From Thermodesulfovibrionia bacterium (lineage in GTDB: Bacteria; Nitrospirota; Thermodesulfovibrionia; JACRGW01): 64,000 bases of DNA. Below, piece by piece: positions 1 to 64,000 of the stretch; position 1 is the first letter of the stretch; every line of letters starts with the position of its first letter. The DNA lies in the NCBI GenBank assembly GCA_919902995.1, contig CAKKSD010000032.1, positions 20,336 to 84,335 of the forward strand. The letters are read 5' to 3'. The notes under the pieces are model-generated. The model made no database searches, had not been told where the DNA came from, and was given only the letters and a program-made list of their open reading frames with translations. Both the position numbers and the translations under genes were made by a program.

Positions 1-643
1 TCTTCAATCCAACAGCGATCGCCTTTATAAGAAGACTGTCATGAGCATTTATGAAATTTCTCGAGAAATCAAAGTCTGTATGATATTCAGGCATGAAATA
101 TCTTGCATAGGGCCACTGGACAACAAATAGAATATTTCCATCTATTCCCTTCCTTTTCAACTCCGATAACTCTAAAATATGGCGGCTACCACGTTCTGTA
201 ACAGCATCAGGAAACATAGCAAGGGTATCTCCAAAGAGCGTGCAGGTCTTTACTTCAAGTACCAACTGTTTTCTACCTCTGCTCAGTAGAAAATCATACC
301 TGCTCTTTCCAAAACTCACTTCTCTCCTAATTAAATCAACATCCTCAAATCCAGGGATCCTCTTCTCTTTTATCAGTCCTTCAACAAGTGAATTTGTTAG
401 ATGGGTATGGAGGAGTATGGGGATACCGTCCCTTTCGGTTGCTATCACTGTGTAAGAGAGCTTATCTTTCGATGGATTCTTTAAAAGATATAATTCACTG
501 CCTGGAAGAAGAAATTCCCAGAGTCTTCCTGGATTGGGAAGATAGGCTTTTACAGTTTTACCTCTCAGAAAACATTCTACAGTAAATCTGTTCGGTCTGC
601 CCCTGAAGATTGCCTTTTCGAGGTTACCTTTAATCAGATGCAT
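1..643 (-). CDS. sfsA: Sugar fermentation stimulation protein SfsA (5' end of gene complete, C-terminus runs off window)
   Basis: Reverse-complement translation starts with ATG (complement of 641-643): MHLIKGNLEKAIFRGRPNRFTVE... Typical SfsA N-terminus; ~214 aa are visible. Not in the ORF track because it is open at the window edge. Confidence 0.7.
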   Translation of the reverse strand, partial: MHLIKGNLEKAIFRGRPNRFTVECFLRGKTVKAYLPNPGRLWEFLLPGSELYLLKNPSKDKLSYTVIATERDGIPILLHTHLTNSLVEGLIKEKRIPGFEDVDLIRREVSFGKSRYDFLLSRGRKQLVLEVKTCTLFGDTLAMFPDAVTERGSRHILELSELKRKGIDGNILFVVQWPYARYFMPEYHTDFDFSRNFINAHDSLLIKAIAVGLK

Positions 644-710
644 AATGGATTATACCCGAAAATAGACCCTTCACAAAATGTTAGCTAAAACCTATAATAA
701 AAGCGAAAAA

Positions 711-820
711 CGAGATTGCTTCGCTTCGCTCGCAATGACAAATACGAGGGAATTCATTGTGACACTTTATTAAGCGTCATTGCGAGGAGTCCCGATGAAT
801 CGGGACAACGAAGCAATCTA
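711..820. repeat. Composite palindromic repeat (family B: gagattgcttcg..cgcaatgaca / gtcattgcgag..cgaagcaatct) with an inner gtcccgat..atcgggac hairpin
   Basis: Nested inverted repeats read directly. Related copies at 4491-4575 (inverted arrangement), 30438-30508, 63123-63200 and a stem-swapped variant at 55625-55680. Confidence 0.7.
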
Positions 821-828
821 AATAGATT

Positions 829-1344
829 ATGCTAATCTCAAAAGAATATTTAGAGATAGTGAACAGGAACGGTAAAGTAATTGGTATTCGTCCAAGGGCT
901 GAAATACATGGAAATCCTGCGCTGATTCATAGGGTAGTCCATGTTCTTGTATTCAATGGTATAGGGGAACTCCTTCTCCAGAAACGTTCCATGAACAAGG
1001 ATGTAGCTCCCGGGAAATGGGATACCTCTGTTGGAGGTCATGTTAATCCCGGTGAGGAACTCCTTGAGGCGGTAAATCGTGAGATGAAGGAGGAGCTGGG
1101 AATAACAATATGTGAACCAGAGTTTCTCTATACATACATCCATTCAAATCCCTATGAGAGCGAGATCGTCCATACTTATTCTTGTATCTATGATAAAGAG
1201 GTATCTTTTAACAGGGATGAGATCGATGAGGTGAAGTTCTGGCGCCTTGAGGAGATAGAAGAGAATATCGGAAAGGGAATCTTTGGTGACAACTTTGAGG
1301 ATGAAATAGGGTATTATATAAGGACAGCGAGAAAGGGGAAGTGA
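829..1344 (+). CDS. NUDIX hydrolase
   Basis: Nudix box GGHVNPGEELLEAVNREMKEELGI (GX5EX7REUXEEXGU), 171 aa. Confidence 0.7.
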   Translation: MLISKEYLEIVNRNGKVIGIRPRAEIHGNPALIHRVVHVLVFNGIGELLLQKRSMNKDVAPGKWDTSVGGHVNPGEELLEAVNREMKEELGITICEPEFLYTYIHSNPYESEIVHTYSCIYDKEVSFNRDEIDEVKFWRLEEIEENIGKGIFGDNFEDEIGYYIRTARKGK

Positions 1345-1347
1345 ATA

Positions 1348-1689
1348 ATGAAGATAGATTATTATTCCTTCGGAAGAATTACTATCGATGGTAAAGATTA
1401 CTCCTCTGATGTAATAATCTATCCTGACAGAGTGGATTCATCCTGGTGGAGAAAAGAGGGACACAGGCTCGATATAGAGGATCTCAAAGATATTCTTGAG
1501 TCAAAATCAGAGGTCTTGATTGTTGGGACTGGAGCCTACGGAACGATGGTCGTCCCCGGAGAGACAGAGGAATTTCTGAAGAGAAAAGGAATCAAACTCA
1601 TCGCCCTGATGACAAAGGATGCCACAGAAACCTTTAATAAACTCTCAGGTTCTGGCAAGGTGATAGCGGCACTACACCTGACATGTTAA
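1348..1689 (+). CDS. Mth938-like domain protein (DUF498 family)
   Basis: 113 aa, YYSFGRITIDGKDYSSDVII ... LIVGTG pattern typical of Mth938-like fold proteins. Starts 4 nt after the Nudix stop. Confidence 0.55.
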   Translation: MKIDYYSFGRITIDGKDYSSDVIIYPDRVDSSWWRKEGHRLDIEDLKDILESKSEVLIVGTGAYGTMVVPGETEEFLKRKGIKLIALMTKDATETFNKLSGSGKVIAALHLTC

Positions 1690-1713
1690 GGGTTTCTTTA
1701 TTAGATAGAAAAA

Positions 1714-1783
1714 GATGCTGAAACGAGTTCAGCATGACAGAACAAGAGTCAACTTGTCACCCTGAACTTGTTTCAGGGTCTCC
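1714..1783. repeat. Pair of REP-like hairpins (gatgctgaaacgagttcagcatgac + gtcaccctgaacttgtttcagggtctcc)
   Basis: Two stem-loops with GTCA flank. The second overlaps the 3' end of hisH and encodes its last residues. Confidence 0.7.
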
Positions 1784-2452
1784 TGCGACTAACTCTCCGA
1801 ACCCCTTAAGAATCCTCAATCCTATCTCCTGGCTCTTCTCTGGGTGGAACTGAGTAGCAAAGATATTATCTTTCCATATCATAGATGTAAAGGTTATCCC
1901 ATAATCAGTTTTAGTTGCTATTACACTTTCATCCTCGGGTGCAACATAGTACGAGTGTACGAAGTAAAAGTAGGACTGATCGGGTATACTGTCAAGTATT
2001 GGAGGCCTCTTCTTTATATCTATGCTGTTCCAGCCCATGTGCGGTACTTTAAGGATAGAAGGTTCAAGGGAAAGACCTGACGGAAGGGATGGCACAGGTT
2101 CTTTCATCTTTTCAGGGAATCTAACTACCTTCCCCTTTATGATATTGAGCCCCTTACAGACCCCGAACTCCTCGCTTTCAGTGAATAGTATCTGAAGTCC
2201 GAGGCAGATGCCGAGATAGGGTTTACCTTTCTCTATAGATTTTATAACAGAATCTATAAGAGACCCCTTTTCGAGATTCCTCATACAATCAGAGAAGGCA
2301 CCAACCCCTGGTAGGACGATTCCGTTAGCATTAAGAATCACTTTTGGGTCACTCGTCACAATTGCGTTATAACCCACCTTCTCGAAGCCCTTCTCCACAG
2401 ACCTCAGGTTCCCCATCCCGTAATCAACGATTGCTATGAATTTCTCTTTCAT
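1757..2452 (-). CDS. hisH: Imidazole glycerol phosphate synthase glutamine amidotransferase subunit HisH
   Basis: 231 aa; class I GATase signatures GICLGLQ, HMGWN, FHPEKS, with the catalytic Cys in GICLG. Confidence 0.85.
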   Translation of the reverse strand: MKEKFIAIVDYGMGNLRSVEKGFEKVGYNAIVTSDPKVILNANGIVLPGVGAFSDCMRNLEKGSLIDSVIKSIEKGKPYLGICLGLQILFTESEEFGVCKGLNIIKGKVVRFPEKMKEPVPSLPSGLSLEPSILKVPHMGWNSIDIKKRPPILDSIPDQSYFYFVHSYYVAPEDESVIATKTDYGITFTSMIWKDNIFATQFHPEKSQEIGLRILKGFGELVAGDPETSSG

Positions 2453-2462
2453 ATAACTTTAT

Positions 2463-2812
2463 TGGTGGAGGCGGCGGGAATTGAACCCGCGTCCGGAAAC
2501 CTTCAGACATAGGTCTCTACATGCTTATTCCCGATATTGATTCTCGCCTCATCAAACGCCCCGGGAAAGGCTCCTGAGTCGGCCAGTCTGTTAATTCTTA
2601 CCTCTCTGCTACAGACAAAGCAGAAAGGCCAGCCTGATTTATGACGCCTTGGTGGCTGCTCAGACAACAACCATTAGGCGCGCTGCTTTAATTAAGCAGC
2701 GAGTGCCAGTTCTTGATTGGCAGTTAAATGTTTCCCATGTGTTTTACGAGTTTCATGGAACCTCGGCATGCAACCTATAACCTCTCTGTCCCCGTCGAAT
2801 CCTATCGCCCCC
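2463..2812 (-). ncRNA. ssrA: tmRNA (SsrA), tag peptide reading frame ANQELALAA-stop
   Basis: Minus strand 5' GGGGGCGATAGGATTCGACGGGG ... and 3' end GCGGGTTCAATTCCCGCCGCCTCCACCA (tRNA-Ala-like acceptor, CCA encoded). Internal ORF GCC AAT CAA GAA CTG GCA CTC GCT GCT TAA. Adjacent to smpB. Confidence 0.85.
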
Positions 2813-2829
2813 CTTTCTTTACTTATGTC

Positions 2830-2936
2830 ATACTGAACCCTGAGAGTGTCATGCCGAACTTGTTTCGGCATCTTATAATGAATACTTCTTCAAGACCCTG
2901 TCTACGACTCATAGAGAAACGAGTTCAGTGTGACAC
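2830..2936. repeat. REP-like composite element (gtcatgccgaacttgtttcggcatc ... ccctgtctacgactcatagagaaacgagttcagtgtgacac)
   Basis: Same family as 1714-1783, 28935-29006 and 63628-63699. Confidence 0.7.
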
Positions 2937-2952
2937 TTATAAGTCACGGATA

Positions 2953-3435
2953 TTACCTAACCATTTCTTTCAGTGCCTTTTCTGATTCCCTTCTAAGATC
3001 TTTTTCCTTAATAGCCTCCCTTTTATCAAATAGCTTCTTCCCCCTCGCCATGGCGATCTCTACTTTTGCCCTTCCCTTGGACAGGTATATCTTTAATGGG
3101 ATAAGGGTGAAACCCCTCTGTGTAACCTTTCCTGTTAGCTTCCTGATTTCTTCTTTATGCAAGAGGAGTTTCCTCGTCCTTAAAGGTTCATGGTTATAGA
3201 TATTCCCATGGCTGTAAGGACTAATATGACAGCCAATGAGAAATGGCTCTCCGTCCTTGATAATCGCATAACTATCCTTCAGGTTTGCCTTCCCCTCCCT
3301 CAGGGATTTTATCTCTGTCCCCTTAAGTTCGATTCCTGCCTCCAGGCTCTCCTCTATATGGTAGTCGTGGTAAGCCTTTTTGTTTGAACAGAGTACCCTT
3401 TCTTCTACTTTTTCTTTCATATTAAATGATACCAA
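2953..3435 (-). CDS. smpB: SsrA-binding protein SmpB
   Basis: 160 aa with [11 protein letters not shown] ... [14 protein letters not shown] ... GCHISPY. Canonical SmpB, next to tmRNA. The true start may be the internal MKEKVEE (around 3420). Confidence 0.85.
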
Positions 3436-3437
3436 AA

Positions 3438-4466
3438 TTATTGGGGTTTTACAATAACCTTCCCATCTTCTCCCTCCTGCCTTTCAATTTCAATATTTAT
3501 AGAGAGGAATTTTTTAATAAGCCAGATATTCGTGATGAGGTGCTGTGTTATCCTTGAGGTGGTGAAGGAAGACTCCCCTTTTGCCAAAGAAAGATAAGGA
3601 ACTATCTGATCGGCGAGTCTGGGGTCAAGGGCATTTTCTGAACGATGGAAGGCAAGGAACTCCTCACAGGCCTCCTTTGCAACATCTTCTGCTCTCTTTC
3701 TCCTTTCTCCGAGTGAAGAAAAGCCTGCGGTTAAATTCTCATACTCAGCATTTATAAAGAAAAATGTCCCTCTCCCTATCGAAGGGGCATCTATTAACTC
3801 TATCTCAGCATAAAGATTGCTCTCCTTCAGAATCCTCAAACCCTCTGCCTTCTGCCTTTCTGCTATTGATAAAGGAAGATTAGAAACAGCAGAGATTCCT
3901 CTTACCCTGACAAGTTTACCTCTCTCTCTAATGTCTAAAGTAGAAATCCCTTTTACAGGGTCTATCTCTGCCCCTGCTCTCCCTCCTCCCTTTGGGTACC
4001 AACCATATTTATCTATCCATAACCTTATCTTTAATCCAATCCTTTCAAGGATCGGAATAAATATAGTATCAAGATAATGGAATGGTGGGCTCCAGGGTAC
4101 ATGTGTCCCGCCGATAATCTCAATCCTCGATTTCTCAGCAGTAAGGCTTAGAGGCAACATAATAGCCTGCAGCACAAGGGATGTTGAACCGGCAGTTCCT
4201 ATATCAAAGAAATAATCTCCTCCTCTAACCTCTTTAGGGGAAAATATCAGATTCAAAGAGCCGATCCTATCCCCTTCAACTTGGGCATCAGATATCTCCT
4301 TGACTGCCTTTACAGAGGTAAGATGCTGGGGCTGGAGTCCGGGAACTTTTCTTCCCTTTCTGATATTGAATATTTCTATGGGTCTCCTGAGAAGACATGA
4401 CAGAGAAAGGGCGGTCCTCAGAATCTGCCCTCCTCCTTCACCGTAACTTCCGTCAATCCTGAGCAT
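3438..4466 (-). CDS. rtcA: RNA 3'-terminal phosphate cyclase RtcA
   Basis: 342 aa; N-terminus [23 protein letters not shown] is the RtcA signature. Confidence 0.85.
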
Positions 4467-4490
4467 AGCTATATTTTACCCTAATCCAGT

Positions 4491-4575
4491 CGAGATTGCT
4501 TCGTCATCCCGATATTTCGGGACTCCTCGCAATGACATTTTTTGCGTCATTGCGAGCCGAAGGCGAAGCAATCTT
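4491..4575. repeat. Family B palindromic repeat (cgagattgcttcg-tcatcccgatatttcgggactcc-tcgcaatgaca...gtcattgcgag..cgaagcaatct)
   Basis: Inverted-orientation counterpart of 711-820. Confidence 0.7.
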
Positions 4576-4633
4576 GTCTTTTATCGATTGATTTAGGAAT
4601 AAATGATTTATGTCATAGCCTTTCTGATGAAAT

Positions 4634-5089
4634 ATGTTATTATTCAAAATAAAAAGAGGAGGATCCATGGACAAAACATCAGTATGGTTCATAAAGGCTG
4701 GTATGATATATTTCCTGGTAAGTTCTATCGTAGGTGTGAGCATGGCAATCTGGCCAGAAGTCATAACATATTATAAGGCTGTTCATGCCCATCTTAACCT
4801 TCTCGGCTGGATGTCAATGATGATCTTTGGTATAGGTTATCATATACTTCCTAGGTTCAGCGGTAGACCCTTACACAGCCCTTCTATAGCGAGAACCCAG
4901 TTCTGGCTTGCAAATATCGGGCTAATTGGCATGTCATTCTCCTGGGCACTCATATACCACGGCAGGGCTACAGGTTATACGAGGATACTGCTAACTATCT
5001 TTGGTCTTATAGAGGTTACAGTTGTATTACTTTTCATCTATAATATGTGGAAGACGATCAAGGTGGTAGAACCAATGAAGACCGCCTGA
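4634..5089 (+). CDS. Hypothetical integral membrane protein (4 predicted TM, conserved His pairs)
   Basis: Hydrophobic 151 aa ORF, HAHLNLLGW...GYHILPRF. The start may be the internal MDKTSVW (4667). Family not recognised. Confidence 0.4.
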   Translation: MLLFKIKRGGSMDKTSVWFIKAGMIYFLVSSIVGVSMAIWPEVITYYKAVHAHLNLLGWMSMMIFGIGYHILPRFSGRPLHSPSIARTQFWLANIGLIGMSFSWALIYHGRATGYTRILLTIFGLIEVTVVLLFIYNMWKTIKVVEPMKTA

Positions 5090-5091
5090 TT

Positions 5092-5838
5092 CTACTTATT
5101 ATTAAGTCCGTATATCTCATTCATCTCTTCTGAATAGTTTCCGTTTCTGTCATAGATATAGAGCGGTTTCTCGACCTTCAGTCCTCCGCGTACCCCTTTT
5201 ACCCCCTCTACAAGGACCATCTTCGCCTCTACCCCTTCTTTAGAATGGATGAACCTCAGCCTTTTTGGTTCAAGCTGACATTTTTTCATCCTTGCGAAAA
5301 GCTCTTCCAGTCTGACAGGGTGATAGATAAGATCAAAACGTCCTTTATCCTTAAGGAGTAATCCACTAATTTCCAGAATATCATCAATGGTTACTTTTAT
5401 CTCATGCCTCGCTATTGCCTTTTCTTCTTCAGGACTGATGAGGCCGGTTCTTGCCCTCCTAAAAGGTGGATTTGATACGATTAGGTCAAAACATTTCTCT
5501 TTAAATACTTCCTTCAATTTTTTAATATCCTCTGTAATTACATCTACTCTTCCTTTGAGCTTATTCAGAATCACATTTTTTATGGCTAATCGCGCAAGGC
5601 CTTCCTGCAGTTCGATGGCATAAACCTTTGCCTCAGGATACCTTTTCGCAAGGAGTATCGAGATAATCCCGGAGCCTGCACCAAAATCGGATATATTCGT
5701 GCAGTGAGGAATCTGAACAAAGGAAAACAGGAGAAGGGCATCAACAGAGAAACGGTAGCCCGTCTTTTTCTGGATAATCTTTATATCCCTTATGCTGTCG
5801 AGTGTCTCTGTCTTATCTGAGATTTGCTCGTTTATCAT
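5092..5838 (-). CDS. tRNA (adenine-N6)-methyltransferase, TrmN6/YfiC-like class I SAM MTase
   Basis: 248 aa; DFGAGSGIISILLA (motif I) and NPPF (N6-adenine/N5-glutamine MTase motif IV). Confidence 0.65.
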   Translation of the reverse strand: MINEQISDKTETLDSIRDIKIIQKKTGYRFSVDALLLFSFVQIPHCTNISDFGAGSGIISILLAKRYPEAKVYAIELQEGLARLAIKNVILNKLKGRVDVITEDIKKLKEVFKEKCFDLIVSNPPFRRARTGLISPEEEKAIARHEIKVTIDDILEISGLLLKDKGRFDLIYHPVRLEELFARMKKCQLEPKRLRFIHSKEGVEAKMVLVEGVKGVRGGLKVEKPLYIYDRNGNYSEEMNEIYGLNNK

Positions 5839-5974
5839 AAATTCAATTTTTTAAAAATTATTTTAAATCTATCATTACTATTGGCAAAATACAAGATTAG
5901 ACATTTTCAATCAGTTTGGGAAGGAACTACCCTGCCCCGCAGGGTATCCTAATACAACTACAGAAACAAATATT

Positions 5975-6148
5975 GTCATTCCGGACATACATGCCCTCAG
6001 AGCCATTAATCGAGGGATGCGGAATCTAGGTATTCAGCTTATACGTCATGCCCGAAGTTTTTAATCGGGCATCCAGTTCTTTGATCTTCTGGTTCCCCGT
6101 TTTCGCGGGGACGACGTCTGGATTCCCGATTAAGAACTGCGGGAATGA
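5975..6148. repeat. Cluster of three REP-like hairpins (gtcattccgga..gatgcggaatct; gtcatgcccga..tcgggcatccag; ctggattcccg..gcgggaatgat)
   Basis: Family A: GTCAT + 7-nt stem + spacer + complementary stem + ATCCAG. Stems differ between copies but stay complementary. Confidence 0.7.
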
Positions 6149-6375
6149 TATCTCAGTTGAAACCCTATGGCAAAACCACAAGGAATTATCAAGTTAAATA
6201 GATAAAATTGGTTAATTATTTATTGCCATAATTAATAAATCTAATATTATAATTTTAGTTGACATTAATTATGGATATGTGATACTAATAAATTACAGAA
6301 AGGAGGTGGAAATTTTAAATTTTAATGAATTAAGTCATAGACTATATATGTCTTAAGAAAGGATGGTGGTTTTTT

Positions 6376-7266
6376 ATGAAGCGGTTGAGATTATTCCTGA
6401 TCTTACTTTTTATTTCATTTCCATTAGTAGCTTCAGGTGCAGAAAAGGCAAAGACCGTTGATGAACTTGCAAAGATGTACGATGTAAGCTCCTGCAAAAG
6501 GTGTCACAAGAAGCAATTTGCTGAATGGGAAAAGTCCATACATGCCAAGTCCCTTATAGGTACCGGCCGTACCCTTGGAGGGTTTAAGGGATTCATTACT
6601 GGCGGTCTTATGGGAGCTTTCACAAAGTCAGGTGTAAAAGATGTGAAGGATATAAAGATGGATCACTTTGCGATGTGTTTTAAGTGCCATCTACCCCAGG
6701 CGCTAACAAGCGGTACTGATGAACTCGCCAGACAACTCGCAAAGGCCTTTGTCGATGCTGACAGGGAGACACTCGGAAAGTTGAATATCAACTGTAATGT
6801 CTGTCATACCACTAAGGCCCTCATTCATAAATGGCAGGACGGCGAACCTGAAAAGAATGTCACATATGGACCTGCTTTAGAAGGTGACCATGACGACAAG
6901 ATGACACCTAAAATGAAAAAGAGTGTCGTTATGAAAGAGTCTGTTTTCTGCGGACAGTGCCACGGTACAGGGCCTAACCTTGAATTCCCTCAGCCATCGC
7001 AATGTGGAACGATCTATGGAAGCTATCTCCATGCCTATATCCCTGCAGGTGGTACAAAGACCTGTCAGGACTGCCACATGAAAGGTGGCGACAAGGGACA
7101 TCTCATGCCTGCATATCGTGACCCTGATATGCGGAAATGGGGAATGAATGTAGAAGTCGAGACACTCGGTTATAAGTTCCTTCCAAAGGCAGGGGATCTG
7201 GTTCCAACAGCTGTGGTTACAGTAAAAATGACCAATAAGGCTGGTCATAGAATCCCTGATGGGTGA
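6376..7266 (+). CDS. Periplasmic multiheme cytochrome c (5 CXXCH), signal peptide
   Basis: CKRCH, CFKCH, CNVCH, CGQCH, CQDCH; N-terminal hydrophobic leader; strong upstream RBS aggaggtgg/aggatggtgg. Confidence 0.8.
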   Translation: MKRLRLFLILLFISFPLVASGAEKAKTVDELAKMYDVSSCKRCHKKQFAEWEKSIHAKSLIGTGRTLGGFKGFITGGLMGAFTKSGVKDVKDIKMDHFAMCFKCHLPQALTSGTDELARQLAKAFVDADRETLGKLNINCNVCHTTKALIHKWQDGEPEKNVTYGPALEGDHDDKMTPKMKKSVVMKESVFCGQCHGTGPNLEFPQPSQCGTIYGSYLHAYIPAGGTKTCQDCHMKGGDKGHLMPAYRDPDMRKWGMNVEVETLGYKFLPKAGDLVPTAVVTVKMTNKAGHRIPDG

Positions 7267-7293
7267 CCATCCGCACAGAGGCTGGTCCTGGAA

Positions 7294-7644
7294 GTGACCG
7301 CTAAAACAAAGGATGGTAAAGAGATATTCAGGGACTCAAAGATCTATATGCCACAAGCAACTAACAGTCGTGGTGATGCCATGGTCTATGGTGCCCATTT
7401 CAAGATGGGATATAGTCGTGATACAAGCCTGCAACCACTTAAGACGAAGGTAGAGACCTTTGAGATCAAGTTCCCCTATGAAGATGTAGAAAAAGAAAAA
7501 GGTAAACCCAAGGTCAGGGAAATAAAGGCTAAAGAAATGGATGTGACTGTAGAACTACGTTATCAACTTGACCCTGCTCCAGGTGAACCTGATAAAGACA
7601 GCTTCAGTTACTATAAAGATACCAAAAAGGTAACAATTCAGTAG
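7294..7644 (+). CDS. Downstream ORF in the same frame as the cytochrome, separated only by one TGA (possible C-terminal portion via readthrough, or a separate small protein)
   Basis: 6376 and 7294 are in the same frame. A single TGA at 7264-7266 in context UGAC. No convincing RBS ahead of ATG 7294. A terminator follows at 7663-7698. Confidence 0.35.
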   Translation: MTAKTKDGKEIFRDSKIYMPQATNSRGDAMVYGAHFKMGYSRDTSLQPLKTKVETFEIKFPYEDVEKEKGKPKVREIKAKEMDVTVELRYQLDPAPGEPDKDSFSYYKDTKKVTIQ

Positions 7645-7662
7645 AAATTAATCCTCAGAAAA

Positions 7663-7698
7663 AGCCCACCCCCAGCTTACCGGGGTGGGTTTTTTTAT
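7663..7698 (+). terminator. Rho-independent terminator
   Basis: gcccacccc-agcttacc-ggggtgggt followed by ttttttt. Confidence 0.7.
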
Positions 7699-7811
7699 TC
7701 CCTACCCAATATATATCTTGACAAATAGACAGAGGCAAATATAATGGAGCATTATCAACTTATGTTGACTGTTGGATCTGTATTTCAAAATCCTTTTCAG
7801 ACGGAGATATA

Positions 7812-7952
7812 ATGAATTTCATAGATAATCTGAAGATTAAAAACAAGCTTATCCTTATGCTTGTCTTTCCAATCGCAGGTCTAATTTATTTCTCACTCGG
7901 TGGTATATGGGATAAATCCAAATTAACGAGCGAGATGGTAAGCTTTATGTAG
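7812..7952 (+). other. Short ORF resembling an MCP/sensor N-terminal signal-anchor (46 aa), possible gene remnant
   Basis: MNFIDNLKIKNKLILMLVFPIAGLIYFSLGGIW..., good RBS ggaga 4 nt upstream, truncated after 46 codons. The adjacent frame continues YVDLIRTAKEKNAEM... until the 8017 start. Confidence 0.3.
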
Positions 7953-8016
7953 ACCTCATCAGAACAGCCAAAGAGAAGAATGCAGAGATGGTAACAGACT
8001 CGTTAGGAGACAATAT

Positions 8017-10170
8017 ATGATAAGAGGTCTATTCTCAAAAAGTTTGAGTCTTAAGGTTGCAATCACGGTAATAGCTGTTCTGACTGTGCTGGGCGGTGGT
8101 TCGTTTGTCTATATATACAATAAGATACAGAACCAGCTTATAGATGCCCAGAAAAGGGAGGCATTGACGCTCGCTTCTACCCTGAACAGTAGCCTTTCCG
8201 CCATGATGTTAAAGGGCGGAGGACTGAACCCTGAGGAGATACAGGTCATCTTTATAGCGTTATTAGAGAGAAAGGAGGTAAAAAATGCTGTTGTATACGG
8301 CCACAACGGCCGACGGGTATTTACAAATCATGAATCAGAGAGAAATACCATTATAAACAGAGATAAAGAGGAAGAATGTCTTGTCTGCCACAGGCTTTCG
8401 CCTGACAAGATGCCGCTTACGCAGTTTATAGATCTCCCAGGCAAGGGGAGAATTCTGCGCGCAGTGGCTCCGATAGTCAAGAAAGAGGCATGTCTCCAGT
8501 GTCATTTCACCGGTTCAAACATGGGTTTTGTTCTGCCCAATGAAAAATATCGCGGCATGGTGCTCGTTGACATGGAAACAAAAGAGATGGAATCCCAGAT
8601 GTTTGCAATCCTTGTGGCGGGAATAGCGACATATCTTGCCATAATATTAGCCGTATATTTTGTTTTGAGGAGGCTTGTAACACGACCTCTAAATGATATT
8701 GTAAATTCTGTTACTAAGATAGCTACCGGTGACCTGACTGCAGACATTAAGATTAGTTCAAAGGACGAGGTTGGTACCTTGGCTGTTGCCTTTAAGGAAA
8801 TGGCATCAAACTTAAGCGAAATACTTAAAAAAACAAAAACATTATTTACAAATGTAGATTCAGCAGTAAAGAAGATTGTAGATGGGGCAACCAGCATAAG
8901 GAGGGGTTCTGAAGACCAGGCAACCGCCATGACTGATGTCTCATTTTCTGTGGAAGGGCTTCATAAGATGGCACTCGACATTGCTAATGGTATGGAGCAG
9001 TCTTTGAAGCTATCTGAAAAGACATCGTCTTCTATCCTTGAGATGGCTCTATCTATTGAAGAGGTAGATGGAAATGTGGCTGAAATTACTTTCGCTGTTG
9101 AGGATACATCAACCTCTATAGAAGAGATCGCAAGCTCCCTCAAAGAAGTTGCTATTGGGACAGATAATATATCCAAAGGCGCAGACGAAATAGCCTCATC
9201 GCTTATCCAGATAGATACATCCGCAATGGAGATAGAGAGACATTCAGGTGAGGGAGCAGGACTTTCGAATGAAGTTGCGAGGGAAGGTGAGATGGGTCTA
9301 AAGGCTGTAGGACGTACCCATGCAGGGATGGAAACAATAAAGGGAGAAGTCAAAAAACTTGCAACGGTTATAGAAGAACTCGGTCAGAGGTCAAAGGAAA
9401 TTGGAAAGATCTTGAATGTAATTGATGATGTAGCAGTAGAAACCAACCTACTCGCATTGAATGCCACAATCCTCGCCGCCCAGGCAGGAGAACATGGTAA
9501 GGGTTTTGGTGTTGTAGCACATGAGATAAGGGAACTATCGGAGAGAACCTCTGCTTCAACAAAGGAGATTACTGGTATAATATCGGGTATTCAGAGCCAG
9601 ATAGGAAAGGCAGTGGTATCGGTTGAGGAAACGATTGCAAAGGTTACAGAGGGAGAAAAACTCTCTATAGACACAATCGGGATACTTGAAGGGATAACGG
9701 GAAGATTCAAGACATTCCAGGATATGAGTCTTAAGATTTCAAGGGCAACACAAGAACAAACAAGGGGGAGTAAGGAAGTAACACAGAACATGGAAGACAT
9801 TACTGCCACCATTCACCAGATTGCAAGGGCAACGCAGGAACAGTCACAGGGAAGTACCCAGATAGTAAATTCTTTAGAAAATATGAAAGAACTTATATCG
9901 CATCTTAAAAAGTTAACTTCTGAACAGGCAGAAGGCAGCAAGGTGATAGCATCTAATACGGAAAAGATGATGAGGTTTATCCAGGATATAAATGTTCTCT
10001 CTTCTGACCAGGAAAAGGAAAGCCAGAGGATATCTGCTGCTGTGATGGAAACCACGACTATCGCAGGTGCAGGAATGGAGAATACGAGTTACTTAGAAGA
10101 GATAGTTAATGTTCTGAAAAAGGAGGTCGAGACATTAAAAGAGGGGTTGGAACAGTTTAGATTGGAATAA
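8017..10170 (+). CDS. Methyl-accepting chemotaxis protein with periplasmic di-haem (2x CXXCH) sensor domain, HAMP and long MCP signalling domain
   Basis: TM1 LKVAITVIAVLTVLGGGSFVYIY, periplasmic CLVCHR and CLQCHF, TM2, HAMP, MCP signature LLALNATILAAQAGEHGKGFGVVAHEIRELSERT. Confidence 0.85.
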   Translation: MIRGLFSKSLSLKVAITVIAVLTVLGGGSFVYIYNKIQNQLIDAQKREALTLASTLNSSLSAMMLKGGGLNPEEIQVIFIALLERKEVKNAVVYGHNGRRVFTNHESERNTIINRDKEEECLVCHRLSPDKMPLTQFIDLPGKGRILRAVAPIVKKEACLQCHFTGSNMGFVLPNEKYRGMVLVDMETKEMESQMFAILVAGIATYLAIILAVYFVLRRLVTRPLNDIVNSVTKIATGDLTADIKISSKDEVGTLAVAFKEMASNLSEILKKTKTLFTNVDSAVKKIVDGATSIRRGSEDQATAMTDVSFSVEGLHKMALDIANGMEQSLKLSEKTSSSILEMALSIEEVDGNVAEITFAVEDTSTSIEEIASSLKEVAIGTDNISKGADEIASSLIQIDTSAMEIERHSGEGAGLSNEVAREGEMGLKAVGRTHAGMETIKGEVKKLATVIEELGQRSKEIGKILNVIDDVAVETNLLALNATILAAQAGEHGKGFGVVAHEIRELSERTSASTKEITGIISGIQSQIGKAVVSVEETIAKVTEGEKLSIDTIGILEGITGRFKTFQDMSLKISRATQEQTRGSKEVTQNMEDITATIHQIARATQEQSQGSTQIVNSLENMKELISHLKKLTSEQAEGSKVIASNTEKMMRFIQDINVLSSDQEKESQRISAAVMETTTIAGAGMENTSYLEEIVNVLKKEVETLKEGLEQFRLE

Positions 10171-10236
10171 CTACTTAATTTATAAAGGGCTAATGCCTTC
10201 AGTAAACCGTAAAAAGAGGAGAAGGAGGATACTGAG

Positions 10237-10674
10237 ATGAATGAGTTAAACAGGAATTATCTTAACGATCTGAAAAACGATCATAAGATGGTTATAAAAC
10301 TCTTAGATGATATTAAAGGTTCTACTCAGACAAAGGATATCCAGGGAATTACATCCTTTATGGAACAGCTTAAAAATGGGCTCCTTGCACATTTGAAAAA
10401 AGAAGATGATAAGATATATGCAGACCTACTTAATGTTGCTAAAGAAAGGAATATTGAACTGGTAACAATAACAATAAATACATTCTCTACCGCAATGAAG
10501 GGAATAGCAGCAAGGGTTCTTAAGTTCTTCGATAAATATCCTAATAAAGACGAGATCGCAAGGCATGCAGCAGAGTTTTATAAGGATTTTCAGGAGGTCT
10601 ATGAAGATCTCCACAAGAGGGTTGATCGGGAAGAAAAGGTTTTATATCCGATGTATGAGAAGTATTGCTGCTGA
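10237..10674 (+). CDS. Hemerythrin-like (HHE cation-binding) domain protein
   Basis: 145 aa with spaced His/Glu pairs (DHKMV, AHLKKEDD, RHAAEF, HKRVDREEKVLYP). Family call from pattern only. Confidence 0.5.
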   Translation: MNELNRNYLNDLKNDHKMVIKLLDDIKGSTQTKDIQGITSFMEQLKNGLLAHLKKEDDKIYADLLNVAKERNIELVTITINTFSTAMKGIAARVLKFFDKYPNKDEIARHAAEFYKDFQEVYEDLHKRVDREEKVLYPMYEKYCC

Positions 10675-10831
10675 GATATCTTCCTGAAACCACCATTTGT
10701 ATTGAATATTTTTTGAGGAGTGATAGATACCTTTCTTTGTCTTCGTCATTTAAAAAGACTTTTTCTCTGTTGTTGCCTCTTTGAACGACAAAACTGTGCG
10801 GTGGCTATTAGCCATCCGCACGAGTGATTTG

Positions 10832-11056
10832 TTAGGCACTTTTCCGAATCAATTTATTATCAAGGTCAAGTTCGTAGGAGAGGATTGTTTTAATGTTCAT
10901 CTTCTTAGAAGCATTGAGTATTTCTATGCCAACTATTTTATCTTCAGATGTCGTATCTAAATTAACACCTTCAGATAACTCAACAACTCCATCAGGTTTC
11001 TGGTTTCCTAATTTGATATAGATTGCGTCAATATTGGCGTCATAATGCACTCTCAT
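10832..11056 (-). CDS. DUF2283 family protein (putative antitoxin-like partner)
   Basis: 74 aa, YDANIDAIYIKL motif. Overlaps upstream DUF4258 gene by 4 nt. Confidence 0.55.
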   Translation of the reverse strand: MRVHYDANIDAIYIKLGNQKPDGVVELSEGVNLDTTSEDKIVGIEILNASKKMNIKTILSYELDLDNKLIRKSA

Positions 11057-11280
11057 TTTTTCCTCCCTTTCTTCAAAGGATAGTTTGTTATTACCGTTAC
11101 TGTATCCCCTTTGACGGAGACAACAATTTTCAATGGATATTGAAATCCCGTAATATTTCTTACGATCTCATGTTCGCCCTGGTGTAAATTCATGGTTTTT
11201 AAAATGTCTGTTATTATTGTTTCGGAAATCTCAAAAAGTTTTGCCCGCCTTTTAGCATGGCGGGAGAATTTTATCTCCAT
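11053..11280 (-). CDS. DUF4258 family protein (putative toxin-like partner)
   Basis: 75 aa, MEIKFSRHAKRRAKLFEISE N-terminus typical of DUF4258. Paired with DUF2283. Confidence 0.55.
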   Translation of the reverse strand: MEIKFSRHAKRRAKLFEISETIITDILKTMNLHQGEHEIVRNITGFQYPLKIVVSVKGDTVTVITNYPLKKGRKK

Positions 11281-11620
11281 CAGATATTACCCTTCTAAAT
11301 TATAGCTTTTTTAACAAAAAAGAGGTAATTTTATCGCTACTGCATCCCGGCAGCTCTACGTTTACATAATTGCTAACATTATATATCATGCAATTGAATA
11401 GTTTTGTACAAGTCTATTACTAAAATTGGCCTTAGTCAAGAAAAATTGCTTGAAAATAGCTAAGAATGCTGTATAGAATTAAATATTTTAATATTAGACA
11501 TAAGTTATATAATAATAACAATGATTATCTGTACTCATATTGCTTCAAAAAATATTCTGGGAGTGCGAAGCCCACTGGATCAGACAGGATAAAGAAACTC
11601 TTGCAAGAATAAGTTAAGTT

Positions 11621-12340
11621 ATGAAAAAAATATTCCTATTCTTTATCTTTCTCTCTGTGTTAAGCTTTATCTATCTCCTCTCCTCCCCCAATATCTCCAG
11701 ACTCAAGAAGGAAAACCCCAAGAAGACATCCTTTATGGAATACAGGGAAAGGGTGTCGAAAAAGAAGGGGAGGAGTTATAAGATAACTCAGATATGGGTT
11801 CCCCTTAACATCGTTCCATCACATCTTATTAAGGCGGTCCTTATCGCAGAGGACGATAAGTTCTGGAGCCATGAGGGCTTTGACTTTGAGGCAATTAAGA
11901 AGGCTATAGAGAAGGATATCAAGAAAGGGAAGTTTGCCTTTGGAGGAAGCACAATAACACAACAGCTCGCCAGGAACCTCTACCTCACACCTGAAAAAGC
12001 ACTCCTCAGAAAGATCAAAGAGGCCATAATTACATGGCGTATTGAAAGGGTCATCACTAAAAAGAGGATCCTTGAACTTTATCTCAATGTTGTCGAATGG
12101 GGAGACGGGATATTCGGAATTGAAGCAGCATCAAGGTATTACTATAACAAACCCTCTTCTGAGTTGAACCCGGAAGAATCGGCAAGATTGGTAGCGGTAT
12201 TACCAAATCCGAAGAGATATTCACCAACAGGTGAATCGAAATATATTGAGATGAGGGCAAGACTGATCCTTGACATTATGAAAATGAGAGGGATCATACC
12301 GCCAGAATATGAGGAGATTATACCCCTATTCAATTTTTAA
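11621..12340 (+). CDS. mtgA: Monofunctional biosynthetic peptidoglycan transglycosylase MtgA
   Basis: Signal anchor, then glycosyltransferase family 51 motifs EDDKFWSHEGFD, GGSTITQQLARNLYL, RKIKEAIITWRIE. Confidence 0.85.
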   Translation: MKKIFLFFIFLSVLSFIYLLSSPNISRLKKENPKKTSFMEYRERVSKKKGRSYKITQIWVPLNIVPSHLIKAVLIAEDDKFWSHEGFDFEAIKKAIEKDIKKGKFAFGGSTITQQLARNLYLTPEKALLRKIKEAIITWRIERVITKKRILELYLNVVEWGDGIFGIEAASRYYYNKPSSELNPEESARLVAVLPNPKRYSPTGESKYIEMRARLILDIMKMRGIIPPEYEEIIPLFNF

Positions 12341-12361
12341 AGTTGCAATTGTGAAAGAAGG

Positions 12362-13057
12362 ATGTATAATTTAGATACCTCTATGGAAGAAGACCATATC
12401 GAAATAGATTCTGTTCTGGTCGATTCGAGAATCTTTGAAACCCCTTACACATGTGATGTTAAGGGTTATAGATGTAATTCCACTTGCTGTTATAGGGGAT
12501 GTATCATCAGACCCTCTGAGGTTAAGAGGATAGAAAAACACATTTCTGGTATCCTTTCCTATCTGAGCCCCGAAAATAGAGAGGCGATAAAGGACAATGG
12601 TTCTTTTGTTGCCAGATGCCCTATCCAGTGTCCCGATGGTTGTGATATCCATCCAGAAGAGGCAACCTCAGCCAGGAGGTTTTTTAAGGAAGATCTTGAT
12701 TTCAGATGTACACTTCTCTTCAACGATCTATGTGTTTTTATTTACACAAATCATGAAGGCCTGAAATACTGCGCCATCCACTCTTATGCACTGGCTAACA
12801 GGATAAAAGTCGAGGATATCAAGAAGATAGATTGCATCCAGTACCCACTGATGGTATATAGAAGTAATGGGAAAAAGGTACTTACTATTCAGGAAGTCCC
12901 ATATCTATCTCATATACCCTGTATGAATGACAGAAAGGGTGAACCAATGTATAAGGGACTCCAGTCTGCAGTCGAAATTCTACTCGGCAAGGAATTCAAT
13001 CAAAAACTTCAAGCCTATGGCAGGCGATATATTCGTAAAACTAAAAAACAAAAATGA
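12362..13057 (+). CDS. Cysteine-rich protein, YkgJ/UPF0153-like putative Fe-S or zinc-chelating domain
   Basis: CNSTCCYRGC, CPIQCPDGC, C..LC..IY...C pattern. Family call tentative. Confidence 0.4.
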   Translation: MYNLDTSMEEDHIEIDSVLVDSRIFETPYTCDVKGYRCNSTCCYRGCIIRPSEVKRIEKHISGILSYLSPENREAIKDNGSFVARCPIQCPDGCDIHPEEATSARRFFKEDLDFRCTLLFNDLCVFIYTNHEGLKYCAIHSYALANRIKVEDIKKIDCIQYPLMVYRSNGKKVLTIQEVPYLSHIPCMNDRKGEPMYKGLQSAVEILLGKEFNQKLQAYGRRYIRKTKKQK

Positions 13058-13122
13058 GCTGGCAAGTCTTCACCCTCCGAGTAAAGTGAAGGCTATCACC
13101 CGGAATAGTCGAAGTAAAATAA

Positions 13123-14052
13123 ATGAAAATAATTAAGGATATTGAAGGCATAAAGGAAATATTCCAGTACCCTATCCTGACTATTGGAAATTTTGATGGT
13201 TTCCATTTAGGTCATAAGGCTATCTTCAAGGAGATGGTGAGTCATGCCAAGGAGATTGGCGGAACTACTATCGCCTTTACCTTTGAGCCTCATCCCTTAA
13301 AGGTACTCTCGCCGGAAAAACAATTGAGACTCCTCAGCACATTTGAAGAAAAAGTGAGACTGATCGAAGCCGAGGGAATCGATATCCTTCTATGCCCTGC
13401 CTTTACAAAAGACTTTGCCGATCAACATCCGAAGGATTTTGTAAAGAATATTCTTTATAGAAAGCTCAGAGTTTATGAGGTATTCGTGGGGTACGACTAT
13501 GCCTTTGGAAAAGGAAGGAGAGGTACTGTCGAATCCCTTAAAGAAATGGCAAAAGAGTTTGATTTTAAGGTCGTAGTTATTAAACCCGTAAAAATAGGAA
13601 AAGAGGTGGTAAGCAGCTCTAAGATCAGAGACCTTCTTTCTGAAGGTAAGGTGAAGGAGGCATCTCTTTTTTTGGGGAGGCCTTTTTCTTTAGAAGGTAC
13701 AGTTATAAGAGGTGAAGGCAGAGGTGCTACTCTCCTCGGTTTTCCTACCGCCAATATAAACATAAATAATCCTGAACTCCTTATTCCAAAGGAAGGCATA
13801 TATGCCGTTAACGTTATTTTTAATAGTAATACCTTCAAAGGGGCAGCAAATATTGGCTATAAACCTACCTTTGGAAATGGTAATCCTAGCCTTGAAGTCC
13901 ATATCCTGAATTTCAGTGGTGACCTTCTCGGAAAGTACCTGAGGATTAACTTTATTGAGAGACTCAGAGATGAGACAACCTTTCCAAATCCTGAAGCTCT
14001 ATCCGAACAGATTAAAAGGGATGTCGAATCTGTAAGAAATGTTTTTCGATAA
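13123..14052 (+). CDS. ribF: Bifunctional riboflavin kinase / FMN adenylyltransferase RibF
   Basis: 309 aa; GNFDGFHLGHKAIF (nucleotidyltransferase) and C-terminal riboflavin kinase GRPFSLEGTVIRGEGRG...GFPTANI. Confidence 0.9.
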   Translation: MKIIKDIEGIKEIFQYPILTIGNFDGFHLGHKAIFKEMVSHAKEIGGTTIAFTFEPHPLKVLSPEKQLRLLSTFEEKVRLIEAEGIDILLCPAFTKDFADQHPKDFVKNILYRKLRVYEVFVGYDYAFGKGRRGTVESLKEMAKEFDFKVVVIKPVKIGKEVVSSSKIRDLLSEGKVKEASLFLGRPFSLEGTVIRGEGRGATLLGFPTANININNPELLIPKEGIYAVNVIFNSNTFKGAANIGYKPTFGNGNPSLEVHILNFSGDLLGKYLRINFIERLRDETTFPNPEALSEQIKRDVESVRNVFR

Positions 14053-14062
14053 AGGAGTTAAG

Positions 14063-14359
14063 ATGAAGAAGTTATTTGCTATATCTTTATTTTTGGGGTT
14101 TATAGTCTATCCGTATTTATCTGAACCTTCAGACACATTTGATAACCATTTTGATAAAGGTTTGACTTATTACCAAAAGAGGAATTTTAAGATGGCCATA
14201 AAGGAGTTTGATGAAGCCCTCAAGATTGACCCCAATGTAGCTAAGGTTTACTACTATATGGGTTATGCAAAATATAAGAAAAAAGACTTCAAGGGTGCTA
14301 TTAAGGATTTTAACAAGGTCTATAGCCTTGATCAAAATTATTCCCCATTCCTAAAGTAG
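14063..14359 (+). CDS. TPR-repeat lipoprotein/secreted protein
   Basis: Signal peptide MKKLFAISLFLGFIV, then two TPR units (AIKEFDEALKIDPNVAKVYYYMGYA..). RBS aaaggag ahead of ATG 14063. Confidence 0.6.
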   Translation: MKKLFAISLFLGFIVYPYLSEPSDTFDNHFDKGLTYYQKRNFKMAIKEFDEALKIDPNVAKVYYYMGYAKYKKKDFKGAIKDFNKVYSLDQNYSPFLK

Positions 14360-14387
14360 GAAGGATGGGGGAAACTACATTTTTTTC

Positions 14388-14474
14388 TGGTGCCGAAGGG
14401 GGGAGTCGAACCCCCACAGGGTTACCCCCACTAGACCCTGAACCTAGCGTGTCTACCAATTCCACCACTTCGGC
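14388..14474 (-). tRNA. tRNA-Leu (anticodon CAG), long variable arm
   Basis: Reverse complement GCCGAAGTGGTGGAATTGGTAGACACGCTAGGTTCAGGGTCTAGTGGGGGTAACCCTGTGGGGGTTCGACTCCCCCCTTCGGCACCA. Anticodon loop UUCAGGG; CCA encoded. Confidence 0.85.
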
Positions 14475-14555
14475 TTTATTGAATCTTATCCTCTTATCCT
14501 CCTAAAGTCAATCTCATCATTACAATTTACCTCTTATTATCCCGGATTTCTCTTA

Positions 14556-14650
14556 CAAAGCGAAAAATCGCAAAACCCTAGGTAGGGGAGGCTTTAGCCT
14601 CCCCTAAAAAAGATTTTATTTTTAAATGGGCGACTAAAGTCGCCCCTACC
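14556..14650. repeat. Nested perfect palindromes (taggggaggc-ttta-gcctccccta; gggcgact-aa-agtcgccc; outer ggtagggg/cccctacc)
   Basis: 10-bp and 8-bp perfect stems enclosed by an 8-bp outer complement, on the 5' side of tRNA-Leu (minus strand). Confidence 0.5.
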
Positions 14651-14760
14651 CATTTAAGTACAATAGCATTAGAGAGAAGTTTAGATGACAGATAAGAGGG
14701 AAATTCAACTCCGAAAGGCATCCCAAATCTCCTTGACAAATATGGGTTATTGGGATACTT

Positions 14761-14880
14761 TAGGGTTTGGGATTCGAGGCTTTAGACGATACATGATCCA
14801 TGATGCCAGATGCATTATTCTGTATCCTCTATCCTGAATCGTGTATCCTGTATAACCTGACTATTTGCCTCCCTTGAATT
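14761..14880. repeat. TGTATCC / CATGATGC short-repeat cluster upstream of the mgtE-like gene
   Basis: gatacatgatccatgatgccagatgcatt ... tgtatcctctatcctgaatcgtgtatcctgtat. Related clusters at 39342-39420 and 40918-41045. Confidence 0.55.
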
Positions 14881-14904
14881 CCTGTATTTTCATAGGAGTT
14901 GAAA

Positions 14905-16158
14905 ATGACTTTCATTGGAGAAATCTTTGTAGGTGAAGTCCTTAATAAACCTGTACTCGATCCATCGGGAGAGGAAATAGGAAGGGTAAAGGACCTTTTA
15001 GTCTCAATCGGTGAACCTTTTCCTCAGGTAACTTCCCTTATAATTAAAAGAAAGAAAAGGGAACTCATCGTTCCCTGGGACAGTATAAACATCTTCAACA
15101 GAAAGGTAATCTCTTCTAGGATCTTCAAAGAGGAACTAAAAGAATACTTAACCTCTGAAATAGATATACTTATAGGTAGAGACATTCTTGATAAACAGAT
15201 TGTAGATATCAACGGTGTTAAGGTAGTAAGGGTAAATGATATTAGACTCGGGGAGTTCGATGAAAAGCCATGTCTGGTAGCGGTGGATATAGGAATGAGA
15301 GGGATTCTCAGGCGTCTTGGGTTAGAAAGAAGGGGAGAAGGAATTGGAATGGCGATTGGATACCCTTTGAAACATAACCTCATAGGCTGGAATTATATTC
15401 AACCTATAGAGCCGAGACTCACCCGTCTTACCCTTACAATTCCAAGAAAATCTGTGGCTACACTCCACCCTGCAGATATAGCCCACATAATAAGCCAGGT
15501 ATCAATGAAAGATAGGGCAGTCCTCTTTGATTCCCTTGACCTCGACACAGCAGCAGAGGCACTGCCTGAACTTGAACCTGATGTTCAGACCTCAATTATA
15601 AATCAGATGGGTAAAGAACAGGCATCTGATCTCCTTGAGCAGATGTCCCCTGATGAGGCGGCAGATATCATCGGTGACCTTTCTCCGGAGAAGGCAAAAG
15701 AGATCCTTGAACTTATGGAAGAGGAAGATGCTGAAAATGTTCAGGAGTTACTAAGCCACGATGAGGACACTGCAGGAGGCTTAATGACTACAGAATATAT
15801 CGCTTATCATTCTGGCCTATCTGTAGGTGATACTATTGAAAGATTCAAAAGGGATGCATCAGATATCGATACTGTTTATTACATCTATATACTGGATGAA
15901 GAGGAAAGGCTAATAGGGGTTATCTCCCTGAGAGATCTTCTTCTATCTAATACCGATAGTCTTCTCTCAGAGGTCATGACAAGGAAGGTTAAGACTATAA
16001 CCCCTGAGACAGACCAAAAACAGGTGGCAAAGATTATATCCAAGTATAATCTTGTGTCGCTCCCTGTCGTAGATGAGCATAACAGACTCCTGGGAGTAGT
16101 AACCATTGATGATGTGATAAATATCTTTATGCCTAAAAGGAAAAAACCGAGGGTGTGA
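14905..16158 (+). CDS. MgtE-type cytosolic regulatory protein: PRC-barrel + MgtE N-domain + CBS pair, no transmembrane pore
   Basis: MgtE_N acidic helix bundle (DEAADIIGDLSPEKAKEILELMEEEDAENVQELL), two CBS motifs, ends MPKRKKPRV with no TM helices. RBS aggag ahead of ATG 14905 (ORF-track start 14899 is TTG). Confidence 0.75.
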   Translation: MTFIGEIFVGEVLNKPVLDPSGEEIGRVKDLLVSIGEPFPQVTSLIIKRKKRELIVPWDSINIFNRKVISSRIFKEELKEYLTSEIDILIGRDILDKQIVDINGVKVVRVNDIRLGEFDEKPCLVAVDIGMRGILRRLGLERRGEGIGMAIGYPLKHNLIGWNYIQPIEPRLTRLTLTIPRKSVATLHPADIAHIISQVSMKDRAVLFDSLDLDTAAEALPELEPDVQTSIINQMGKEQASDLLEQMSPDEAADIIGDLSPEKAKEILELMEEEDAENVQELLSHDEDTAGGLMTTEYIAYHSGLSVGDTIERFKRDASDIDTVYYIYILDEEERLIGVISLRDLLLSNTDSLLSEVMTRKVKTITPETDQKQVAKIISKYNLVSLPVVDEHNRLLGVVTIDDVINIFMPKRKKPRV

Positions 16159-16159
16159 G

Positions 16160-17386
16160 ATGTTTGAAAGAAGAAGAATATTACTCTTCCTTGCGGTGAT
16201 CGGCCCCGGAATCATTACAGCAAATGTTGATAATGATGCCGGTGGTATTGCAACCTATTCAGTTGCAGGGGCAAGGTTCGGATACAGCCTCCTCTGGGTA
16301 TTGATCCCTACGACGATCGCACTTATCGTTATCCAGGAGATGGTGGCAAGGATGGGGGTTGTAACAGGCAAAGGTCTGTCAGAACTTATAAGGGAGGAGT
16401 ACGGGGTTAAGTCTGCCTTCTTTATAATGCTTGCCCTTCTTGTTGCAAACTTCGGAACTACGATAGCAGAATTTGCCGGATGGGCCGCAAGCATGGAGGT
16501 TTTTGGAATGACAAGGTATATAACAGTCCCTTTCATGGCCCTGTCCATATGGTTCCTCGTAATAAAGGGCAGTTTCAGAATTGTCGAAAGGGTACTCCTT
16601 GTAGCATGTCTTCTTTACATGGGTTATATCATATCGGGATTCCTTTCGAGACCTGACTGGTTAAAGGTAGCAACACATACATTTATACCAACATTCAAAT
16701 GGGACAGGGATTTTATAATGCTGACAATAGCGATCATTGGCACAACCATAACTCCCTGGATGCAGTTCTATCTCCAGTCGTCTATAGCTGAGAAGGGTAT
16801 AAAGAAGGAGCAATATAAGACTTCGAGGCTCGATGTTATTATAGGGTGTTCGATGACTGATATTATAGCCTTTTTTATTATAGTTACCTGTGCCACAACT
16901 CTTTTTCCCTTAGGTATAAGGATAAACGATGCCTCCGAAGCAGCAATCGCACTGAAGCCACTGGCAGGAGAGTATGCCTCCACCCTTTTTGCTATAAGTC
17001 TTGCTAATGCATCAGTTCTCGGAGCAATAATAGTCCCATTAGCCACAGCCTATTATATCTGTGAGGCAATGGGATGGGAGGCAGGTGTGAACAAGACCTT
17101 TAAAGAGGCACCGCAGTTCATGGGGATCTATACCGCCCTGATACTCATTTCTGCATTGATAATTCTGATACCAAAGGCGCCACTTGTCCTTCTTATGGTT
17201 TTATCTTCTGTCCTCAATGGTATTATTCTTCCCTTTATACTTATTTTTGCGGTTCTCCTCGTAAACAACAGGAACATTATGGGAGAGTATGTAAACTCGA
17301 AGGAATATAACTATATTGCATGGGGGACAGTGGTGGTTATGATAAGTTTGACCATAGCACTGTTTATTACAATGTTCTATCGTTAG
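16160..17386 (+). CDS. NRAMP/SLC11-family permease with non-canonical metal site (candidate NRAMP-related Mg2+ transporter)
   Basis: GPGIITANVDNDAGGIATYSVAGARFGY aligns to the NRAMP TM1 motif with DPGN replaced by DAGG; TM6 MPH replaced by TPW. ATG is 1 nt after the upstream stop. Confidence 0.8.
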   Translation: MFERRRILLFLAVIGPGIITANVDNDAGGIATYSVAGARFGYSLLWVLIPTTIALIVIQEMVARMGVVTGKGLSELIREEYGVKSAFFIMLALLVANFGTTIAEFAGWAASMEVFGMTRYITVPFMALSIWFLVIKGSFRIVERVLLVACLLYMGYIISGFLSRPDWLKVATHTFIPTFKWDRDFIMLTIAIIGTTITPWMQFYLQSSIAEKGIKKEQYKTSRLDVIIGCSMTDIIAFFIIVTCATTLFPLGIRINDASEAAIALKPLAGEYASTLFAISLANASVLGAIIVPLATAYYICEAMGWEAGVNKTFKEAPQFMGIYTALILISALIILIPKAPLVLLMVLSSVLNGIILPFILIFAVLLVNNRNIMGEYVNSKEYNYIAWGTVVVMISLTIALFITMFYR

Positions 17387-17404
17387 CTATAAGGAGGTGA
17401 GAAA

Positions 17405-18028
17405 TTGTTAAAAAGTATATTCGCTAAGAAACAGGATTTCTTCGGACTCTTTGAAAGTGCATCAAAAAACCTCCATGAAGGTGCCAGACTCCTAAAGGAG
17501 TTGATGGAGGACTATACAAACGCTGAGGAGAAGACAAAGAGGATCTTCAATGTAGAGAATGAAGGTGATCTGATCACCCATGAGACGATTAAGCGGTTAA
17601 ACAAAACCTTCATAACCCCCATAGACAGGGAGGATATCCATGCCCTTATATGTAGACTCGATGATATTCTCGATCTTATCGATGGAACAGCTGATAGGAT
17701 GCTTGTCTTCAAGGTAAAGGAACCAACAACTGAGGCCGTAACCATGTCAAGGATTATATTTACTACTACAGAGGCTATTTCGAAGGCCCTATCCTATCTG
17801 AAAGAGAAGAATTATAGCTATATCAATGAATACTGCATAAAAATTAATCAACTCGAGAATGAAGAAGATAGGGTATACAGAGATGCGTTAGGAAATCTTT
17901 TCGACGCGGAGAAAGATCCTATGATAGTAATAAAATGGAGGGAAATCTATAAGAATATGGAAGATGCTATGGATAAGTGTGAGGATGTAGCTAATATACT
18001 TGAAGGTATAGTGCTGAAGCATGCCTGA
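17405..18028 (+). CDS. DUF47 (PhoU-like, Pit accessory) protein
   Basis: 207 aa helical protein. TTG start with ggagg RBS. Overlaps PiT start by 8 nt, the classic DUF47-PiT arrangement. Confidence 0.7.
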   Translation: MLKSIFAKKQDFFGLFESASKNLHEGARLLKELMEDYTNAEEKTKRIFNVENEGDLITHETIKRLNKTFITPIDREDIHALICRLDDILDLIDGTADRMLVFKVKEPTTEAVTMSRIIFTTTEAISKALSYLKEKNYSYINEYCIKINQLENEEDRVYRDALGNLFDAEKDPMIVIKWREIYKNMEDAMDKCEDVANILEGIVLKHA

Positions 18029-19028
18029 ATTGATCATTATAATCATCATTGTCTTTCTGGCCTTAGCCTTCGATGTAAGTAATGGATGGAATGACTCAGC
18101 TAACGCCATAGCAACAGTCGTCTCAACCAGAGTTCTCAGCCCAGTAGTTGCTGTAGTTATGGCAGCTGTAATGAATATCCTCGGTGCATTTTTTACAACA
18201 GCCGTTGCAAAGACCATAGGAACAGGAATTGTTGACCCCTCTGCAGTAATCCAGCCTGTAGTTGCAGCAGCCCTTCTTTCCGGATTTATCTGGAATGGTC
18301 TCATGACACTTTTGGGAATGCCTGTTAGCGCTTCTCATGCCCTCATCGGAAGTCTAATCGGTGCGGCTGTGGCCTATGGAGGAATTAATATCCTGAATCT
18401 AAAGGGACTCACAAAAATATTTTCTTCCCTGCTTCTATCGCCTCTTTTCGGTTTCATAATAGGAATCCTCTTTATGCTCCTGATCCTTAAGTTCTTCGGA
18501 AATTTTTCTTCAGGATTTGTGAATAAACATTTCGGCAGGCTTCAGATACTTTCATCAAGCTTTATGGCTTTCAGTCATGGCAGTAACGATGCCCAGAAGG
18601 TAATGGGAATAATCACCCTTGCCCTTGTTAGCGGTGGATTCATAAAGAGTGTTGATGTTCCTTTCTGGGTTATGCTGATATGCGCTGTTGCTATGGGTTT
18701 AGGTACAGCCTTAGGTGGATGGAAGGTTATAAAGACACTCGGTATGGGAATGCTTAAGCTCCAGCCAATCCATGGCTTTGCTGCTGAGACTTCTGCTACA
18801 TTGATCATTCTGACCTCAAGCCATTTTGGCTTTCCTGTTAGCACAACCCATGTGATCTCTACGTCTATTATGGGGGTTGGTGCAACAAAGAGGCTCAGTG
18901 CTGTGAGATGGGGAATAGCAGGGAAAATAGTGCTGGCATGGATATTTACTCTTCCCTTATGTAGTATAATGGCATGGCTGATCTGTAAAGGATTTCTACT
19001 TATAAAGTCCCAGGGGCTTTTATTCTAA
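18021..19028 (+). CDS. Inorganic phosphate transporter, PiT/PHO4 family
   Basis: NGWNDSANAIATVVSTR and HGSNDAQKVMG signature pair of the PHO4 family. Confidence 0.85.
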   Translation: MPELIIIIIIVFLALAFDVSNGWNDSANAIATVVSTRVLSPVVAVVMAAVMNILGAFFTTAVAKTIGTGIVDPSAVIQPVVAAALLSGFIWNGLMTLLGMPVSASHALIGSLIGAAVAYGGINILNLKGLTKIFSSLLLSPLFGFIIGILFMLLILKFFGNFSSGFVNKHFGRLQILSSSFMAFSHGSNDAQKVMGIITLALVSGGFIKSVDVPFWVMLICAVAMGLGTALGGWKVIKTLGMGMLKLQPIHGFAAETSATLIILTSSHFGFPVSTTHVISTSIMGVGATKRLSAVRWGIAGKIVLAWIFTLPLCSIMAWLICKGFLLIKSQGLLF

Positions 19029-19061
19029 TCTACCGCACACAGAGTGCGTTTACATTATTGA

Positions 19062-19916
19062 TTACGTCTTAACCACAAGGACAGGGCATGGTGAGTGTCC
19101 GATAACCTTCTCGGTAACACTCCCCATGAGGAGTCTTTTCAGTCCTGTCCTTCCATGAGAACCCATTACAATTGTATTTATATCCTGTTTCCTTGCGAGA
19201 TCTGTTATTGCCAGATAGGACTCACCTTCTCTAACAAAGGTCTCTGTTTTTACTCTTGCGGACTCTGCCTGTTTTTTTACATCCTCCACATAACCCTTTG
19301 CTTTCTTTATCATGTCATCCACAATTTGCGGGGCCTCCCCATAAAACTCGGCAGGGACATCCACAACAGATATTGCCTTCAGTTCTCCTCCGTATGATTC
19401 AGCAAAGTCTATCGCCCTTTTTGTAGCAGTCATACTGTATTTTGAGCCATCAGTGGCAAGGAGAATCGTTTCCCAGGACACAGTTGTATCTCTCGGAACA
19501 ACGAGGATATCTATAGGGCTATAACCTATAACCCTTGCAGTAACACTCCCTACAAGCATCCTCTCAAGGCGACGGAGTCCTCTTCTTCCCATTACAATGA
19601 GATCACAGTTTTCTGACTCCGCAAGATCGATAATCCTCTCGTATGGTTCACCCTCTTCGTAGACAGTCTTTATTAATGCCTTTTCCCTTTCAGCCATCTC
19701 CCGTGCCTTTAAAAGGGCATCCTCGCAGGGCTTCCTCATGGATGCCATAATATCTCCTACGGCAACTGAATCCAGATCACCAGTATAATGAGGCACAACA
19801 GAGACAACAGTTATCCAGCTTTTTTCATTTATTGCAAATTTGAATGACTCCTTTAATGCATGCATGCTCGATTCAGAGCCATCAACAGCAACAAGTAACT
19901 TCTTATATCTTCCCAT
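19062..19916 (-). CDS. Universal stress protein, tandem UspA domains
   Basis: Two USP units (LLVAVDGSESS ... VMGRRG; ILLATDGSKYS ... VMGSHGRTG). Confidence 0.8.
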   Translation of the reverse strand: MGRYKKLLVAVDGSESSMHALKESFKFAINEKSWITVVSVVPHYTGDLDSVAVGDIMASMRKPCEDALLKAREMAEREKALIKTVYEEGEPYERIIDLAESENCDLIVMGRRGLRRLERMLVGSVTARVIGYSPIDILVVPRDTTVSWETILLATDGSKYSMTATKRAIDFAESYGGELKAISVVDVPAEFYGEAPQIVDDMIKKAKGYVEDVKKQAESARVKTETFVREGESYLAITDLARKQDINTIVMGSHGRTGLKRLLMGSVTEKVIGHSPCPVLVVKT

Positions 19917-20991
19917 GTCCGATAGCTTCTTTTGTGGCTATCTTTTCTGTTTTAATTCCCTTCCACATCGCCTTAAGAACTATGAAGGCGCCCAGAAACA
20001 ATGCTAATACCATTATAGCAAAACTTGTGTTTTTCAACAACTTCACAGTTGCCTCGCTTAAAGGCTGGAGGATGCCAAGTTGTGAAAGATAAACAGGAAC
20101 CATCAAGCCACGGCTGAAAAGAACTGTAATCATTATTACACCCATGACTACCTTTATCATGTAGGGTTTCACATAGGTTGTACCAATCGCTCCCAACTGA
20201 ATGCCGAATAGTGAGCCACCAAGGATAATCATTGCAAGGCGGATATCAACAAGGCCACTCAGGGCATATTTAAATGACCCTCCGAGTCCCATAACAAAGG
20301 CGATTACAAGTTCTGTTGCAGATGCCATCAGACTTGGAGCGCCGAGGACATATATCATTGAAGGGACACCTATAAAACCACCGACTGCAATGGTAGCAGC
20401 AAGCATACCTGTGGCAAAGCCGAGGGGGATCGTGAAGAGTACTGAGACCTTTGCGTTAAGGCTTTTAAAATATACCATTGTCCCTGGAATATTAATAGAT
20501 TGTACCCATTTAGCCAGTTTAGTAGCCTTCTCCTCTTCATGGGTATTCCCGGATTTATATGTTTTCAATGCATCAAGCAACACAAAGCTGCCTACGATAC
20601 CAAGCACAACGACGAACGCCACACTAACATAGAGGTTTGAGCCTGCATCACCAAAAGACCTTTTTATGCTTTCCTGAATGTGGATTCCGTACAGTACTCC
20701 TGCCTCTGCTGAAATACCGAGGATAAGACCCAACTTCACATCCACCTGACCATATCTGGCACGCTTAATCGCACCTACAAGTGCCTTCGGAAATTTATGG
20801 CACATATTGCTTGCAACCGCCACAAGCCCGGGCACACCCAAACTCATCATAGCCGGTGTGAGAACGAATGCACCACCAGAACCTATAAATCCGCTTACAA
20901 GACCTCCTATAAATCCGACTACAAAGAGGTAGGCGATATTCATCCAATCGAGATTGATGAAATTAGCCGTTTCGCTTAAGAAACCATCCAT
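19903..20991 (-). CDS. TauE/SafE (DUF81) family anion exporter, long form
   Basis: Two 4-TM halves with GxGGA/GxGGS motifs (GFIGSGGAFVLTP; GGFIGVPSM) and a hydrophilic central loop. Confidence 0.7.
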   Translation of the reverse strand: MDGFLSETANFINLDWMNIAYLFVVGFIGGLVSGFIGSGGAFVLTPAMMSLGVPGLVAVASNMCHKFPKALVGAIKRARYGQVDVKLGLILGISAEAGVLYGIHIQESIKRSFGDAGSNLYVSVAFVVVLGIVGSFVLLDALKTYKSGNTHEEEKATKLAKWVQSINIPGTMVYFKSLNAKVSVLFTIPLGFATGMLAATIAVGGFIGVPSMIYVLGAPSLMASATELVIAFVMGLGGSFKYALSGLVDIRLAMIILGGSLFGIQLGAIGTTYVKPYMIKVVMGVIMITVLFSRGLMVPVYLSQLGILQPLSEATVKLLKNTSFAIMVLALFLGAFIVLKAMWKGIKTEKIATKEAIGHGKI

Positions 20992-20992
20992 T

Positions 20993-21241
20993 TTACTTTA
21001 CCTCCTTTTTCTTTTTTGCTTTAATACCCAGAAGGGTCCAGAAGTTGCCTGTAAACGATCCGTGAACGACGGAAAACATGAATGCCGTGATTATTGGCAG
21101 TAAGGCATACAAGCTACCTTTCCCGAAATAACTATTAATGATATCCTGGTTCATTAATAGAATTGCATAAAGCATAACCGAAATAATCCCGAGGATCATC
21201 GTCTTACCAAGGGGTTTCTTTTTCCAGTAACTACCTGCCAT
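20993..21241 (-). CDS. Small 2-TM membrane protein (DUF1634-like), start at internal ATG
   Basis: MAGSYWKKKPLGKTMILGIISVMLYAILLMN...; ATG 2 nt after the upstream gene's stop. Paired with TauE as in the second locus. Confidence 0.4.
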   Translation of the reverse strand: MAGSYWKKKPLGKTMILGIISVMLYAILLMNQDIINSYFGKGSLYALLPIITAFMFSVVHGSFTGNFWTLLGIKAKKKKEVK

Positions 21242-21243
21242 AA

Positions 21244-21714
21244 TTAATTGCCTCCTTCCATCACTACTACCAATGGACATTTCAATCCTTCCCATGCCTT
21301 TGGGGGTATTGTATTGTCTTTCTTGCAGTCGATATTCAGGGTATCTGATGATTCAATAACCACAAACCGAATATCACTCCTTTTCTCTGCGTGGCTGATA
21401 ATCGCCTCTTTAATACTTCCACTCACCTGAATTACTTCATAGGCAATGTTTTCCTTCTTGAGTTCATCCTGAAATCGATCCGTCAGAAAAACCATCTCGC
21501 TGCCATTACCTACATATATAATCTCAAGCCCTGCACCTATACGCTTGCAGATATTCATGGCATATGTGAATGATTTTCTGTCAGATTCTCTTCCTGTAAG
21601 TGCAAGTAATACCGTCTGTCTCCCTTTAACCATTTCCCTTGCAGTCTCAAACTCACCCTCTTCTGCAAAGGCAGCAGCTGCAAAGATATTCTCAAACTTC
21701 TTCATAATCTTCAT
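21244..21714 (-). CDS. USP-like alpha/beta protein (degenerate nucleotide-binding motif)
   Basis: 156 aa, VLLALTGRESD ... VVIESSD pattern reminiscent of the UspA fold. Confidence 0.4.
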   Translation of the reverse strand: MKIMKKFENIFAAAAFAEEGEFETAREMVKGRQTVLLALTGRESDRKSFTYAMNICKRIGAGLEIIYVGNGSEMVFLTDRFQDELKKENIAYEVIQVSGSIKEAIISHAEKRSDIRFVVIESSDTLNIDCKKDNTIPPKAWEGLKCPLVVVMEGGN

Positions 21715-21925
21715 ATCCTGTTCCTCCTTTCAATTAATTCCTATAAATCTAAATAACAATATTCATGCCATAAAACAGAGCACTGTAACTTATTAATATA
21801 TCGTAGAAATATTATTATGGTTGGAAATCAGGATTATCTTTAGACGTTTCAATCTGTAATAGTAAAATCTTTAAGTTCTTTTAAGCCCTCTTAAAGACAG
21901 GGATTTGCTCGGGTGTTGCATCTAA

Positions 21926-21942
21926 AGGGTCCTATGTTGCAT
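21926..21942 (+). promoter_or_regulatory. Candidate sigma-54 (-24/-12) promoter
   Basis: aGGgtcctatgtTGCat: GG and GC spaced as in the TGGCACG-N4-TTGCA consensus, about 30 nt upstream of the histidine kinase ATG. Confidence 0.25.
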
Positions 21943-21971
21943 TTTTCAATAAATTCGATTATTATAGATTT

Positions 21972-23384
21972 ATGAATATATTTCATAGAAGCCTCAGGCA
22001 GAAGGTTATACTCGGATATATTATAGGGTTTGTCCTGATGGCAGGAGTAGTTCTGGTTAACTGGAACAATCTCGGTAACATAAGGGACATAGTCCTATCT
22101 GGTGAAAAGGTCTCTGACCTCTTTGATGCAACCCTTGAGATCAGAAGATACGAGAAGAATTATTTCCTTTATGGCAAGAGCGAAGACCACGATGAACTGC
22201 TGACCTATGTAGAAAAGACAGAAAAACTTCTTGAGGAGAATAATAAGGAATTAGGTCTGTTCTCCGGACCCGCGGTAATATCTGAATTAAAAAAGAACAT
22301 AAAGGAATACAGGGAATTACTGGGTACCATTCGTGACCTCAGGGAAGGGGAGAACAGGAATATCTGGAAGGAGAGACTGAGGAATAAGGGCAGGGAGATT
22401 GTTACTACCACAGAGGATATGTCAAGAACCGAAAAGAGAATCATTCAGGAAACACTTCTCACTTCGAGGAACATCCTTATAGCATCGATTATATTTCTTG
22501 TATCAGCAGGGTTTATTGTCGGTGCTATATTTTTCAGGATGTTTATCAGGCCGTTGAGGCTTCTGGAGGGACAGATGAAGAGTATTGCCAATGGGGAATT
22601 CTCATTCATACCTGTTGTATCCCGCGACAGAGAGCTGATGTCTCTTAGTAAAGCCTTCAATACAATGCTTGTTGAACTTGAGCTGAGACAGATGCACCTT
22701 GTCCAGACAGAGAAACTTGCTTCCCTCGGCACACTCCTTTTTGGAGTAGCACACGAACTCAATAACCCCCTTTCAAACATCTCTACCTCCTGCCAGATAC
22801 TTAAAGAGGAGATAGATGAGGCAGACATTGGATATAAGAAAGAACTCTTATCCCAGATAGAGAGTGAGACAGACAGGGCAAAGGATATCCTGCGTTCCCT
22901 CCTTGATTACTCAAGGAGCGGTGAGAAAGAGACAATCAATCTGAAAAAGATGGTTGCTGAGTCTATCCGATTCATTGGAGGGGATGCACCGGCAAAGGTA
23001 GGAATCGATCTGAATATCCCTGAAGATCTAAGCCTCTTTGCAGACAAGCAAAAGCTTCAACAGGTCTTTCTGAACCTTATAAAGAATGCTATGGAGGCCA
23101 TAGAAGGAGAGGGAAAGATTTCTATTTCAGCAAGGAAGGTTAAAGACACTATTGAAATAAAGGTTAGTGATACCGGAAAAGGCATGGAGCCAGAGATGCC
23201 TTCAAAGATATTTGATCCATTCTTCACTACAAAAATAGCAAAAAAAGGTTATGGATTGGGTCTCTTTGTTGTCCATAACATAATAGGCGAACATGGAGGA
23301 ACCATTGATGTAGAAAGCAGTCTTGGTCATGGGACAACATTTCTTATTAAACTACCGGTAAAGGAACTTAAAGATGAAAAATAA
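21972..23384 (+). CDS. Sensor histidine kinase (2 TM, HisKA, HATPase_c)
   Basis: H-box VAHELNNPLSNI; N/G boxes LIKNAMEA, DTGKGM, GYGLGL. Confidence 0.85.
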   Translation: MNIFHRSLRQKVILGYIIGFVLMAGVVLVNWNNLGNIRDIVLSGEKVSDLFDATLEIRRYEKNYFLYGKSEDHDELLTYVEKTEKLLEENNKELGLFSGPAVISELKKNIKEYRELLGTIRDLREGENRNIWKERLRNKGREIVTTTEDMSRTEKRIIQETLLTSRNILIASIIFLVSAGFIVGAIFFRMFIRPLRLLEGQMKSIANGEFSFIPVVSRDRELMSLSKAFNTMLVELELRQMHLVQTEKLASLGTLLFGVAHELNNPLSNISTSCQILKEEIDEADIGYKKELLSQIESETDRAKDILRSLLDYSRSGEKETINLKKMVAESIRFIGGDAPAKVGIDLNIPEDLSLFADKQKLQQVFLNLIKNAMEAIEGEGKISISARKVKDTIEIKVSDTGKGMEPEMPSKIFDPFFTTKIAKKGYGLGLFVVHNIIGEHGGTIDVESSLGHGTTFLIKLPVKELKDEK

Positions 23385-24732
23385 AGGAAGGCTTCTTATA
23401 GTCGAAGATGAAAAGGTTGCCCTCAAGAACCTTGACCATGTAATGGAGAAAGAGGGATATAGAGTAGTAGGAACAACGAGCGGCCCTAACGCCCTGAAGA
23501 TCCTTCAGGAGCAGGAGTTCGATGTAGTCCTCACCGATCTCAAGATGGAGAAAGTAGATGGCCTCGAGGTCCTTGAGAAATGCAAGTCACTCTATCCGGA
23601 TACAGAGGTTATTATGATTACTGCTTATGCATCCATTCCTTCAGCGGTAGATACGATGAAAAAGGGAGCCTATGATTATATAGCAAAGCCTTTCAAACTC
23701 GATGTTGTTAGGAAGGTTGTGCGAGAGGCAGTAGAAAAGGTAAGACTTAAAAAGGAAAATGTACAACTCAGGGAGCAGATAGAGAAGTACCAGGGAAAGG
23801 TCAAAATCATCACTCAGGATACAATTGTGCAGGGCATTCTTGATACAGCAAGGCAGATAGCGCCTACAGACTGTAATATTGTGCTGACAGGAGAGAGCGG
23901 TACAGGTAAAGAACTCTTTGCCAGATATATGCATTTTATGAGCAAGAGGGCAGATGGGCCTTTCTTTGCAATAAACTGCGGTGCCTTTACAGAGGAACTC
24001 CTTTCGAATGAGCTCTTCGGACATGAAAAGGGTGCATTCACAGGTGCTGCAACTATGAAGAAGGGATTGGTTGAAATGGCATCAGGCGGCACACTTTTCC
24101 TCGACGAAATAACAGAGATGCCTTCCTCAATGCAGGTAAAACTCTTACGGGTAATTCAGGAAAAGGAGGTATTAAGGGTTGGAGGCACAGAGCCTGTGAA
24201 GGTAGATGTTAGGTTCATAGCAGCAACAAATAGGGGTATCCAGGATGCGATAAAGGATGGCCATTTCAGGCAGGACCTGTATTTCAGGCTGAATGTTGTC
24301 TCACTCCATATCCCTCCACTTTCAGAAAGAAGGGATGATATACCATTACTCAGTTATTATTTTCTGAAAAAATACACAACACTTATGAAGAAGGATATCA
24401 CAGAGATTTCGCAGGATGTTATCTCTATACTTATGAATTATGACTTCCCGGGAAATGTGAGAGAGCTTGAAAATATCATAGAAAGGGGTGTAGCCCTTTC
24501 AAACGGGAATACAATTGAGGTGGCCCATCTTCCCCAGGACCTGAAGGAGTTGAGTATAAGGACATTCAGGAAAAAGGAGGGTAAAATTCCATCTCTTGAA
24601 GAGCAGGAGGAGGCATATATCAAGTGGGTATTAAAAGAAGTAGGAGGTAATAAGACACTTGCGGCACAGGTCCTCGGGATTGACAGGGTGTCTTTATGGA
24701 GGAAGTTAAAAAGGTATGGACTGGAAGAATAA
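23374..24732 (+). CDS. Sigma-54-dependent response regulator (NtrC family: REC + AAA+ + Fis HTH)
   Basis: REC D-box, Walker A GESGTGKE, GAFTGA sigma-54 contact motif, C-terminal HTH TLAAQVLGIDRVSLWRKLKRYG. Confidence 0.9.
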   Translation: MKNKGRLLIVEDEKVALKNLDHVMEKEGYRVVGTTSGPNALKILQEQEFDVVLTDLKMEKVDGLEVLEKCKSLYPDTEVIMITAYASIPSAVDTMKKGAYDYIAKPFKLDVVRKVVREAVEKVRLKKENVQLREQIEKYQGKVKIITQDTIVQGILDTARQIAPTDCNIVLTGESGTGKELFARYMHFMSKRADGPFFAINCGAFTEELLSNELFGHEKGAFTGAATMKKGLVEMASGGTLFLDEITEMPSSMQVKLLRVIQEKEVLRVGGTEPVKVDVRFIAATNRGIQDAIKDGHFRQDLYFRLNVVSLHIPPLSERRDDIPLLSYYFLKKYTTLMKKDITEISQDVISILMNYDFPGNVRELENIIERGVALSNGNTIEVAHLPQDLKELSIRTFRKKEGKIPSLEEQEEAYIKWVLKEVGGNKTLAAQVLGIDRVSLWRKLKRYGLEE

Positions 24733-24816
24733 AAAGTTTAGCAGAATCAGAGCCTGAAGTATGCTACAATTAACACCATGAAAAAGATTGATCAAGAGAT
24801 TGATTCAACTTCTTTA

Positions 24817-25572
24817 TTACTCTATCTTCAACATTATCCATCCACCCTCAGAGAAGTTCTTCCTGCCACCCCTGTCATTTTTTTCACCATCCCAGATAGC
24901 GATAGCCAGAGGCACTGTCTTCCCAGATGTAAGGACCGTATCTGATTTGTCACCGGAATTGAGAGGCTTAAGTATTACCACCTTCCAGTGGGCGTAGTCC
25001 CAGAAGCCTTTACCTTTAGAGTTCTGTCTCTCCTGGCTTGTAAGTGTACCAAAGCCTTCCGCATTAAGTTCCTCTACTGAAAGGGTTACAATGGGGTTAG
25101 AGAGTAAGTTACCTACAGAAAGACCTGGCATATAGCCCATCGTAATATCCTTTTCCCATGAAGCCCTCCACTGGATAATATGCACAGGACTTCCTTTCTG
25201 TCCCATCATGAAGGTAGGCTCTTCATCTGCATTCACAGGAAACTGCAAGGCACTGGCATCAGAGAATCTATCAGGCATATTGACCGTGTCATTCCTTGTT
25301 GGATCATACCATTCAATCCTGAAGGCGATATCTTTACCGTTATGGAGAGACCCTATCTTTATTGAAGGAACGGTTGACTCTGTAATACCTGGTTTTACAA
25401 TATTCTGAGGTGCCATAGGAACGGCAATTCCTTCTGCTGTGTTCCATCTGCTGTCCATTGGGTCGAGAGGAAGGTTACCTTTGACAGCCTTAGAGATGAC
25501 AATTGTTTCCGCGAAAGAATAAGATATAAAACTTATCGTCAAAATCAAGACAATCAGAAACAGTCTTTTCAT
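24817..25572 (-). CDS. Secreted ethylbenzene-dehydrogenase-like (EB_dh/DOMON-type) haem-binding domain protein
   Basis: Signal peptide MKRLFLIVLILTISFISYSFA with strong RBS (aaggagag). The long beta-rich domain resembles the EB_dh family; family call is from recall. Confidence 0.5.
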   Translation of the reverse strand: MKRLFLIVLILTISFISYSFAETIVISKAVKGNLPLDPMDSRWNTAEGIAVPMAPQNIVKPGITESTVPSIKIGSLHNGKDIAFRIEWYDPTRNDTVNMPDRFSDASALQFPVNADEEPTFMMGQKGSPVHIIQWRASWEKDITMGYMPGLSVGNLLSNPIVTLSVEELNAEGFGTLTSQERQNSKGKGFWDYAHWKVVILKPLNSGDKSDTVLTSGKTVPLAIAIWDGEKNDRGGRKNFSEGGWIMLKIE

Positions 25573-25709
25573 GGTTCTCTCCTTATTCTTATCCATCCTG
25601 AGGATATCTACTGTCAATATTTAAAATTGCAAAACTATACACAAGATATTTTTCTTGAATAATTATTAAAATATTTATAAAATAAAGCCCTCTAACGAAA
25701 GGAAATACC

Positions 25710-25961
25710 ATGGATAAAGTATCGACGATAACTTTTTACACCCTGATATTTATAGGCATGCTTGCTGTCCTGTTCGTTGCGGGTAGATATGTCCGGAAGA
25801 TCCCTCCTGCAATGGTAAAGAAGTTAAACAGAATAAGTTTTGCTGTCGCATTAATCAGCGGTGTCTTTGCTGCCGCAACGCAAAAACCAATATTTACATT
25901 TATATTGGTTGCATCTATTGTATCTTTCTTTATCTTCTTCAATTACAAAGAGGATTCCTGA
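25710..25961 (+). CDS. Small hypothetical 3-TM membrane protein
   Basis: 83 aa, hydrophobic, RBS gaaagga ahead of ATG. Confidence 0.35.
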   Translation: MDKVSTITFYTLIFIGMLAVLFVAGRYVRKIPPAMVKKLNRISFAVALISGVFAAATQKPIFTFILVASIVSFFIFFNYKEDS

Positions 25962-26085
25962 TCAATGCCCTCCTGTCTTAAGTATCCCTGAAGCTGTAAA
26001 AACCAGAACCAGAATTTCAAGTATTGCCAGGAAAACATACGAAGTATCGAATTCCTTACTCCCATAAATGGAGACTCCCCAGCTC

Positions 26086-27231
26086 TTACCATTTCAGTTT
26101 TCTTATTACAATAGGAGTTATTATCGTGGTCATTAGAGACATCAGCACTATCGAGACATAGATATCCTGTCTGATGATCTTAGAGGTCAAACCTATCAAT
26201 GCAACTATCATAGCGACCTCACCCCTTGGAGACATCCCAAATCCTATAATGAGTGACTCTGTCTTATTATAACCAACTATTTTCGATGTAACTCCACATC
26301 CTACAACCTTTGTTAATATAGCAACAATAAGCAATACTGCAAAGAAGGGCAATATATCAATTGTCAACTCTCTGAGATTTGCGAGTATCCCCAAACTTAT
26401 GAAGAATATCGCCCCAAAGATTACATGGAGGTATTCTGCGCCCTCTTTTAAATCCTTGCTGTTTTTAAACTTTACCCCCTCTAATACTGCACCTGATAAG
26501 AAAGCGCCAACAATCGCCGATAGACCGATTACCTCAGCAATAGAGGCATACAAGAAACAGAACATTATCGACATGATAAACAAAAAATCAGGGAAATTTT
26601 TTGCAAATCTTTTTTCATCCACTTTCAGGAATAACTTCTTTAAATGTGGCGCTGCAAAGATCCCTGCAATTAAGAAGACCGTTGCCTTTATAGCTATCGT
26701 CAGGATTTCCACAACCTCTATATCCCCTGTTGTTGATTGAATAGTGACTGATAGTGCCAGTAATCCGAGGACATCGTCAATAACTGCTGCGCCGATTATT
26801 GCCTTTGCTGCAGGGGTGTTTAGCTTTTTCATCTCTTCCAGGACCTTTGCGGTAATGGCAATACTCGTTGCTGTCAGGGCGACCCCAATGAGCATCGATT
26901 CTTTAAAGCCGTAGCCAAAAAGATACCCTAAAAAATAACCAGCTATCCATGGAAGAATAATTCCGATCAGTCCTATCAACATATATTTCATCCGATAGAT
27001 ATCTCTGATCCTGAACTCCAGTCCTATGGAGAATAAGAGCATTATTGCCCCGAGATGGGCAAGCATCTTGATAGCAACGCTATACTCTATTACATGAAAA
27101 AGGCTTGGACCTATTGCTATCCCGACAATTATCACGCCCACAACTGCTGACTGGTTAATCCTCGAAGATAGCAGATAACCTGCGAGTGCAAAGAGCAAGA
27201 CTAAACTTATCTGTAGTTCAATAGTGGCCAT
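26086..27231 (-). CDS. Cation:proton antiporter (CPA2/NhaP-Kef-like Na+/H+ exchanger family)
   Basis: 381 aa, about 11 TM, N-terminus typical of the Na_H_Exchanger family. Confidence 0.75.
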   Translation of the reverse strand: MATIELQISLVLLFALAGYLLSSRINQSAVVGVIIVGIAIGPSLFHVIEYSVAIKMLAHLGAIMLLFSIGLEFRIRDIYRMKYMLIGLIGIILPWIAGYFLGYLFGYGFKESMLIGVALTATSIAITAKVLEEMKKLNTPAAKAIIGAAVIDDVLGLLALSVTIQSTTGDIEVVEILTIAIKATVFLIAGIFAAPHLKKLFLKVDEKRFAKNFPDFLFIMSIMFCFLYASIAEVIGLSAIVGAFLSGAVLEGVKFKNSKDLKEGAEYLHVIFGAIFFISLGILANLRELTIDILPFFAVLLIVAILTKVVGCGVTSKIVGYNKTESLIIGFGMSPRGEVAMIVALIGLTSKIIRQDIYVSIVLMSLMTTIITPIVIRKLKW

Positions 27232-27339
27232 CTGTTATATAATTTTGAAAGATATATTATAAACCATCTTACTCAAAGAACAATCACTGCCTGTTCCACA
27301 ACTTTTACTCGATAAAATTTTGAAAATGCCTGTGCCATC

Positions 27340-27759
27340 TTAGTGGCCTCCTGCCTTGAGTATCCCACTTGCTGCAAGGAGAAGGACTGCCACCTCAATT
27401 ATCGCTATCACCAGATAGGGCATATCCTTTTTTCTTAGGAGAATAGGTAATATAACGAGATAACAAATTATGGTTAACCCTGCAAGTATCGTTATGCCGA
27501 CATAGTTCAGATAGTCGCCTTTCCCGATCAAAGTTGCCCATCCCCATCCACTCGGTGCATTAAGGGTGTGGAGATAGTCCTTCACCTTCAGACCCCAGTA
27601 CTTTGGAAGTTCCTCTATAGGGACAAAGCTCTGGAATATCCCTGATACATAAACTATAAATGTTACGACGAGTATTAAAAGACCGATCCACATTCCGATG
27701 TTTAAGATATTTGCGTATGCCATCTGTTCCTCTGAGGCCTTTGTTCTATCGTCTGTCAT
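27340..27759 (-). CDS. DUF1634 family membrane protein
   Basis: 139 aa, 3-4 TM, encoded immediately downstream of TauE. Confidence 0.5.
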   Translation of the reverse strand: MTDDRTKASEEQMAYANILNIGMWIGLLILVVTFIVYVSGIFQSFVPIEELPKYWGLKVKDYLHTLNAPSGWGWATLIGKGDYLNYVGITILAGLTIICYLVILPILLRKKDMPYLVIAIIEVAVLLLAASGILKAGGH

Positions 27760-27804
27760 TTTCTCCCCTCTTTATTAATTAACTCAAATATAAACATTTG
27801 AATA

Positions 27805-27925
27805 TCATTCCTGCGAAAACAGAAATCCAAAAGCCATCCCCGCGAAAGCGGGGAACCATATAAAGGAACTGGGTTCCCGTTTTCACGGGAAACCCTGGAT
27901 TCCGCATCAAGTGCGGAATGACAGC
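27805..27925. repeat. REP-like hairpin cluster (ccccgcgaaagcgggg; gttcccgttttcacgggaaac; ctggattccgcatcaagtgcggaatgac)
   Basis: Family A members in inverted orientation. Confidence 0.7.
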
Positions 27926-27932
27926 AAAATCC

Positions 27933-28913
27933 TTATTCCCATACCCCAAGACCCTTAAGCAGGGCCCTTATCCCAGCAAAGAGTAAAAGTCCTATGACAA
28001 TCCATTTAATCGATTTTGGCTTTGCCTTTGCAAGTATCCTAACACCAACAATTGAACCGAGCATTATACCAATGATGGATGGGACAACAATCATTGGCAA
28101 TACTGCACCTTCGTTTAGATAAACCCAGGCAGCAGTTGTGTCTGTAATAGAAAGGAGAAACTTACTTGTGGCAACAGAGATCTTTAGTGGGGCCCCCATA
28201 AGGAGGTTTAAGACAGGGAGATTTGCCCACCCTGCACCGAGCCCGAACATGCCTGCCATTATGCCGATAGCTATAAATAGAACCAGCCCCTGTGGTGTCC
28301 TATGGATTCTCCATTCGATATCTTTTCCGAGGGATTCTTCCCTGTAAATTCCCATTATTCCCAGGCTCTGAGATAGGGTATCAGGTTTTGGGACGTTTGG
28401 GAAGGCAGATTTCTTTGCCGAGGCCATGATCACTACAATAAATATAATCGTTGCACCGAGAAGTGTCTGGATTATATGGGTTGGCATAGCAAGTCCGATC
28501 ATCGCACCTACTATTGCCGCAGATGATGCAATAAGTGCAACAGGTAGGGCAAGACGGAGACTTGCGAGGTTTCTCTTGAGAAGCCCCGGACCCGCTGCGA
28601 GGGCACCGGAAAGTGCGACAAGAAGACCGGCACCTCTCACAAAGTCGAGATGAAAAGGGAAAAAACCACCCACAATCGGGACAAACAAGACACCTCCGCC
28701 CACACCCCCTAAAACTGCAAGGATACCGAGAATAAATGTGACAACAAATAAGGAAAGAGGCCAGACCCACCAGGGTGGGTTTGAACCTGAAGCTACTCCT
28801 CTGACAATATCCTGACCTTCAGAGGCGAATACGGAGGGATTTAAGAATATAAACAATAGAGATAGAGAAGAAATAATCAATAGAACATTAAAAAAACTTT
28901 TTGAATTAATCAA
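27933..28913 (-). CDS. TauE/SafE (DUF81) family anion exporter
   Basis: 326 aa, repeated G-rich TM motifs (VLGGVGGGVLFVP; GMFGLGAGW). Confidence 0.75.
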   Translation of the reverse strand: MINSKSFFNVLLIISSLSLLFIFLNPSVFASEGQDIVRGVASGSNPPWWVWPLSLFVVTFILGILAVLGGVGGGVLFVPIVGGFFPFHLDFVRGAGLLVALSGALAAGPGLLKRNLASLRLALPVALIASSAAIVGAMIGLAMPTHIIQTLLGATIIFIVVIMASAKKSAFPNVPKPDTLSQSLGIMGIYREESLGKDIEWRIHRTPQGLVLFIAIGIMAGMFGLGAGWANLPVLNLLMGAPLKISVATSKFLLSITDTTAAWVYLNEGAVLPMIVVPSIIGIMLGSIVGVRILAKAKPKSIKWIVIGLLLFAGIRALLKGLGVWE

Positions 28914-28934
28914 TCTCTCCTCCTCAAATGACTG

Positions 28935-29006
28935 TCATGCTGAACTTGTTTCAGCATCCCCTATAGACCCTGTCTACGACTCGTAGAGAAACGAGTTCAG
29001 GGTGAC
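28935..29006. repeat. REP-like composite (gtcatgctgaacttgtttcagcatcc + ccctgtctacgactcgtagagaaacgagttcagggtgacat)
   Basis: Same family as 1714-1783, 2830-2936 and 63628-63699. Confidence 0.7.
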
Positions 29007-29179
29007 ATTTTCTTCTCACTTGTGGCATTTGTATATATGTGTTTCATTTAGCAATGAAGTATTTCTTTAGTGAAACGGTGTATATATTACTCTATAGAAA
29101 TATCAGGGTCAAGGAAAAGGGGATTTTATTTTTTTTATAAGGATATAAGGGGATAGTTAATTATAAAAGATTTCAGCAC

Positions 29180-29554
29180 TTATTGTTTCAGATGCTGACT
29201 CACAATCTGTAAAAGTTCCTGTATCAGAATCGGCTTCGTTAAATAGGCGCTTGCCCCGAGCGATAATGCCCTTTTTCTATCCTCTTCAGCCCCTTCTGTT
29301 GTAATCATTATTATAGGGACATCCTTTTTGGCTGGATCTGCCCTTACGAGGCTAACAAACTTAAGACCATCCATAACAGGCATATTTATATCAACAAAAA
29401 GCATGTCAAAATTCTGACCTACCATCTTTTTCAGTGCATCAACACCATCAGTAGCCTCCACTACCTTTGCCTTCTGGATCCTTTTAAGGGCAAAGGTGAT
29501 CAGTTGCCTCATCGTCGGTGAATCTTCAACTATAAGAAAGTTTATATCTGACAT
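29180..29554 (-). CDS. cheY: CheY-like single-domain response regulator
   Basis: 124 aa receiver, phospho-acceptor D in FDMLFVDINMP, K in YLTKP. Confidence 0.85.
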   Translation of the reverse strand: MSDINFLIVEDSPTMRQLITFALKRIQKAKVVEATDGVDALKKMVGQNFDMLFVDINMPVMDGLKFVSLVRADPAKKDVPIIMITTEGAEEDRKRALSLGASAYLTKPILIQELLQIVSQHLKQ

Positions 29555-29585
29555 CTCTAATCCCCCTTCAAAATATGGTGCCTTC

Positions 29586-30410
29586 TCATAGAGGTTTCTC
29601 GTTTAGAAGGTCAATGAAAGTCTGGATTGTTGTCAGTTTTCCTTCGGATTGCGTATAGAGCTTCGAAGAAAATATTGCCGTTGCTGTATGGCCGACTAAA
29701 AGATTGAAGAGTTCATAGTCAACATTTATAAAGCCCTTTTTCTGTATAAGGAGTGAATAGATTGCTATTACTCCTATTACTTTTTCTTTGATCTTAAGGG
29801 GTATGCAGACTACTGGTTTAGAGAGGTCTTTTGAGGTGCGTCCTGGAACAAGTTCTTCAAAGTAACTTTCTCCTGTTATTACTACCTCTCCTATAATCCC
29901 TTCTCCAGACTTTACTTTAGGGATATCTTCCTTATTAAGTCCCTCAGAGGCGATCACTTTTAGCTCTTCTGTCGTTTCATCCACAATCATAATAGCAAAT
30001 CTTTCAGCCCCGATGAGATTTGATACTATCTCGATAACAGTTCTTAATACCTCATTAAAATCGAGTGTGGAGTGGAGCTGGTAGCTTGCCACATACAGGT
30101 TAGCAAGATTATTATTCTCCTCTTCTACATCCAGATATTTAGCAGCAAAGTCTTTATTCTCTGCCTCCACCTGTCTATACCTCTCTTGAATCTCTTTCTT
30201 CTCTTTCTCTAAGATACGACTACGCTCCTCAAGGAATTTTACCCTGTTCTTACCCCTTTCCTTCAGTTCTTCCTCAAGCTCAACCAATTTAAACCTTAAC
30301 CTCTCATTCTCTTTAAGAAGTTCCTGTGTAAATTCCTCACCTTTTCTGAATATCTGAAGGAACTCCTCAGACTTTTTCTGAATTTTGCCTTCTTCTTTTC
30401 TGAGTCCCAA
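29586..30410 (-). CDS. Coiled-coil + GAF domain protein
   Basis: N-terminal about 100 aa heptad-rich (LKENERLRFKLVELEEELKE..), C-terminal GAF-like fold (FAIMIVDETTEELKVIASEG ... VCIPLKIKEKVIGVIAIYS). Confidence 0.55.
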   Translation of the reverse strand: MGLRKEEGKIQKKSEEFLQIFRKGEEFTQELLKENERLRFKLVELEEELKERGKNRVKFLEERSRILEKEKKEIQERYRQVEAENKDFAAKYLDVEEENNNLANLYVASYQLHSTLDFNEVLRTVIEIVSNLIGAERFAIMIVDETTEELKVIASEGLNKEDIPKVKSGEGIIGEVVITGESYFEELVPGRTSKDLSKPVVCIPLKIKEKVIGVIAIYSLLIQKKGFINVDYELFNLLVGHTATAIFSSKLYTQSEGKLTTIQTFIDLLNEKPL

Positions 30411-30437
30411 GTTATACCTCCCCTTTTAGTACCAAAT

Positions 30438-30508
30438 AGAGATTGCTTTGGCTCCGCCTCGCAATGACAGATAGGGAGCGTCATTCCGAGCGAAGCGAGG
30501 AATCTCGT
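30438..30508. repeat. Family B palindromic repeat (diverged copy)
   Basis: gagattgctttggctccgcctcgcaatgaca ... gtcattccgagcgaagcgaggaatctc. Confidence 0.6.
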
Positions 30509-30511
30509 TAT

Positions 30512-31576
30512 TTATTTCTCCTCCGTCATACACCTCTTGATAATTTCCTCAGGTATTTCCTTCAACGGGAGTATCTTATCAGCAGCCCCTGCAGTTATAA
30601 CCTCCTGTGGCATCCCAAATACAACAGAGGTTTCCTCAGACTCTACAATGGTCTGACCCTTATGCTCTTTTATCGCCTTCATACCATCCTTCCCATCGTT
30701 TCCCATTCCTGTAAGAATAACACCAAGTACCTTTCTTCCATAAACTGCTGCGGAAGACTTCATCATCAGATCTACCGAAGGGACATACTTATCAGTATTA
30801 CTTTTCCTTCTTAGTATTGTCTTAATATTTTCTCCCTTCTTTTCCAGGACCATATGATAACCTCCAGGTGCTATAAGAATCTTCCCCCTTTCAACAGTAT
30901 CTTCATCCTCGGCCTCTTTTACATAGAGGGGAGATATGGTATCAAGTCTTTCAGCAAAATGTTTTGTGAATCCTTCAGGCATATGCTGGGATATAACGAT
31001 CCCTGCAGGAAGGTTTTTCGGGAGTCTCAAAAGGATTGCCTGAATTGCAGGAGGTCCACCTGTTGATGCACCGATCGCAATAAGTTCAACTCCCTTTGGC
31101 TCAGGAAATACCTCTTCAACCTCTCTATACTTACTGCTATCACTCGTAAGGAGATCAAGATTAGCCTTCATCTTAGACATTTCAAGATGTGCGACTGCGC
31201 CAATCTTCTCTATAAGTTCATCTTTGATCTTCTGCAGTTCAGGTGATGCCCTGGCTGTCGGCTTTAAAATAAAATCTACTGCACCAAGCTCAAATGCCTT
31301 AAGGAAACTCCTGTCATCCGCGTAGAAGCTTACTACTATGACAGGTAGAGGGGATTCTTTCATTACCCATCTAAGGAAAGCGAAGCCATCCATAACCGGC
31401 ATCGCTAAATCGAGTGTCACTACATCAGGCTTGAATTTTATCACCCTTGACATCGCCTCCTTACCGTTAGAAGCGGTGCCGATTACATCGATAAAGGATG
31501 TCTGCTGAAGCATCCTTGTTATTGTCTGGCGGCTATACGGAGAGTCATCTACAACAAGAACCCTTATCTTCTCCAT
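30512..31576 (-). CDS. cheB: Protein-glutamate methylesterase/glutaminase CheB (REC + methylesterase)
   Basis: N-terminal receiver plus C-terminal CheB catalytic domain (GASTGGP ... HMPEGFT ... DGKDG). Confidence 0.9.
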   Translation of the reverse strand: MEKIRVLVVDDSPYSRQTITRMLQQTSFIDVIGTASNGKEAMSRVIKFKPDVVTLDLAMPVMDGFAFLRWVMKESPLPVIVVSFYADDRSFLKAFELGAVDFILKPTARASPELQKIKDELIEKIGAVAHLEMSKMKANLDLLTSDSSKYREVEEVFPEPKGVELIAIGASTGGPPAIQAILLRLPKNLPAGIVISQHMPEGFTKHFAERLDTISPLYVKEAEDEDTVERGKILIAPGGYHMVLEKKGENIKTILRRKSNTDKYVPSVDLMMKSSAAVYGRKVLGVILTGMGNDGKDGMKAIKEHKGQTIVESEETSVVFGMPQEVITAGAADKILPLKEIPEEIIKRCMTEEK

Positions 31577-32448
31577 CCCATCTCTCCTGTTAATACCGAT
31601 CTGGTGGGTTTCTGGTAAACAAGGTCATTCTTGAAATGCCTCAGCATGAAGTCTGTAGAAATATTCATTAAAGACTCGGAGTGACCTAAAAGGAGATAAC
31701 CCTCTTCTGTGAGTCTATCATAAAAATTATTGATTACCTTCTTCTTCGTGTCCCTGTCAAAATATATAATTACATTCCTGCAGAATATCACATCCATCTT
31801 ACCAACAAATCTTACCTTGAACGGATCTACGAGATTCAGAAGACTGAAGTTCACCAAACTCCTTACAGGATCCACAATTCTGTAATTCCCTTCTCCCTCG
31901 TCTGTGAAATACTTTCTGATATAATGATCATCTATACTTCTGAAGGCGTTCTTTCTGTAAATTCCTCTCCTTGCTGCATGAAGAACCCTCTGGTTTATAT
32001 CACTCCCCAGTATCTCTATCTCCCATTCAGGCATGAGATTTTTCTCAAGGATCAATATCGCAATTGTATAAGGCTCTTCACCTGTAGAACAACCTGCTGA
32101 CCATATCCTGAGTCTTTTTCTATCCTTCTTCCTCTCACCGATTTCAGGGATGATCTCATCGCTTAATGCCTTAAGCTGAGAGAACTCTCTAAAGAAGTAG
32201 GTCTCATTTACTGTCAGAATTTCTATTACCGATGTCAGCTCTTCATCTCTTCTTTTATCATACATCAAAAAATGGTAATAATCCTCAAAGTTATTTAAGA
32301 GATAATTCTCTACCCTCCTCGATAGTCTCTTCTCTAGGAGGAATTTGGATCCATCGTCGAAATATATTCCACAATAATTCCTTATAAAATCACGGATGAG
32401 CCTGAATGTATCATCAGACATCTTGAACGGCTCCTCTATCCCTATCAT
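31564..32448 (-). CDS. cheR: Chemotaxis protein methyltransferase CheR
   Basis: 294 aa; CheR N-terminal helical domain and SAM MTase domain (RIWSAGCSTGEEPY). Confidence 0.9.
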   Translation of the reverse strand: MIGIEEPFKMSDDTFRLIRDFIRNYCGIYFDDGSKFLLEKRLSRRVENYLLNNFEDYYHFLMYDKRRDEELTSVIEILTVNETYFFREFSQLKALSDEIIPEIGERKKDRKRLRIWSAGCSTGEEPYTIAILILEKNLMPEWEIEILGSDINQRVLHAARRGIYRKNAFRSIDDHYIRKYFTDEGEGNYRIVDPVRSLVNFSLLNLVDPFKVRFVGKMDVIFCRNVIIYFDRDTKKKVINNFYDRLTEEGYLLLGHSESLMNISTDFMLRHFKNDLVYQKPTRSVLTGEMGWRR

Positions 32449-34445
32449 TTCTTTCCTTTAAGTATATCATCCGCTGTCTTTCTGACCACTTCGTCTTCAT
32501 CTGTCTCAGCTACTTTAACGATATATTCTTTAACCTCCTTCTCAGAAAATCTCCCCAATATTTCCAATGCTGCCTTCCTTACACCCCAGTCTCTATCCGA
32601 AAGAAGAGGGAGAAGCTCCTTTAAGATTTCAATAGCCTGAACCTGATTAAAGGCCAGTTTAGAAAGTGTTCTGATGGTGATCTTTTTTAGTTCAGGGTCT
32701 TTTTCTCTAAGTAGTCTTAAGAGGTACGGAAGTGCTGACATATCTCTTATCTCTCCCAATGCCTCGATTACAGAGATCCTTACCATGTGGTCTTTATCAT
32801 CAAGGAGTTCGATAAGCGGAAGGACGGCATCTGGATTCTTAAGTTTTCCAATACCTCTTGCAACTGATGCTCTTACCCTGCTATTTTCATCTTTAAGAAG
32901 TATGATAAGGGAATCAATCCCCTTTTTATAACCAATTTCTCCGATGGCAATGGCCGATGCCATTTTTACCCGTGGTTTCTCATCGGTCAAGGCTGAAATT
33001 AAAAATCTTCCTGCCTCATCTCCCCCAATCATACCGAGTGCCTTAACAGCCGCCTCCCTTACTTCAGGTGATTCATCTTTGATAACAAAGCCAAGGGCTG
33101 AGACCGCCTTCTTCGCCCTTATCCTGCCTAAGATCAGGGCTATATTCTTTCTAAGATTTGATACCTTTGAAGAAAGCATAGGAAGGAGTTGTTCTACCTC
33201 AGCCCCTATCTCGACTATGGCAGTTACGGCAGATTCCTGGACATCATCGTATTCATCATTAAGGAAATCCATGAGTGGGGTTATAGCCCTTCTATCCTTT
33301 ATCTTCCCTAAGGCTATCATTGAGTTTCCCCGTACATGCCCGTCTTCATCAGATAGGGATTTTATCAGTGCCTCAACAGCATTACTATCACCTATCTCTC
33401 CTAAGAGATGGGATATACATCTCCTGATAATATTATCTGGGCTATCTAAGAAAGGGATAAGGGCATGGATAACACCACCCCTTCCGAGAATTAAGAGTGC
33501 CTCCATTATATCTTCTTGAAGTTCGTCTTCCTGGAGAAGATTTACAAGTGGCTCAACAGCCCTTTCATCCCCCACCCATCCTAAAAGCCTTACGGATGCT
33601 AATTTTATCTGAGCCTTCTCTCTTTTGAGTGACTGGAGCAGATAGTCTGATATCTCTCTATCAATATTTTCCTTTATAATTGTGATGACCTCATTATCCC
33701 GAGGGTTTTTCTTAGAAATATCTAAAATAACCTGCATTGCGATTTCTCTGATTGACCTCGAAGGATCCTTCAAGAATTTTATAACCGGAGCCAGTGCCCT
33801 TTTATCCCCAAGGGCACCAAGACCTTTTAAGGCTGCCTCTCTCAGTGGTTTCTCTTTAAGGGCATCAAGAAGTGGCTCGAGAACCCTTGAATCTCCAATA
33901 TTACCGATTGCAATAGCAGCAGGATAGCTAAGCCAGAGTTCCTTCTTTTTAAATATCTTCAAAAGGGGCTCTATTGCCTTCTCATCTCTCATCCTACCGA
34001 TATGTTCTATTGCAGAGAATCTGACATTATCATCCCTATCTGTTAATGCCTTAATAAAGAGAGGAGTAGCCATACTATCTCCAACTTCTCCAAGTATATC
34101 GACGATGAATTTTCTGACATCTTGATGAGCGTCCTCAAAACTGTTTATAAGAAATGGAACTCCCTCTTTACCTATCCCTATGAGTGCCTCAATAGCAGAA
34201 TTTCTCACCCCCGGGTTATCCTGAATACTAAGAGCTGAGATAAGGGCATCTATCACCCTTTTACCACCGATCTTGAGGAATGATTCAACAGAGGTCTTCC
34301 TGACACGCCAATCAGCATCTCCCAAGGTCTTAAGGAGGTGAGGGATAGATTCCTCACCATAATCAGCAAGCCCCAGGGAAGCTAATCTTCTTGTTTCCAC
34401 ATTTTCATCATCAAGGTTTTTTATCAGATCGGCGAAACTATCCAA
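32445..34445 (-). CDS. HEAT/PBS-lyase repeat protein (about 20 repeats)
   Basis: 666 aa of tandem about 31-aa units (VRxxAxxALGxIGDxxAVxxLxxLLxD). Embedded in the che operon. Confidence 0.75.
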   Translation of the reverse strand: MDSFADLIKNLDDENVETRRLASLGLADYGEESIPHLLKTLGDADWRVRKTSVESFLKIGGKRVIDALISALSIQDNPGVRNSAIEALIGIGKEGVPFLINSFEDAHQDVRKFIVDILGEVGDSMATPLFIKALTDRDDNVRFSAIEHIGRMRDEKAIEPLLKIFKKKELWLSYPAAIAIGNIGDSRVLEPLLDALKEKPLREAALKGLGALGDKRALAPVIKFLKDPSRSIREIAMQVILDISKKNPRDNEVITIIKENIDREISDYLLQSLKREKAQIKLASVRLLGWVGDERAVEPLVNLLQEDELQEDIMEALLILGRGGVIHALIPFLDSPDNIIRRCISHLLGEIGDSNAVEALIKSLSDEDGHVRGNSMIALGKIKDRRAITPLMDFLNDEYDDVQESAVTAIVEIGAEVEQLLPMLSSKVSNLRKNIALILGRIRAKKAVSALGFVIKDESPEVREAAVKALGMIGGDEAGRFLISALTDEKPRVKMASAIAIGEIGYKKGIDSLIILLKDENSRVRASVARGIGKLKNPDAVLPLIELLDDKDHMVRISVIEALGEIRDMSALPYLLRLLREKDPELKKITIRTLSKLAFNQVQAIEILKELLPLLSDRDWGVRKAALEILGRFSEKEVKEYIVKVAETDEDEVVRKTADDILKGKK

Positions 34446-34469
34446 GATTTTTTCTCCTAAATACTCTCT

Positions 34470-34610
34470 GTCATTCCTGCGGAAGCAGGAATCCAGAGAA
34501 ACAAAAAACTGGATTCCGCATCAAGTGTCGAAGACCCGACCCATAGGGCGGAATGACAGAAATAAGGTAACCCTGTAGCAAGCTACAGGGAATTATCAAG
34601 TTGATTAAAT
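34470..34610. repeat. REP-like cluster (gtcattcctgcggaagcaggaatccag; ctggattccgcatcaag..ggcggaatgac; ccctgtagcaagctacaggg + ggaattatcaagtt)
   Basis: Family A members plus a tail motif shared with 6150-6200. Confidence 0.7.
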
Positions 34611-34624
34611 CCGTGAAATCAATC

Positions 34625-35098
34625 TTATGCCTTTTCAGTATCTTCTATTGATTCAAGAACAAGCATCTCTTCGGTAGAGAGGATCTTATCGAGATTCAGT
34701 ATTATTATTAACTTTTCCCCTACCTTTCCAACACCTTCGAGATATTCGGTTTTTATTCCCTTAACGATAGTTGGGGGAGACACTATATCTTCCCTTGAGA
34801 GACAGCGTACATCACTTATTCCATCCACCTGAAGTCCAACTATCTCTTCCCCTACCCGGATTAATAATATCCGTTCATTCCCATGTCTGTCAGTAGGTTC
34901 AATACCGAATCTTTTTCTGAGATCTACTATAGGGATAACCTTTCCTCTCAGGTTTAACACCCCCTCTATAAAATCCGGACTCATAGGAAGTCTTGTTACC
35001 TTTTGTGGTCTAAGAATCTCAACCACTCTCATTATATCTATCGCATATTCCTCTTCACCTACGGAAAAAATAGCTAATCTGGTTTCTTGATCTTCCAT
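34625..35098 (-). CDS. cheW: Chemotaxis coupling protein CheW
   Basis: 157 aa single CheW domain. Confidence 0.9.
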   Translation of the reverse strand: MEDQETRLAIFSVGEEEYAIDIMRVVEILRPQKVTRLPMSPDFIEGVLNLRGKVIPIVDLRKRFGIEPTDRHGNERILLIRVGEEIVGLQVDGISDVRCLSREDIVSPPTIVKGIKTEYLEGVGKVGEKLIIILNLDKILSTEEMLVLESIEDTEKA

Positions 35099-35115
35099 AT
35101 AAATCAGTCCTTGAG

Positions 35116-36810
35116 TTATTTTACCTTAAATACCTCAACTACTCTTTTCAGGTCTTCAGCATCCTTCCTGATGCCATTCATAGCAAGATCTATCTCTGAG
35201 GCTATATCCATTCCTTCCACAGCCACGGTCTTAACCTCGTCGATAGACCGAAGGATGGATTCAGTCCCGATTCTCTGTTCTTCTGTTGCCTTTGATATTA
35301 GCCGTGTCTTCTCCACAGTACTTTCAACAACTGAGCCTATCTGCCTGCTCCCACTTGACTGGTCTTCCATAGCCTTTTTCACATGTTTAGATATACTATC
35401 TACAACCTCCATTGCCTTCACAATCTGGTCTGTCCCGTTCCTGAGTTCACGGATTGCATTCGCAATATTAACTATCATATCTTTTACTCTTTCAACAGAT
35501 TCAGTCACCTGTTTCACACCCCGCGCCTGTTCAACAGCTGCCCCTTCTATGCCCTTTGCTGCAACCTGGGACTGTTGTGAAGAATGGATGATCGTCCTTA
35601 AGGCATCACCTACTGCGTAAACCAGTTTATTACCATCATCTACCCTTATAAGACCTTCCTTCATTATATCCACAGTATCCTGTGTCTCCTGCTGGATCGT
35701 AACTATCAGATCGGATATCTCCTTTGTAGAAGCAGAAGTCTTCTCTGCAAGTTCCCTGATCTCTTCTGCCACAACAGAAAAACTTTTACCGTGTTCCCCT
35801 GCCTGGGCAGCCAAGATTGCTGCGTTTAATGCCAGGAGGTTTGTCCTGGAGGTTACTGCATCAATAACAGCAACGATCTTATTTATCTCCAATGATCTCT
35901 CTTTCAGGCGGTTTACAGAATCCCCTGCTTTTTTAACGGAATCTCTAACCCTGTCCGTACCATCTATAGCATCAACAATAGAGAGCATTCCGAACTCCGA
36001 TGCATCAATAAGAACCTTCTCTGCAAGCCTTGCGGATTCCTTTGTGTTATCTACTACGGTTCCTATAGCGGCATTAATCTCTAATGTGGCTGCCCCTGTC
36101 TCTGATATAGTCTCTTCCAGGAACTCTGCACTTCTTGCAAGTTCTCTGGCAGAAGCCACCATCTCCTCTATGGAAGCCAATGTTTCAGAGATTGTATCTG
36201 AAAGTCTGAAGGTATTTTCGGCAACCTCTTCTATCGAGGAACCTATCTCAAGTACAGAAGATGAAGTTTCATCTGCAGATGTAGAAAGTGTAGATACAGA
36301 GTTTGCAATTTCCCTGATAGAAAAATTTAACTCCTCTACTGAGGAAGCGGTCTTCTCAACAGCCTCAACCTGGCTCCTTGCACCTTCCGCCATTCTCTTA
36401 GAGTTAAGTCCTATTTGTCCAGATGCAATTGAAACATTAACAGCAGATGTCTTGACCTTTCTTACTAACTCACCGAAATTTTCGATTATTCTGTTTATCG
36501 CCCTCTCTATATATGTAAACTCATCACCCGAATTAATCTTTATCATAGTTGTAAGGTCTCCCTCAGAAACCTTCTTGGTAGCCTCAACCACTTTTCCCAA
36601 TGGTTTTATCACTGCCTTCCTCAACAGAACCTGAAGTGCCACTGCCAAGAAGATCACACCTGCAAAAGCTATAAGTATAAGTTGTGGTATATTCTTCTTC
36701 AGTTCCAATGCTAAGACTATAAGGAAGCCCATCTCGATACATAGGATTGCAACTGTTAGAAAGAATAATTTTCCTGCTAATTTTCCTTTAAAGCTTCCAG
36801 GTTCCGCCAT
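35116..36810 (-). CDS. Methyl-accepting chemotaxis protein (2 TM, no periplasmic sensor, HAMP + MCP signalling)
   Basis: MCP signature NLLALNAAILAAQAGEHGKSFSVVAEEIRELAEKT. Confidence 0.85.
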   Translation of the reverse strand: MAEPGSFKGKLAGKLFFLTVAILCIEMGFLIVLALELKKNIPQLILIAFAGVIFLAVALQVLLRKAVIKPLGKVVEATKKVSEGDLTTMIKINSGDEFTYIERAINRIIENFGELVRKVKTSAVNVSIASGQIGLNSKRMAEGARSQVEAVEKTASSVEELNFSIREIANSVSTLSTSADETSSSVLEIGSSIEEVAENTFRLSDTISETLASIEEMVASARELARSAEFLEETISETGAATLEINAAIGTVVDNTKESARLAEKVLIDASEFGMLSIVDAIDGTDRVRDSVKKAGDSVNRLKERSLEINKIVAVIDAVTSRTNLLALNAAILAAQAGEHGKSFSVVAEEIRELAEKTSASTKEISDLIVTIQQETQDTVDIMKEGLIRVDDGNKLVYAVGDALRTIIHSSQQSQVAAKGIEGAAVEQARGVKQVTESVERVKDMIVNIANAIRELRNGTDQIVKAMEVVDSISKHVKKAMEDQSSGSRQIGSVVESTVEKTRLISKATEEQRIGTESILRSIDEVKTVAVEGMDIASEIDLAMNGIRKDAEDLKRVVEVFKVK

Positions 36811-36851
36811 CGCAACTTTCCTCCAATCGGTTCTCCTAAAAAACCGTTAAT

Positions 36852-39341
36852 CTACTTTCCAATCTTCTGCATAATCCTTCCTATTTCACTATAATCATCG
36901 TCGTGTGCTTCGACGAATCCTGTCTGTTTCGGATTTAGGGTTTTCAGAACCTGCCTTGTCTCTTCCTTTTGATTGTTGATGTCGAGAAGGGTCTTTTTAA
37001 GTTTTTCCTCTACTTTTGGGTCAATGTCTTTAGCTACACATATATTAAATCCCGGGATATCTGTAGATACCTTGATAATCTTCAGCCCCTGAGGGATGAA
37101 CTTATAGGCAATAGATTCGAGCATTCCGCCAGCATCAAACTCCCCCTTTAGAACGGACTGGGCAACATTATCATGATGTCCCAGGTATCTATAAGACCTA
37201 AGGTCTTTAAGATCTATTCCAACCTCGAGAAGCATATTTCTTGGGATGATATGGCTTGTTGTCGATTTTGGATCACCAAAAGCAAAGGTCCTACCCCTTA
37301 TATCTTCAACCCTATTAACTTTGCTTCCGTCTTTTGTTACTATTACAGAATTGGTGAAAGGTTTTCCATCAAGGACTTCTTTAACAATGGGCCTAACCCC
37401 ATATCTCTGGCTTGCCTCGATATAGGTAGTGGGTGTCATATAACAGATCTGGGTAACACCTTTGCCTAAATCCTCAATAGTTCCTTCAAAATCGAGGGCC
37501 AGCTTAAGACTTACCTTCATACCAAGGGCTATCGATAGATATTCAGTCAAGGGGGCAAATTTCCTGAACATCTCTGCCGGGGACTCTAAGGGTATAACAC
37601 CCATCCTTAAACCCTTTTCTCGGATATAAACCTCGCTTATCCTAAATCTCCCAGTTTCTGCCTTAAGGAGGTCTGTAGCCTTTGTAAGGGTAAATATCCT
37701 CTGGTTTATCTCGAAGGCGATATCCACAGTTTTCTTTGGTAGCTCCTTTGCCCCTTCTATTGAATTCACTATCAAATCACTTCCAATCTTCTGCTCCTGT
37801 ATGGAATTTGACATGTCCTGAATCTTTTCCGTAACAATCTCAACAGCCTGGGTTATCTGCTTACTTGCCTTAGATTGCTCAGAAGTAGCAGATCTGACCT
37901 TCTCTGTAATATCCCTCATCTTCTCAGCCGCAAGGACTATCTGTTCAACCCCTTTTGTCTGTTCAGAGATAGCGTTAGAAATATGAACTATCATATCCCT
38001 TATCCTGTCCATCGCCCCAACGACCTGCTTTATGCCCTTGGCCTGTTCTATAGTCGCCTTCTCTATCGAAGATGCCATCTCAGAAGAAATCTTCGCACTT
38101 TCCAGTATCTGTTTTAAGGCATCTCCAGCCTCCTTGCTAAGCCTGACCCCTTCTTCCACCTTACTGAGTCCCTCTCCCATCGCCTCTACCGCACCTTTAG
38201 CCTCTCCCTGAACAGAGGCAATGAGGTCTCCTATCTCTTTTGTAGAAGCCGCTGTCTTTTCAGCCAACTCTTTAATCTCCTCCGCTACTACTGAGAAACC
38301 CTTGCCATGTTCCTTTGCCTGGGCAGCCAGGATAGCAGCATTAAGGGCAAGGAGGGATGTCTGGTCAGTAACCTCATCTATAACATTAATGACCTTCCCT
38401 ATCTCTTCGCTTCTGCTGCCAAGCCTGTTTATCAATTCCGCGGTCCTCTCCACCTTCTCTTTTATCCCTTTCATTCCCTCTATTGTCTTTTCTATAGAGG
38501 CCATTCCGAGCTGTGAGGCATCTTCCTTAACCTTATCGGCAAGCCTCGCACTCTCTCTATAGGCGATTTCAACCTCTTTTATAGTAGCGTTAATCTCCTC
38601 AACAGCAGAAGATGTCTCTTCTGACGCCTTAGAAAGGACCTCTGCACTTTGAGCCACTTCCTTTACTGAGGCATTCATCTCATCTATAGAAGAGGCTGTT
38701 CCCTCTACAGAAGTGGATAGTGTAACGGTTGAATTTGCCACTTCATCCACCGACGACATCATTTCGAGTATAGAAGATGAGGTCTGTACAGCCGAAATAG
38801 ACAACTCATCTATAGAAGAAGCAATCCCCTTGATTTCTGCATTCAATTCTTCAACCGATCCAGTAATTGTCTCAATAGAACCAAGCTGTATCTGGGCAAA
38901 TTCTATTAACCTCTTTGAATCATCGGATACCTGAGAACCCACCCTTTCTACTTCTTTTGATACATCATTTATTCCACCGATCATGCTCTCCATATGGAAT
39001 ATAGATTTATTTATTGTATTAGCCAGATCACCTATTTCATCTCTTGATACAATCCCAGAAATCGGAGTGAGATTTCCCTCAGAGACTTTCTTCATAGAAT
39101 CTACCAGTCTTTCAATGGGGTCAATGACCATCCTTCTCAAAAGAACCTGAAGGATTATCGCAAAGAAGATAGCTATAGTTGATGCCAATAGGAAAAGCTG
39201 GACTATATCCCTCTTTAATTCTAATGTCAGGATAACAAGGAATACCATCTCGAGGCCCAGGATTGCGACCACCAGACTGAGGATTTTTATTCTTAGTTTT
39301 CCCTTAAAGATATTAAGTAGACTCATAATCAATTGATACAT
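36852..39341 (-). CDS. Methyl-accepting chemotaxis protein fused to a C-terminal PhnD/SsuA-like (phosphonate-type) substrate-binding domain
   Basis: 2 TM + HAMP + MCP signalling domain (LLALNAAILAAQAKEHGKGFSVVAEEIKELAEKT), then about 290 aa beginning GLRMGVIPLESP.. with hallmarks of the PhnD-like periplasmic-binding fold. Confidence 0.8.
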   Translation of the reverse strand: MYQLIMSLLNIFKGKLRIKILSLVVAILGLEMVFLVILTLELKRDIVQLFLLASTIAIFFAIILQVLLRRMVIDPIERLVDSMKKVSEGNLTPISGIVSRDEIGDLANTINKSIFHMESMIGGINDVSKEVERVGSQVSDDSKRLIEFAQIQLGSIETITGSVEELNAEIKGIASSIDELSISAVQTSSSILEMMSSVDEVANSTVTLSTSVEGTASSIDEMNASVKEVAQSAEVLSKASEETSSAVEEINATIKEVEIAYRESARLADKVKEDASQLGMASIEKTIEGMKGIKEKVERTAELINRLGSRSEEIGKVINVIDEVTDQTSLLALNAAILAAQAKEHGKGFSVVAEEIKELAEKTAASTKEIGDLIASVQGEAKGAVEAMGEGLSKVEEGVRLSKEAGDALKQILESAKISSEMASSIEKATIEQAKGIKQVVGAMDRIRDMIVHISNAISEQTKGVEQIVLAAEKMRDITEKVRSATSEQSKASKQITQAVEIVTEKIQDMSNSIQEQKIGSDLIVNSIEGAKELPKKTVDIAFEINQRIFTLTKATDLLKAETGRFRISEVYIREKGLRMGVIPLESPAEMFRKFAPLTEYLSIALGMKVSLKLALDFEGTIEDLGKGVTQICYMTPTTYIEASQRYGVRPIVKEVLDGKPFTNSVIVTKDGSKVNRVEDIRGRTFAFGDPKSTTSHIIPRNMLLEVGIDLKDLRSYRYLGHHDNVAQSVLKGEFDAGGMLESIAYKFIPQGLKIIKVSTDIPGFNICVAKDIDPKVEEKLKKTLLDINNQKEETRQVLKTLNPKQTGFVEAHDDDYSEIGRIMQKIGK

Positions 39342-39420
39342 GATCCATGATACATGATGTCTGAAAGTTTCGTGTATCTTGTATCATGCATCTTGTATCC
39401 CTTTCCTTATATCTTCATGA
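39342..39420. repeat. TGTATC/CATGAT short-repeat cluster upstream of the MCP-PhnD gene
   Basis: gatacatgatccatgatacatgatg ... gtgtatcttgtatcatgcatcttgtatccc. Confidence 0.55.
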
Positions 39421-40090
39421 CCTCTTCGATATTAAGGAGGCCAATGAATCTATCATCCACCAGGCTTATCCCTTCGAGAAAGTCTGCCTCTATACCTGTG
39501 ATAATAGTAGGAGTAGAATCTATAGACTCCCTAAGGAGTTTAATGACTCCAAGAACCTCATCAACCACAGCACCTATAGTCTCGTTCCTTATTGAGAATA
39601 TAAGAATTCTTCTCTTTTTATCCTGCTGAATTCCTTCCAGACCCAATCTTTCCTTGAGATCAAAGACAGGGATGATCTCCCCCCTTAAGGATGTTACACC
39701 CTTTAGATAGGAAGGTGTTCTCGGAACAGGTGTTATCTCGAGAGGTTTGAGTATTTCCCTTACATAATCTATCTTCACACCGTAAATCTCATCCCCAAGC
39801 CTGAAGGATATTACCTCAACTATTGACTCTTCTTCGCTGTATGGTAAAGAAGGAATCTCCTGAATCTCTTCCCTCACCTCTTTGGTTAACTCAACCTCGC
39901 CTGATTGTAAAAGTATCACTGTCTCTCCCTTTTCAATTGATATTGCCTCTTCTGTCCTCTTCCCTTCTGCTTGAAGATTTGATTCAGCATCCTCAGTCTT
40001 TCCCCGAACCTCTTTCTGTGTTAAGTCCTGGGGTTTTTCTTCCTTCGCCTTCTCCTGCTGTGCCTTTTTCCTAATATTCACAAGATCCAT
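39407..40090 (-). CDS. CheW-domain protein with about 80-aa charged N-terminal extension
   Basis: C-terminal 150 aa is a CheW fold. N-terminal region is K/E-rich and low complexity. Confidence 0.75.
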   Translation of the reverse strand: MDLVNIRKKAQQEKAKEEKPQDLTQKEVRGKTEDAESNLQAEGKRTEEAISIEKGETVILLQSGEVELTKEVREEIQEIPSLPYSEEESIVEVISFRLGDEIYGVKIDYVREILKPLEITPVPRTPSYLKGVTSLRGEIIPVFDLKERLGLEGIQQDKKRRILIFSIRNETIGAVVDEVLGVIKLLRESIDSTPTIITGIEADFLEGISLVDDRFIGLLNIEEVMKI

Positions 40091-40104
40091 CTAATTCTCC
40101 TTGT

Positions 40105-40917
40105 TCATCCTTTTAGGGCAAAGCCTAACTCCCCTGCAACATCCTCTATTATATCTTCCTCTATCAGACTCACACCTCTTCCAAAACCTTCGAGGAGTGC
40201 ATATGTACAGAGATTATTAATCTTCCTCGGTATTCCTCCTGAATGTCTGTGGACAGATCTGATGGCACTTTCCGTGAAGGTCCTTTCCTCCCTTCCTGCT
40301 ATAGATATTCTATGATTTATATAGGCATAAACCTCTTCTTCTGTGAGTCCTTCAAGGTGATAGAGCAGACCTATCCTCTGTCTCAGAGATTGATATGACT
40401 TCCCCTCAAGTCTTTTCCTTAAATCCGGTTGTCCTATAAGGACTATTGAGAGAAGGTTTGTATCATCGAGCTGGAAATTTGTAAGCAGCCTGATCTCTTC
40501 AAAGGTATCTTTACTTGGTATCAGCTGTGCCTCATCGATGATAATAATAGGTACATTACCCTCTGTATAAAGATTATAGAGAGAATTATAGATAACTTCC
40601 AGGATATTATTTCTGGATCTCGAAGGGCGGTCAATGCCAAATCCGCTTGCAAGGGTCTTTAACAGGTTAACCGGACTCAGACGGGGATTAATAATTAAGA
40701 CAATCTTATGGGAACTATTGAGGGAGTCTATGAGCGCCCTCGAAAGTGTGGTTTTCCCGGAGCCAATCTCTCCTGTGAGCAGAATAAACTCTTTCTCCTC
40801 AACTCCATACTGTAATCTCGCAAGTGCCTCGGCATGACCTTTACTCATATAGAGGAATCTCGGATCAGGGGTCTTACTGAATGGTTTCATCTTAAATCCA
40901 TAATATTCTTCGTACAT
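40105..40917 (-). CDS. ExeA/GspA-like AAA+ ATPase (AAA_22), no peptidoglycan-binding domain
   Basis: Walker A GEIGSGKTT, Walker B IIIIDEAQ, N-terminal YGFKMKPFSKTPDPRFLY typical of the ExeA family. Confidence 0.7.
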   Translation of the reverse strand: MYEEYYGFKMKPFSKTPDPRFLYMSKGHAEALARLQYGVEEKEFILLTGEIGSGKTTLSRALIDSLNSSHKIVLIINPRLSPVNLLKTLASGFGIDRPSRSRNNILEVIYNSLYNLYTEGNVPIIIIDEAQLIPSKDTFEEIRLLTNFQLDDTNLLSIVLIGQPDLRKRLEGKSYQSLRQRIGLLYHLEGLTEEEVYAYINHRISIAGREERTFTESAIRSVHRHSGGIPRKINNLCTYALLEGFGRGVSLIEEDIIEDVAGELGFALKG

Positions 40918-41045
40918 ATCAAAATCCTAGTTCAAAAATGATTCAAGATGCATGATGCCTGATGCACGTATCGTACTTCTGTCATTCTGTATCAGGCATC
41001 TTTTATCGGGCATCCTGCATCCTGTATCGTGCATCTTATTTTAAA
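40918..41045. repeat. CATGATGC / TGTATC repeat cluster with inverted repeat atgcctgat..atcaggcat between cheA and the exeA-like gene
   Basis: gatgcatgatgcctgatgcacg ... ctgtatcaggcatc ... gcatcctgcatcctgtatcgtgcatct. Confidence 0.55.
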
Positions 41046-43070
41046 TCATCTCCTTCTCACCATTGCCTCATCAATAAGGGCCTCTACATCTAAAACGAGT
41101 ATAACCTTATACTTTCCCATTTCTGTTGCCCCTGAAATCCCGGGGACACCCTTGAGGCTTTCTCCAAGAGATTTTATTACAATCTCCTGCTGTCCTATAA
41201 AATCACTCACCACTAAGCCGATCCTTCTCTCTCCAAAACCTACTACTACAATATTAATATTCTCTGTATCCTCACCAGGAGGCAGATTGAATGTCCTATC
41301 CAGTCTCATAAGAGGTAGCATCTCTCCCCTCAGTTCCAAGACCTCCCTCTTCTCTATGCTCTGCACCTTCTGGAAAGGAATCATCAGGTTTTCAGATACC
41401 GAGTTAATAGGGATCGCAAATATCTCCTTTGAAACCTTTACAATAAGTGCTTTAATGATCGCTAAGGTGATAGGAATTGTAATTGTGAAGGTAGTCCCCT
41501 TGCCAAACTCTGTGTCAATTTCAATGAAGCCACTAAGATCAGAGACCCTTGTCTTCACCACATCCAACCCCACACCACGTCCCGACATCTCTGTCACGTC
41601 TCTTTTAGTCGTAAAACCAGGGAGAAAGAGAAGTTCCAGTATTTCTCTCTTATTCAATACGGCATCCCTCTCGACGAGATCTCTCTCCATAGCCTTTTTA
41701 ATGACTGTGTCCGTGTCAATGCCTGCTCCGTCGTCTTCGATAGTTATGGCAACATGATTACCTCTTGGAAAGGCGCTGAGCCGTACAGTACCCCTCTCTT
41801 TTTTACCTGATCTTCTCCTGATATCAGGGGTTTCGATACCATGATCGATAGCATTTCTTATAATATGCATAAGCGGATCGGCTGTCTCCTCTGCCAGGAA
41901 TTTATCCAGTTCTGTCTCTTCGCCATAAAATTCCAGATCCACTTCTTTTTCTATACCTTGGCTGTAACGTCTCACAACCTGAGAAAGTCTTGAGAAGATC
42001 TGTCCTACAGGTATCATTCTCACCTCCATAATCTCATTCTGTAATGCGGTGAGTCTCTTACCTAATGACTGTGACACCCTTTGAAGGTCCATAGAAAGGA
42101 TGCTGTAGCCCTGAAGTTGTTTTAGTTCCTTACTTATTCTTCCAACGGCGGCCCTCGTGAGAACAAGTTCACCTACTGTATTCATAAGCCTATCTAACCT
42201 TTCAATATCTACCCTTACCGTCTTGCTCGTACTTTTTAATGATATATCTGAGGTAGAAGGAGTTCTGACCCTTGGTTCGTCTGATCTCTCCGAAGTTTGT
42301 ATGTCTTCAACATTTCCTACCCCTTTTTTCCTGCCAACCTCTTCAACAACAACCTTTCCCTTTCCTACTCTTTGGCTTATCACTTCAAGGTCTTCACTGC
42401 TACCTATGAGAAGGGTAAACTGGATTCCTTCCTGAGGAGATACCCCTGATGAAGGCAAGGTTGTAATAACCTCTCCTATGGTCTTCACTTTGTTATTCAG
42501 ACCTTCCAGATCTGTATCGAAACTCTGCAGATCAAAACTTGCCTTCAGAAGAAAGATATTTCTGCCTTCTTTAATATTGGTCTTCAGGCGGTACTCTTCA
42601 TATTCGGTGAGGACCTTAAGGATTGCCTGGTCGATATCAAGGGTATCTATGATAGAAATCTCAGAACTTTTTGACTTATCTCTAATAAATAGATCGATGT
42701 CGGAAAGTATGCCTTCAATATCAGTTACCTCTTCTCCCTTTTCTGCATCTCCAAGAAGTTTCCTCAATATGCCTAATCCTCCTATAATAAGATTGAGGAC
42801 ATCACGGTTAAGGTCTATCTTACCGAGACGGAGAGTATCAAGAAGGGATTCAAGACGGTGACTCAACTCGGACATTCTATTTAGGCTAAATATACCTGAT
42901 AGACCTTTTAGGGAATGGACTCCCCTAAAGATGGCATTCAGGGTATCAGGATTAAATTTCTCTTGGTAGGTTTCTTCTAATTCTTCAATATTATTGTTGA
43001 TTTCTGTCAGGAGATCTTCTGCCTCACCTAAAAACTCCTTCCTTGATCTCTCACCACCTATATCTGGCAT
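41046..43070 (-). CDS. cheA: Chemotaxis histidine kinase CheA
   Basis: Hpt (HSLKGLSG), dimerisation, HATPase_c (DDGAGID; GRGVGLDVV) and C-terminal CheW-like domain. Confidence 0.9.
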   Translation of the reverse strand: MPDIGGERSRKEFLGEAEDLLTEINNNIEELEETYQEKFNPDTLNAIFRGVHSLKGLSGIFSLNRMSELSHRLESLLDTLRLGKIDLNRDVLNLIIGGLGILRKLLGDAEKGEEVTDIEGILSDIDLFIRDKSKSSEISIIDTLDIDQAILKVLTEYEEYRLKTNIKEGRNIFLLKASFDLQSFDTDLEGLNNKVKTIGEVITTLPSSGVSPQEGIQFTLLIGSSEDLEVISQRVGKGKVVVEEVGRKKGVGNVEDIQTSERSDEPRVRTPSTSDISLKSTSKTVRVDIERLDRLMNTVGELVLTRAAVGRISKELKQLQGYSILSMDLQRVSQSLGKRLTALQNEIMEVRMIPVGQIFSRLSQVVRRYSQGIEKEVDLEFYGEETELDKFLAEETADPLMHIIRNAIDHGIETPDIRRRSGKKERGTVRLSAFPRGNHVAITIEDDGAGIDTDTVIKKAMERDLVERDAVLNKREILELLFLPGFTTKRDVTEMSGRGVGLDVVKTRVSDLSGFIEIDTEFGKGTTFTITIPITLAIIKALIVKVSKEIFAIPINSVSENLMIPFQKVQSIEKREVLELRGEMLPLMRLDRTFNLPPGEDTENINIVVVGFGERRIGLVVSDFIGQQEIVIKSLGESLKGVPGISGATEMGKYKVILVLDVEALIDEAMVRRR

Positions 43071-43120
43071 ATACCGAATTTATCATATAACCTCTGGAAT
43101 ATCAATTGAAAAACATTTTT

Positions 43121-43561
43121 CTATCTGCTATCAATTATAAATGTAACTGGCCCATCATTGTACATCTTCACTAACATCTTAGACCCGAACTCACCTGTTT
43201 TCACCTTAATGCCCTTATCTCTTAAGACAGTCACAAAACTTTCATAGAGTTTCCTTGCTTCATCTGGATGGGATGCATCATCGAAACCAGGCCTTCTCCC
43301 CTTTCTGGTATTCCCAAGAAGGGTGAACTCAGAAATTACAAGTAAATCCCCTTCCTTATCCAGTAGGGAAAGATTAAGTTTCCCCTCCTCATCCTCAAAT
43401 ATCCTTAGATTGCATATCTTTTCTGCAAGGTACTCTATATCACTTAAGCTGTCTCCCTTAGCAACTCCGAGAAGGACAACCAGTCCATTCCCAATTCTCC
43501 CTACCTCCTCTTTATTTATCTCTACCGATGCCTCCCTCACCCTCTGGATTACCACTCTCAA
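43121..43561 (-). CDS. dtd: D-aminoacyl-tRNA deacylase
   Basis: MRVVIQRV ... SEFTLLG ... GRRPGF, 146 aa. Confidence 0.9.
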   Translation of the reverse strand: MRVVIQRVREASVEINKEEVGRIGNGLVVLLGVAKGDSLSDIEYLAEKICNLRIFEDEEGKLNLSLLDKEGDLLVISEFTLLGNTRKGRRPGFDDASHPDEARKLYESFVTVLRDKGIKVKTGEFGSKMLVKMYNDGPVTFIIDSR

Positions 43562-43613
43562 ATTTAAATACCTCCTGAAAGTTAAATCTTATCCTCTAGT
43601 ACTTTTTCGAAAA

Positions 43614-43779
43614 TTATATCCTAACCTTTGATGAAAGCCTATTGATTGTACATTCAATCACTTTTACAACTTTTCTCTTTGTATTATGGCAAGGATGTCC
43701 CTTTACTTCTTTCTTGAAATCCTTAAAAGGCTTTGTTATTATACTATCTAAAGTATCTTTTATCGGTTCTTCGATCATA
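43614..43779 (-). CDS. Unannotated small ORF (54 aa), hypothetical
   Basis: MIEEPIKDTLDSIITKPFKDFKKEVKGHPCHNTKRKVVKVIECTINRLSSKVRI. Below the ORF-track cutoff; no recognisable family. Confidence 0.2.
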
Positions 43780-43809
43780 AATTAAACTTTAGAGGGGGGA
43801 TATATTTGG

Positions 43810-44253
43810 TTGGAAGAGCATGTCAATAAAGTATCCGTTAAGGCTAATCTCCTGAACAGGTTTATAGCTAGATTTATTGATTTCCTCATTGCAGGAGCTC
43901 TTCTTAAACTCCTTCCCCCAATAGGTTTCTTGGCAGGTATCACCTATCTCTTGATAGGTGACGGTCTATTTGATGGAAGGAGTCTTGGTAAAAAATTAAT
44001 AGGTTTAAGGGTCATCGTTACCAATAAGGATGTGGGATGCAGTTTCAGGGAATCCATTATAAGAAACTTACCATTCGGCATTGGTTATATCCTGTTTGGT
44101 ATCCCCTGGATAGGGTGGATTTTCGCATTGATAATCTGCACCTTTGAAGGGCTCCTGGTCATTGGTAGTGAAAATGGTGCAAGGATAGGAGATGAGTTGG
44201 CAAAAACTCAGGTTATTGATGACCGAAAAAATAATAATCAGATTACATTTTAA
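43810..44253 (+). CDS. RDD family membrane protein
   Basis: RFIARFIDFLI ... GRSLGKKLIGLRV (R..D..D pattern), 3 TM. TTG start with GA-rich RBS. Confidence 0.55.
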   Translation: MEEHVNKVSVKANLLNRFIARFIDFLIAGALLKLLPPIGFLAGITYLLIGDGLFDGRSLGKKLIGLRVIVTNKDVGCSFRESIIRNLPFGIGYILFGIPWIGWIFALIICTFEGLLVIGSENGARIGDELAKTQVIDDRKNNNQITF

Positions 44254-44260
44254 ATTGACC

Positions 44261-44305
44261 ATTTCAAATTTAATATTTGCAATGCTAAATGCTAATTTTA
44301 AAACG
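44261..44305. repeat. AT-rich palindromic repeat (aatatttgcaatgctaaatgctaatttta), family D
   Basis: Inverse-orientation copy of the motifs at 55282-55337, 57260-57306, 57421-57470 and 57838-57870. Confidence 0.6.
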
Positions 44306-44331
44306 ATTACTTAGTATATAGAAGGAGATAA

Positions 44332-45363
<1,032 letters not shown>

Positions 45364-45375
45364 AACTGATATGCG

Positions 45376-46188
45376 ATGTATCGCTACCTTGTTGAACATA
45401 AAAGGTTACTTGTCCTTTTCCTTATCATTTTCCTCGCATTTTTATGGATGACCCACCAGATTAAACAGGGAGATAAGCTTGGCGTGAAAAGACTCTCTGA
45501 CAACCTTCTTTCCCCTCCCCAGAAAGTAATCACAGTCCTTGCTAACAGGGTAAGGGGATTCTTAGATCATTATCTCTTCCTTGTTGGTAAGGCAAAAGAG
45601 AATAAGAGTTTAATTGAAGAGATAGAGAAGTTAAAGACAGAAGTGGGAAGATATCAGGATGTCTTGGAAGAGAATAAAAGACTTAAAACCCTCCTTTCAT
45701 TAAAGGAGTCTCAATCAACCTATATTGCTACAGTAAGGGTGATAGGAAGGGATCCAGGTAACTGGTTTAGAACTATCGTTGTAGATAAAGGTGAGAAGGA
45801 TGGACTTAAAAAGGATATGACCGCTATTTCTCATTCTGGTATTGTGGGAAGGATATACAAGGTCATGCCAGGGACAGCAAAGATTCTTCTTATCACCGAT
45901 CACGGAAGTTCTCTGGCTGCAAGGGTACTGAGAACAAGGGATGAAGGAATTCTGGAAGGGACAGTGGGAGGTTTCTGCCGTCTTAAGTATATCCGCCAGT
46001 CAAGCGAAATTAAGGTTGGCGATGTTTTGTTGAGTTCAGGTCTTGATGGGGTTTTTCCTAAGGGACTCATTATAGGAACAGTCTCTAAAGTTGAGAGGAA
46101 AAAGTCCGGTTTTTTCCAGGAGATAGATGTAACCCCTAACACTGATATTACAAAACTTGAGGAAGTAATTATAGTAGGGCAGAAATGA
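45376..46188 (+). CDS. mreC: Rod shape-determining protein MreC
   Basis: TM + coiled coil + beta domains; position between mreB and mreD. Confidence 0.85.
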   Translation: MYRYLVEHKRLLVLFLIIFLAFLWMTHQIKQGDKLGVKRLSDNLLSPPQKVITVLANRVRGFLDHYLFLVGKAKENKSLIEEIEKLKTEVGRYQDVLEENKRLKTLLSLKESQSTYIATVRVIGRDPGNWFRTIVVDKGEKDGLKKDMTAISHSGIVGRIYKVMPGTAKILLITDHGSSLAARVLRTRDEGILEGTVGGFCRLKYIRQSSEIKVGDVLLSSGLDGVFPKGLIIGTVSKVERKKSGFFQEIDVTPNTDITKLEEVIIVGQK

Positions 46189-46685
46189 AGGTTATTGCCT
46201 TCTTACTTTTCATCTTCCTTCTTGTCGCCCTTCAGGGGACACTTCTTGAGAACATTAGCCTTAAGGGTATTAAACCAGATCTCCTCTTTATCCTCTCCTA
46301 TGGTATAGGACTCTATAAGGGTGAGATGAATGGTCTGTTTTGGGGAGGATTTATCGGTCTTATGATGGATAGCTCTACAGGTATACTGTTAGGACCTAAT
46401 CTTACAAGTAAGGCTACAGTCGGTTTTCTTTCAGGATACTTTAAAAGAAAGGTATTCAGGATGACAGTAACTGTGAGTCTAATTTTTCTCTTTATCCTCT
46501 CAATTCTTGACGGGATTATGAACTTTATTTCTATCAATATATTTATCGGGACCACTCCTTTCTTTAAGTCATTCTTATCTATTATTCTTCCTCAGGCACT
46601 TTATAATACACTTTTTGGTGTTATAATATGGGCATTGTTTGAAAGGTTTAAAATAAGAGATGTTAGAGAACCTGCAAGAGAATAA
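46185..46685 (+). CDS. mreD: Rod shape-determining protein MreD
   Basis: 166 aa polytopic membrane protein overlapping mreC stop; operon context. Confidence 0.7.
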   Translation: MKVIAFLLFIFLLVALQGTLLENISLKGIKPDLLFILSYGIGLYKGEMNGLFWGGFIGLMMDSSTGILLGPNLTSKATVGFLSGYFKRKVFRMTVTVSLIFLFILSILDGIMNFISINIFIGTTPFFKSFLSIILPQALYNTLFGVIIWALFERFKIRDVREPARE

Positions 46686-48507
46686 AAACAGTGACATACA
46701 GAAAAGACTCCCCTATTTTGGCTATGCCATATTGATTCTGATAGCCCTGATTGTCTTGAGGATCTGGTATTACCAGGTCTTAAAGGGAAATTACTACAGA
46801 GAGCTTTCTGAGAATAACCGTTTGAGGATAATAAAAATTTTACCACCGCGGGGTATCATCTATGACCGTGAAGGTATTCCTCTTGTAGAAAATATTCCGA
46901 GTTTTGATATATCCCTCGTCATTGAAGATATCTATATTGAAGATATCTATAAGGAAGGAGATACAATCAGCAGGCTTGGTAAATTCATCGGGATTCCAGA
47001 AGAAGAGATAAAGAAAAAGATTGAAGTAGCAAAGCGTAAAGAACCCTTTCAACCAGTAAAGATAAAAGAAAATGCAAGCTGGGAGGAAGTTGCAGTAATT
47101 GAGGCACGTAAAGTTGATATGCCAGGTGTCTTTGTCGAAGTGGAAGTCACAAGAAACTACCTTTATGGAGACCTTGGGGCTCATCTTATAGGTCATCTCG
47201 GCAGGATTACACCTGAACAGGTTGAACTGGAGGAATATCTCAATTTCCCGAGAGGCAGCCTCATCGGACAATGGGGCATTGAGAAGAGTTTCGATAATGC
47301 CTTAAGGGGAATTCCAGGAGAAAGGATAATCGAGGTTGATGCACTTGGTCGTGAGGTAAAGGTCCTTGCAGAAAAGGAATCTATCCCAGGGGATGACATA
47401 TACCTCACATTAGACCTTAATACCCAGAAGACTGCAGAAAACGCCCTGGGAAAAGAGGCAGGGGCTATAGTAGCCATAGATCCTAATAATGGTGGGATCC
47501 TTGCCTTCAGTTCACGCCCCTCACTTGATCCAAATATGTTTTCTAAAGGCACACAAAGGCAATACTGGACAGATATGATGAACAATCCGATCCACCCCCT
47601 TATGAACAGGGTGACTCAAAGCCAGGTACCTCCGGGATCCACTTTCAAGATAGTGATGGCAGCAGCCGGTCTTGAGACAGGAAAGATTACTCCATCCACA
47701 GAGGTGAACTGCCAGGGTTCTATCCGTTTCGGAAACAGAGATTTTAGATGCTGGAAGGCAGGAGGTCACGGCAGGGTATCCCTGCACAGGGCTATAGTTG
47801 AATCCTGTGATGTATATTTCTATGAACTGGGGAAGAAATTGGGGATAGATGTTATATCCAAGTATGCAGAGACATTCGGCTTAGGAAAGATTACAGGGAT
47901 TCCTTTACCTTCTGAAAAGACCGGCCTTGTCCCTTCGACTGAATGGAAGAACAGGGCGCTGGGGAAGCCATGGTTCCCCGGTGAGACCCTTTCAGTTTCT
48001 ATAGGACAGGGTTATCTCCTCGTCACACCTCTCCAGATGGCTCAGGTAGCTGCCTCTGTAGCTAATGATGGGATTATCTATAAACCTCAGGTAGTAAAGA
48101 GGATAAATGGAAAAAACGGTTATATAGATCTTCTTCCTGAAGGCACTAAAATTCAGATCAATAACGGGACTATGAAATTCCTGAGAGATGCAATGGCAGG
48201 TGTGGTTGAAGAGCCAGGAGGAACAGGACATCGGGCGAGATCAACTATAGCAAGGATTGGTGGAAAGACAGGTACATCCCAGATAATCGGTATGAAAGAA
48301 AGGGTAAAATCGGAAAATATTCCCAAAAGGTTCAGGGACCATGCATGGTTTGTTGCCTTTGCCCCCGCAGAGAATGCCAGAATAGCCGTTGCTTCCTTCG
48401 TGGAACATGGAGGTCATGGGGGGGTATCATCTGCCCCATTGGCAAAGCGTGTGATAGAGGAATATATTAAAAACAATAACAAGTCACAGGTGGCAAGCAA
48501 CAAGTAA
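46660..48507 (+). CDS. mrdA: Penicillin-binding protein 2 (peptidoglycan D,D-transpeptidase)
   Basis: STFK (SxxK), SCD (SxN-like), KTGT motifs; PBP dimerisation domain. Confidence 0.9.
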   Translation: MLENLQENKNSDIQKRLPYFGYAILILIALIVLRIWYYQVLKGNYYRELSENNRLRIIKILPPRGIIYDREGIPLVENIPSFDISLVIEDIYIEDIYKEGDTISRLGKFIGIPEEEIKKKIEVAKRKEPFQPVKIKENASWEEVAVIEARKVDMPGVFVEVEVTRNYLYGDLGAHLIGHLGRITPEQVELEEYLNFPRGSLIGQWGIEKSFDNALRGIPGERIIEVDALGREVKVLAEKESIPGDDIYLTLDLNTQKTAENALGKEAGAIVAIDPNNGGILAFSSRPSLDPNMFSKGTQRQYWTDMMNNPIHPLMNRVTQSQVPPGSTFKIVMAAAGLETGKITPSTEVNCQGSIRFGNRDFRCWKAGGHGRVSLHRAIVESCDVYFYELGKKLGIDVISKYAETFGLGKITGIPLPSEKTGLVPSTEWKNRALGKPWFPGETLSVSIGQGYLLVTPLQMAQVAASVANDGIIYKPQVVKRINGKNGYIDLLPEGTKIQINNGTMKFLRDAMAGVVEEPGGTGHRARSTIARIGGKTGTSQIIGMKERVKSENIPKRFRDHAWFVAFAPAENARIAVASFVEHGGHGGVSSAPLAKRVIEEYIKNNNKSQVASNK

Positions 48508-48562
48508 CAGTAGGTTTTGACTTATAACTTGCAAACTTGTAACTTTTAACTTGTAATTTATT

Positions 48563-49693
48563 ATGATAGATCGTCGGTTAATACAGAACTTTGATTGGAT
48601 CCTTTTTCTTGTGACCTGTATCCTCGCTTTCATCGGCGTTCTCACAATCTACAGCTCCACAAAGACACTCCCATTTAAAGATGGGGCTCTATCCGCATTA
48701 CCTTACTATATAAAACAGATGATATGGGTAGGAATCGGACTAGTCTCCGTGTTCGTTATCCTTTTCATAGATTACAGGAAATTAGGGAAGTATTCCTATG
48801 TCGTCTACGGTTTTTCTCTCATTTTACTGATATTGGTACTATTCATAGGAAAGAGTGGTATGGGTGCACAGAGGTGGTTTTCTCTTGGCCCCATATCATT
48901 TCAACCATCTGAGTTAACCAAACTTTTTTTAATAATATCTCTGGCATGGTTTCTTTCAGAAGAACGGATTACCCCAATGAGGCTAAGGGATCTGTTTCAA
49001 CCCGTATTCTTCTTCCTCTTCCTTCCCCTTTTGCTGGTTTTAAAACAACCTGATTTAGGGACAGCAATGATGATCTTCTTTATCTTTACCTCTATGGTTC
49101 TCATGGCAGGCGTCAGGTGGAAATCGCTTCTCATCATCATACTGCCAGCAGTTCTAACTTCACCTCTCTGGGTAAAACTTTTCTGGAACTCCCTTAAAGC
49201 TTACCAGAAGGCAAGGATCCTCGTTTTCCTCAAGCCCGATGTAGACCCCCTCGGTGTTGGTTACCATATAGCTCAGTCTAAGATCGCTATCGGATCGGGC
49301 AAGATTATCGGAAAGGGTTACCTCTCAGGGACACAGGGACAACTAAGATTCCTCCCTGAAAGACATACAGATTTTATCTTCTCTACATTTGCTGAAGAAT
49401 GGGGATTTCTGGGATCTCTGGTACTGATAGCAATCTACTTTTTCCTTATCTTCTGGGGTATAGGGATTGCAAAAAAGGCTAAAGACCGTTTTGGTGCACT
49501 TATAGCGATCGGGGTTGTCTCTATGATTGCCACCTATCTTATTGTGAATGTAGGGATGACGTTAGGACTTATGCCAGTTGTAGGACTCCCCCTTCCTTTC
49601 CTTAGCTATGGCGGGACATCCATTGTAACTGTGTTTATGGCAATAGGGATACTGATGAATGTTAAGATGCGGAGATTTATGCTCTTTTACTGA
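48563..49693 (+). CDS. rodA: Peptidoglycan glycosyltransferase RodA (SEDS family)
   Basis: 376 aa FtsW/RodA/SpoVE family, downstream of mrdA. Confidence 0.9.
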   Translation: MIDRRLIQNFDWILFLVTCILAFIGVLTIYSSTKTLPFKDGALSALPYYIKQMIWVGIGLVSVFVILFIDYRKLGKYSYVVYGFSLILLILVLFIGKSGMGAQRWFSLGPISFQPSELTKLFLIISLAWFLSEERITPMRLRDLFQPVFFFLFLPLLLVLKQPDLGTAMMIFFIFTSMVLMAGVRWKSLLIIILPAVLTSPLWVKLFWNSLKAYQKARILVFLKPDVDPLGVGYHIAQSKIAIGSGKIIGKGYLSGTQGQLRFLPERHTDFIFSTFAEEWGFLGSLVLIAIYFFLIFWGIGIAKKAKDRFGALIAIGVVSMIATYLIVNVGMTLGLMPVVGLPLPFLSYGGTSIVTVFMAIGILMNVKMRRFMLFY

Positions 49694-49831
49694 AAAGACT
49701 TTGTGGTTAACTTAAGTATGGTTCTGTTATTGAAAATGAGTTTTTGTGATGCCTTTAAAGTAGCAAACAGCAACATCCAATAAAACAAGGATTGAAACTT
49801 AGACCGTATACCCACTTGCAAACCCTTCCTT

Positions 49832-52486
49832 TTGATGTTATTCTCTCGATATGAATTTCTGGATTTAATGTTCGGATTTAAGGAGAAACCACTGTTGGAA
49901 GACTTTTTGCCTCTTGTTCAGAGGCCATCGAGATATATAGGTAACGAGATAAATTCTGTTCATAAGGATTCTGACAGGGTTAGGGTATCAGTAGCCCTTG
50001 CCTTTCCGGATACCTACGAGATAGGCATGTCACACCTGGGGTTAAAGATCCTCTATAAGATCCTAAATGACATGTCTGATGTATCTGCTGAGAGGGTCTA
50101 TGCCCCGTGGATAGACTATGAAAAGATATTAAGGGCAAAGGGACTTCCATTAAGGAGCCTTGAATCCTCAAAACCATTAAATAACTTCGATATAATCGGA
50201 TTCACCCTTCAGTATGAACTGAGTTATACAAATATCCTGAATATCCTTGACCTCTCCAATATTCCCTTACGATCAGAGGAAAGACATGGGAAATATCCTT
50301 TGATCATAGCAGGAGGCCCCTGTGCCTTTAATCCAGAGCCTCTTGCAGACTTTATTGACGCCTTCCTGATAGGAGATGGAGAAGAGGCGATAGTAGAGAT
50401 TATGAATATATACAAAGGATGGAAATCAGATCGAGTTACAAAGGACGAACTCCTTGAAAGACTTTCAGGGATCGAAGGTCTTTATGTCCCATCCCTTTAT
50501 GAGATAAATTATCTGCCTGATGGAAGGATCAAAGATATAAAGGGGCCTAAAGTAAAAAAGAGGTTCCTATCCGAACTCGAGGGAGCCCCTTTCCCGGATA
50601 GACCTGTCTTACCATATCTGAAAACAGTCCATGACAGGGTAACAATCGAGATAGCAAGAGGCTGTACAAGGGGATGCAGGTTCTGCCAGGCAGGTATTAT
50701 ATACAGACCCTGGAGGGAGAGGAGCCCTGAGAGGGCAATGTACTTAGCAGATAAATCTCTAAGGAACACAGGTTATGAAGAGGTATCCCTCACTTCTTTA
50801 AGTTCAGGTGATTACAGCTCACTTCTTCCCCTTATGAAAAATATTACCTCGCGGTTTGAATCAAAAAGGGTATCCATATCCCTGCCTTCGCTCAGAATAG
50901 GGACGTTAACAGATGAGATGATCCGTGAGATTAAGAAAATACGGAAGACAGGCTTTACGATCGCCCCTGAGGCAGGTACTGAGAGGCTGAGGAGAATTAT
51001 AAATAAAGAGATGAACGAAGGAGAATTCGAAAAGACAGTGAGATGGGTCTTTGATGAAGGCTGGGATACCCTGAAGTTTTATTTTATGATAGGTCTTCCA
51101 ACAGAGAATAAAGATGACCTCAGCGGCATTATAGATATGGCAAAAATGGTTCTCAGAATTGGGAGAGAGAGGTGCCGGAAGTCACCGAATATAAATCTCG
51201 GCATCTCTACCTTTGTTCCAAAGGCACATACACCCTTCCAGTGGATGGGACAGATCCCGCTCAATGAAATAAGAGAGAAAATGTATTATCTAAAGGGACA
51301 TTTAAAAAGGGGGAAGTTTAATCTAAAGGGTCAGGGTCCTGAGATGAGCCTCCTTGAGGCGGTCTTTGCAAGGGGTGATAGAAAACTGGGTAATCTTATT
51401 GAAAAAGCCTTCAGGCTCGGTTGCCGTTTTGATGGATGGACAGAATGTTTTGATTATAACAGGTGGAATAATGCCTTTGAAGAATCCGGAATAGACCCTC
51501 GCTTTTATGCTAATCGTGATATCGAACTTCAAGATACCCTGCCATGGGATTTCATAGAAACAGGTGTTAAAAAGGAGTTTCTGGAAAGAGAGTATAAGAA
51601 GGCATTCCTCGAGAAGGGATCAAAGGACTGCCGTTATGGGCCTTGCCTTAGTTGTGGACTACCCTGCGAGAAAGTTAAGAGTTCGAAGGGTCTGGGGTCA
51701 GGTCTTGAATCTTGCATTAGAGATAGGTTTAATGTCAAGGTGCCAAGTATTCTAATGCAAGATTCAAGACCTGACCCCATTTCTCGACTAACTCTTAACG
51801 CCTCACGATTCACGATCCCTATCAGGGTAAGGATGATGTTTTCTAAGACTGGTCCCATGATGTTTCTGTCGCATCTCGAACTCATGACCGCTATTCAGAG
51901 GGCAGTAACGAGGGCGGAGATACCTGTTGCCTTCTCTCTTGGGTTCAATCCCCATCCAAAGATTTCCTTTGGACCTGCCCTTCCTGTAGGTATTGAGGGA
52001 TTTAGAGAATATTTTGATATAGATCTAAATTCTCCTGTAAATATCGAAGGGGCCGTAGAAACACTTAACAGGGTTCTGCCGCAGGGTCTTCAAATACATA
52101 ATGCAAAGGCTATCTACCAGAAGTCAAAGTCACTATCAAGCATTGTGAAACGGTATATCTACTCATTAGAGGTATCGAAGAGTGAGATAGAACTCCTTAA
52201 GAAGAACTTAATAAAAGAGCGAATACCTTTCGAGAGAAAAACTGGGAAAGGATTAAAGCAGGTAGACCTTAGACCGATGATATTAGATCTGAATTTTTCA
52301 GATGGAAAAGAGGCAATCATCACCCTCCAGGACACTGAAGAATACTCAGTAAAACCCCTTGAGGTCTTAGAGGTTTTACTTAAAAGAGATCCCCTTATGT
52401 CAAAGATCAGAAGGATCGCTCTATTTGGGATGAGTAATGGTGGATGGGTTGAACCCATGGAGATAATAAATAAAGTTTCAAAGTAG
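49832..52486 (+). CDS. Fused B12-binding-type radical SAM protein (TIGR03960-like) + DUF2344 (TIGR03936-like) domain
   Basis: CxxxCxxC (ARGCTRGCRFCQAG). C-terminal IRVRMMFSKTGPMMFLSHLELMTAIQRA...GFNPHPKISFGPAL matches the radical-SAM-linked DUF2344 pattern. The ORF-track start is upstream of the likely true start. Confidence 0.8.
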   Translation: MMLFSRYEFLDLMFGFKEKPLLEDFLPLVQRPSRYIGNEINSVHKDSDRVRVSVALAFPDTYEIGMSHLGLKILYKILNDMSDVSAERVYAPWIDYEKILRAKGLPLRSLESSKPLNNFDIIGFTLQYELSYTNILNILDLSNIPLRSEERHGKYPLIIAGGPCAFNPEPLADFIDAFLIGDGEEAIVEIMNIYKGWKSDRVTKDELLERLSGIEGLYVPSLYEINYLPDGRIKDIKGPKVKKRFLSELEGAPFPDRPVLPYLKTVHDRVTIEIARGCTRGCRFCQAGIIYRPWRERSPERAMYLADKSLRNTGYEEVSLTSLSSGDYSSLLPLMKNITSRFESKRVSISLPSLRIGTLTDEMIREIKKIRKTGFTIAPEAGTERLRRIINKEMNEGEFEKTVRWVFDEGWDTLKFYFMIGLPTENKDDLSGIIDMAKMVLRIGRERCRKSPNINLGISTFVPKAHTPFQWMGQIPLNEIREKMYYLKGHLKRGKFNLKGQGPEMSLLEAVFARGDRKLGNLIEKAFRLGCRFDGWTECFDYNRWNNAFEESGIDPRFYANRDIELQDTLPWDFIETGVKKEFLEREYKKAFLEKGSKDCRYGPCLSCGLPCEKVKSSKGLGSGLESCIRDRFNVKVPSILMQDSRPDPISRLTLNASRFTIPIRVRMMFSKTGPMMFLSHLELMTAIQRAVTRAEIPVAFSLGFNPHPKISFGPALPVGIEGFREYFDIDLNSPVNIEGAVETLNRVLPQGLQIHNAKAIYQKSKSLSSIVKRYIYSLEVSKSEIELLKKNLIKERIPFERKTGKGLKQVDLRPMILDLNFSDGKEAIITLQDTEEYSVKPLEVLEVLLKRDPLMSKIRRIALFGMSNGGWVEPMEIINKVSK
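51694..51778. repeat. 28-bp perfect inverted repeat inside the radical SAM/DUF2344 linker coding region
   Basis: ggggtcaggtcttgaatcttgcattaga (51694-51721) and its exact reverse complement (51751-51778), 29-nt spacer. Reading frame stays open. Confidence 0.9.
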
Positions 52487-52563
52487 CAAAGTGTCAAAGG
52501 GTCAGGTTATTAAACTTTGTTACTCTGGCACTATGACTCTCTGACACCCTACTTTATTTTCCG

Positions 52564-54063
52564 ATGAATAACGAGATCATCATAAATGTTTCAAGGGAAG
52601 AGATAAGGGTTGCCCTTCTCGAAAACGGGCAAGTTGTAGAACTCTATATAGACAGAAAGAAGGAAGAAGGTATCGTCGGTAATATCTATAAGGGAAGGGT
52701 TGCAAAGGTACTTCCAGGGATGCAGGCATCCTTCATAGATATCGGTCTTGAAAAGGCGGCCTTTCTATACGCAACGGATGTCTCTAACACAATGGAGGAA
52801 TATGTCCGTTTTATGGATGAAGATATAGAATTTACCGACGGAAAAAGAAAAAGGACTGCTACACCTATCGAGGACCTCCTCCAGGAAGGTCAGGAAATCT
52901 TCGTTCAGGTCTCAAAAGAACCAATAGGGATGAAAGGTGCAAGGGTTACATCCTATTTAACACTTCCTGGAAGATATTTAGTTTTTATGCCCAGCGTAGA
53001 TCATATAGGCGTATCGAGGAGAATAAAGGACGAAGATGAAAGGAAAAGGCTCAGAGAAATCATCAATAAACTGAAGAGACCAGGGTCAGGTTATATTGTC
53101 AGAACGGTAAGTGAAGGGAAGCCAGAAGAGGAATTTTCAAGCGATATGAAATTTCTCGAGATTCTCTGGCAAAATATTGAAAAAAAGAAGGAAAGGCAAT
53201 CCGCACCCTGTCTTATACATAGCGACCTCGACATTATCTTCAGGGTTGTCCGTGACCTCTTCACTTCTGAGATAAAGCGGCTGGTAATTGATTCTCAGGA
53301 AGAATACCTGAAGGTCAAGGATTTTGTAGAGACATACCTCCCATCCCTAAGCGACAGGACAGAGCTCTATGATAAAGAAGAGCCAATCTTCGACCTCTAC
53401 GGTATAGAGATAGAAATCGAGAAAGCACTTAAAAGGAAGATCTGGCTTAAATCAGGAGGTTATATTGTTATCGATGAGGTAGAGGCACTGACCGCTATAG
53501 ATGTAAACACAGGGAGATATGTTGGAAAGAAGAGCCTCGAGGAGACGATTCTTAAAACAAATCTCGAGGCTGCTAAAGAGATAGCCTATCAACTCAGGTT
53601 AAGAAATATCGGGGGAATAATAATAGTAGATTTTATTGATATGGAAAAGGAAGAAAACAGGAAAAGGGTCTATACCACCTTTCAGGAAGCCCTTGCAGAG
53701 GACAAGGCCAGAATTAATATATTCCAGATATCGCCACTCGGTTTAATAGAGATGACAAGAAAACGGGTCAGGAGAAGCCTGAGCAGGTGTCTCTGTTATC
53801 CCTGTCCTTACTGTGAAGGGGATAGCTATATAAAATCACCCCTTACCATCTGTTATGAAATCTTCAATGAGATTCGAAGAAATTACAATACGAGCCTTGA
53901 GAAGAAAGTGATTGTCGTCGCTCATTCTGCTGTAGCTGATCTCCTTTACGATGAAGAAAGACAGGAGATGGAGACCCTCGAAAAGGAAATCCAGAAAAAG
54001 ATTATCATCAGGGCTGATCCAAATCTCCATCAGGAACAGTATGAGATAAGATTTAGTTCTTGA
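52564..54063 (+). CDS. rng: Ribonuclease G (RNase E/G family)
   Basis: S1 domain N-terminus (GNIYKGRVAKVLPGMQASFIDIG), DNase I-like and Zn-link CxxC..CxxC motifs. Confidence 0.85.
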   Translation: MNNEIIINVSREEIRVALLENGQVVELYIDRKKEEGIVGNIYKGRVAKVLPGMQASFIDIGLEKAAFLYATDVSNTMEEYVRFMDEDIEFTDGKRKRTATPIEDLLQEGQEIFVQVSKEPIGMKGARVTSYLTLPGRYLVFMPSVDHIGVSRRIKDEDERKRLREIINKLKRPGSGYIVRTVSEGKPEEEFSSDMKFLEILWQNIEKKKERQSAPCLIHSDLDIIFRVVRDLFTSEIKRLVIDSQEEYLKVKDFVETYLPSLSDRTELYDKEEPIFDLYGIEIEIEKALKRKIWLKSGGYIVIDEVEALTAIDVNTGRYVGKKSLEETILKTNLEAAKEIAYQLRLRNIGGIIIVDFIDMEKEENRKRVYTTFQEALAEDKARINIFQISPLGLIEMTRKRVRRSLSRCLCYPCPYCEGDSYIKSPLTICYEIFNEIRRNYNTSLEKKVIVVAHSAVADLLYDEERQEMETLEKEIQKKIIIRADPNLHQEQYEIRFSS

Positions 54064-54119
54064 CAGAAATAACCAATAATTATTATGATTACACAGATTT
54101 TTTAAGATTACATAATTAT

Positions 54120-54160
54120 GATTACACAGATTAATAAAGTATCTGTGTAATCTGTTTTTA
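54120..54160 (+). terminator. Rho-independent terminator of rng
   Basis: 12-bp stem gattacacagat / atctgtgtaatc, 9-nt loop, followed by tgttttta. Confidence 0.55.
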
Positions 54161-54182
54161 AATCTGCGTAATCATTTTAAAT

Positions 54183-54944
54183 ATGAGAATTCCTCTCATA
54201 GCAGGCAACTGGAAGATGAATATGACGATTGCCGATGCGAGGAAGACAGTCAATTCGTTGCTTCCTTTGGTTTCCGGTAATGAGGTAGAAGTAGTCCTTG
54301 TCCCACCCTTTACTGCCCTTTATGCAGTCCATGATATTATCCGTGGAACAAAGGTAAAGCTCGGGGCTCAGGACGTCTTCTGGGAAGAGAGCGGGGCTTA
54401 TACAGGGGAGATATCCCCTCCTATGCTTGTTGATGCTGGCTGTAGTTACGTCATAGTAGGCCATTCAGAAAGGAGAGGGTATTTCGGAGAGACAAATATC
54501 TCAGTAAACAGAAAGGTCGCTGCCTCCTTAAAAAATAATTTATGTCCGATCCTCTGTATCGGAGAGACCCTTCAGGAGAAAGAAGAGGGAAAGACACTTG
54601 ATATCCTTGAGAACGGACTTCTCGAAGGTTTAAAGGATTTAAAAGCTGATCAGCTCAGGGAAATAGTTATAGCATACGAACCCATATGGGCTATAGGTAC
54701 AGGAAAGACAGCAACTCCTGAACAGGCTAATGAATCCCATCTCTTTATAAGGGGATGGATGAAAAATAGTTTTGACAGGGAGACCTCCGAATTAATCAGG
54801 ATTATATATGGAGGGAGTGTTACCTCTGAGAATATAGATAGGCTTATGGCACAACCAGAAATAGATGGTGCCCTCATTGGCGGGGCTAGCCTGAAGGCAG
54901 ATAGCTTTGTAAAGATTGTTAATTACCGTATAAGAAAGGAGTGA
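54183..54944 (+). CDS. tpiA: Triosephosphate isomerase
   Basis: IAGNWKMN, AYEPIWAIGTGKTAT, GGS motifs. Confidence 0.95.
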   Translation: MRIPLIAGNWKMNMTIADARKTVNSLLPLVSGNEVEVVLVPPFTALYAVHDIIRGTKVKLGAQDVFWEESGAYTGEISPPMLVDAGCSYVIVGHSERRGYFGETNISVNRKVAASLKNNLCPILCIGETLQEKEEGKTLDILENGLLEGLKDLKADQLREIVIAYEPIWAIGTGKTATPEQANESHLFIRGWMKNSFDRETSELIRIIYGGSVTSENIDRLMAQPEIDGALIGGASLKADSFVKIVNYRIRKE

Positions 54945-54948
54945 ATCA

Positions 54949-55281
54949 ATGACCACTTTTTTAACTATCCTACATATCTTCGTAAGCATTATCCTGGTAG
55001 GTGTTGTTCTGCTACAGTCAGGGAAAGGTGCATCTATTGGTGCAGCCTTTGGAGGTGGTTCAAGTCAGACTCTCTTCGGAAGCCGTGGGGCTGCTAGCTT
55101 CCTGAGCAAGATTACGACCGTATCCGCCATAATATTTATGTTAACATCCCTCAGCCTTGCTGTAATATCGGCAAAAAAGAGTGGGTCCATAGTTCTCGAG
55201 GACAAGAAGCCCACACAGGAAATACCTGTGGAGAAGGTTCCACCTGCAACTGGTCCTATACAGGTGCCAGCAAAAAAGTAA
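54949..55281 (+). CDS. secG: Preprotein translocase subunit SecG
   Basis: LLQSGKGASIGAAFGGGSSQTLFGSRGAASFL; 110 aa with two TM. Confidence 0.85.
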   Translation: MTTFLTILHIFVSIILVGVVLLQSGKGASIGAAFGGGSSQTLFGSRGAASFLSKITTVSAIIFMLTSLSLAVISAKKSGSIVLEDKKPTQEIPVEKVPPATGPIQVPAKK

Positions 55282-55337
55282 TTCATTTTAAAATTAGCAT
55301 TGCAAATTAAAATGTTAATTGCTAATTTTACAATCTG
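55282..55337. repeat. AT-rich repeat family D (ttcattttaaaattagcattgcaaatt..ttaattgctaattttacaa)
   Basis: Near-identical to 57421-57450 and 57841-57870. Confidence 0.6.
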
Positions 55338-55624
55338 ATATGGCTGGACCTAGTCTTAAAGGCAAAAGCATCCTGGTTATTGTGCTGGATATAGCTGATG
55401 GTTTTTTCTTCCTCAACCCAATAATACTTAAGGGCTTTGATGAAGAAGGACTTAAAGATCTCTATCATAATATCATTAAGGTCCAGTCCGGAATAAGGGG
55501 AGAAAAATTCCCGAATAATAATCCTGATGCAATAAGAAAGAGAAATATTAAATTACAGAGGCTGCATAATTCTTTATTTATCCTTAAGAATTTTGCAAGG
55601 GAAAGGAGGATTTTCCTATACTAA
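55319..55624 (+). CDS. Hypothetical protein (weak call)
   Basis: 101 aa ORF with no recognisable motifs. It starts inside the AT-rich repeat. Confidence 0.2.
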
Positions 55625-55680
55625 CCCTTCGCCACATGTCACCCTGAGCGAAGCGAAGGGTCTCGTATGGCAGGAGAATT
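55625..55680. repeat. REP-like hairpin variant (cccttcgccacat-gtcaccctgagcgaagcgaagggtctc) flanked by about 30-nt direct repeats
   Basis: Stem-swapped relative of gtcattgcgagcgaagcgaagcaatctc. Duplicated flanks gcaagggaaaggaggattttcctatacta / gcaaaggaaaggagggtttcattatccta. Confidence 0.6.
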
Positions 55681-55709
55681 CGCAAAGGAAAGGAGGGTTT
55701 CATTATCCT

Positions 55710-57257
55710 ATGGGAAAGATCAGAAGGGCACTCATAAGCGTTTCGAATAAAAAGGGAGTAATCGATTTCGCAAAGGAATTGAGTTCATTGGGTGTTGAGA
55801 TACTTTCAACCGGAGGGACAGCAAAATCACTCAAGGAATCAGGTATGTCTGTTAGAGATGTGAGTGATTATACAGGATTTCCGGAGATGCTCGAGGGAAG
55901 ACTTAAGACCCTTCACCCGAAGATACATGGTGGCATCCTTGCGAGGAGGAAAAATCCGAGGGATATGGATGAGATAAAGATGCATGAAATAGAACCGATA
56001 GATATGGTTGTCGTCAACCTCTATCCATTCGAGGAAACTATCTCGAAACCGGATGTTACATTCTCCGAGGCGATAGAGAATATAGATATTGGCGGGCCTA
56101 CAATGCTCCGCTCTGCCTCAAAGAATTTCGAGGACGTCGTAGTTGTCGTAGACCCCGATGACTACCCTAAGATTATTGAAGAGATGAAGAACTCAGACGG
56201 TGACCTGAGTTACAAGATAAGGCTCGAACTCGCAAAAAAGGTATTCAGACATACATCGAGATATGACACAATAATTGCAGACTATCTTGCAGTGGTAACA
56301 AAGGAAGAAAAACAATTGCCAGAGACATTAACAATGACCTTCAAAAGGGTCTCTCCCCTGAGATATGGTGAAAATCCTCATCAGGTAGCTGCATATTATA
56401 AAGAGAACTCCCCTGGCATATCACTCTCAGATGTAAAAATACTTCAGGGAAAAGAGATGTCCTTTAATAACTACCTTGATACCCATTCAGCCCTTATGCT
56501 TGTCCTTGAATTTGAAGATACTGCCTGTGCGATTATCAAACACAATAACCCCTGCGGTGTTGCTCTCGGTAAGACTATACGCGAGGCCTATACAAAGGCT
56601 GCAAAGACAGACCCAGTATCTGCCTTTGGAGGTGTTATCGCCTTTAACAGAGAGGTTGACGGAGGAGCAGCAGAGGAGATAACAAAACTTTTTGTTGAAG
56701 TTATAATCGCACCACGCTTTTCGAAAGATGCCCTTGATATATTCTCCAAGAAGCAGAACATAAGACTCCTCGAGATGCCTGATATGAAAAAACAGCTCGA
56801 TGGCTGGGATATAAAGAGGGTTGCCGGCGGTCTGCTCCTTCAGGACTGGGACACTAAGAAGGTCGCTATAAGAGGACTTGAGGCAGTAACAAAAAGAAAT
56901 CCTACAGAGGAAGAACTTCAAGGTCTATCATTTGCATGGAAGGTATGCAAGCATGTTAAATCGAATGCAATAGTATATGCATTCAAAGACAGGACTGCAG
57001 GTATAGGTATCGGGCAGACAAGCAGGGTCTATTCTGCAAGGACTGGTGCAGTAAATGCCCTTGAGCCATTAAAGGGTTCTGTTGTTGCATCTGACGGATT
57101 CTTCCCTTTCAGGGATGGGATAGATGAACTCCATAAGGTCGGCGTTACAGCGATCGTACAGCCAGGTGGTGCAATGCACGATAAAGAGGTCATCGCTGCT
57201 GCTGATGAACACAATATGGCGATGATAATAACAGGCGTCAGGCACTTCAGACACTAA
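55710..57257 (+). CDS. purH: Bifunctional AICAR transformylase / IMP cyclohydrolase PurH
   Basis: [17 protein letters not shown] ... MGS-like N-domain and AICARFT C-domain. True ATG at 55710 with RBS aaggaaaggaggg; the ORF-track start at 55593 reads through the repeat. Confidence 0.9.
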
Positions 57258-57259
57258 CA

Positions 57260-57306
57260 CCATTTTAAATTTATCATTTAGCATTGCAAATTTTAAATTT
57301 AACCTG
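57260..57306. repeat. AT-rich repeat family D copy
   Basis: cattttaaatttatcatttagcattgcaaattttaaattt. Confidence 0.6.
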
Positions 57307-57420
57307 AATCCTGAGTTAAATAGCCGAGGCATCTTGGCATGGTCACGACCCGTAGAGATGTCAGGTCTACGACTCATTGAGCAGGGTGCCTGTCCTATTT
57401 TCTTACAATTTCAGAACAAC

Positions 57421-57470
57421 TCATTTTAAAATTAGCATTTAGCATTGCAAATTTTGAATTTGAAATGTAA
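57421..57470. repeat. AT-rich repeat family D copy immediately upstream of the four-helix-bundle gene
   Basis: tcattttaaaattagcatttagcattgcaaattttgaatttgaaatg. Confidence 0.6.
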
Positions 57471-57472
57471 AT

Positions 57473-57838
57473 ATGGAAATTAACAAAAGAGATGAATTAG
57501 TAGAGCGTTTGCTTAATTTCACAGTAAGAATTATTAAACTGTTTAATGCATTACCGAAAACAGATGTTGGGAAACACCTTAAAGGACAACTCCTAAGATC
57601 AGGAACTTCGCCTGGAGCTAATTATGAAGAGGCCTGTGGGGCTGAATCGAGGGCAGATTTTATTCATAAATTGGGAATTGTGCTCAAGGAACTTAAGGAA
57701 TCTCGTTACTGGCTGCGTGTTATCAGCTATTCTGATATGTTGACCCCTAAACAGATAGATTCGCTTATTTACGAATGTGAGGAATTGTGCGCCATTATCG
57801 CTAAAAGTATTCTTACAGCAAGGAAAAATAAATTATAA
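57473..57838 (+). CDS. Four-helix-bundle protein (23S rRNA intervening-sequence protein / Avd-like family)
   Basis: 121 aa, helical; GANYEEACGAESRADFIHKLGIVLKELKESRYWL matches the family pattern. Confidence 0.7.
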   Translation: MEINKRDELVERLLNFTVRIIKLFNALPKTDVGKHLKGQLLRSGTSPGANYEEACGAESRADFIHKLGIVLKELKESRYWLRVISYSDMLTPKQIDSLIYECEELCAIIAKSILTARKNKL

Positions 57839-57870
57839 ATGCTAATTGCTAATTTTACAATTTAAAATGA
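57838..57870. repeat. AT-rich repeat family D copy immediately downstream of the four-helix-bundle gene
   Basis: aatgctaattgctaattttacaatttaaaatg. Confidence 0.6.
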
Positions 57871-57877
57871 TAACATC

Positions 57878-59164
57878 ATGAAAGTCTTGGTCATCGGAAA
57901 CGGCGGTCGTGAGCATGCCCTATGCTGGAAGATAAGACAGAGCCAGAAGGTTCGTAAGATCTTCTGTGCACCTGGAAATGCAGGGATTTCAAGGATTGCA
58001 GAATGTATTAATATCAAGGCGGATAGCCTTGAAGACCTTATTGAGTTCGCAAGATATGAGAGTATCGACCTCACAGTTGTAGGACCTGAGGCGCCATTAA
58101 CATCAGGTATCGTTGACCTCTTTCAGAAAGAGGGCCTCAAGGTATTCGGTCCTGCCCAGTCTGCTGCAGAACTTGAAGGGAGCAAGGCCTTTGCAAAGAA
58201 CCTGATGCGAAAATATGGTATCCCTACAGCTGAATATAAGACCTTTTCTTCATTCCTCGAGGCAGAGAATTATATAAGACTTAAAGGTGCCCCTATTGTT
58301 GTTAAGGCAGATGGACTTGCAGCAGGCAAGGGGGTGATAATTGCTGAAACAGTCCAGGATGCTATAGATGCAGTAAGGATGATGATGAAAGATAAGATCT
58401 TCGGATCAGCAGGGAAGAAAGTAGTAATCGAGGAGTGCCTTAAAGGAGAGGAGGCATCATTCCTCGCATTCACAGACGGAGAGACCGTAATCCCTATGGC
58501 ATCTGCCCAGGATCATAAAAGAATTTTCGATGGTGATAAAGGTCCTAATACTGGAGGCATGGGTGCTTACTCCCCTGCACCTGTTGTTACAGAAGACCTG
58601 GAAAGAAAGATCATGGATAGGGTTATGATCCCCACAGTAAGGGCTATGAAGGCAGATGGAAGGAAATATAAGGGCGTCCTTTATGCAGGACTTATGATAG
58701 ATAAGGGTGAGCCGAAGGTCCTTGAGTTTAATGTCAGATTCGGAGACCCTGAGACCCAACCTATCCTTATGAGACTCGATAACGATATAATAGATATCTT
58801 CAATGCCGTTATTGAAGGGGAACTTAGAGGGAAGGAATTAAGATGGAAGAAGGATGCCTCTGTATGCGTCGTTCTCGCATCTGATGGGTATCCGGGATCT
58901 TACAGAAAGGGCGAGGTTATCACAGGTCTTGAAGAGGCGGAGGCAATGGATGGTGTTGTAGTCTTCCATGCAGGTACAACTCTGGAAAACGGAAATATTT
59001 TAACAGACGGCGGAAGGGTACTCGGAGTTACCGGTCTTGACAAGGATATTAAGTCTGCTATCGCTAAGGCCTATAGCGCAGTCAATAAGATCCACTTCAA
59101 CGGGATGCAGTATAGAAGGGATATAGGGTTAAGGGCGATTGAAAGATCAAGTTCTAAGTATTAA
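57878..59164 (+). CDS. purD: Phosphoribosylamine--glycine ligase PurD
   Basis: MKVLVIGNGGREHAL, ATP-grasp domain, 428 aa. Confidence 0.95.
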   Translation: MKVLVIGNGGREHALCWKIRQSQKVRKIFCAPGNAGISRIAECINIKADSLEDLIEFARYESIDLTVVGPEAPLTSGIVDLFQKEGLKVFGPAQSAAELEGSKAFAKNLMRKYGIPTAEYKTFSSFLEAENYIRLKGAPIVVKADGLAAGKGVIIAETVQDAIDAVRMMMKDKIFGSAGKKVVIEECLKGEEASFLAFTDGETVIPMASAQDHKRIFDGDKGPNTGGMGAYSPAPVVTEDLERKIMDRVMIPTVRAMKADGRKYKGVLYAGLMIDKGEPKVLEFNVRFGDPETQPILMRLDNDIIDIFNAVIEGELRGKELRWKKDASVCVVLASDGYPGSYRKGEVITGLEEAEAMDGVVVFHAGTTLENGNILTDGGRVLGVTGLDKDIKSAIAKAYSAVNKIHFNGMQYRRDIGLRAIERSSSKY

Positions 59165-59230
59165 GTCCTATACTCAGAATAATAACATTAAAGCCTTTTG
59201 TGAATAAATAAATTTGTTTAGGAATTAATC

Positions 59231-59848
59231 TTGAAGATATTAAAAACCGAAGATGATACAGATGAAGTCTTATTACAGGCAGTAAAGGTCCTTAAGTCTG
59301 GCGGGATCATCGCCTATCCTACAGAGACCTTCTATGCACTCGGCGTGAACGCGATGGATGAAGGAGCATTGAAAAGACTTTATAAACTAAAAGGCAGGCC
59401 TTTTAAAAAACCCCTACCTGTAATCGTAGGGGATATAAAGGGATTAAAGAGGCTGATTAAAAAACTTCCCCCTCATGCACAGAGACTTATAAAGAAATTC
59501 TGGCCTGGACCACTTACGATAATATTTGAGGCTTCATTTGATATCCCTGAGCTTCTTACAGCAAAGACAGGAAAGATCGCTATCAGGATTCCTCGAGAAG
59601 AGATAGCCCTTAGATTGGCTAAGAAGGCAGGGTTCCCTGTAACATCCACAAGTGCAAACCCCACAGGAAAACGACCTGCAATCGAACCCGAAAAGGTGAT
59701 ACACTATTTTAGTGAAAAAATAGATCTCCTGTTTGATGGAGGCAGAACTCCTGGAGGCAAACCTTCAACAATAGTGGATGTAACAGGTAATATAAGGATC
59801 ATTAGAAAAGGAGTTATCCCTTCACGGGCCATCCTTGACTTAGATTAA
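59231..59848 (+). CDS. tsaC: L-threonylcarbamoyladenylate synthase (YrdC/TsaC family)
   Basis: GGIIAYPTETFYALG, KGRPFKKPLPV, FWPGPLT, TSANPTG. Confidence 0.8.
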   Translation: MKILKTEDDTDEVLLQAVKVLKSGGIIAYPTETFYALGVNAMDEGALKRLYKLKGRPFKKPLPVIVGDIKGLKRLIKKLPPHAQRLIKKFWPGPLTIIFEASFDIPELLTAKTGKIAIRIPREEIALRLAKKAGFPVTSTSANPTGKRPAIEPEKVIHYFSEKIDLLFDGGRTPGGKPSTIVDVTGNIRIIRKGVIPSRAILDLD

Positions 59849-59876
59849 AGATTTATGTTATTAGATTAGTCTTATT

Positions 59877-61439
59877 TTGGACAAAAATGTGAAAGAAGAT
59901 ATACTCACAAAGGGAACAAATGCTATCTGGAAGTTTTTCTCATCCGTCACCCTCACGGTCATAATCCTTATACTTTTTGTTTTGGTATCGATCCCAGGAA
60001 CAATCATAGAGCAGGGTTCAACAGAGAAGAATTTGCAGTTATTGATAAAGGTAGTAGGTGAGGAATTTGCACCAAAGGCACTGAAAATCATAATAAGTCT
60101 CGGATTCCTCGATGCATACCATTCATGGTGGTTTATTATTCTTCTGCTCCTTCTTACATTTAATCTTACAATATGCACAATTGACAGGTTTCCAACAACA
60201 TGGAAGATAGTAAAGACCCCGATGGGTCCCCTTGATGATTCTTTTCTAATTAATATGCCTATAAGAGCGGAGATAAAGGTTAAGGGTAATCTGGAAAAAG
60301 CAAAAGAACTGGTATCGAAGGCTCTAAAGGGTCACGGATATAATCTCTCTGAAAAGAGAATCGATAAGACACTCCACCTTTATTCCCAGAAGGGAAAGCA
60401 TAGCAGGCTCGGTGTCTATGTAGTACATACAAGCATTATACTTGTTCTGACCGGTGCAGTTATAGGTGCGCTTTTTGGATTCAAGGGGTTTTTGAACCTT
60501 CCTGAAGGAGAAGCTTATTCTGCTGTTATCATGAAAACAGGATTACTGACACAGGACGAAGAGAATGAAAGAGATCGCCTGTTAAACACGATAGAGTCTG
60601 TATCTGGTGATATTGTAAAGACATCACAGGTTTTAGGTATCGAGCCAGCAACCCTTCAATCCAAACTTAAGAGATATGGAATCAGACCACTTGGATTCAG
60701 TATACGATGTGATGACTTTGAGGTAGATTTCTATGGAAATTCTGATATGCCAAAGGAATACAAAAGCTGGCTTACTGTGATGAAGGATGGGAAAGAGGTG
60801 CTAAGGAAATCTATAGAGGTTAACAATCCTTTGACTTACAAAGGAATCACCTTCTACCAGTCAAGCTATGGGCTCATGCCGAATCTCAGGAATGCAAAAT
60901 TTGTTCTTAACATAAAATCAAACTCAGGTGTTTCTGAGACGAAATATTTTAACTTCGGGGATAAATTTGCTATCCCGGGGACAGGCATTGAAGGTATTAT
61001 CAGTGACTTTAGCCCTGCCCTGAGTATAGACGAAAACGGCAGGGTCTTTACATATGCAGAGACGATGAATAACCCGGCAGTTTTGATTGAATTTAAAGAA
61101 AAAGGAAAGTATAAGTATTCAGGCTGGATCCTTAAGAGATATCCTACTACATGGCAGCTTCCTGAGGGGCATACTGTCGAGTTCAAAGACCTCTGGGGTG
61201 CCCAGTATACAGGACTACAGGTAGGAAAAGACCCTGGATTATGGCTTGTATATATAGGTTTTGCCCTTATGAGTGTTGGATTTATATTCACCTTTTTCAG
61301 GTCACATAAAAAAATATGGGCGAGGTTGAAGGAAGAAAGGGGAGAGGTTATTATAACACTGGCAGCTACTGTGAATAAAAACAGGATCGCTTTCGAGAGG
61401 GAGTTTGAAAGGAGAGTAAAATCAATAAAGGGGGGTTGA
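59877..61439 (+). CDS. ccsB: Cytochrome c biogenesis protein ResB/CcsB (system II)
   Basis: 520 aa, N-terminal TM then large periplasmic domain and C-terminal TM; upstream of ccsA. Start codon uncertain (TTG 59877 or GTG 59889). Confidence 0.75.
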   Translation: MDKNVKEDILTKGTNAIWKFFSSVTLTVIILILFVLVSIPGTIIEQGSTEKNLQLLIKVVGEEFAPKALKIIISLGFLDAYHSWWFIILLLLLTFNLTICTIDRFPTTWKIVKTPMGPLDDSFLINMPIRAEIKVKGNLEKAKELVSKALKGHGYNLSEKRIDKTLHLYSQKGKHSRLGVYVVHTSIILVLTGAVIGALFGFKGFLNLPEGEAYSAVIMKTGLLTQDEENERDRLLNTIESVSGDIVKTSQVLGIEPATLQSKLKRYGIRPLGFSIRCDDFEVDFYGNSDMPKEYKSWLTVMKDGKEVLRKSIEVNNPLTYKGITFYQSSYGLMPNLRNAKFVLNIKSNSGVSETKYFNFGDKFAIPGTGIEGIISDFSPALSIDENGRVFTYAETMNNPAVLIEFKEKGKYKYSGWILKRYPTTWQLPEGHTVEFKDLWGAQYTGLQVGKDPGLWLVYIGFALMSVGFIFTFFRSHKKIWARLKEERGEVIITLAATVNKNRIAFEREFERRVKSIKGG

Positions 61440-61458
61440 GATTTACTAAGGAGGGATT

Positions 61459-62565
61459 ATGACAAGTTCTATCTTTTTCAGTCTATCTGAGCTTGCTTAT
61501 ATGATGGCTATGGTAGCCTATATAACCTATCTGGTTTTAAAGCGGAAAGGAATAGGTATCGCTGCCACTGGAATAACGATTTTTGGTTTCTCTGCACAGA
61601 CCCTTGCAATAATACAGAGATGGATAGATTCATATTCAATAAAGATAGTCTATGAGGTAGACCTCTTTTCCAAGCTCCTCCATAGTGCCCCTTTCTCTAA
61701 TCTCTATGAGTCCCTGATACTGTTCGTCTGGACTATGATCCTCTTTTATCTAATAATTGAATTCAGATATAAAAACCGTTCCTTTGGTGCCTTTGTTACA
61801 CCCATAGCAGGTCTCGCCTTGCTTTTCACAAACCTCACAGGCATGTCGAAGGAAATCCAGCCTCTGATGCCTGCACTCCAGAGTAACTGGCTTATAGCCC
61901 ATGTGATCCTGAGCTTTATAGCATACGGTACCTTTGCATTATCCTTCTCTACCGCAATCATGTATCTTATCATTACCACTGAGAAAAGAGATGAGGGCTT
62001 TTATATATTCTGGACATTATCTGTTGGGTTATTCCTGATAGTCCTTATCGCAATGGCTTTAGATTTCATGACCTTCAGGATTGCCTTCAGTACTCCAGAG
62101 TCGTTTATAAAAAGCTACCTATTCAGGGCTACATTCCTGAATCAATCAAAAGGGATCGCTGCCTTTAGCTATATAGTAGCCTCCGGCATCCTTTTCGTCC
62201 TATGGAGGTTTGGATACCTTATTAAAAAGGAACTCCTTTCCTTCTCTATCTCAACAGAAGTCCTCGACGATATAACATATAAGAGTATATCTATAGGTTT
62301 CCCGATCTTCGGCCTTGGAGGGATTATATTCGGTGGTGTATGGGCATCCCAGGCATGGGGAACCTACTGGAGCTGGGACCCTAAGGAGACATGGTCTCTT
62401 ATCACATGGCTTGTCTATGCCATCTATCTCCATGCAAGGTTTATGAAGGGATGGAGGGGTAAGAAGGTTGTTGTCCTCGCAGCTATAGGATTCTTCACGG
62501 TAATCTTCACATATCTTGGTGTTAATCTCCTTCTATCAGGACTCCACGCCTACGGGGAACTGTAA
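61459..62565 (+). CDS. ccsA: Cytochrome c-type biogenesis protein CcsA/ResC (haem exporter, WWD domain)
   Basis: W-rich motif WGTYWSWDPKETWSLITWLVYAIYLHAR. Confidence 0.85.
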   Translation: MTSSIFFSLSELAYMMAMVAYITYLVLKRKGIGIAATGITIFGFSAQTLAIIQRWIDSYSIKIVYEVDLFSKLLHSAPFSNLYESLILFVWTMILFYLIIEFRYKNRSFGAFVTPIAGLALLFTNLTGMSKEIQPLMPALQSNWLIAHVILSFIAYGTFALSFSTAIMYLIITTEKRDEGFYIFWTLSVGLFLIVLIAMALDFMTFRIAFSTPESFIKSYLFRATFLNQSKGIAAFSYIVASGILFVLWRFGYLIKKELLSFSISTEVLDDITYKSISIGFPIFGLGGIIFGGVWASQAWGTYWSWDPKETWSLITWLVYAIYLHARFMKGWRGKKVVVLAAIGFFTVIFTYLGVNLLLSGLHAYGEL

Positions 62566-62566
62566 G

Positions 62567-62610
62567 GCGTCAATTATATATTGAACGCCTTTCAGATCTA
62601 TTTTCTATCT
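62567..62610 (+). terminator. Candidate rho-independent terminator after ccsA
   Basis: aggcgtcaat-tatat-attgaacgcct (9-bp stem with one bulge), followed by ttcagatctatttt. Confidence 0.35.
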
Positions 62611-62636
62611 TTACAAATAACAAAAGGGATGATATA

Positions 62637-63101
62637 TTGAAAATTAGAATAAGGTATATCCTCCTCGGAGGGTTACTTTTAGCTTTATCGTTCTTTCTCA
62701 TCAAATTTGTCTTCGTCTCAGAGGAAAAGAAGATTTCCAGAGTAATAGAGGCCGGAGAGAAGGCCCTGGAGGCAAAAGACCTCGACGGATGCATGAAGAG
62801 GCTCTCATATAATTACTCTGACGAATATGGTCTGAGTTACCTGCAGGTAAAAAAGTTCCTTGAGAGGTTCTTCCATGAATTTCAGAAAATTGATATCGAA
62901 AAGGAAATCCTGAATATTGAAGTAAAGGAGAAGGATGCCAGGGTCTCTATGAATCTGATTATTGTAGTTACCCTGCAGGAACAGACAGGTTATTTTTTAG
63001 GGACTCATGCGAAGCCCGAACTTATAAAAATAGATCTCGAAAAGGTAAGAACAAATTGGCTTGTCAAAAAGGTCGAATGGCCAAAAAAGGTTTTTTATTA
63101 A
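62637..63101 (+). CDS. Hypothetical membrane-anchored protein
   Basis: N-terminal TM, then soluble 120-aa domain with no recognisable motifs. Confidence 0.4.
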   Translation: MKIRIRYILLGGLLLALSFFLIKFVFVSEEKKISRVIEAGEKALEAKDLDGCMKRLSYNYSDEYGLSYLQVKKFLERFFHEFQKIDIEKEILNIEVKEKDARVSMNLIIVVTLQEQTGYFLGTHAKPELIKIDLEKVRTNWLVKKVEWPKKVFY

Positions 63102-63122
63102 CACAATCCTTTACCCAATCTG

Positions 63123-63200
63123 TCATTGCGAGCACCCGAAGGGTGCGTGGCAATCCCTTAAAGAATGAGATTGCTTCGGATTCGCCTCGCAATGTCAACT
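63123..63200. repeat. Family B palindromic repeat variant
   Basis: gtcattgcgagcacccgaagggtgcgtggcaatc ... gagattgcttcggattcgcctcgcaatgtcaac. Confidence 0.6.
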
Positions 63201-63242
63201 TTCTATCGGCATTTATGGTCATAGTGAGGGGGGTGATTTATC

Positions 63243-63551
63243 ATGTTAGTCGAATTCAGTATTGTTCCGGTAGGAACAGGAAGCAGTAGCATAGGGGACC
63301 ATCTTGTAGATATTCTTAATATAGTTGATAAGAGCGGCCTTCCTTATAAGGCGAACCCTATGGGTACGGTTATCGAGGGGAGTTGGGATTCTGTTTTTGG
63401 TCTAATAAAAAGGTGTCATACAAAGATAATGAAGGATGCCAATAGGGCGGTCACAACTATTACGATAGATGACAGAAAAGGAAAACCTAACAGGATTAAT
63501 AAGAAAGTTGAGTCTATCGAGAGAAGGCTCGGAAGGACTCTTAAGAAATAA
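63243..63551 (+). CDS. MTH1187/YkoF family (thiamine-binding-like, DUF77) protein
   Basis: MLVEFSIVPVGTGSSSIGDHL ... NPMGTVIEG pattern typical of the MTH1187 family. Confidence 0.65.
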   Translation: MLVEFSIVPVGTGSSSIGDHLVDILNIVDKSGLPYKANPMGTVIEGSWDSVFGLIKRCHTKIMKDANRAVTTITIDDRKGKPNRINKKVESIERRLGRTLKK

Positions 63552-63565
63552 TAACCAATCATTTC

Positions 63566-63760
63566 GTCATTCCGCACTTGCCTGCCCTTGAAGTTATTAA
63601 TTGGGGGATGCGGAATCCAGATGTTTTGTCACCCTGAACTTGATTCTCTATGAGTCGTAGACAGGGTCTCATGAGATGCCGAAACAAGTTCGGCATGACA
63701 GAAAAACTGGTTTCCTGCTGGAGTTTATCCCGTACTTGTTACGGGGCAGGAATGACATGG
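63566..63760. repeat. Cluster of three REP-like elements (gtcattccgcacttg..ggatgcggaatccag; gtcaccctgaac..gttcggcatgac; ctggtttcctgc..ggggcaggaatgacat)
   Basis: Families A and C are adjacent, as at 5975-6148 and 34470-34610. Confidence 0.7.
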
Positions 63761-63800
63761 CGATTTGACTTTTTATTAAATATCAGAACGGGAGGAAACA

Positions 63801-64000
63801 ATGGCTAAAGGCAAGATTACACTCAGTGTTATTAAGGCAGACGTAGGAGGTTATGTCGGACATTCGAGTATGCACCCGAGACTTATCGAGCAGGCAGATG
63901 AAAAGCTTTCAGGTTCGAAGGAGAAAGGTTTACTTATAGATTTTCATGTAACCCGGTGCGGCGATGACCTTGAACTCATAATGACCCATACGCATGGTGT
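63801..64000 (+). CDS. fbp: Fructose-1,6-bisphosphate aldolase/phosphatase (class V, archaeal type), N-terminal part
   Basis: MAKGKITLSVIKADVGGYVGHSSMHP matches the bifunctional FBP aldolase/phosphatase N-terminus. RBS ggagg. Runs off the window. Confidence 0.8.
   Translation, partial: MAKGKITLSVIKADVGGYVGHSSMHPRLIEQADEKLSGSKEKGLLIDFHVTRCGDDLELIMTHTHG

Follow-up and report, generated by a model that had tools for sequence, protein, structure and literature searches.

Why would a chemotaxis-like operon carry, between cheA and cheW, a gene for an ATPase of the ExeA family? We addressed this in a 64,000-nt stretch of DNA (here called the window) of a Thermodesulfovibrionia bacterium (GCA_919902995.1, contig CAKKSD010000032.1, positions 20,336 to 84,335, forward strand).

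Gene content of the cluster and of its relatives

From the open reading frame list and Pfam and NCBIfam profile matches, we found eleven che-cluster genes on the minus strand at positions 29180 to 43070 (Table 1). This bears out a preliminary description of the window, which had reported a complete Che gene set and three accessory genes, those for the ATPase, a HEAT-repeat protein, and a GAF protein. A Pfam search of the 674-aa CheA did not detect a P2 domain. We concluded that the region encodes a complete chemotaxis-like signaling system without a visible flagellar link.

Table 1. Positions of the che-cluster genes, the repeat-rich gaps, and an orphan receptor gene in the window
Feature	Coordinates	Strand	Basis or details
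cheA, 674 aa	41046-43070	-	Pfam: P1 Hpt, P3 H-kinase_dim, P4 HATPase_c, P5 CheW-like
cheA-ATPase gap with heptamer-array hairpin repeat (40940-41035)	40918-41045	-	
ExeA/GspA-family AAA+ ATPase, soluble, 270 aa	40105-40917	-	Pfam AAA_22, E 7e-25
Extended CheW, 227 aa	39407-40090	-	Pfam CheW domain at residues 92-225
CheW-MCP gap with heptamer-array hairpin repeat (39335-39399)	39342-39406	-	
MCP, 64-heptad, 829 aa	36852-39341	-	Pfam HAMP, MCPsignal, C-terminal Phosphonate-bd E 3e-62
MCP, 64-heptad, 564 aa	35116-36810	-	Pfam; arm lengths, hydrophobic segments
Canonical CheW, 157 aa	34625-35098	-	Pfam CheW E 5e-39
HEAT/PBS-lyase-type repeat protein, 666 aa	32445-34445	-	HEAT_2 E 4e-110
cheR methyltransferase, 294 aa, no TPR	31564-32448	-	Pfam
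cheB methylesterase with receiver domain, 354 aa	30512-31576	-	Pfam
Coiled-coil (about 1-110) and GAF (116-246) protein	29586-30410	-	Pfam
Terminal single-domain CheY, 124 aa	29180-29554	-	Profile matches
Orphan third 64-heptad MCP, 717 aa	8017-10170	+	Tip E492, arms 224 + 225 aa

The HEAT protein has about 20 repeats, as had been counted before, with a period of 31 residues, and the position of its gene 5' of cheR is kept in relatives. The GAF-protein gene is among the most conserved of the cluster, with a median identity of 64.5% in the genome-scan loci and 54 to 67% in an alignment that includes Desulfuromonadota.

We also found, as a new feature, that the receptors of the cluster belong to the ultra-long 64-heptad (64H) class and that one of them has a cytoplasmic PhnD-like binding domain. 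The 829-aa MCP consists of two transmembrane helices with a minimal loop, a HAMP domain, a long hairpin with its tip at E344, and a C-terminal cytoplasmic PhnD-type solute-binding domain (about residues 571 to 828); it scores 146 bits against TIGR01098, above the cutoff of 112. Most Nitrospirota loci keep this fusion. The 564-aa MCP has two transmembrane helices, a HAMP domain, an N-terminal arm of 226 aa, and a C-terminal arm of 225 aa, with its tip at E339. Domain and hydrophobic-segment analysis revealed a periplasmic sensor in neither operon MCP.

Clusters of this type are widespread across Nitrospirota and the relatives of Geobacter; Desulfuromonas AOP6 and a Geobacter MAG have the same architecture. 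The full form comprises a PATAN protein, CheY, CheA, the ExeA-type AAA+ ATPase, a CheW with an N-terminal peptide, in some cases 64H MCPs, a second CheW, HEAT, CheR, CheB, the coiled-coil/GAF protein, and CheY. The PATAN-CheY head was lost in the lineage of the window, whose cluster has neither the PATAN gene nor the first CheY gene and holds two 64H MCPs.

The delta-proteobacterial version is the "beta group" che cluster (PMC2577667, PMC8235581). From CheA to the terminal CheY it matches the window in gene set and order, with the ATPase, the N-peptide CheW, a second CheW, HEAT, CheR, CheB, GAF, and CheY. Its extended CheW starts with M(D/N)LxEIRKKA, and its ATPase and GAF proteins are 54 to 58% and 57 to 61% identical to those of the window. 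Unlike the window, the delta-proteobacterial clusters have no MCP genes, open with PATAN(-REC) and CheY genes, and encode two additional receiver proteins, of which one carries a Zn ribbon. In G. sulfurreducens, the cluster is presumably GSU2212 to GSU2224, holding esnB and esnC (GSU2220 and GSU2222). We infer from gene order and annotation that GSU2221 is the ortholog of the window's ATPase. In Tn-seq on electrodes, GSU2220 (CheW), GSU2221 (ATPase), and GSU2222 (CheA) scored -2.4, -2.1, and -2.8, respectively, and the Geobacter receptor EsnA is annotated as class 40H, versus 64H in the window (PMC5585712). The effect of GSU2221 may be polar on esnB.

The ATPase and the adjacent CheW

The curated profile that best matched the ATPase was TIGR03015 (XrtA/PEP-CTERM system-associated ATPase), at 261 bits (E 1e-77), below the cutoff of 324.5; residues 1 to 264 align end to end with positions 1 to 266 of the 269 in the profile. 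The N terminus carries the ExeA/GspA-family motif FGLxxxPFxxxPDPxFLY, and identity to Ideonella GspA is 40% across the ATPase domain. The AAA+ catalytic motif set is intact: Walker A (G49 to T57), Walker B (D128/E129), sensor-1 N147, and the GGIPRxIN motif with R231 are all there, and these residues are invariant among 70 aligned orthologs. A hydrophobic-segment scan of the 270 residues found no membrane segment, and a Pfam search found no peptidoglycan-binding domain, as the preliminary description had stated. The AlphaFold2 model (pLDDT 92) had its best Foldseek matches in MuB, Orc1/Cdc6, RuvB, and TnsC, which are switch or loader AAA+ proteins. The predicted fold is of the MuB/TnsC/Orc-Cdc6 type and not of the ParA/MinD type.

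A genome scan found at least 592 relatives of the ATPase, and we counted neighborhoods in the best 80 species-level loci; species-level loci with the ATPase came from Nitrospirota and Desulfuromonadota. Among these best 80, cheA lay directly 5' of the ATPase gene in 75/75 testable loci and cheW directly 3' in 65 of 70. In five of the 70, CheY-CheA-ATPase had no adjacent CheW, which suggests that the tightest partner of the ATPase may be CheA. The distance typical of relatives is -8 nt between cheA and the ATPase gene and -20 nt between the ATPase gene and cheW, and stop and start codons often overlap across the three genes. The median identity of the ATPase among loci (59%) is above that of CheA and of either CheW. 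With the GAF gene as its anchor, an independent scan found the ATPase in every locus extending past the first CheW (9 complete and 3 cut at an edge) and no such locus without it. Thus, within Nitrospirota and Desulfuromonadota we did not see the absence from orthologous che clusters that the preliminary description had named as telling against its proposal, and the pair that it had drawn from ATPase and extended CheW is real and conserved. We concluded that the CheA-ATPase-CheW linkage is tight and near-universal.

The first 90 residues of the extended CheW contain 14 K/R and 23 D/E and begin with MDLVNIRKKAQ. The consensus, MD(I/L)xxIRKKA, is almost invariant, being present in 65 of 66 distinct orthologs, and 84 of the 88 occurrences pooled from all loci belong to the ATPase-adjacent CheW. 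AlphaFold2 predicted a helix (residues 3 to 17) without confident placement, a charged disordered linker (19 to 84), and a confident CheW domain (90 to 225). This conserved N-terminal helix and disordered tether on the ATPase-adjacent CheW is likewise new.

Possible roles of the ATPase

The best explanation, at a probability of about 0.55, is by analogy an array-type signaling system to which the ATPase would be recruited through the CheW peptide, then to serve as an ATP-dependent array switch/organizer or coupler. According to this model, the receptors would sense cytoplasmic or membrane signals and, with CheA and two CheWs, form an array about 35 nm below the membrane, which CheR and CheB would adapt. 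CheY~P would act on the HEAT protein, the GAF protein, or both, by analogy with Myxococcus, where CheY7 acts on the HEAT protein Cpc7. The N-terminal peptide would recruit the ATPase to the array baseplate, in parallel to the pairing of GspA with GspB. The recruited ATPase would then assemble, stabilize, or organize the array as an ATP-dependent switch or oligomer; a role in linking the array to a partner machine is just as possible.

GspA/ExeA resembles the window's ATPase in its AAA_22 family, its N-terminal motif, and a partner gene directly 3'. In Ideonella, GspB is encoded 3 nt 3' of GspA (7647 to 7651) and begins MSYILDALRRADAERE. GspB (N terminus MSYILDALRRA) and the extended CheW both start with a short amphipathic basic helix; this similarity is confined to some 10 residues and may be coincidental, and the N terminus of E. 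coli K-12 GspB lacks the CheW-like motif. The ATPase domain of ExeA is required for formation of the ExeA-ExeB complex (PMC4098917). In contrast to GspA/ExeA, the window's ATPase has neither a transmembrane segment nor a periplasmic peptidoglycan-binding domain, and its partner is a cytoplasmic CheW rather than the bitopic GspB with an HR domain of type II secretion (T2SS).

The Che7 cluster of Myxococcus xanthus also has a HEAT/PBS-lyase-type repeat protein, along with a desaturase, and this protein, Cpc7, is described as binding CheY7 (Darnell et al. 2014, as cited in PMC11514114). The ATPase is missing from a Polyangiaceae cluster that is otherwise of the window's type, and the first CheW there has only a short, degenerate N terminus, a combination that favors recruitment through the CheW peptide; no GAF homolog was detected in this cluster, in which a 268-aa ORF after cheB is unassigned. 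M. xanthus Che8 comprises CheY, CheA, a pair of CheWs, two genes outside the che list, CheR, CheB, and CheY. Judged only from locus tags and protein lengths, it is similar to the Polyangiaceae cluster, and by locus-tag arithmetic it has no apparent room for an ATPase or GAF gene (PMC3945109). This suggests that the array type can exist without the ATPase.

A possible but rather unlikely alternative is that the ATPase is an effector that controls an envelope machine (exopolysaccharide [EPS] export, type IV pilus, or secretin) and not an array builder; the extended CheW would keep it at the array, and the kinase state would gate it. ExeA-family members elsewhere occupy secretion, pilus, and exopolysaccharide loci, which favors an output role. 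The closest curated family is that of XrtA/PEP-CTERM exopolysaccharide loci, and homologs at 33 to 40% identity lie beside GspB and, in Rhodovulum and N. vulgaris, within EPS loci. In most relatives the first gene of the cluster encodes a PATAN-domain protein, and cyanobacterial PATAN regulators bind the motor of the type IV pilus. In Geobacter, mutants of the beta group have been linked to extracellular matrix in preliminary data (PMC2577667), and esn mutants do not colonize electrodes (PMC5585712). Against this, the ATPase lacks a membrane segment, and no EPS, pilus, or secretin genes adjoin the cluster in the window or in most relatives; around the window's ATPase we found no T2SS or secretin genes and no XrtA/PEP-CTERM or polysaccharide gene context. 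The ATPase gene also keeps strictly to its place between cheA and cheW and has codons that overlap with theirs, which speaks for array stoichiometry more than for a remote target.

The preliminary description had compared the pair to Vibrio ParC/ParP. The comparison holds for the layout of the extended CheW: ParP likewise has an N-terminal partner-binding region, a linker, and a CheW-like domain, with an ATPase gene adjoining in the che cluster (PMC5706961). It fails for the ATPase, which is AAA+, whereas ParC is of the ParA/MinD type, and we detected no sequence relationship. We consider it improbable that the ATPase marks the pole or nucleoid and that the extended CheW would tether arrays there. 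The Foldseek matches include DNA-bound AAA+ proteins (MuB-DNA, the ShCAST TnsC filament, and Orc1/Cdc6 on origin DNA), which makes the nucleoid conceivable as a scaffold, but the ATPase, with a pI of 6.1, does not look like a general DNA-binding protein, the receptors are membrane anchored, and no polar landmark genes lie near the cluster. In addition, no member of the ExeA family is known as a positioning ATPase.

Many plasmid-borne homologs (26 to 33% identity) adjoin DDE transposases, but the reading of the AAA_22 gene as a mobile-element remnant (a TniB/IstB-like helper ATPase) with no signaling role is effectively refuted by its conservation: the invariant position across two phyla, the identity above CheA and either CheW, the codon overlap with neighboring genes, and the invariant catalytic motifs, along with the lack of a transposase in the window's che cluster (ORF list and Pfam).

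Repeat-rich gaps and an orphan receptor

Two repeat-rich gaps had been proposed to hold internal promoters or regulatory sites. The repeats are present: both gaps contain inverted arrays of GATRCAN heptamers, with predicted hairpin energies of -26 and -32 kcal/mol (z scores of -5.7 and -3.3), and a third copy lies outside the operon at 14788 to 14847. The regulatory role did not hold up. We found no promoter-like site inside either gap and no enrichment overall (34 found versus 33.2 expected), and the repeats are missing in a relative with 80% identity and in almost all of 167 related loci. Most relatives have an 8-nt overlap at the cheA-ATPase gap. We concluded that this is a lineage-specific dispersed hairpin repeat and not a set of conserved regulatory sites.

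The orphan MCP has a periplasmic domain with two CXXCH heme-binding motifs. It is likely an extra input to the operon's pathway, because it shares the 64-heptad receptor class.

Gene content of the cluster and family of the ATPase

The chemosensory cluster consists of 11 closely packed genes on the minus strand (29180-43070), identified by Pfam and NCBIfam, and the gene descriptions given for it in the preliminary description were correct. The cluster is preceded by a D-Tyr-tRNA deacylase gene (same strand, 50 nt away), with mreBCD-pbp2-rodA divergent beyond it, and is followed by a TauE exporter gene. Our Pfam scan covered approximately 50 of the 60 window ORFs and detected no genes for flagella, pili, or secretion and no auxiliary phosphatase (CheZ, CheC, CheX, or CheV).

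Features of the cluster and of its surroundings, in window coordinates
Feature	Position	Strand	Basis
CheA	41046-43070	minus	Pfam/NCBIfam
AAA_22 ATPase, 270 aa	40105-40917	minus	Pfam/NCBIfam
Extended CheW, 227 aa, CheW domain at 92-225	39407-40090	minus	Pfam/NCBIfam
MCP, 829 aa, C-terminal Phosphonate-bd domain	36852-39341	minus	Pfam/NCBIfam
MCP, 564 aa	35116-36810	minus	Pfam/NCBIfam
CheW, 157 aa	34625-35098	minus	Pfam/NCBIfam
HEAT-repeat protein, 666 aa	32445-34445	minus	Pfam/NCBIfam
CheR	31564-32448	minus	Pfam/NCBIfam
CheB	30512-31576	minus	Pfam/NCBIfam
Coiled-coil + GAF protein	29586-30410	minus	Pfam/NCBIfam
CheY	29180-29554	minus	Pfam/NCBIfam
Third MCP	8017-10170	plus	
Hemerythrin	10237-10674		
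Multiheme cytochrome c	6376-7266		
tmRNA	2463-2812	minus	
smpB	2953-3435	minus	
CRISPR-DR7 match	49760-49798	plus	Rfam
Heptamer hairpin repeat copies	14788-14847, 39335-39399, 40940-41035		

The ATPase encoded between CheA and the extended CheW is a soluble AAA+ protein of the ExeA/GspA family (AAA_22 E value of 7e-25 by Pfam), with the N-terminal family motif FGLxxxPF...PDPxFLY and intact Walker A and B motifs. Walker A (G49-T57), Walker B (D128/E129), N147, and GGIPRxIN (R231) were invariant in 70 orthologs, and identity to Ideonella GspA was 40% over the ATPase domain. Archetypal GspA carries a C-terminal transmembrane segment and a periplasmic peptidoglycan-binding domain. In contrast, the ATPase contains no hydrophobic segment in its 270 residues and no Pfam match to PG_binding, and MshM-like and Alteromonas-type GspA proteins likewise do without this region (PMC9239104). 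It also differs from GspA in its surroundings: GspA is recognized by colocated gspB and T2SS or secretin genes, whereas the neighbors here are cheA and cheW, and T2SS genes were absent from the approximately 50 of 60 ORFs that the Pfam scan covered across the 64 kb. The best curated match was TIGR03015, the PEP-CTERM-locus ATPase, at 261.1 bits, below the cutoff of 324.5 for this XrtA/PEP-CTERM-associated family. The AlphaFold model was confident (pLDDT of 92), and the nearest solved folds were MuB, Orc1/Cdc6, RuvB, and TnsC, all of them AAA+ proteins with a function on DNA, in several cases as switches or loaders. A sequence search of the PDB returned weak matches to MuB and TnsC only and no close homolog.

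Conservation of the ATPase and of the extended CheW

A species-level scan with one genome per species gave at least 592 relatives of the ATPase, and we mapped the window proteins on the best 80 loci, which came from Nitrospirota/Thermodesulfovibrionia and from Desulfuromonadaceae, Geothermobacter, and other delta-proteobacterial MAGs. Within these best 80 of at least 592, CheA was encoded directly upstream of the ATPase in 75 of 75 testable loci and CheW directly downstream in 65 of 70, with typical overlaps of 8 nt and 20 nt at the junctions around the ATPase. The ATPase was thus present in orthologous che clusters of Nitrospirota and Desulfuromonadota, where its absence would have spoken against the preliminary description, and the pairing with the extended CheW proposed there is real and more general than was then known. 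As an independent check, we scanned metagenomes with the GAF gene as the anchor and considered the loci whose flank extends past the first CheW. The ATPase was found in every such locus (9 complete, 3 cut at the edge, and 0 lacking).

Median identity to the window protein was 59% for the ATPase, 47% for CheA, 34% and 44% for the CheWs, and 37.5% for the HEAT protein; only GAF, CheR, and the terminal CheY were conserved to a comparable degree. We concluded that the ATPase is a fixture of che clusters of this type. On the strength of its conservation, we rejected the hypothesis that it is the passenger of a mobile element. Among the matches listed, the ATPase homologs at 57 to 65% identity came mostly from Nitrospirota MAGs, and the closest relatives were Nitrospirota MAGs. 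Three lineages (L001/L013, L012, and L032) have only (PATAN)-CheY-CheA-ATPase at this locus, with CheW and the remaining cluster absent downstream. Thus, the linkage of the ATPase is tightest to CheA.

The extended CheW starts with MD(I/L/V)xx(I/A)RKK in 65 of 66 distinct orthologs, and its wider relatives start with M(D/N)(L/I/F)xxIRKKA. In a six-frame scan of all fetched loci, the motif occurred 88 times, 84 times in extended CheW and 3 times in truncated copies of it. It is followed by a charged low-complexity segment of variable length and then by the CheW domain. AlphaFold predicted a helix at residues 3 to 17, disorder at residues 19 to 84, and a confident CheW fold; the helix had a pLDDT of 60 to 68 and was not confidently placed against the CheW domain. 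With these values, intramolecular docking of the helix is unsupported. The protein has the layout of a short linear motif carried by a flexible tether. At 66 residues, this tether lacks the length to routinely span the distance from the tip of a 64-heptad receptor to the membrane, so that the motif probably works close to the array baseplate.

Candidate role of the ATPase and its partner

In Ideonella, gspB lies 3 nt downstream of gspA, and GspB starts with MSYILDALRRADAERE; the two genes are usually colocated (PMC9239104). Tyrosine autokinases encoded beside ExeA-like ATPases in polysaccharide loci start with MEKLQAALEKARQ, MSRIEEALARAARE, and MEIIARALQRARS. A GspB-like start, M-x-x-hydrophobic-x-x-A-L-x-(R/K)-A-(R/K), is common to neighbors of ExeA-like ATPases in polysaccharide-type loci; it was seen in L172 (6381) and L169 (about 4871), where the proteins are annotated as tyrosine autokinases, and in an unannotated ORF of L173 (3150). 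Judged from these sequences, such a start may be a general partner motif of the ExeA-like ATPase family, and the resemblance of the GspB and autokinase starts to MDIAKIRKKAK is short. GspB of Escherichia coli K-12 starts with MFEFYIAAREQ, without the motif, and is uninformative on this point because it is an atypical short GspB (PMC9239104). We also found a Polyangiaceae cluster of the same type that lacks the ATPase; the N terminus of its first CheW is only 26 residues long and starts with MADLVRSRARG. Myxococcus xanthus Che8 appears to be similar, by locus-tag arithmetic alone (PMC3945109). An ATPase-less cluster with a short CheW N terminus agrees, if thinly, with a pairing of motif and ATPase.

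The ATPase and the peptide-bearing CheW make up a conserved, uncharacterized module, and the type of chemosensory cluster to which it belongs is widespread. In the prevailing view, receptors, CheA, and CheW assemble into arrays on their own, and to our knowledge ParA-type positioning proteins are the only ATPases known to act on arrays. That hundreds of species encode a soluble AAA+ ATPase at a fixed place between cheA and cheW, beside a CheW with a tethered peptide, points to an unstudied energy-dependent step in array assembly or output. Most likely, the ATPase would be recruited to the array via the CheW peptide and, once bound, would act in array assembly or organization. The main rival is that this same ATPase acts in output coupling instead. 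Positioning in the manner of ParC is a less likely variant. ParP has a CheW-like C-terminal domain, a linker, and an N-terminal partner-binding region, and the extended CheW has a comparable architecture, with its N-terminal motif as a putative partner-binding region. ParC has a ParA/MinD fold with a deviant Walker A motif, whereas the ATPase has an AAA_22 domain with an AAA+ fold and no Pfam match to ParA, CbiA, or MinD.

Recruitment by the CheW peptide can be extended to a broader proposal, to which we give roughly one chance in five: that ExeA-family proteins are general peptide-recruited assembly ATPases and that the one described here is a core array component for 64-heptad lattices. Each ATPase of the family would recognize its partner by a short, basic, amphipathic helix located at the extreme N terminus of that partner, which would be GspB in secretion, a tyrosine autokinase in polysaccharide loci, and the extended CheW in the present cluster. 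In the array, the ATPase would be a previously unrecognized, ATP-consuming component that builds, remodels, or positions 64-heptad receptor lattices. The module may also explain the general role of ExeA/MshM-type ATPases.

By tblastn against Desulfuromonas sp. AOP6 (L087) and a Geobacter MAG (L175), we found that the window matches the beta-group or Esn-type order of CheA, ATPase, extended CheW, CheW, HEAT, CheR, CheB, GAF, and CheY. Both of these loci encode a PATAN protein, receiver, CheA, ATPase, extended CheW, and receiver, followed by CheW, a Zn-ribbon receiver, HEAT, CheR, CheB, GAF, and a receiver. The beta-group cluster was described as mcp-less for Geobacter and other delta-proteobacteria, and preliminary data tie it to the extracellular matrix (PMC2577667; PMC8235581). 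The window cluster departs from that definition (no mcp, delta-proteobacteria only; PMC2577667) in having two MCP genes. In electrode Tn-seq of Geobacter sulfurreducens, GSU2220 (esnB, CheW), GSU2221 ("ATPase"), and GSU2222 (esnC, CheA) scored -2.4, -2.1, and -2.8, and follow-up of these three was limited to esnB and esnC (PMC5585712). The Geobacter MAG locus stands in here for G. sulfurreducens, and GSU2221 was absent among the 120 matches listed in either ATPase homolog search. From gene order and annotation, GSU2221 looks like the window ATPase and GSU2220-2222 like the same module. Mutants of that module have an electrode colonization phenotype; its ATPase gene has been overlooked so far, and the role of the gene is directly testable in G. 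sulfurreducens. In the literature searched, we found no paper in which an ExeA-like or AAA+ ATPase is described as part of a chemosensory system.

In most relatives, a PATAN-domain (PatA_N) protein heads the cluster just upstream of CheY-CheA (6205-7494 in L087, 5041-6729 in L175, 6217-7398 in L006, and most loci from L010 to L086). It has a weak GAF_2 match in L006 and is fused to a receiver in Geobacter. This gene and the first CheY are missing from the window and from its 80%-identical relative (L003). In Nitrospirae GWC2_57_13 (L006/L021), the genes for the extended CheW and the MCPs are separated by an insertion (11665-15542) that encodes a multiheme cytochrome, an MtrB/PioB-like porin, and an ABC-type binding protein; gaps of similar order (about 4 to 7 kb) occur in L046, L049, L062, L064, L085, and L086. 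The cytochrome/porin insertion is a hint of a connection with extracellular electron transfer, such as exists for Geobacter Esn.

Receptors, repeat-rich gaps, and other features

The hairpin arms of the three MCP paralogs in the window measure 226/225, 231/~225, and 224/225 residues about a conserved tip. By arm length and tip symmetry, all three have about 64 heptads and belong to class 64H, the longest chemoreceptor class. Both cluster MCPs have two membrane helices with a minimal loop and thus no periplasmic sensor. In the 829-aa MCP, a PhnD-type solute-binding domain (residues ~571 to 828), scoring above the TIGR01098 cutoff, is fused straight onto the C-terminal arm and is therefore cytoplasmic. 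The fusion recurs in most Nitrospirota loci; it is unusual for a chemoreceptor to have its sensor domain in the cytoplasm, behind the hairpin. In the third MCP, the periplasmic domain contains two CXXCH heme-binding motifs. The gene after it encodes a hemerythrin, and a multiheme cytochrome c gene lies nearby, which together suggest that this MCP feeds a redox or oxygen signal into the same pathway. On the output side, the HEAT and GAF proteins are likely CheY targets, by analogy to CheY7-Cpc7 and from their position and conservation.

Two gaps, between cheA and the ATPase gene and between the extended cheW and the MCP gene, had been proposed to hold internal promoters or regulatory sites. Both contain tandem GATRCAN heptamers followed by an inverted array, which form hairpins of -26 to -32 kcal/mol. 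A sigma-70 scan gave 34 promoter-like sites against 33.2 expected, with no enrichment in the region and no site inside the gaps, and we rejected internal promoters. A third copy sits between unrelated genes, making three copies per 64 kb. In the 80%-identical relative, the hairpins are absent and the gaps are 53 and 17 nt. Across 167 related loci (2.4 Mb), we found the repeat in one other distinct locus, fetched twice (L092/L095, 15501-15574), and no Rfam family matched, so a conserved regulatory RNA or operator was also rejected. The proposal thus did not hold: the hairpins are copies of a lineage-specific dispersed repeat and are not conserved in operons of this type. They might influence how stable the mRNA is or how it is processed.

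The intergenic region between rodA and the radical-SAM gene contains a lone match to CRISPR-DR7, a repeat model of Rfam, at 42 bits; it ends in GATTGAAAC, and no second copy was found within 3 mismatches across the window. An ordinary tmRNA gene, with the tag peptide ANQELALAA, adjoins smpB.

Follow-up and report, generated by a model that had tools for sequence, protein, structure and literature searches.

What does a substrate-binding fold do at the C-terminal end of a chemoreceptor, on the inner side of the membrane? This question is raised by one gene in the 64,000-nucleotide stretch of Nitrospirota DNA analysed here (the window), which encodes a chemoreceptor (MCP) that continues into a solute-binding protein (SBP) domain. 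Reviews hold solute-binding proteins to be extracytosolic (PMC8050422), and a complete, selectively maintained SBP fold inside the cell, at the "wrong" end of a chemoreceptor, runs against that view. The answer that we regard as reasonably probable is that the gene product is a membrane-anchored receptor, served by a complete Che pathway in a groundwater Nitrospirota, whose only candidate sensor is the C-terminal cytoplasmic SBP domain, sensing a small anion. Such a receptor probably allows movement to be guided by a small anion inside the cell and not by an external chemical.

The gene is present exactly as a sequence-only reading of the window had described it (minus strand, 829 aa, ATG start). 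Moreover, Pfam, NCBIfam and a hydropathy scan bore out the proposed order of its parts, namely two transmembrane (TM) segments, HAMP and the MCP signalling domain, followed by the SBP (Table 1). A positive charge on the N-terminus (KGKLRIK) agrees with its cytoplasmic placement, and the loop between TM1 and TM2 is only 7 residues long, so the window protein has a hairpin without a periplasmic sensor domain. Its membership in the MCP family is supported by a PF00015 score above the gathering cut-off, the TM anchor, the HAMP domain and the che-gene context. The signalling domain carries the conserved hairpin-tip motif, read from the translated sequence as DQTSLLALNAAILAAQAKEHGKGFSVVAEEI.

Table 1. 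Features of the fusion gene and of its operon (window coordinates; residues refer to the window protein)
Feature	Coordinates	Strand	Evidence or remark
Complete MCP-SBP fusion gene, 829 aa, stop codon included	36852..39341	-	ORF with ATG start, domains, 12 orthologous loci
TM1, residues 20-38	39228..39284	-	Kyte-Doolittle, 19-residue window, score 2.89
TM2, residues 46-64	39150..39206	-	Hydropathy scan
HAMP, residues 67-112	39006..39143	-	PF00672, E = 1.5e-9, 38.5 bits (cut-off 25)
MCP signalling hairpin, residues 119-568, ~450 aa, ~64 heptads by length	37638..38987	-	Pfam and sequence
MCPsignal core (PF00015), residues 280-449	37995-38504	-	E = 4.9e-42, 144.1 bits (cut-off 34.6)
Linker, residues 569-576, EVYIREKG	37614..37637	-	Between MCP bundle end (RFRIS) and SBP strand beta-1
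PhnD/PtxB-family type II PBP domain, residues 577-829	36855..37613	-	PF12974, TIGR01098, PtxB match, AF2, Foldseek, dN/dS
L585, PtxB latch Asp position (D16/D22)	37587..37589	-	L in 42/52
F618, first oxyanion-binding Tyr position (Te_PtxB Y55; Y in ArrX)	37488..37490	-	F 37/53, Y 11/53
T663, hinge Tyr position (Ps_PtxB Y94, ArrX Y138)	37353..37355	-	Alignment
Predicted anion-binding loop S693-T694-T695-S696-H697	37251..37265	-	Equals PtxB S-T-S motif (S124-T125-S126)
H722-H723-D724	37170..37178	-	H723 at PtxB ligand-binding His position (H155/H160)
F765, PtxB capping Tyr position (Te_PtxB Y208)	37047..37049	-	F in 48/53
CheA (Hpt, dimerisation, HATPase, CheW-like domains), first gene of conserved cluster	41046..43070	-	Pfam, synteny
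AAA_22 P-loop ATPase, between CheA and CheW in all related loci	40105..40917	-	Pfam, synteny
CheW, N-terminal extension of ~90 aa, directly upstream of fusion gene	39407..40090	-	Pfam, synteny
MCP2, paralogous chemoreceptor, 564 aa, no SBP, mosaic N-terminal module	35116..36810	-	Pfam, identity
Second CheW	34625..35098	-	Pfam, synteny
HEAT / PBS-lyase-repeat protein, 666 aa, conserved cluster member	32445..34445	-	Pfam, synteny
Operon remainder: CheR, CheB, GAF protein, CheY-like receiver	29180..32448	-	Window annotation
CheR	31564-32448	-	Window annotation
CheB	30512-31576	-	Window annotation
GAF protein	29586-30410	-	Window annotation
CheY-like receiver	29180-29554	-	Window annotation

The Phosphonate-bd profile (PF12974) matches residues 580–817 over its entire length (positions 1–242 of 242; E = 2.9e-62, 210.6 bits against a cut-off of 27), and the domain also passes TIGR01098, the NCBIfam model of the phosphate/phosphite/phosphonate SBP subfamily (146.4 bits, cut-off 112.05). 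The best-matching solved sequence is that of phosphite-binding PtxB (5o2j, E = 2e-31). An AlphaFold2 model of residues 545–829 has a mean pLDDT of 94.1 and a pTM of 0.85, and its Foldseek neighbours are PtxB, ArrX, PhnD, HtxB and AioX (E = 1e-30 to 1e-22), with PtxB as the best match (E = 1.5e-30); TM scores normalised to the target range from 0.68 to 0.87 for ligand-bound entries and are lower for open apo forms. The C-terminal region thus has a full PhnD/PtxB-type SBP fold, as the sequence-only reading had supposed in calling for a Pfam check. Its extent had to be corrected: instead of about 290 aa from residue 540, the domain spans about 253 aa from G577 (GLRMGVIPLESP). Residues 540–568 form the last MCP helix and 569–576 the linker, and MCPs without an SBP in the search library stop at query residue ~568.

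Topology strongly argues that the domain is cytoplasmic. The hydropathy scan of the window protein revealed only two TM segments, both N-terminal, and no hydrophobic stretch before the SBP either in this protein or in 12 orthologues; no signal peptide was found ahead of the domain. An SBP that follows the signalling hairpin with neither a TM segment nor a signal peptide in between would lie in the cytoplasm, as had been predicted. Marks of an ABC-transporter SBP are missing from the fused domain, which has neither signal peptide nor lipoprotein anchor and would not be extracytoplasmic; no permease or ATPase transporter genes occur in the operon or in the annotated part of the window. The junction itself is variable, with a mean pairwise linker identity of 0.29 among orthologues and indels of 0–5 residues in the alignment. 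In the AlphaFold2 model the last helix runs to within 2 residues of beta-1, but pLDDT there is 57–75. We doubt that MCP and SBP are coupled through a rigid helix, since the linker, although short, differs among orthologues in both length and sequence.

The putative binding cleft is conserved within the fused clade. S693 of the predicted anion-binding loop is kept in 51 of 53 sequences, H723 is invariant (53/53) and D724 is present in 48 of 53. Mean entropy at pocket-equivalent positions is 1.03 bits, compared with 1.67 for the remainder of the domain (p = 0.007). The adjacent H722 is typical of the fused clade (36/53); PtxB and the majority of secreted relatives have S, T or another residue there. 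L585, F618 and F765 are the majority residues at their positions across the clade, and position 663 holds a polar residue throughout the orthologues (T, Q, H or R). Of the PtxB signature, then, the S-T-S loop and the ligand His are found, and the Asp-latched capping Tyr and the two oxyanion-binding Tyr are not. ArrX retains both oxyanion-binding tyrosines, unlike the fused SBP. PhnD also retains both. With F618 and T, Q, H or R at 663 replacing these tyrosines, binding could be weak or different in kind. The predicted ligand is probably a tetrahedral oxyanion-like species, held by the S-T-S/His core; the pocket around this core is His-rich and more hydrophobic. Which species it would be is a matter of speculation, candidates being sulfur, phosphorus or arsenic oxyanions, a small organic acid or a phosphoester.

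We next consider the other possible inputs. Most fusion relatives carry a periplasmic haem-c, Cache or 4HB domain, and the window protein has the hairpin alone; at the position of its hairpin loop, orthologues L002–L012 contain about 135 aa with a CxxCH motif. At least four branches (the window protein with L001, P0072, P0076/P0080 and P0081) include variants that have only the hairpin but retain the SBP, so the SBP may suffice as the sole sensor. On the other side, MCPs of the same subfamily without the SBP exist (P0087–P0089), which indicates that the domain is dispensable for receptor function as such.

How could a domain in this position signal? The MCP hairpin folds back, which would place the C-terminus near HAMP and the membrane-proximal end of the bundle, and a linker of about 8–15 residues would keep the SBP at that end. 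Closing like a Venus flytrap around a small anion of the cytoplasm, the domain might alter contacts or packing of the membrane-proximal bundle or of HAMP, and the altered packing would in turn bias the control of CheA. The same logic has been proposed for the C-terminal hemerythrin of DcrH, PilZ of Tlp1 and CZB of TlpD. In most family members, the internal SBP input would be combined with that of the haem-c, Cache or 4HB sensor in the periplasm; the window protein would rely on the internal input alone and would be a metabolism-dependent, energy-taxis-like receptor.

Alternatively, the SBP fold might be a protein–protein module, a tethered docking or assembly domain that no longer senses small molecules. 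Its targets might be CheR/CheB, the HEAT-repeat or AAA_22 proteins of the operon, or neighbouring receptors. In Tar and Tsr, a flexible tail with a pentapeptide recruits CheR/CheB, and the flexible, unconserved linker of variable length is indeed tether-like. The loss of the two canonical oxyanion tyrosines and of the Asp/Tyr latch also speaks for such a role, as do an orthologue (L012) that lacks four residues of the anion loop in the alignment and is otherwise intact, and the unusual AAA_22 and HEAT partners that always accompany the operon. However, conservation in the cleft significantly exceeds that in the remainder of the domain, the pattern expected of ligand binding rather than of a surface interface, and small anions are the ligands of all characterised members of the fold family (PMC5700983, PMC5908839). 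Moreover, a docking role would leave the hairpin-only receptors without any sensor, yet they persist in several branches. We therefore consider this explanation rather unlikely.

Still less probable is the version in which the domain senses intracellular reduced phosphorus (phosphite, hypophosphite or phosphonate) in the canonical PhnD/PtxB manner, a specific form of the intracellular phosphorus metabolite that the sequence-only reading had mentioned as possible. It draws on the phosphite-binding PtxB proteins being the top matches in both sequence and structure, on the retained S-T-S/His motif and on F765, which keeps an aromatic residue at the cap position that contacts the P–H hydrogen in PtxB. 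Yet the domain scores only 143.4 bits against the PhnD equivalog TIGR03431 (cut-off 261.1), and PtxB residues D16, Y49/Y55, Y94/Y100 and the capping Tyr correspond to L, F, T and F here; in Te_PtxB, the Y208F substitution alone weakens phosphite binding about 1000-fold (PMC5700983). PtxB-like sequences bearing the D/Y/Y signature fall into a clade of their own that is farther removed, and neither the annotated window ORFs nor the surroundings of the relatives examined show phn, ptx or htx genes. With the equivalog cut-off failed and the pocket residues different, we rejected canonical PhnD or PtxB identity, and the pocket makes a canonical phosphite/phosphonate binding mode unlikely.

It is hardly credible that sequencing frameshift or assembly chimerism joined an MCP gene to one for a secreted SBP. 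The sole apparent split is in a related contig (L015), where gene calling yields a 279-aa SBP gene of its own that overlaps the MCP gene end, but its frame is open upstream and encodes the MCP C-terminal helix, pointing to a frameshift within a fused gene. At the junction there is neither a signal peptide nor a TM segment, nor any start-codon context or terminator, and no promoter rises above chance. One continuous ORF recurs, in the same operon and at 47–94% identity, in 12 independent Nitrospirota MAG loci as well as in about 19 full-length cluster representatives. The possibility of a separate gene hidden by a frameshift, which the earlier reading had allowed for, is thereby set aside.

Among 1.84 billion clusters, the fusion was found in those approximately 19 full-length 50%-identity clusters, plus fragments, down to 38% identity, and the members known here all come from uncultured organisms. 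A neighbor-joining tree, built without support values, places the fused SBPs in one clade nested among secreted SBPs encoded beside signalling proteins. Judged from these sequences, the fusion is old and apparently arose once, and the idea of recent domain accretion does not hold. That idea had leaned on the contrast with MCP2, which has the hairpin and HAMP module in common with the fusion protein (about 50% identity over residues 1–100, 46% overall) and indeed carries no SBP. Sliding-window identity, however, showed that the N-terminal 100 residues of MCP2 were replaced, and recently, so we rejected the contrast as a sign of recent SBP gain. No stand-alone cytoplasmic SBP relatives were detected: seemingly free matches at 40% identity or above begin in the MCP C-terminal helix or are contig fragments. 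The domain is under purifying selection, with dN/dS values of 0.18, 0.13 and 0.04 in three orthologue pairs, and its mean pairwise identity is 0.60, compared with 0.55–0.57 for the methylation arms and 0.44 for TM plus HAMP.

The gene order CheA, AAA_22, CheW, MCP-SBP, MCP, CheW, HEAT is common to the 12 MAG loci. The secreted relatives have signal peptides, and the nearest of them are encoded beside MCP genes (P0026, P0044, P0039), a HAMP-GGDEF gene (P0027) or a HAMP-PAS kinase gene (P0046); no phnCE-type genes adjoin them at the neighbourhoods examined. These gene neighbours mark the SBP lineage as a putative signalling lineage. As for the ligand, the annotated part of the window offers no specific clue in the neighbourhood; it also includes two TauE/SafE genes, a PiT phosphate transporter, cytochromes and housekeeping genes. 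We tentatively propose, as a possibility below even odds, that secreted PhnD-like proteins, which at first signalled the presence of an external oxyanion to chemoreceptors, cyclases and kinases, were moved into the Nitrospirota cytoplasm by fusion to the C-terminus of an MCP, giving a receptor that compares the outside with the internal oxyanion pool. If so, the outside would be read via haem-c, Cache or 4HB, and the inside as a respiratory or nutrient oxyanion of sulfur, arsenic or phosphorus; in hairpin-only forms, chemotaxis would be driven purely by the level of an intracellular metabolite. This would be a new, ligand-specific kind of metabolism-dependent taxis, using a fold that reviews call extracytosolic.

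The statement that in known MCPs the ligand-binding domain is N-terminal and periplasmic proved too strong, given the C-terminal hemerythrin of DcrH (PMC9388753), PilZ of Tlp1 (PMC3604760) and CZB of TlpD (PMC13001251). The window protein fits this class of MCPs with a folded C-terminal cytoplasmic sensor domain (residues 577–829; PMC9388753, PMC3604760). That ligand binding by this domain would alter chemotactic output is supported indirectly, by the conserved cleft and the low dN/dS. DcrH of Desulfovibrio vulgaris is similar in its succession of TM, periplasmic region, TM, HAMP, MCP and extra C-terminal domain, in coming from an anaerobe and in that the route from C-terminal domain to MCP is likewise not understood (PMC9388753). 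However, its sensor is a four-helix diiron hemerythrin for O2, not homologous to the two-lobed type II PBP fold with an anion cleft. In Tlp1 of Azospirillum brasilense and TlpD of Helicobacter pylori, a small-molecule or ion domain after the hairpin also tunes output internally (PMC3604760, PMC13001251), but the folds and ligands differ (c-di-GMP; zinc/oxidants), neither is an SBP, and TlpD is soluble.

Precedents for signalling through the fold itself come from AioX, ArrX and ArxX, which share PF12974 and the overall structure with the fused domain (ArrX, TM 0.83–0.87, E = 4e-27; AioX, E about 1e-22). These proteins bind oxyanions and pass the signal to a transducer, not to a transporter (PMC5908839, PMC8050422). 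A link to a signal transducer is found here too, through fusion to the MCP and in the gene neighbours of the nearest secreted clades; the free-standing secreted state is not, as AioX, ArrX and ArxX are secreted and dock on the periplasmic face of a histidine kinase. In TtrS and ThsS, a PF12974 domain is fused into a signalling protein and senses a tetrahedral oxyanion without phosphorus, tetrathionate or thiosulfate (PMC5408782), but it is N-terminal, periplasmic and upstream of the transmitter, whereas the present one is C-terminal, cytoplasmic and downstream. The PtxB proteins (5o2j, 5jvb, 5lv1) are the closest in solved sequence and structure (25–29% identity) and have the S-T-S loop and His in common with the fused SBP; unlike it, they are secreted, serve transporters and have the Asp latch, two Tyr and capping Tyr in place of L585, F618, T663 and F765. 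Full-text literature searches on an MCP with a C-terminal Phosphonate-bd/SBP domain found no description of such an architecture, and the combination with a cytoplasmic SBP appears to be undescribed so far.

If the domain binds a metabolite, it would offer a purifiable model for signalling from a C-terminal domain to the MCP bundle, a step still unresolved for DcrH, and for the coupling of taxis to the internal metabolic state. A soluble cytoplasmic anion-binding domain of new specificity could also serve as a biosensor scaffold. Public annotation labels on fusion receptors would inflate the phosphonate/phosphite uptake inferred for Nitrospirota MAGs. As to the evolution of sensors, the C-terminal module has been stable and the N-terminal ones (haem-c, Cache, 4HB or none) freely exchanged; a swap of the N-terminal sensor is seen even between two nearly identical genomes.

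The 829-residue open reading frame is present at 36852..39341 on the minus strand, and Pfam assigns it HAMP and MCP signalling domains followed by a complete Phosphonate-bd domain (see table), the latter at 210.6 bits (cut-off 27). This C-terminal substrate-binding domain (SBP) passed the NCBIfam subfamily model TIGR01098 (146 bits vs 112), and its nearest solved sequences were phosphite-binding PtxB (5o2j, E = 2e-31), then ArrX, HtxB, PhnD and AioX. Residues 545-829, modelled with AlphaFold2 from 59 aligned sequences, gave a mean pLDDT of 94.1 and a pTM of 0.85. Foldseek comparison of the SBP model with ligand-bound PtxB, ArrX, PhnD, HtxB and AioX gave TM-scores of 0.68-0.87 (normalised to the target), the model resembling closed forms more than open ones. 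Both the full-length profile match and the fold thus agree with the sequence-only reading, which had proposed a PhnD/SsuA-like binding domain at the C-terminus. Its domain boundary at about residue 540, however, has to be moved: residues 540-568 belong to the final MCP-bundle helix, which runs to residue 568 (RFRIS), and the SBP starts at G577. MCPs lacking an SBP, drawn from a library of 1.84 billion representatives, stop at the equivalent of residue ~568.

Features of the fusion protein, its cleft (positions equivalent to PtxB contacts), its surroundings and secreted PF12974 loci on other contigs
Feature	Position	Strand	Remark
HAMP	residues 67-112		Pfam
MCPsignal	residues 280-449		Pfam, E = 4.9e-42
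Phosphonate-bd	residues 580-817		Pfam, E = 2.9e-62; complete, profile 1-242 of 242
S-T-S anion loop	S693-T694-T695		kept
Ligand-binding His	H723		kept
Latch Asp	L585		replaced
First oxyanion Tyr	F618		replaced
Hinge Tyr (ArrX Y138)	T663		T, Q, H or R among orthologues
Capping Tyr (P-H...pi contact)	F765		replaced
AAA_22 P-loop ATPase	40105-40917	-	non-canonical Che-operon member, between CheA and CheW
HEAT/PBS-lyase-repeat protein, 666 aa	32445-34445	-	non-canonical Che-operon member, before CheR
GAF-domain protein	29586-30410	-	non-canonical Che-operon member, precedes receiver in window
TauE/SafE sulfite-exporter-family genes, two	19903-20991, 27933-28913	-	one directly downstream of Che operon
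PiT/PHO4 phosphate transporter	18021-19028	+	
Further MCP, 717 aa	8017-10170	+	
Secreted-PF12974 locus, L016	7001-9885		
Secreted-PF12974 locus, L017	7001-10274		
Secreted-PF12974 locus, L020	5075-8490		
Secreted-PF12974 locus, L019	4640-6840		
Secreted-PF12974 locus, L022	6001-8786		

Among 13 orthologues, mean pairwise identity was 0.60 for the SBP, compared with 0.55-0.57 for the methylation-helix arms, 0.44 for the TM and HAMP region and 0.75 for the signalling core; the least conserved stretch was an 8-residue linker of variable length (0.29). Values of dN/dS for the SBP in three orthologue pairs were 0.18, 0.13 and 0.04, and those of the MCP part were similar. PtxB holds its ligand through an S-T-S loop, a His, a latch Asp, an oxyanion Tyr, a hinge Tyr and a capping Tyr (PMC5700983), and we transferred the contacts of Ps_PtxB and Te_PtxB onto HMMER alignments. 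Over 53 non-redundant SBP domains of the fused clade, contact-equivalent positions had an entropy of 1.03 bits vs 1.67 elsewhere (p = 0.007, one-sided Mann-Whitney), with H723 kept in 53/53, S693 in 51/53, and D724 and F765 each in 48/53. The architecture, fold, selective constraint and conserved cleft of the fusion protein are established. A non-sensory role, in which the SBP would serve as a docking or scaffold module, could draw on the flexible linker, the loss of the oxyanion tyrosines and a deletion in one orthologue, but it fits poorly with conservation that is specific to the cleft. The deletion, in L012 (9569-12406), removes the four anion-loop residues T-S-S-H from an otherwise intact SBP; it may be natural, making this variant blind to the ligand, or come from misassembly.

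What, then, might the cleft bind? Canonical phosphite or phosphonate sensing has the kinship with PtxB and the retained loop and His in its favour, but it is disfavoured by the replacement of PtxB contact residues in the pocket, by failure of the PhnD equivalog model TIGR03431 (143 bits vs 261) and by a neighbour-joining tree (without support values) that places PtxB-like sequences carrying the D/Y/Y signature farther from the fused clade. ArrX likewise has no Asp/Tyr latch (its latch position is Met and the capping Tyr is missing), yet it retains both tyrosines. Since the S-T-S loop and His are kept, the Tyr and Asp contacts are replaced and an additional His typical of the fused clade, H722, is present, the cleft still looks like an anion site, though a more hydrophobic and His-rich one, and, judged by its aligned residues, is not a canonical phosphite/phosphonate site.

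Erroneous joining of two genes is excluded by the continuous fusion in 12 MAG contigs and ~19 protein clusters and by the open frame of an apparent split on contig L015. The contigs, all from Nitrospirota/Thermodesulfovibrionales, were recovered on scanning 185,579 species-representative genomes and carry the same fusion over residues ~45-828 at 47-94% identity, the closest being JACRGW010000158, a groundwater Nitrospirae MAG to which the source of the window is probably closely related. When 1.84 billion 50%-identity representatives were searched exhaustively with HMMER, ~19 full-length fusion clusters (38-48% identical) were recovered besides fusion fragments, each aligning without a break across query residues ~45-828. 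On L015, the SBP frame continues upstream without a stop into sequence coding for the C-terminal helix of the MCP; this one apparent split is a frameshift within a fused gene. The MCP/SBP junction has no terminator, and promoter signals there do not exceed chance.

HAMP and signalling domains are necessarily cytoplasmic, where they meet CheA and CheW. A hydropathy scan of the window protein detected only two TM segments (20-38 and 46-64, separated by a 7-residue loop) and, in this protein and 12 orthologues alike, no hydrophobic stretch between the signalling hairpin and the SBP. Because the preceding domains are cytoplasmic and no TM segment intervenes, we infer that the SBP lies in the cytoplasm, as the sequence-only reading had also placed it.

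A cytoplasmic SBP could act on signalling as follows. Since the MCP hairpin doubles back, its C-terminus would lie beside HAMP at the membrane-proximal end, and a linker of 8-15 residues would hold the SBP there. Ligand-driven lobe closure could then change contacts or packing of the membrane-proximal region and so bias CheA control. This internal input would join a periplasmic one in most family members and would be the sole input in the window protein. The same principle has been proposed for the C-terminal hemerythrin domain of DcrH, whose coupling route is not understood (PMC9388753), the C-terminal PilZ domain of Tlp1 (PMC3604760) and the CZB domain of TlpD (PMC13001251). Oxyanion sensing by PF12974 domains is established: AioX and ArrX respond to arsenic oxyanions (PMC5908839), and TtrS and ThsS to tetrathionate and thiosulfate (PMC5408782). 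Oxyanions of sulfur, phosphorus or arsenic in the cytoplasm, or small organic anions, are therefore reasonable candidate ligands.

All matches at least 40% identical to the SBP were fusions or fusion fragments, and the nearest secreted relatives (~28-37% identity) had clear signal peptides. Several clades of secreted PF12974 proteins from Desulfobacterota and other bacteria have genes that directly adjoin MCP, HAMP-GGDEF or HAMP-PAS-kinase genes. Among the nearest secreted relatives, P0026, P0044 and P0039 are each encoded just upstream of an MCP gene, P0027 adjoins a HAMP-GGDEF gene and P0046 a HAMP-PAS histidine kinase gene. At the loci examined, there were no phosphonate transporter genes beside the nearest secreted relatives and no phnCE-type transporter genes beside these secreted PF12974 genes. 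Such neighbouring genes probably encode uncharacterised SBP/receptor pairs that sense as two-part systems in the manner of AioX/AioS. In the same neighbour-joining tree, fused SBPs formed one clade, among them a group whose MCP is far shorter (P0207, 634 aa), nested among signalling-associated secreted clades; this is only suggestive of a single fused clade arising among them.

Within the fused family, the C-terminal SBP is constant, and the N-terminus carries a CxxCH domain, sCache_3/Cache_3-Cache_2, 4HB_MCP or the hairpin alone, the hairpin-only forms occurring in at least four branches of the tree. The proposal of recent SBP accretion therefore inverts the history: the SBP is the old, stable part, and the window protein is without the periplasmic module found in most relatives. 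Most orthologues (L002-L012, e.g. L007 9509-12361; P0070, P0074) have a ~135-aa periplasmic CxxCH domain matching PF21563 (Mcp40H-20_sensor). The motif suggests a covalently bound haem-c sensor, which together with a cytoplasmic SBP would give one receptor two inputs.

The neighbouring SBP-less chemoreceptor, MCP2 (35116-36810, minus strand), shares ~50% identity with the fusion protein over residues 1-100 (TM hairpin and HAMP), bearing out the likeness noted earlier, and only 12-23% with its counterpart in the near-identical genome L001 (12498-14579), which has a periplasmic domain of ~125 aa. From residue ~300 on, the two MCP2 proteins are 95-100% identical. MCP2 is a recombinant mosaic whose N-terminal sensor module looks to have been swapped very recently.

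Each ingredient is already known: some MCPs sense through a cytoplasmic C-terminal domain, and PhnD-like domains act as sensors in signalling. Dedicated full-text literature searches found no description of an MCP with a cytoplasmic SBP fold after the signalling domain, and a review of SBP signalling portrays SBPs as extracytosolic (PMC8050422). So far, the fusion is restricted to uncultured Nitrospirota. Public records list fusion proteins as ABC-transporter binding proteins, MCPs or hypothetical proteins; chemoreceptors of 630-960 aa (P0077 cluster, P0083, P0085/P0234, P0207 cluster) are named 'phosphate/phosphite/phosphonate ABC transporter substrate-binding protein'. Such systematic misnaming could skew phosphorus-metabolism inferences for Nitrospirota MAGs.

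In every sufficiently long locus, the gene order is CheA, AAA_22 ATPase, CheW, MCP-SBP, second MCP, CheW and HEAT-repeat protein, the ATPase and HEAT protein being kept in every related MAG locus of sufficient length; in the window, the series continues with CheR, CheB, a GAF protein and a CheY-like receiver. No tie to the SBP ligand was established for the TauE/SafE, PiT/PHO4 or 717-aa MCP genes of the window. The CheW upstream of the fusion gene (39407-40090, minus strand) has a charged, K/E-rich N-terminal extension of ~90 residues without a match in Pfam, and its orthologues likewise carry weakly conserved N-terminal extensions. The 65-nt spacer between the two genes (39342-39406, minus strand) contains two short direct repeats, GATACAAGAT and ATCATGTATCA, each present twice, and no clear Shine-Dalgarno sequence ahead of the fusion-gene ATG at 39341. 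Codon M6 is a further in-frame ATG and corresponds to the likely start in L001.

Follow-up and report, generated by a model that had tools for sequence, protein, structure and literature searches.

A putative transposase-associated hairpin repeat, probably inserted in frame into the linker of a Nitrospirota radical SAM fusion gene

A long perfect palindrome lies within an open reading frame of a groundwater Nitrospirota bacterium, between two domains of a fused radical SAM protein. This raises the question of where the palindrome came from and how the host gene accommodates it. In what follows the window is the whole 64-kb stretch of DNA that was analysed. The features that bear on the question are these.

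49832..52486, + strand: host gene, a fusion of a TIGR03960 B12-binding radical SAM part and a TIGR03936/DUF2344 radical-SAM-linked part (ORF, Pfam, NCBIfam)
51668..51692, + strand: native linker to the left of the insertion (EKVKSSKG), aligning to L001 5083-5100
51693..51721, + strand: left arm, transposase-associated repeat unit, encoding GSGLESCIR (unit model E = 2e-8)
51722..51750, + strand: spacer (hairpin loop), part of the insertion, encoding DRFNVKVPSI
51751..51779, - strand: right arm, inverted repeat unit, encoding LMQDSRPDP (unit model E = 1.5e-8)
51780..51832, + strand: native linker to the right of the insertion (ISRLTLNASRFTIPIRVR), up to DUF2344, with similarity to L001 5126-5155
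51634..51885, - strand: 83-codon antisense mirror ORF, produced by the palindrome and not a gene (ORF listing)

The two arms (51693-51721 and 51751-51779) are each 29 nt long, 100% complementary and separated by a spacer of 29 nt. The inverted repeat described at 28 bp in the first-pass annotation is real and slightly longer, at 29 bp. The whole palindrome (51693-51779) spans 87 nt, or 29 codons, in frame. In the left arm a core, GGGGTCAGGTCTTGAATCTTGCA, occupies 51694-51716, with a T outside it and TTAGA inside; these also pair, which carries the pairing beyond the 23-nt core over all 29 nt. The 28-mer occurs just twice in the window, as the arms, where shuffled sequence gives an expectation of 0. 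As RNA the palindrome region is predicted to fold at -60.6 kcal/mol (z = -9.7). The reading phase of the insert is the only one free of stops through both arms and, since the insert is 29 codons long in this phase, the host gene stays open. Its protein would contain the predicted peptide FNVKVPSILMQDSRPDPISR, a marker for read-through of the palindrome. The antisense ORF at 51634-51885 does encode GSGLESCIR and MQDSRPDP, as had been remarked. On the antisense strand the order is arm, reverse-complemented spacer, arm, with spacing equal to that of the sense strand; the antisense frame repeats the sense arm peptides because the inverted repeat is perfect and its arms are equally spaced. The mirror ORF is thus a trivial, automatic consequence of the palindrome.

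The host ORF runs for 884 codons from a TTG at 49832, or 872 codons from the ATG at 49868 that the databases take as its start. Pfam recognises Radical_SAM_N2, Radical_SAM and DUF2344 in the protein. A single uninterrupted ORF holds both NCBIfam matches, each above its curated cut-off: TIGR03960 (759.2 bits vs 462.3, aa 24-611) and TIGR03936 (194.5 bits vs 71.9, aa 665-861). The ORF listing and the spans of the family models agree with the first description of the palindrome as lying between the radical SAM and DUF2344 parts. An AF2 model of the protein (pTM 0.86) is confident apart from residues 602-648, its sole long low-confidence coil (pLDDT 32-42), and on this model the insert sits in a predicted disordered interdomain linker. 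The gene next after the host gene encodes an RNase E/G family protein. What is known of the host enzyme itself is unchanged by the palindrome.

Comparison with orthologues indicates that all 87 nt, arms and spacer alike, are an insertion. This is judged from the flanks, which match orthologues where the spacer does not, and from the closest orthologue, which lacks the palindrome (86% identity, among the matches listed). The left flank (51668-51692) is similar to the linkers of 6/7 orthologues (p = 0.002) and the right flank (51780-51832) to L001 5126-5155 (score 35, p = 0.002). Similarity of the spacer to orthologue linkers is not above the null (p = 0.15-0.95). The left arm shows no similarity to the linker of any orthologue tested; the right arm resembles linkers of more distant orthologues, and a partial older remnant at the right-arm site may be present. 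Repeat units are absent from the seven orthologous loci searched (L001-L003, L005-L007, L168). The earlier suggestion that the segment, now put at 87 nt, is an insertion thus holds, the flanks being homologous and the loop not. An apparent resemblance by eye of RFNVKVP in the spacer to FRVKGP/EFRVKS, which would make the spacer ancestral linker, did not rise above the null in an empirical test; the FRVKGP/EFRVKS segment of the orthologues aligns to the left flank in the window, not to the spacer. Boundaries were set without the MAFFT alignment of linker DNA, which was ambiguous. In L001 the flank homologues lie ~25 nt apart, and ~24 nt of its linker are missing from the window. The nearest orthologue that lacks the insert is ~10% diverged at the nucleotide level and the exact empty site is not reconstructable. 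Close orthologues differ in linker length by ~30 aa. The linkers of orthologues show no RNA structure in excess (z from -1.3 to +1.5), and RNA structure conserved across orthologues was rejected on this ground. Decayed unit halves and heptamer repeats were seen in the same linker of relatives.

The insert is fixed in the sampled population, as judged from assembled sequences: every strain at 98-100% identity has it in unaltered form. The identical 87 nt occur in an ENA contig (L004) that differs from the window elsewhere by 4 SNPs and an indel, and in two Logan assemblies (L169 and L170) that are 98.2% and 98.8% identical over the gene, making four assemblies or strains in total. The insert peptide is the same in 9/9 full-length members of the 90% protein cluster. 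Two strains carry 48 and 32 substitutions in the rest of the gene, some of them 5-10 nt outside the insert on both sides, and 0 changes in the 87 nt; with ~2.7 changes expected in the insert, P(0) is ~0.07, which falls short of significance, and the strains are non-independent. These assemblies also speak to whether the palindrome is real or a fold-back chimera. The palindrome does interfere with assembly in places: one public contig, that encoding P0130, starts within the right arm. Against an artefact, the same structure recurs in assemblies of different runs (NCBI, ENA, JGI and several from Logan) that carry SNPs at other positions; on either side of the palindrome the sequence continues normally, as does the reading frame; and the arms match a repeat found in isolate genomes. 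The artefact, flagged at the outset as a risk, is scarcely conceivable after this check across assemblies.

Each arm is a copy of a 23-nt unit, GG(G/T)GTCAGGTCTTGAATCTTGCA, and the window arm matches the external repeat consensus at 23/23 nt. The 20-mer of the arm was found at 40 loci in genomes and at no fewer than 120 in metagenomes, where the size of the genome collection predicts ~1 by chance. Public loci with the unit number over 160 and come from several phyla. A fuzzy scan counted 387 units in 162 loci; some stand alone, some pair into hairpin dimers with loops of two classes (4-7 nt and 35 nt), and others form tandem arrays with a 22-nt repeat. The spacer in the window has no match in other fetched loci except those of the same species. 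The unit starts with GGGGTCAG, which fits GGGGWSAS, and holds a direct heptamer repeat (TCTTGAA TCTTGCA); a GT[AG]G foot is absent, and the unit does not pair with itself. No target-site duplication was found at the window copy, and a flanking direct repeat of at least 3 nt was found in 0/64 other dimers. Several Burkholderiales dimers are followed by ATTCTCGA/ATCTTTCG, likewise in the window, where ATTTCTCG stands directly 3' of the palindrome stem. As estimated from fetched loci, in-frame intragenic copies account for 1/180 sites of the unit family examined. Other apparent intragenic sites were set aside: some were junk open frames in 66-74% GC DNA, that of L028 lay in an upstream region, and that of L057 was an isolated 20-mer within a conserved motif of metallophosphoesterase-like type. 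Matches in Acidobacteriota (MAPAYLQDSRPDF, at the start of an E1-dehydrogenase-like gene) were also rejected; they lack the GGGG foot, and a 20-mer is expected to match once by chance in 596 Gb, which could account for them. The full-text literature search, within the text available to it, returned no related report of the 23-nt unit.

The unit family is, on sequence evidence, associated with a Y1/HUH transposase. At seven loci (L059, L062, L099, L078, L054, L020 and L055) units flank such a gene in one layout, with 1-3 direct units upstream of an ORF of 288-299 aa and 2-4 inverted units overlapping its 3' end or following it. No gene other than this transposase was found enclosed by inverted sets of units. 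Its ORF, 299 aa long in L059, matches Pfam Y1_Tnp (7e-11) and NCBIfam NF047646, the REP-associated tyrosine transposase (84.7 bits, cut-off 80). It carries the motifs NHYH and YVELNP or YVVLNP, and several weak matches point to a C-terminal HTH at aa 250-287. The unit is nearly invariant across several phyla, although the transposases are only 35-40% identical. Singles, dimers and clusters are dispersed in other genomes; in this species there is one dimer in 64 kb, and neither a Y1 transposase gene nor further unit copies beyond the dimer were found, whether in the 64-kb window or in the ~16 kb covered from two sister strains. Plasmid carriage as the cause of the spread of the transposase was dismissed, with only three distant matches of 34-37% identity.

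This arrangement is that of the TIRtrons, in which GGGGWSAS repeats flank a Y1 transposase known as a TIRYT (Di Nocera et al. 2013, PMC3733652; Quentin et al. 2018, PMC6006769). The related enzyme classes are TnpA-Y1 subclass 2.1 (PMC6006769) and RAYT Group 1 (Bertels et al. 2017, PMC5581495). Like TIR repeats, the unit starts with GGGGWSAS, stands in opposite orientations on the two sides of its transposase gene, whose 3' end the downstream repeat overlaps, and occurs as singles, dimers and groups with a wide, patchy taxonomic spread. TIRYT enzymes are described in PMC6006769 and PMC3733652 by an NH[YF]H or NHVH HuH motif, a Y[IV].LNP tyrosine motif and a C-terminal HTH; the unit-flanked transposase shares NH[YF]H, Y..LNP and the HTH. 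There are differences. The unit is near-invariant between transposase lineages 35-40% identical and across phyla, unlike TIR repeats. Quentin et al. found no REP-like repeats for subclass 2.1 (PMC6006769), whereas here repeat units flank a subclass 2.1-like transposase. The window copy is intragenic and in frame; the published in-frame intragenic copies, in the sources as available, are GTAG or CGTC REPs, with none found for TIR repeats.

The palindrome is also like a REPIN, in which two inverted units and a spacer make a non-autonomous long hairpin; its mover is believed to be a Y1 transposase, present in one copy and with units on either side of its own gene (Bertels and Rainey 2011, PMC3116915). 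Canonical REP units have a 5' GT[AG]G foot and are themselves small imperfect palindromes (PMC6006769); their enzymes are RAYTs of Groups 2 and 3, and the units are mostly confined to a lineage and lie outside genes. By contrast the window unit lacks both the GTAG foot and self-complementarity, and the enzyme associated with it is Group 1-like. For the reading frame there are precedents. RPEs of Rickettsia and intragenic REP dimers of Opitutus terrae and others lie in frame in functional genes (PMC3733652). They too are short palindromic repeats that lengthen the protein by ~20-30 residues, presumably where a surface or linker region can bear it, but they belong to other repeat families (CGTC- or GTAG-tagged) and other hosts, and the RPEs have no known transposase. 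REP insertions also keep the reading frame inside subclass 2.4 tnpA-REP genes (PMC6006769). There too the protein accommodates an in-frame repeat, in a region that is variable and peripheral, but the host gene is the transposase itself, where the window host is an unrelated radical SAM fusion. The palindrome is thus an example of a phenomenon already described, in-frame REP/RPE insertion being documented. The claim that it is a rare case stands as to frequency, at 1/180 sites, and falls as to novelty, given these in-frame precedents (PMC3733652 and PMC6006769).

We propose that the palindrome is very probably a REPIN-like dimer of a TIRtron terminal repeat unit, inserted in a tolerant linker. 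The TIRtron would comprise a TIRYT-type Y1/HUH tyrosine transposase gene (TnpA-Y1 subclass 2.1, RAYT Group 1) flanked by GGGGWSAS inverted repeats, and the palindrome would be two inverted copies of its 23-25-nt terminal unit, non-autonomous by themselves. Such a dimer would fold as a single-stranded DNA hairpin that the transposase, acting in trans, may cut and rejoin with no target duplication; cutting and rejoining of this kind are modelled on IS200/IS605 and REP/RAYT. We infer that a cognate transposase in this genome did so. One 87-nt dimer, arms together with their own loop, would then have entered the hypervariable, disordered linker between radical SAM and DUF2344. The event would date from the interval between the separation of this lineage from its nearest sequenced neighbour (~90% nucleotide identity) and the divergence of the strains seen today (at least 98.2%). 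The host protein would have gained 29 linker residues, apparently tolerated, and the insert is probably neutral.

The same hairpin may have arrived as a mobile element and since been selected as a processing site, for instance for RNase III, or as a place where ribosomes pause, in which case it might uncouple expression or folding of the two domains. The 87 nt unchanged beside 48 and 32 substitutions (P(0) ~0.07), the very stable fold and the RNase E/G family gene next downstream speak for such exaptation. It is nevertheless unlikely: the conservation signal is neither significant nor drawn from independent strains, orthologues manage without structure at the site, and Rfam gives nothing for the palindrome region at the gathering threshold and, in a permissive scan, only generic miRNA-hairpin models below it. 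An origin on the spot, by template switching or inverted duplication that turned a quasi-palindrome of the linker into a palindrome with no mobile element involved, would suit the repetitive linkers of relatives, the likeness by eye of the spacer to the FRVK segment of orthologues, and an outer 10-bp inverted repeat in the native flanks, concentric with the palindrome, in which GTTAAGAGTT (51674-51683) pairs with AACTCTTAAC (51790-51799). We consider it very unlikely in the face of arms that agree with an external consensus at all 23 positions, a left arm unlike any orthologue linker and a spacer whose similarity is not above the null.

Two further origins had been offered in the first-pass annotation. 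A MITE in a tolerant linker was correct as to a small mobile element that inserted. A classical MITE, that is, a deletion derivative of a DDE insertion sequence moved by cut-and-paste with target-site duplication, is highly improbable. Terminal inverted repeats around a short non-coding centre would suit one, and the tandem 22-nt end sub-repeats are reminiscent of certain DDE elements, which have several binding sites for their transposase, but it is a Y1/HUH transposase that lies between the inverted units, and the flanking direct repeats are missing from the window copy and the 64 dimers alike. The other origin, a fossil intergenic hairpin or intrinsic terminator captured when the genes fused, has next to no likelihood now. 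It drew on the position of the palindrome exactly between the two family matches, and the NCBIfam names rSAM_fuse_unch and sam_1_link_chp imply that the parts are linked or fused in other organisms. But 120/120 homologues, at 46%-86% identity among the matches listed, are already fused, and the palindrome is absent from the 86% orthologue and the others examined, whose linkers show no excess folding. The arms are moreover perfect, and therefore young, and belong to a dispersed repeat family. As for a terminator, 51400-52100 holds no terminator-like stem with a T-run; the stem is 29 bp with a loop of 29 nt.

The locus offers a clean, population-fixed example of a hairpin repeat, associated by sequence with a Y1 transposase, within a coding frame; in the literature as available, no report was found of protein read-through of such hairpin repeats for Nitrospirota or for TIRYT repeats. 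It also supplies a concrete 23-nt candidate recognition sequence for a poorly studied, very widespread subclass of transposase, which eases binding and cleavage assays. For annotation, the peptides GSGLESC, GQVLNLA, CKIQDLTP and QDSRPDP, and mirror ORFs, mark this repeat and not protein families; for assembly, such palindromes can break contigs.

A wider reading is possible but rather doubtful. The linker of the radical SAM fusion may be a long-standing landing pad that a selfish repeat has repeatedly supplied and resized, the period-7 microsatellites of relatives being decayed, slipped unit halves, and the invariance of the unit would point to a constraint beyond one transposase lineage. If so, that constraint could be, for example, a conserved host factor or a conserved HTH-DNA code. 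The linkers of related Nitrospirota are indeed built of period-7 microsatellites, and that of L168 retains 16/17 nt of a unit half in the right-arm orientation and in the same reading frame (QDSR).

The 87-nt palindrome in the host gene is a dimer of a TIRYT/RAYT-type repeat that has inserted, in frame, into a linker that tolerates it. The first-pass annotation placed it in frame inside an 884-codon ORF, between the B12/radical-SAM portion and the TIGR03936-like domain, and it does lie there, in the ORF at 49832-52486 (+). The 28-bp inverted repeat described there is perfect and real, with arms one nucleotide longer:

51693-51721: left arm of the inverted repeat, 29 nt, perfectly complementary to the right arm
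51751-51779: right arm of the inverted repeat, 29 nt

The spacer between the arms is also 29 nt. A check for other copies of the 28-mer found none elsewhere in the 64-kb window and none in shuffles. As RNA, the region has a folding energy of -60.6 kcal/mol (z = -9.7). Counted from the ATG at 49868, the host ORF has 872 codons; its protein matches TIGR03960 over the N-terminal part (aa 24-611, 759 bits) and TIGR03936/DUF2344 over the C-terminal part (aa 665-861, 194.5 bits). The antisense mirror ORF (51634-51885) does encode the arm peptides again. It is an automatic by-product of the palindrome: on the opposite strand the order is again arm, spacer (as its reverse complement) and arm at equal spacing, which forces one antisense frame to give the arm peptides of the sense frame. 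An outer 10-bp perfect inverted repeat in the native flanks (51674-51683 / 51790-51799; GTTAAGAGTT / AACTCTTAAC) is almost concentric with the dimer and lengthens the predicted RNA stem (-83 kcal/mol across 180 nt); it may be chance, an earlier dyad or a site-selection element.

Two origins had been suggested, a fossil intergenic hairpin or terminator captured at gene fusion and a MITE inserted into the linker. The terminator reading is rejected because the homologues are already fused, orthologous linkers lack both the unit and excess folding, and no terminator-like site is found in 51400-52100. Radical_SAM_N2, Radical_SAM and DUF2344 occur in one protein in all 120 homologues among the matches listed (46-86% identity). 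Between ...CGLPCE and ...PIRVR the linker sequence is hypervariable, and linker length varies by ~30 residues across the eight nearest relatives. The repeat unit, ~23 nt, is absent from all seven orthologous loci searched, whose linkers show no folding beyond that of shuffled controls (z -1.3 to +1.5). By these comparisons the fusion is old and the palindrome young.

The whole 87 nt is an insertion. The left flank (51668-51692) is homologous to orthologue linkers (p = 0.002 in 6/7) and the right flank (51780-51810) to that of the close orthologue L001 (score 35), in which the homologues of the two flanks are ~25 nt apart. The exact empty site is not reconstructible, since the nearest insert-free relative is ~10% diverged from the window. 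The spacer (RFNVKVP) was considered as ancestral linker and rejected, its best local alignment with each orthologous linker scoring no higher than with segments drawn at random from those genes (p = 0.15-0.95). Neither the window copy nor any of 64 other dimers has a target-site duplication, which fits HUH/Y1 single-strand transposition and counts against a DDE-type MITE. The mobile-element suggestion thus holds as an inserted mobile repeat in a tolerant linker, but not as a DDE-type MITE.

Species-representative genomes and metagenomes were searched with the arm 20-mer GTCAGGTCTTGAATCTTGCA, giving 40 loci in the genome collection, where chance alone would give about one match, and at least 120 metagenome loci. 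Hosts include Burkholderiales, Gammaproteobacteria isolates (Tamilnaduibacter, Rheinheimera, a Marinobacteraceae strain), Zetaproteobacteria, Nitrospirota/Thermodesulfovibrionia, Dadabacteria, Methylomirabilales and Acidobacteriota. The full unit in context is GG(G/T)GTCAGGTCTTGAATCTTGCA; a heptamer is directly repeated within it (TCTTGAA TCTTGCA). In a fuzzy scan, 162 loci yielded 387 units, as singles, 22-nt tandem arrays and hairpin dimers whose loops fall into discrete classes, one of 4-7 nt and one of 35 nt, the latter a loop conserved among GC-rich contigs. In seven Acidobacteriota loci (L008, L033, L037, L038, L042, L044, L058) the 20-mer lacks the GGGG foot and is read as LQDSRPD, codons 6-12 in a conserved E1-dehydrogenase-like gene (~760 aa). 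It is probably the single chance match expected for a 20-mer in 596 Gb, an ancient capture being less likely. Several Burkholderiales dimers (L024, L015, L041) have the right flank ATTCTCGACA, ATCTTTCGGA or ATCTTTGGCA, resembling ATTTCTCGAC at 51780-51789 in the window, a likeness that may come from the element preferring certain target sequences.

Seven loci have an ORF of 288-299 aa with direct units (one to three) upstream and inverted units (two to four) at the 3' end, either overlapping that end or lying after it; units encode the C-terminal residues (...LQDSRPDPARFKT). The ORF product is recognised by Pfam Y1_Tnp (7e-11) and by the NCBIfam model NF047646, 'REP-associated tyrosine transposase' (84.7 bits, cut-off 80), and carries NHYH and YVELNP/YVVLNP motifs with weak C-terminal helix-turn-helix matches. 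No Y1 transposase gene lies within the 64-kb window. Quentin et al. 2018 (PMC6006769) take NH[YF]H/NHVH, YIELNP/Y[IV]HLNP and a C-terminal HTH as the defining features of TnpA-Y1 subclass 2.1, which they identify with the TIRYTs described by Di Nocera et al. 2013 (PMC3733652). TIRYT genes have terminal inverted repeats on either side with a common GGGGWSAS, forming 'moderately abundant families' of singles, dimers and clusters. The window arm likewise starts GGGGTCAG. RAYT Group 1, the counterpart of subclass 2.1, is the most widely distributed and most IS-like group (Bertels et al. 2017, PMC5581495). The palindrome is thus a REPIN-like dimer of such a TIRtron repeat, predicted to work like a REPIN, although its unit differs from a canonical REP in having no GT[AG]G foot and no self-complementarity. 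The flanked transposases are only 35-40% identical (~40% between those of TIRtrons L059, L062, L099, L078 and L054 and those of L020 and L055), although the 23-nt unit is essentially the same. Such near-invariance across several phyla is unexpected, as REP units are normally lineage-specific; part of it is an ascertainment effect, since the loci were retrieved by an exact 20-mer.

The insert adds 29 codons. The left arm has a stop in one of three frames (GGG GTC AGG TCT TGA) and the right arm, in the window copy, in two (TC TAA...; ...ACC TGA); read directly, the sole phase open across both arms is that used by the host gene. The AlphaFold2 model of the host protein, of high overall confidence (pTM 0.86, mean pLDDT 84.8), has only one long internal low-confidence coil, residues 602-648 of the 872-aa form (pLDDT 32-42). 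Since the insert (residues 609-637) lies entirely inside it, it lengthens a linker that is already disordered and variable in length. Unit sites fall in long stop-free frames at 18 of 180 sites in fetched loci. All but the window copy were rejected, being junk Arg/Pro-rich frames (DNA of 66-74% GC), sites in upstream sequence or a 20-mer standing alone within a conserved enzyme motif. The window copy alone survives inspection, and in-frame insertion is therefore rare for this unit family (1/180 sites). The earlier claim of a rare case stands to that extent, but in-frame REP/RPE insertions are documented: PMC3733652 reports proteins lengthened by 20-30 residues through Rickettsia RPEs and through GTAG/CGTC REP dimers (Opitutus terrae and other species), and PMC6006769 in-frame REPs in subclass 2.4 transposase genes.

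The insert is fixed in the population. The host protein is MEK6690801.1 in NCBI, from a groundwater Nitrospirota bacterium, and the insert peptide is common to all nine full-length members of its 90% protein cluster. A same-species ENA contig from Hainich groundwater (L004) has an identical palindrome, with 4 SNPs in 6966 nt and one indel relative to the window. Two Logan assemblies, with host genes 98.17% and 98.78% identical, carry the 87 nt unchanged, their closest substitutions being at 51688 and 51789. These identical copies rule out an assembly artefact. Zero substitutions within the 87 nt, where ~2.7 are expected (P about 0.07), are only suggestive of conservation. A 913-nt Logan contig of the same species (P0130) starts inside the right arm; the hairpin therefore breaks some short-read assemblies.

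For small palindromes the linker is a hot spot of insertion and deletion. The two closest orthologues carry another GC-rich hairpin insert of ~48 nt (CCCCG...CGGGG; L001 5031-5083, L002 2095-2147), absent from the orthologue L003. TRF finds period-7 tandem repeats in three orthologous linkers (L005 4364-4425, L168 1905-1941, L006 4796-4849; motifs TCAGACA, CAAGACT and AGAGTTC/TTCCGAC), translated in all three phases. The right arm, and not the left, is similar to the L168, L007 and L006 linkers (p = 0.002 each). The L168 array has 16 of the 17 nt that make up half a unit (AACGCAAGATTCAAGAC), with the orientation and reading frame of the window right arm, and the best non-window matches of a unit HMM fall in the L168 linker (E = 0.011 and 0.079). 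This similarity hints at older, decayed unit insertions at the same linker site.

The rodA-to-radical-SAM spacer holds a single CRISPR-repeat-like sequence (49760-49798, ending ...ATTGAAAC; Rfam CRISPR-DR7, 42.1 bits, gathering score 37), with no second copy within the window. Among relatives, L001 has toxin-antitoxin genes in this spacer and L003 a restriction-modification system; it is therefore a variable insertion spot. The spacer 3' of the RNase E/G gene (54087-54173) is another small repeat or hairpin cluster, with four copies of GATTACACAGAT, two direct and two inverted (one mismatched), where shuffles give 0.4 matches per whole window.
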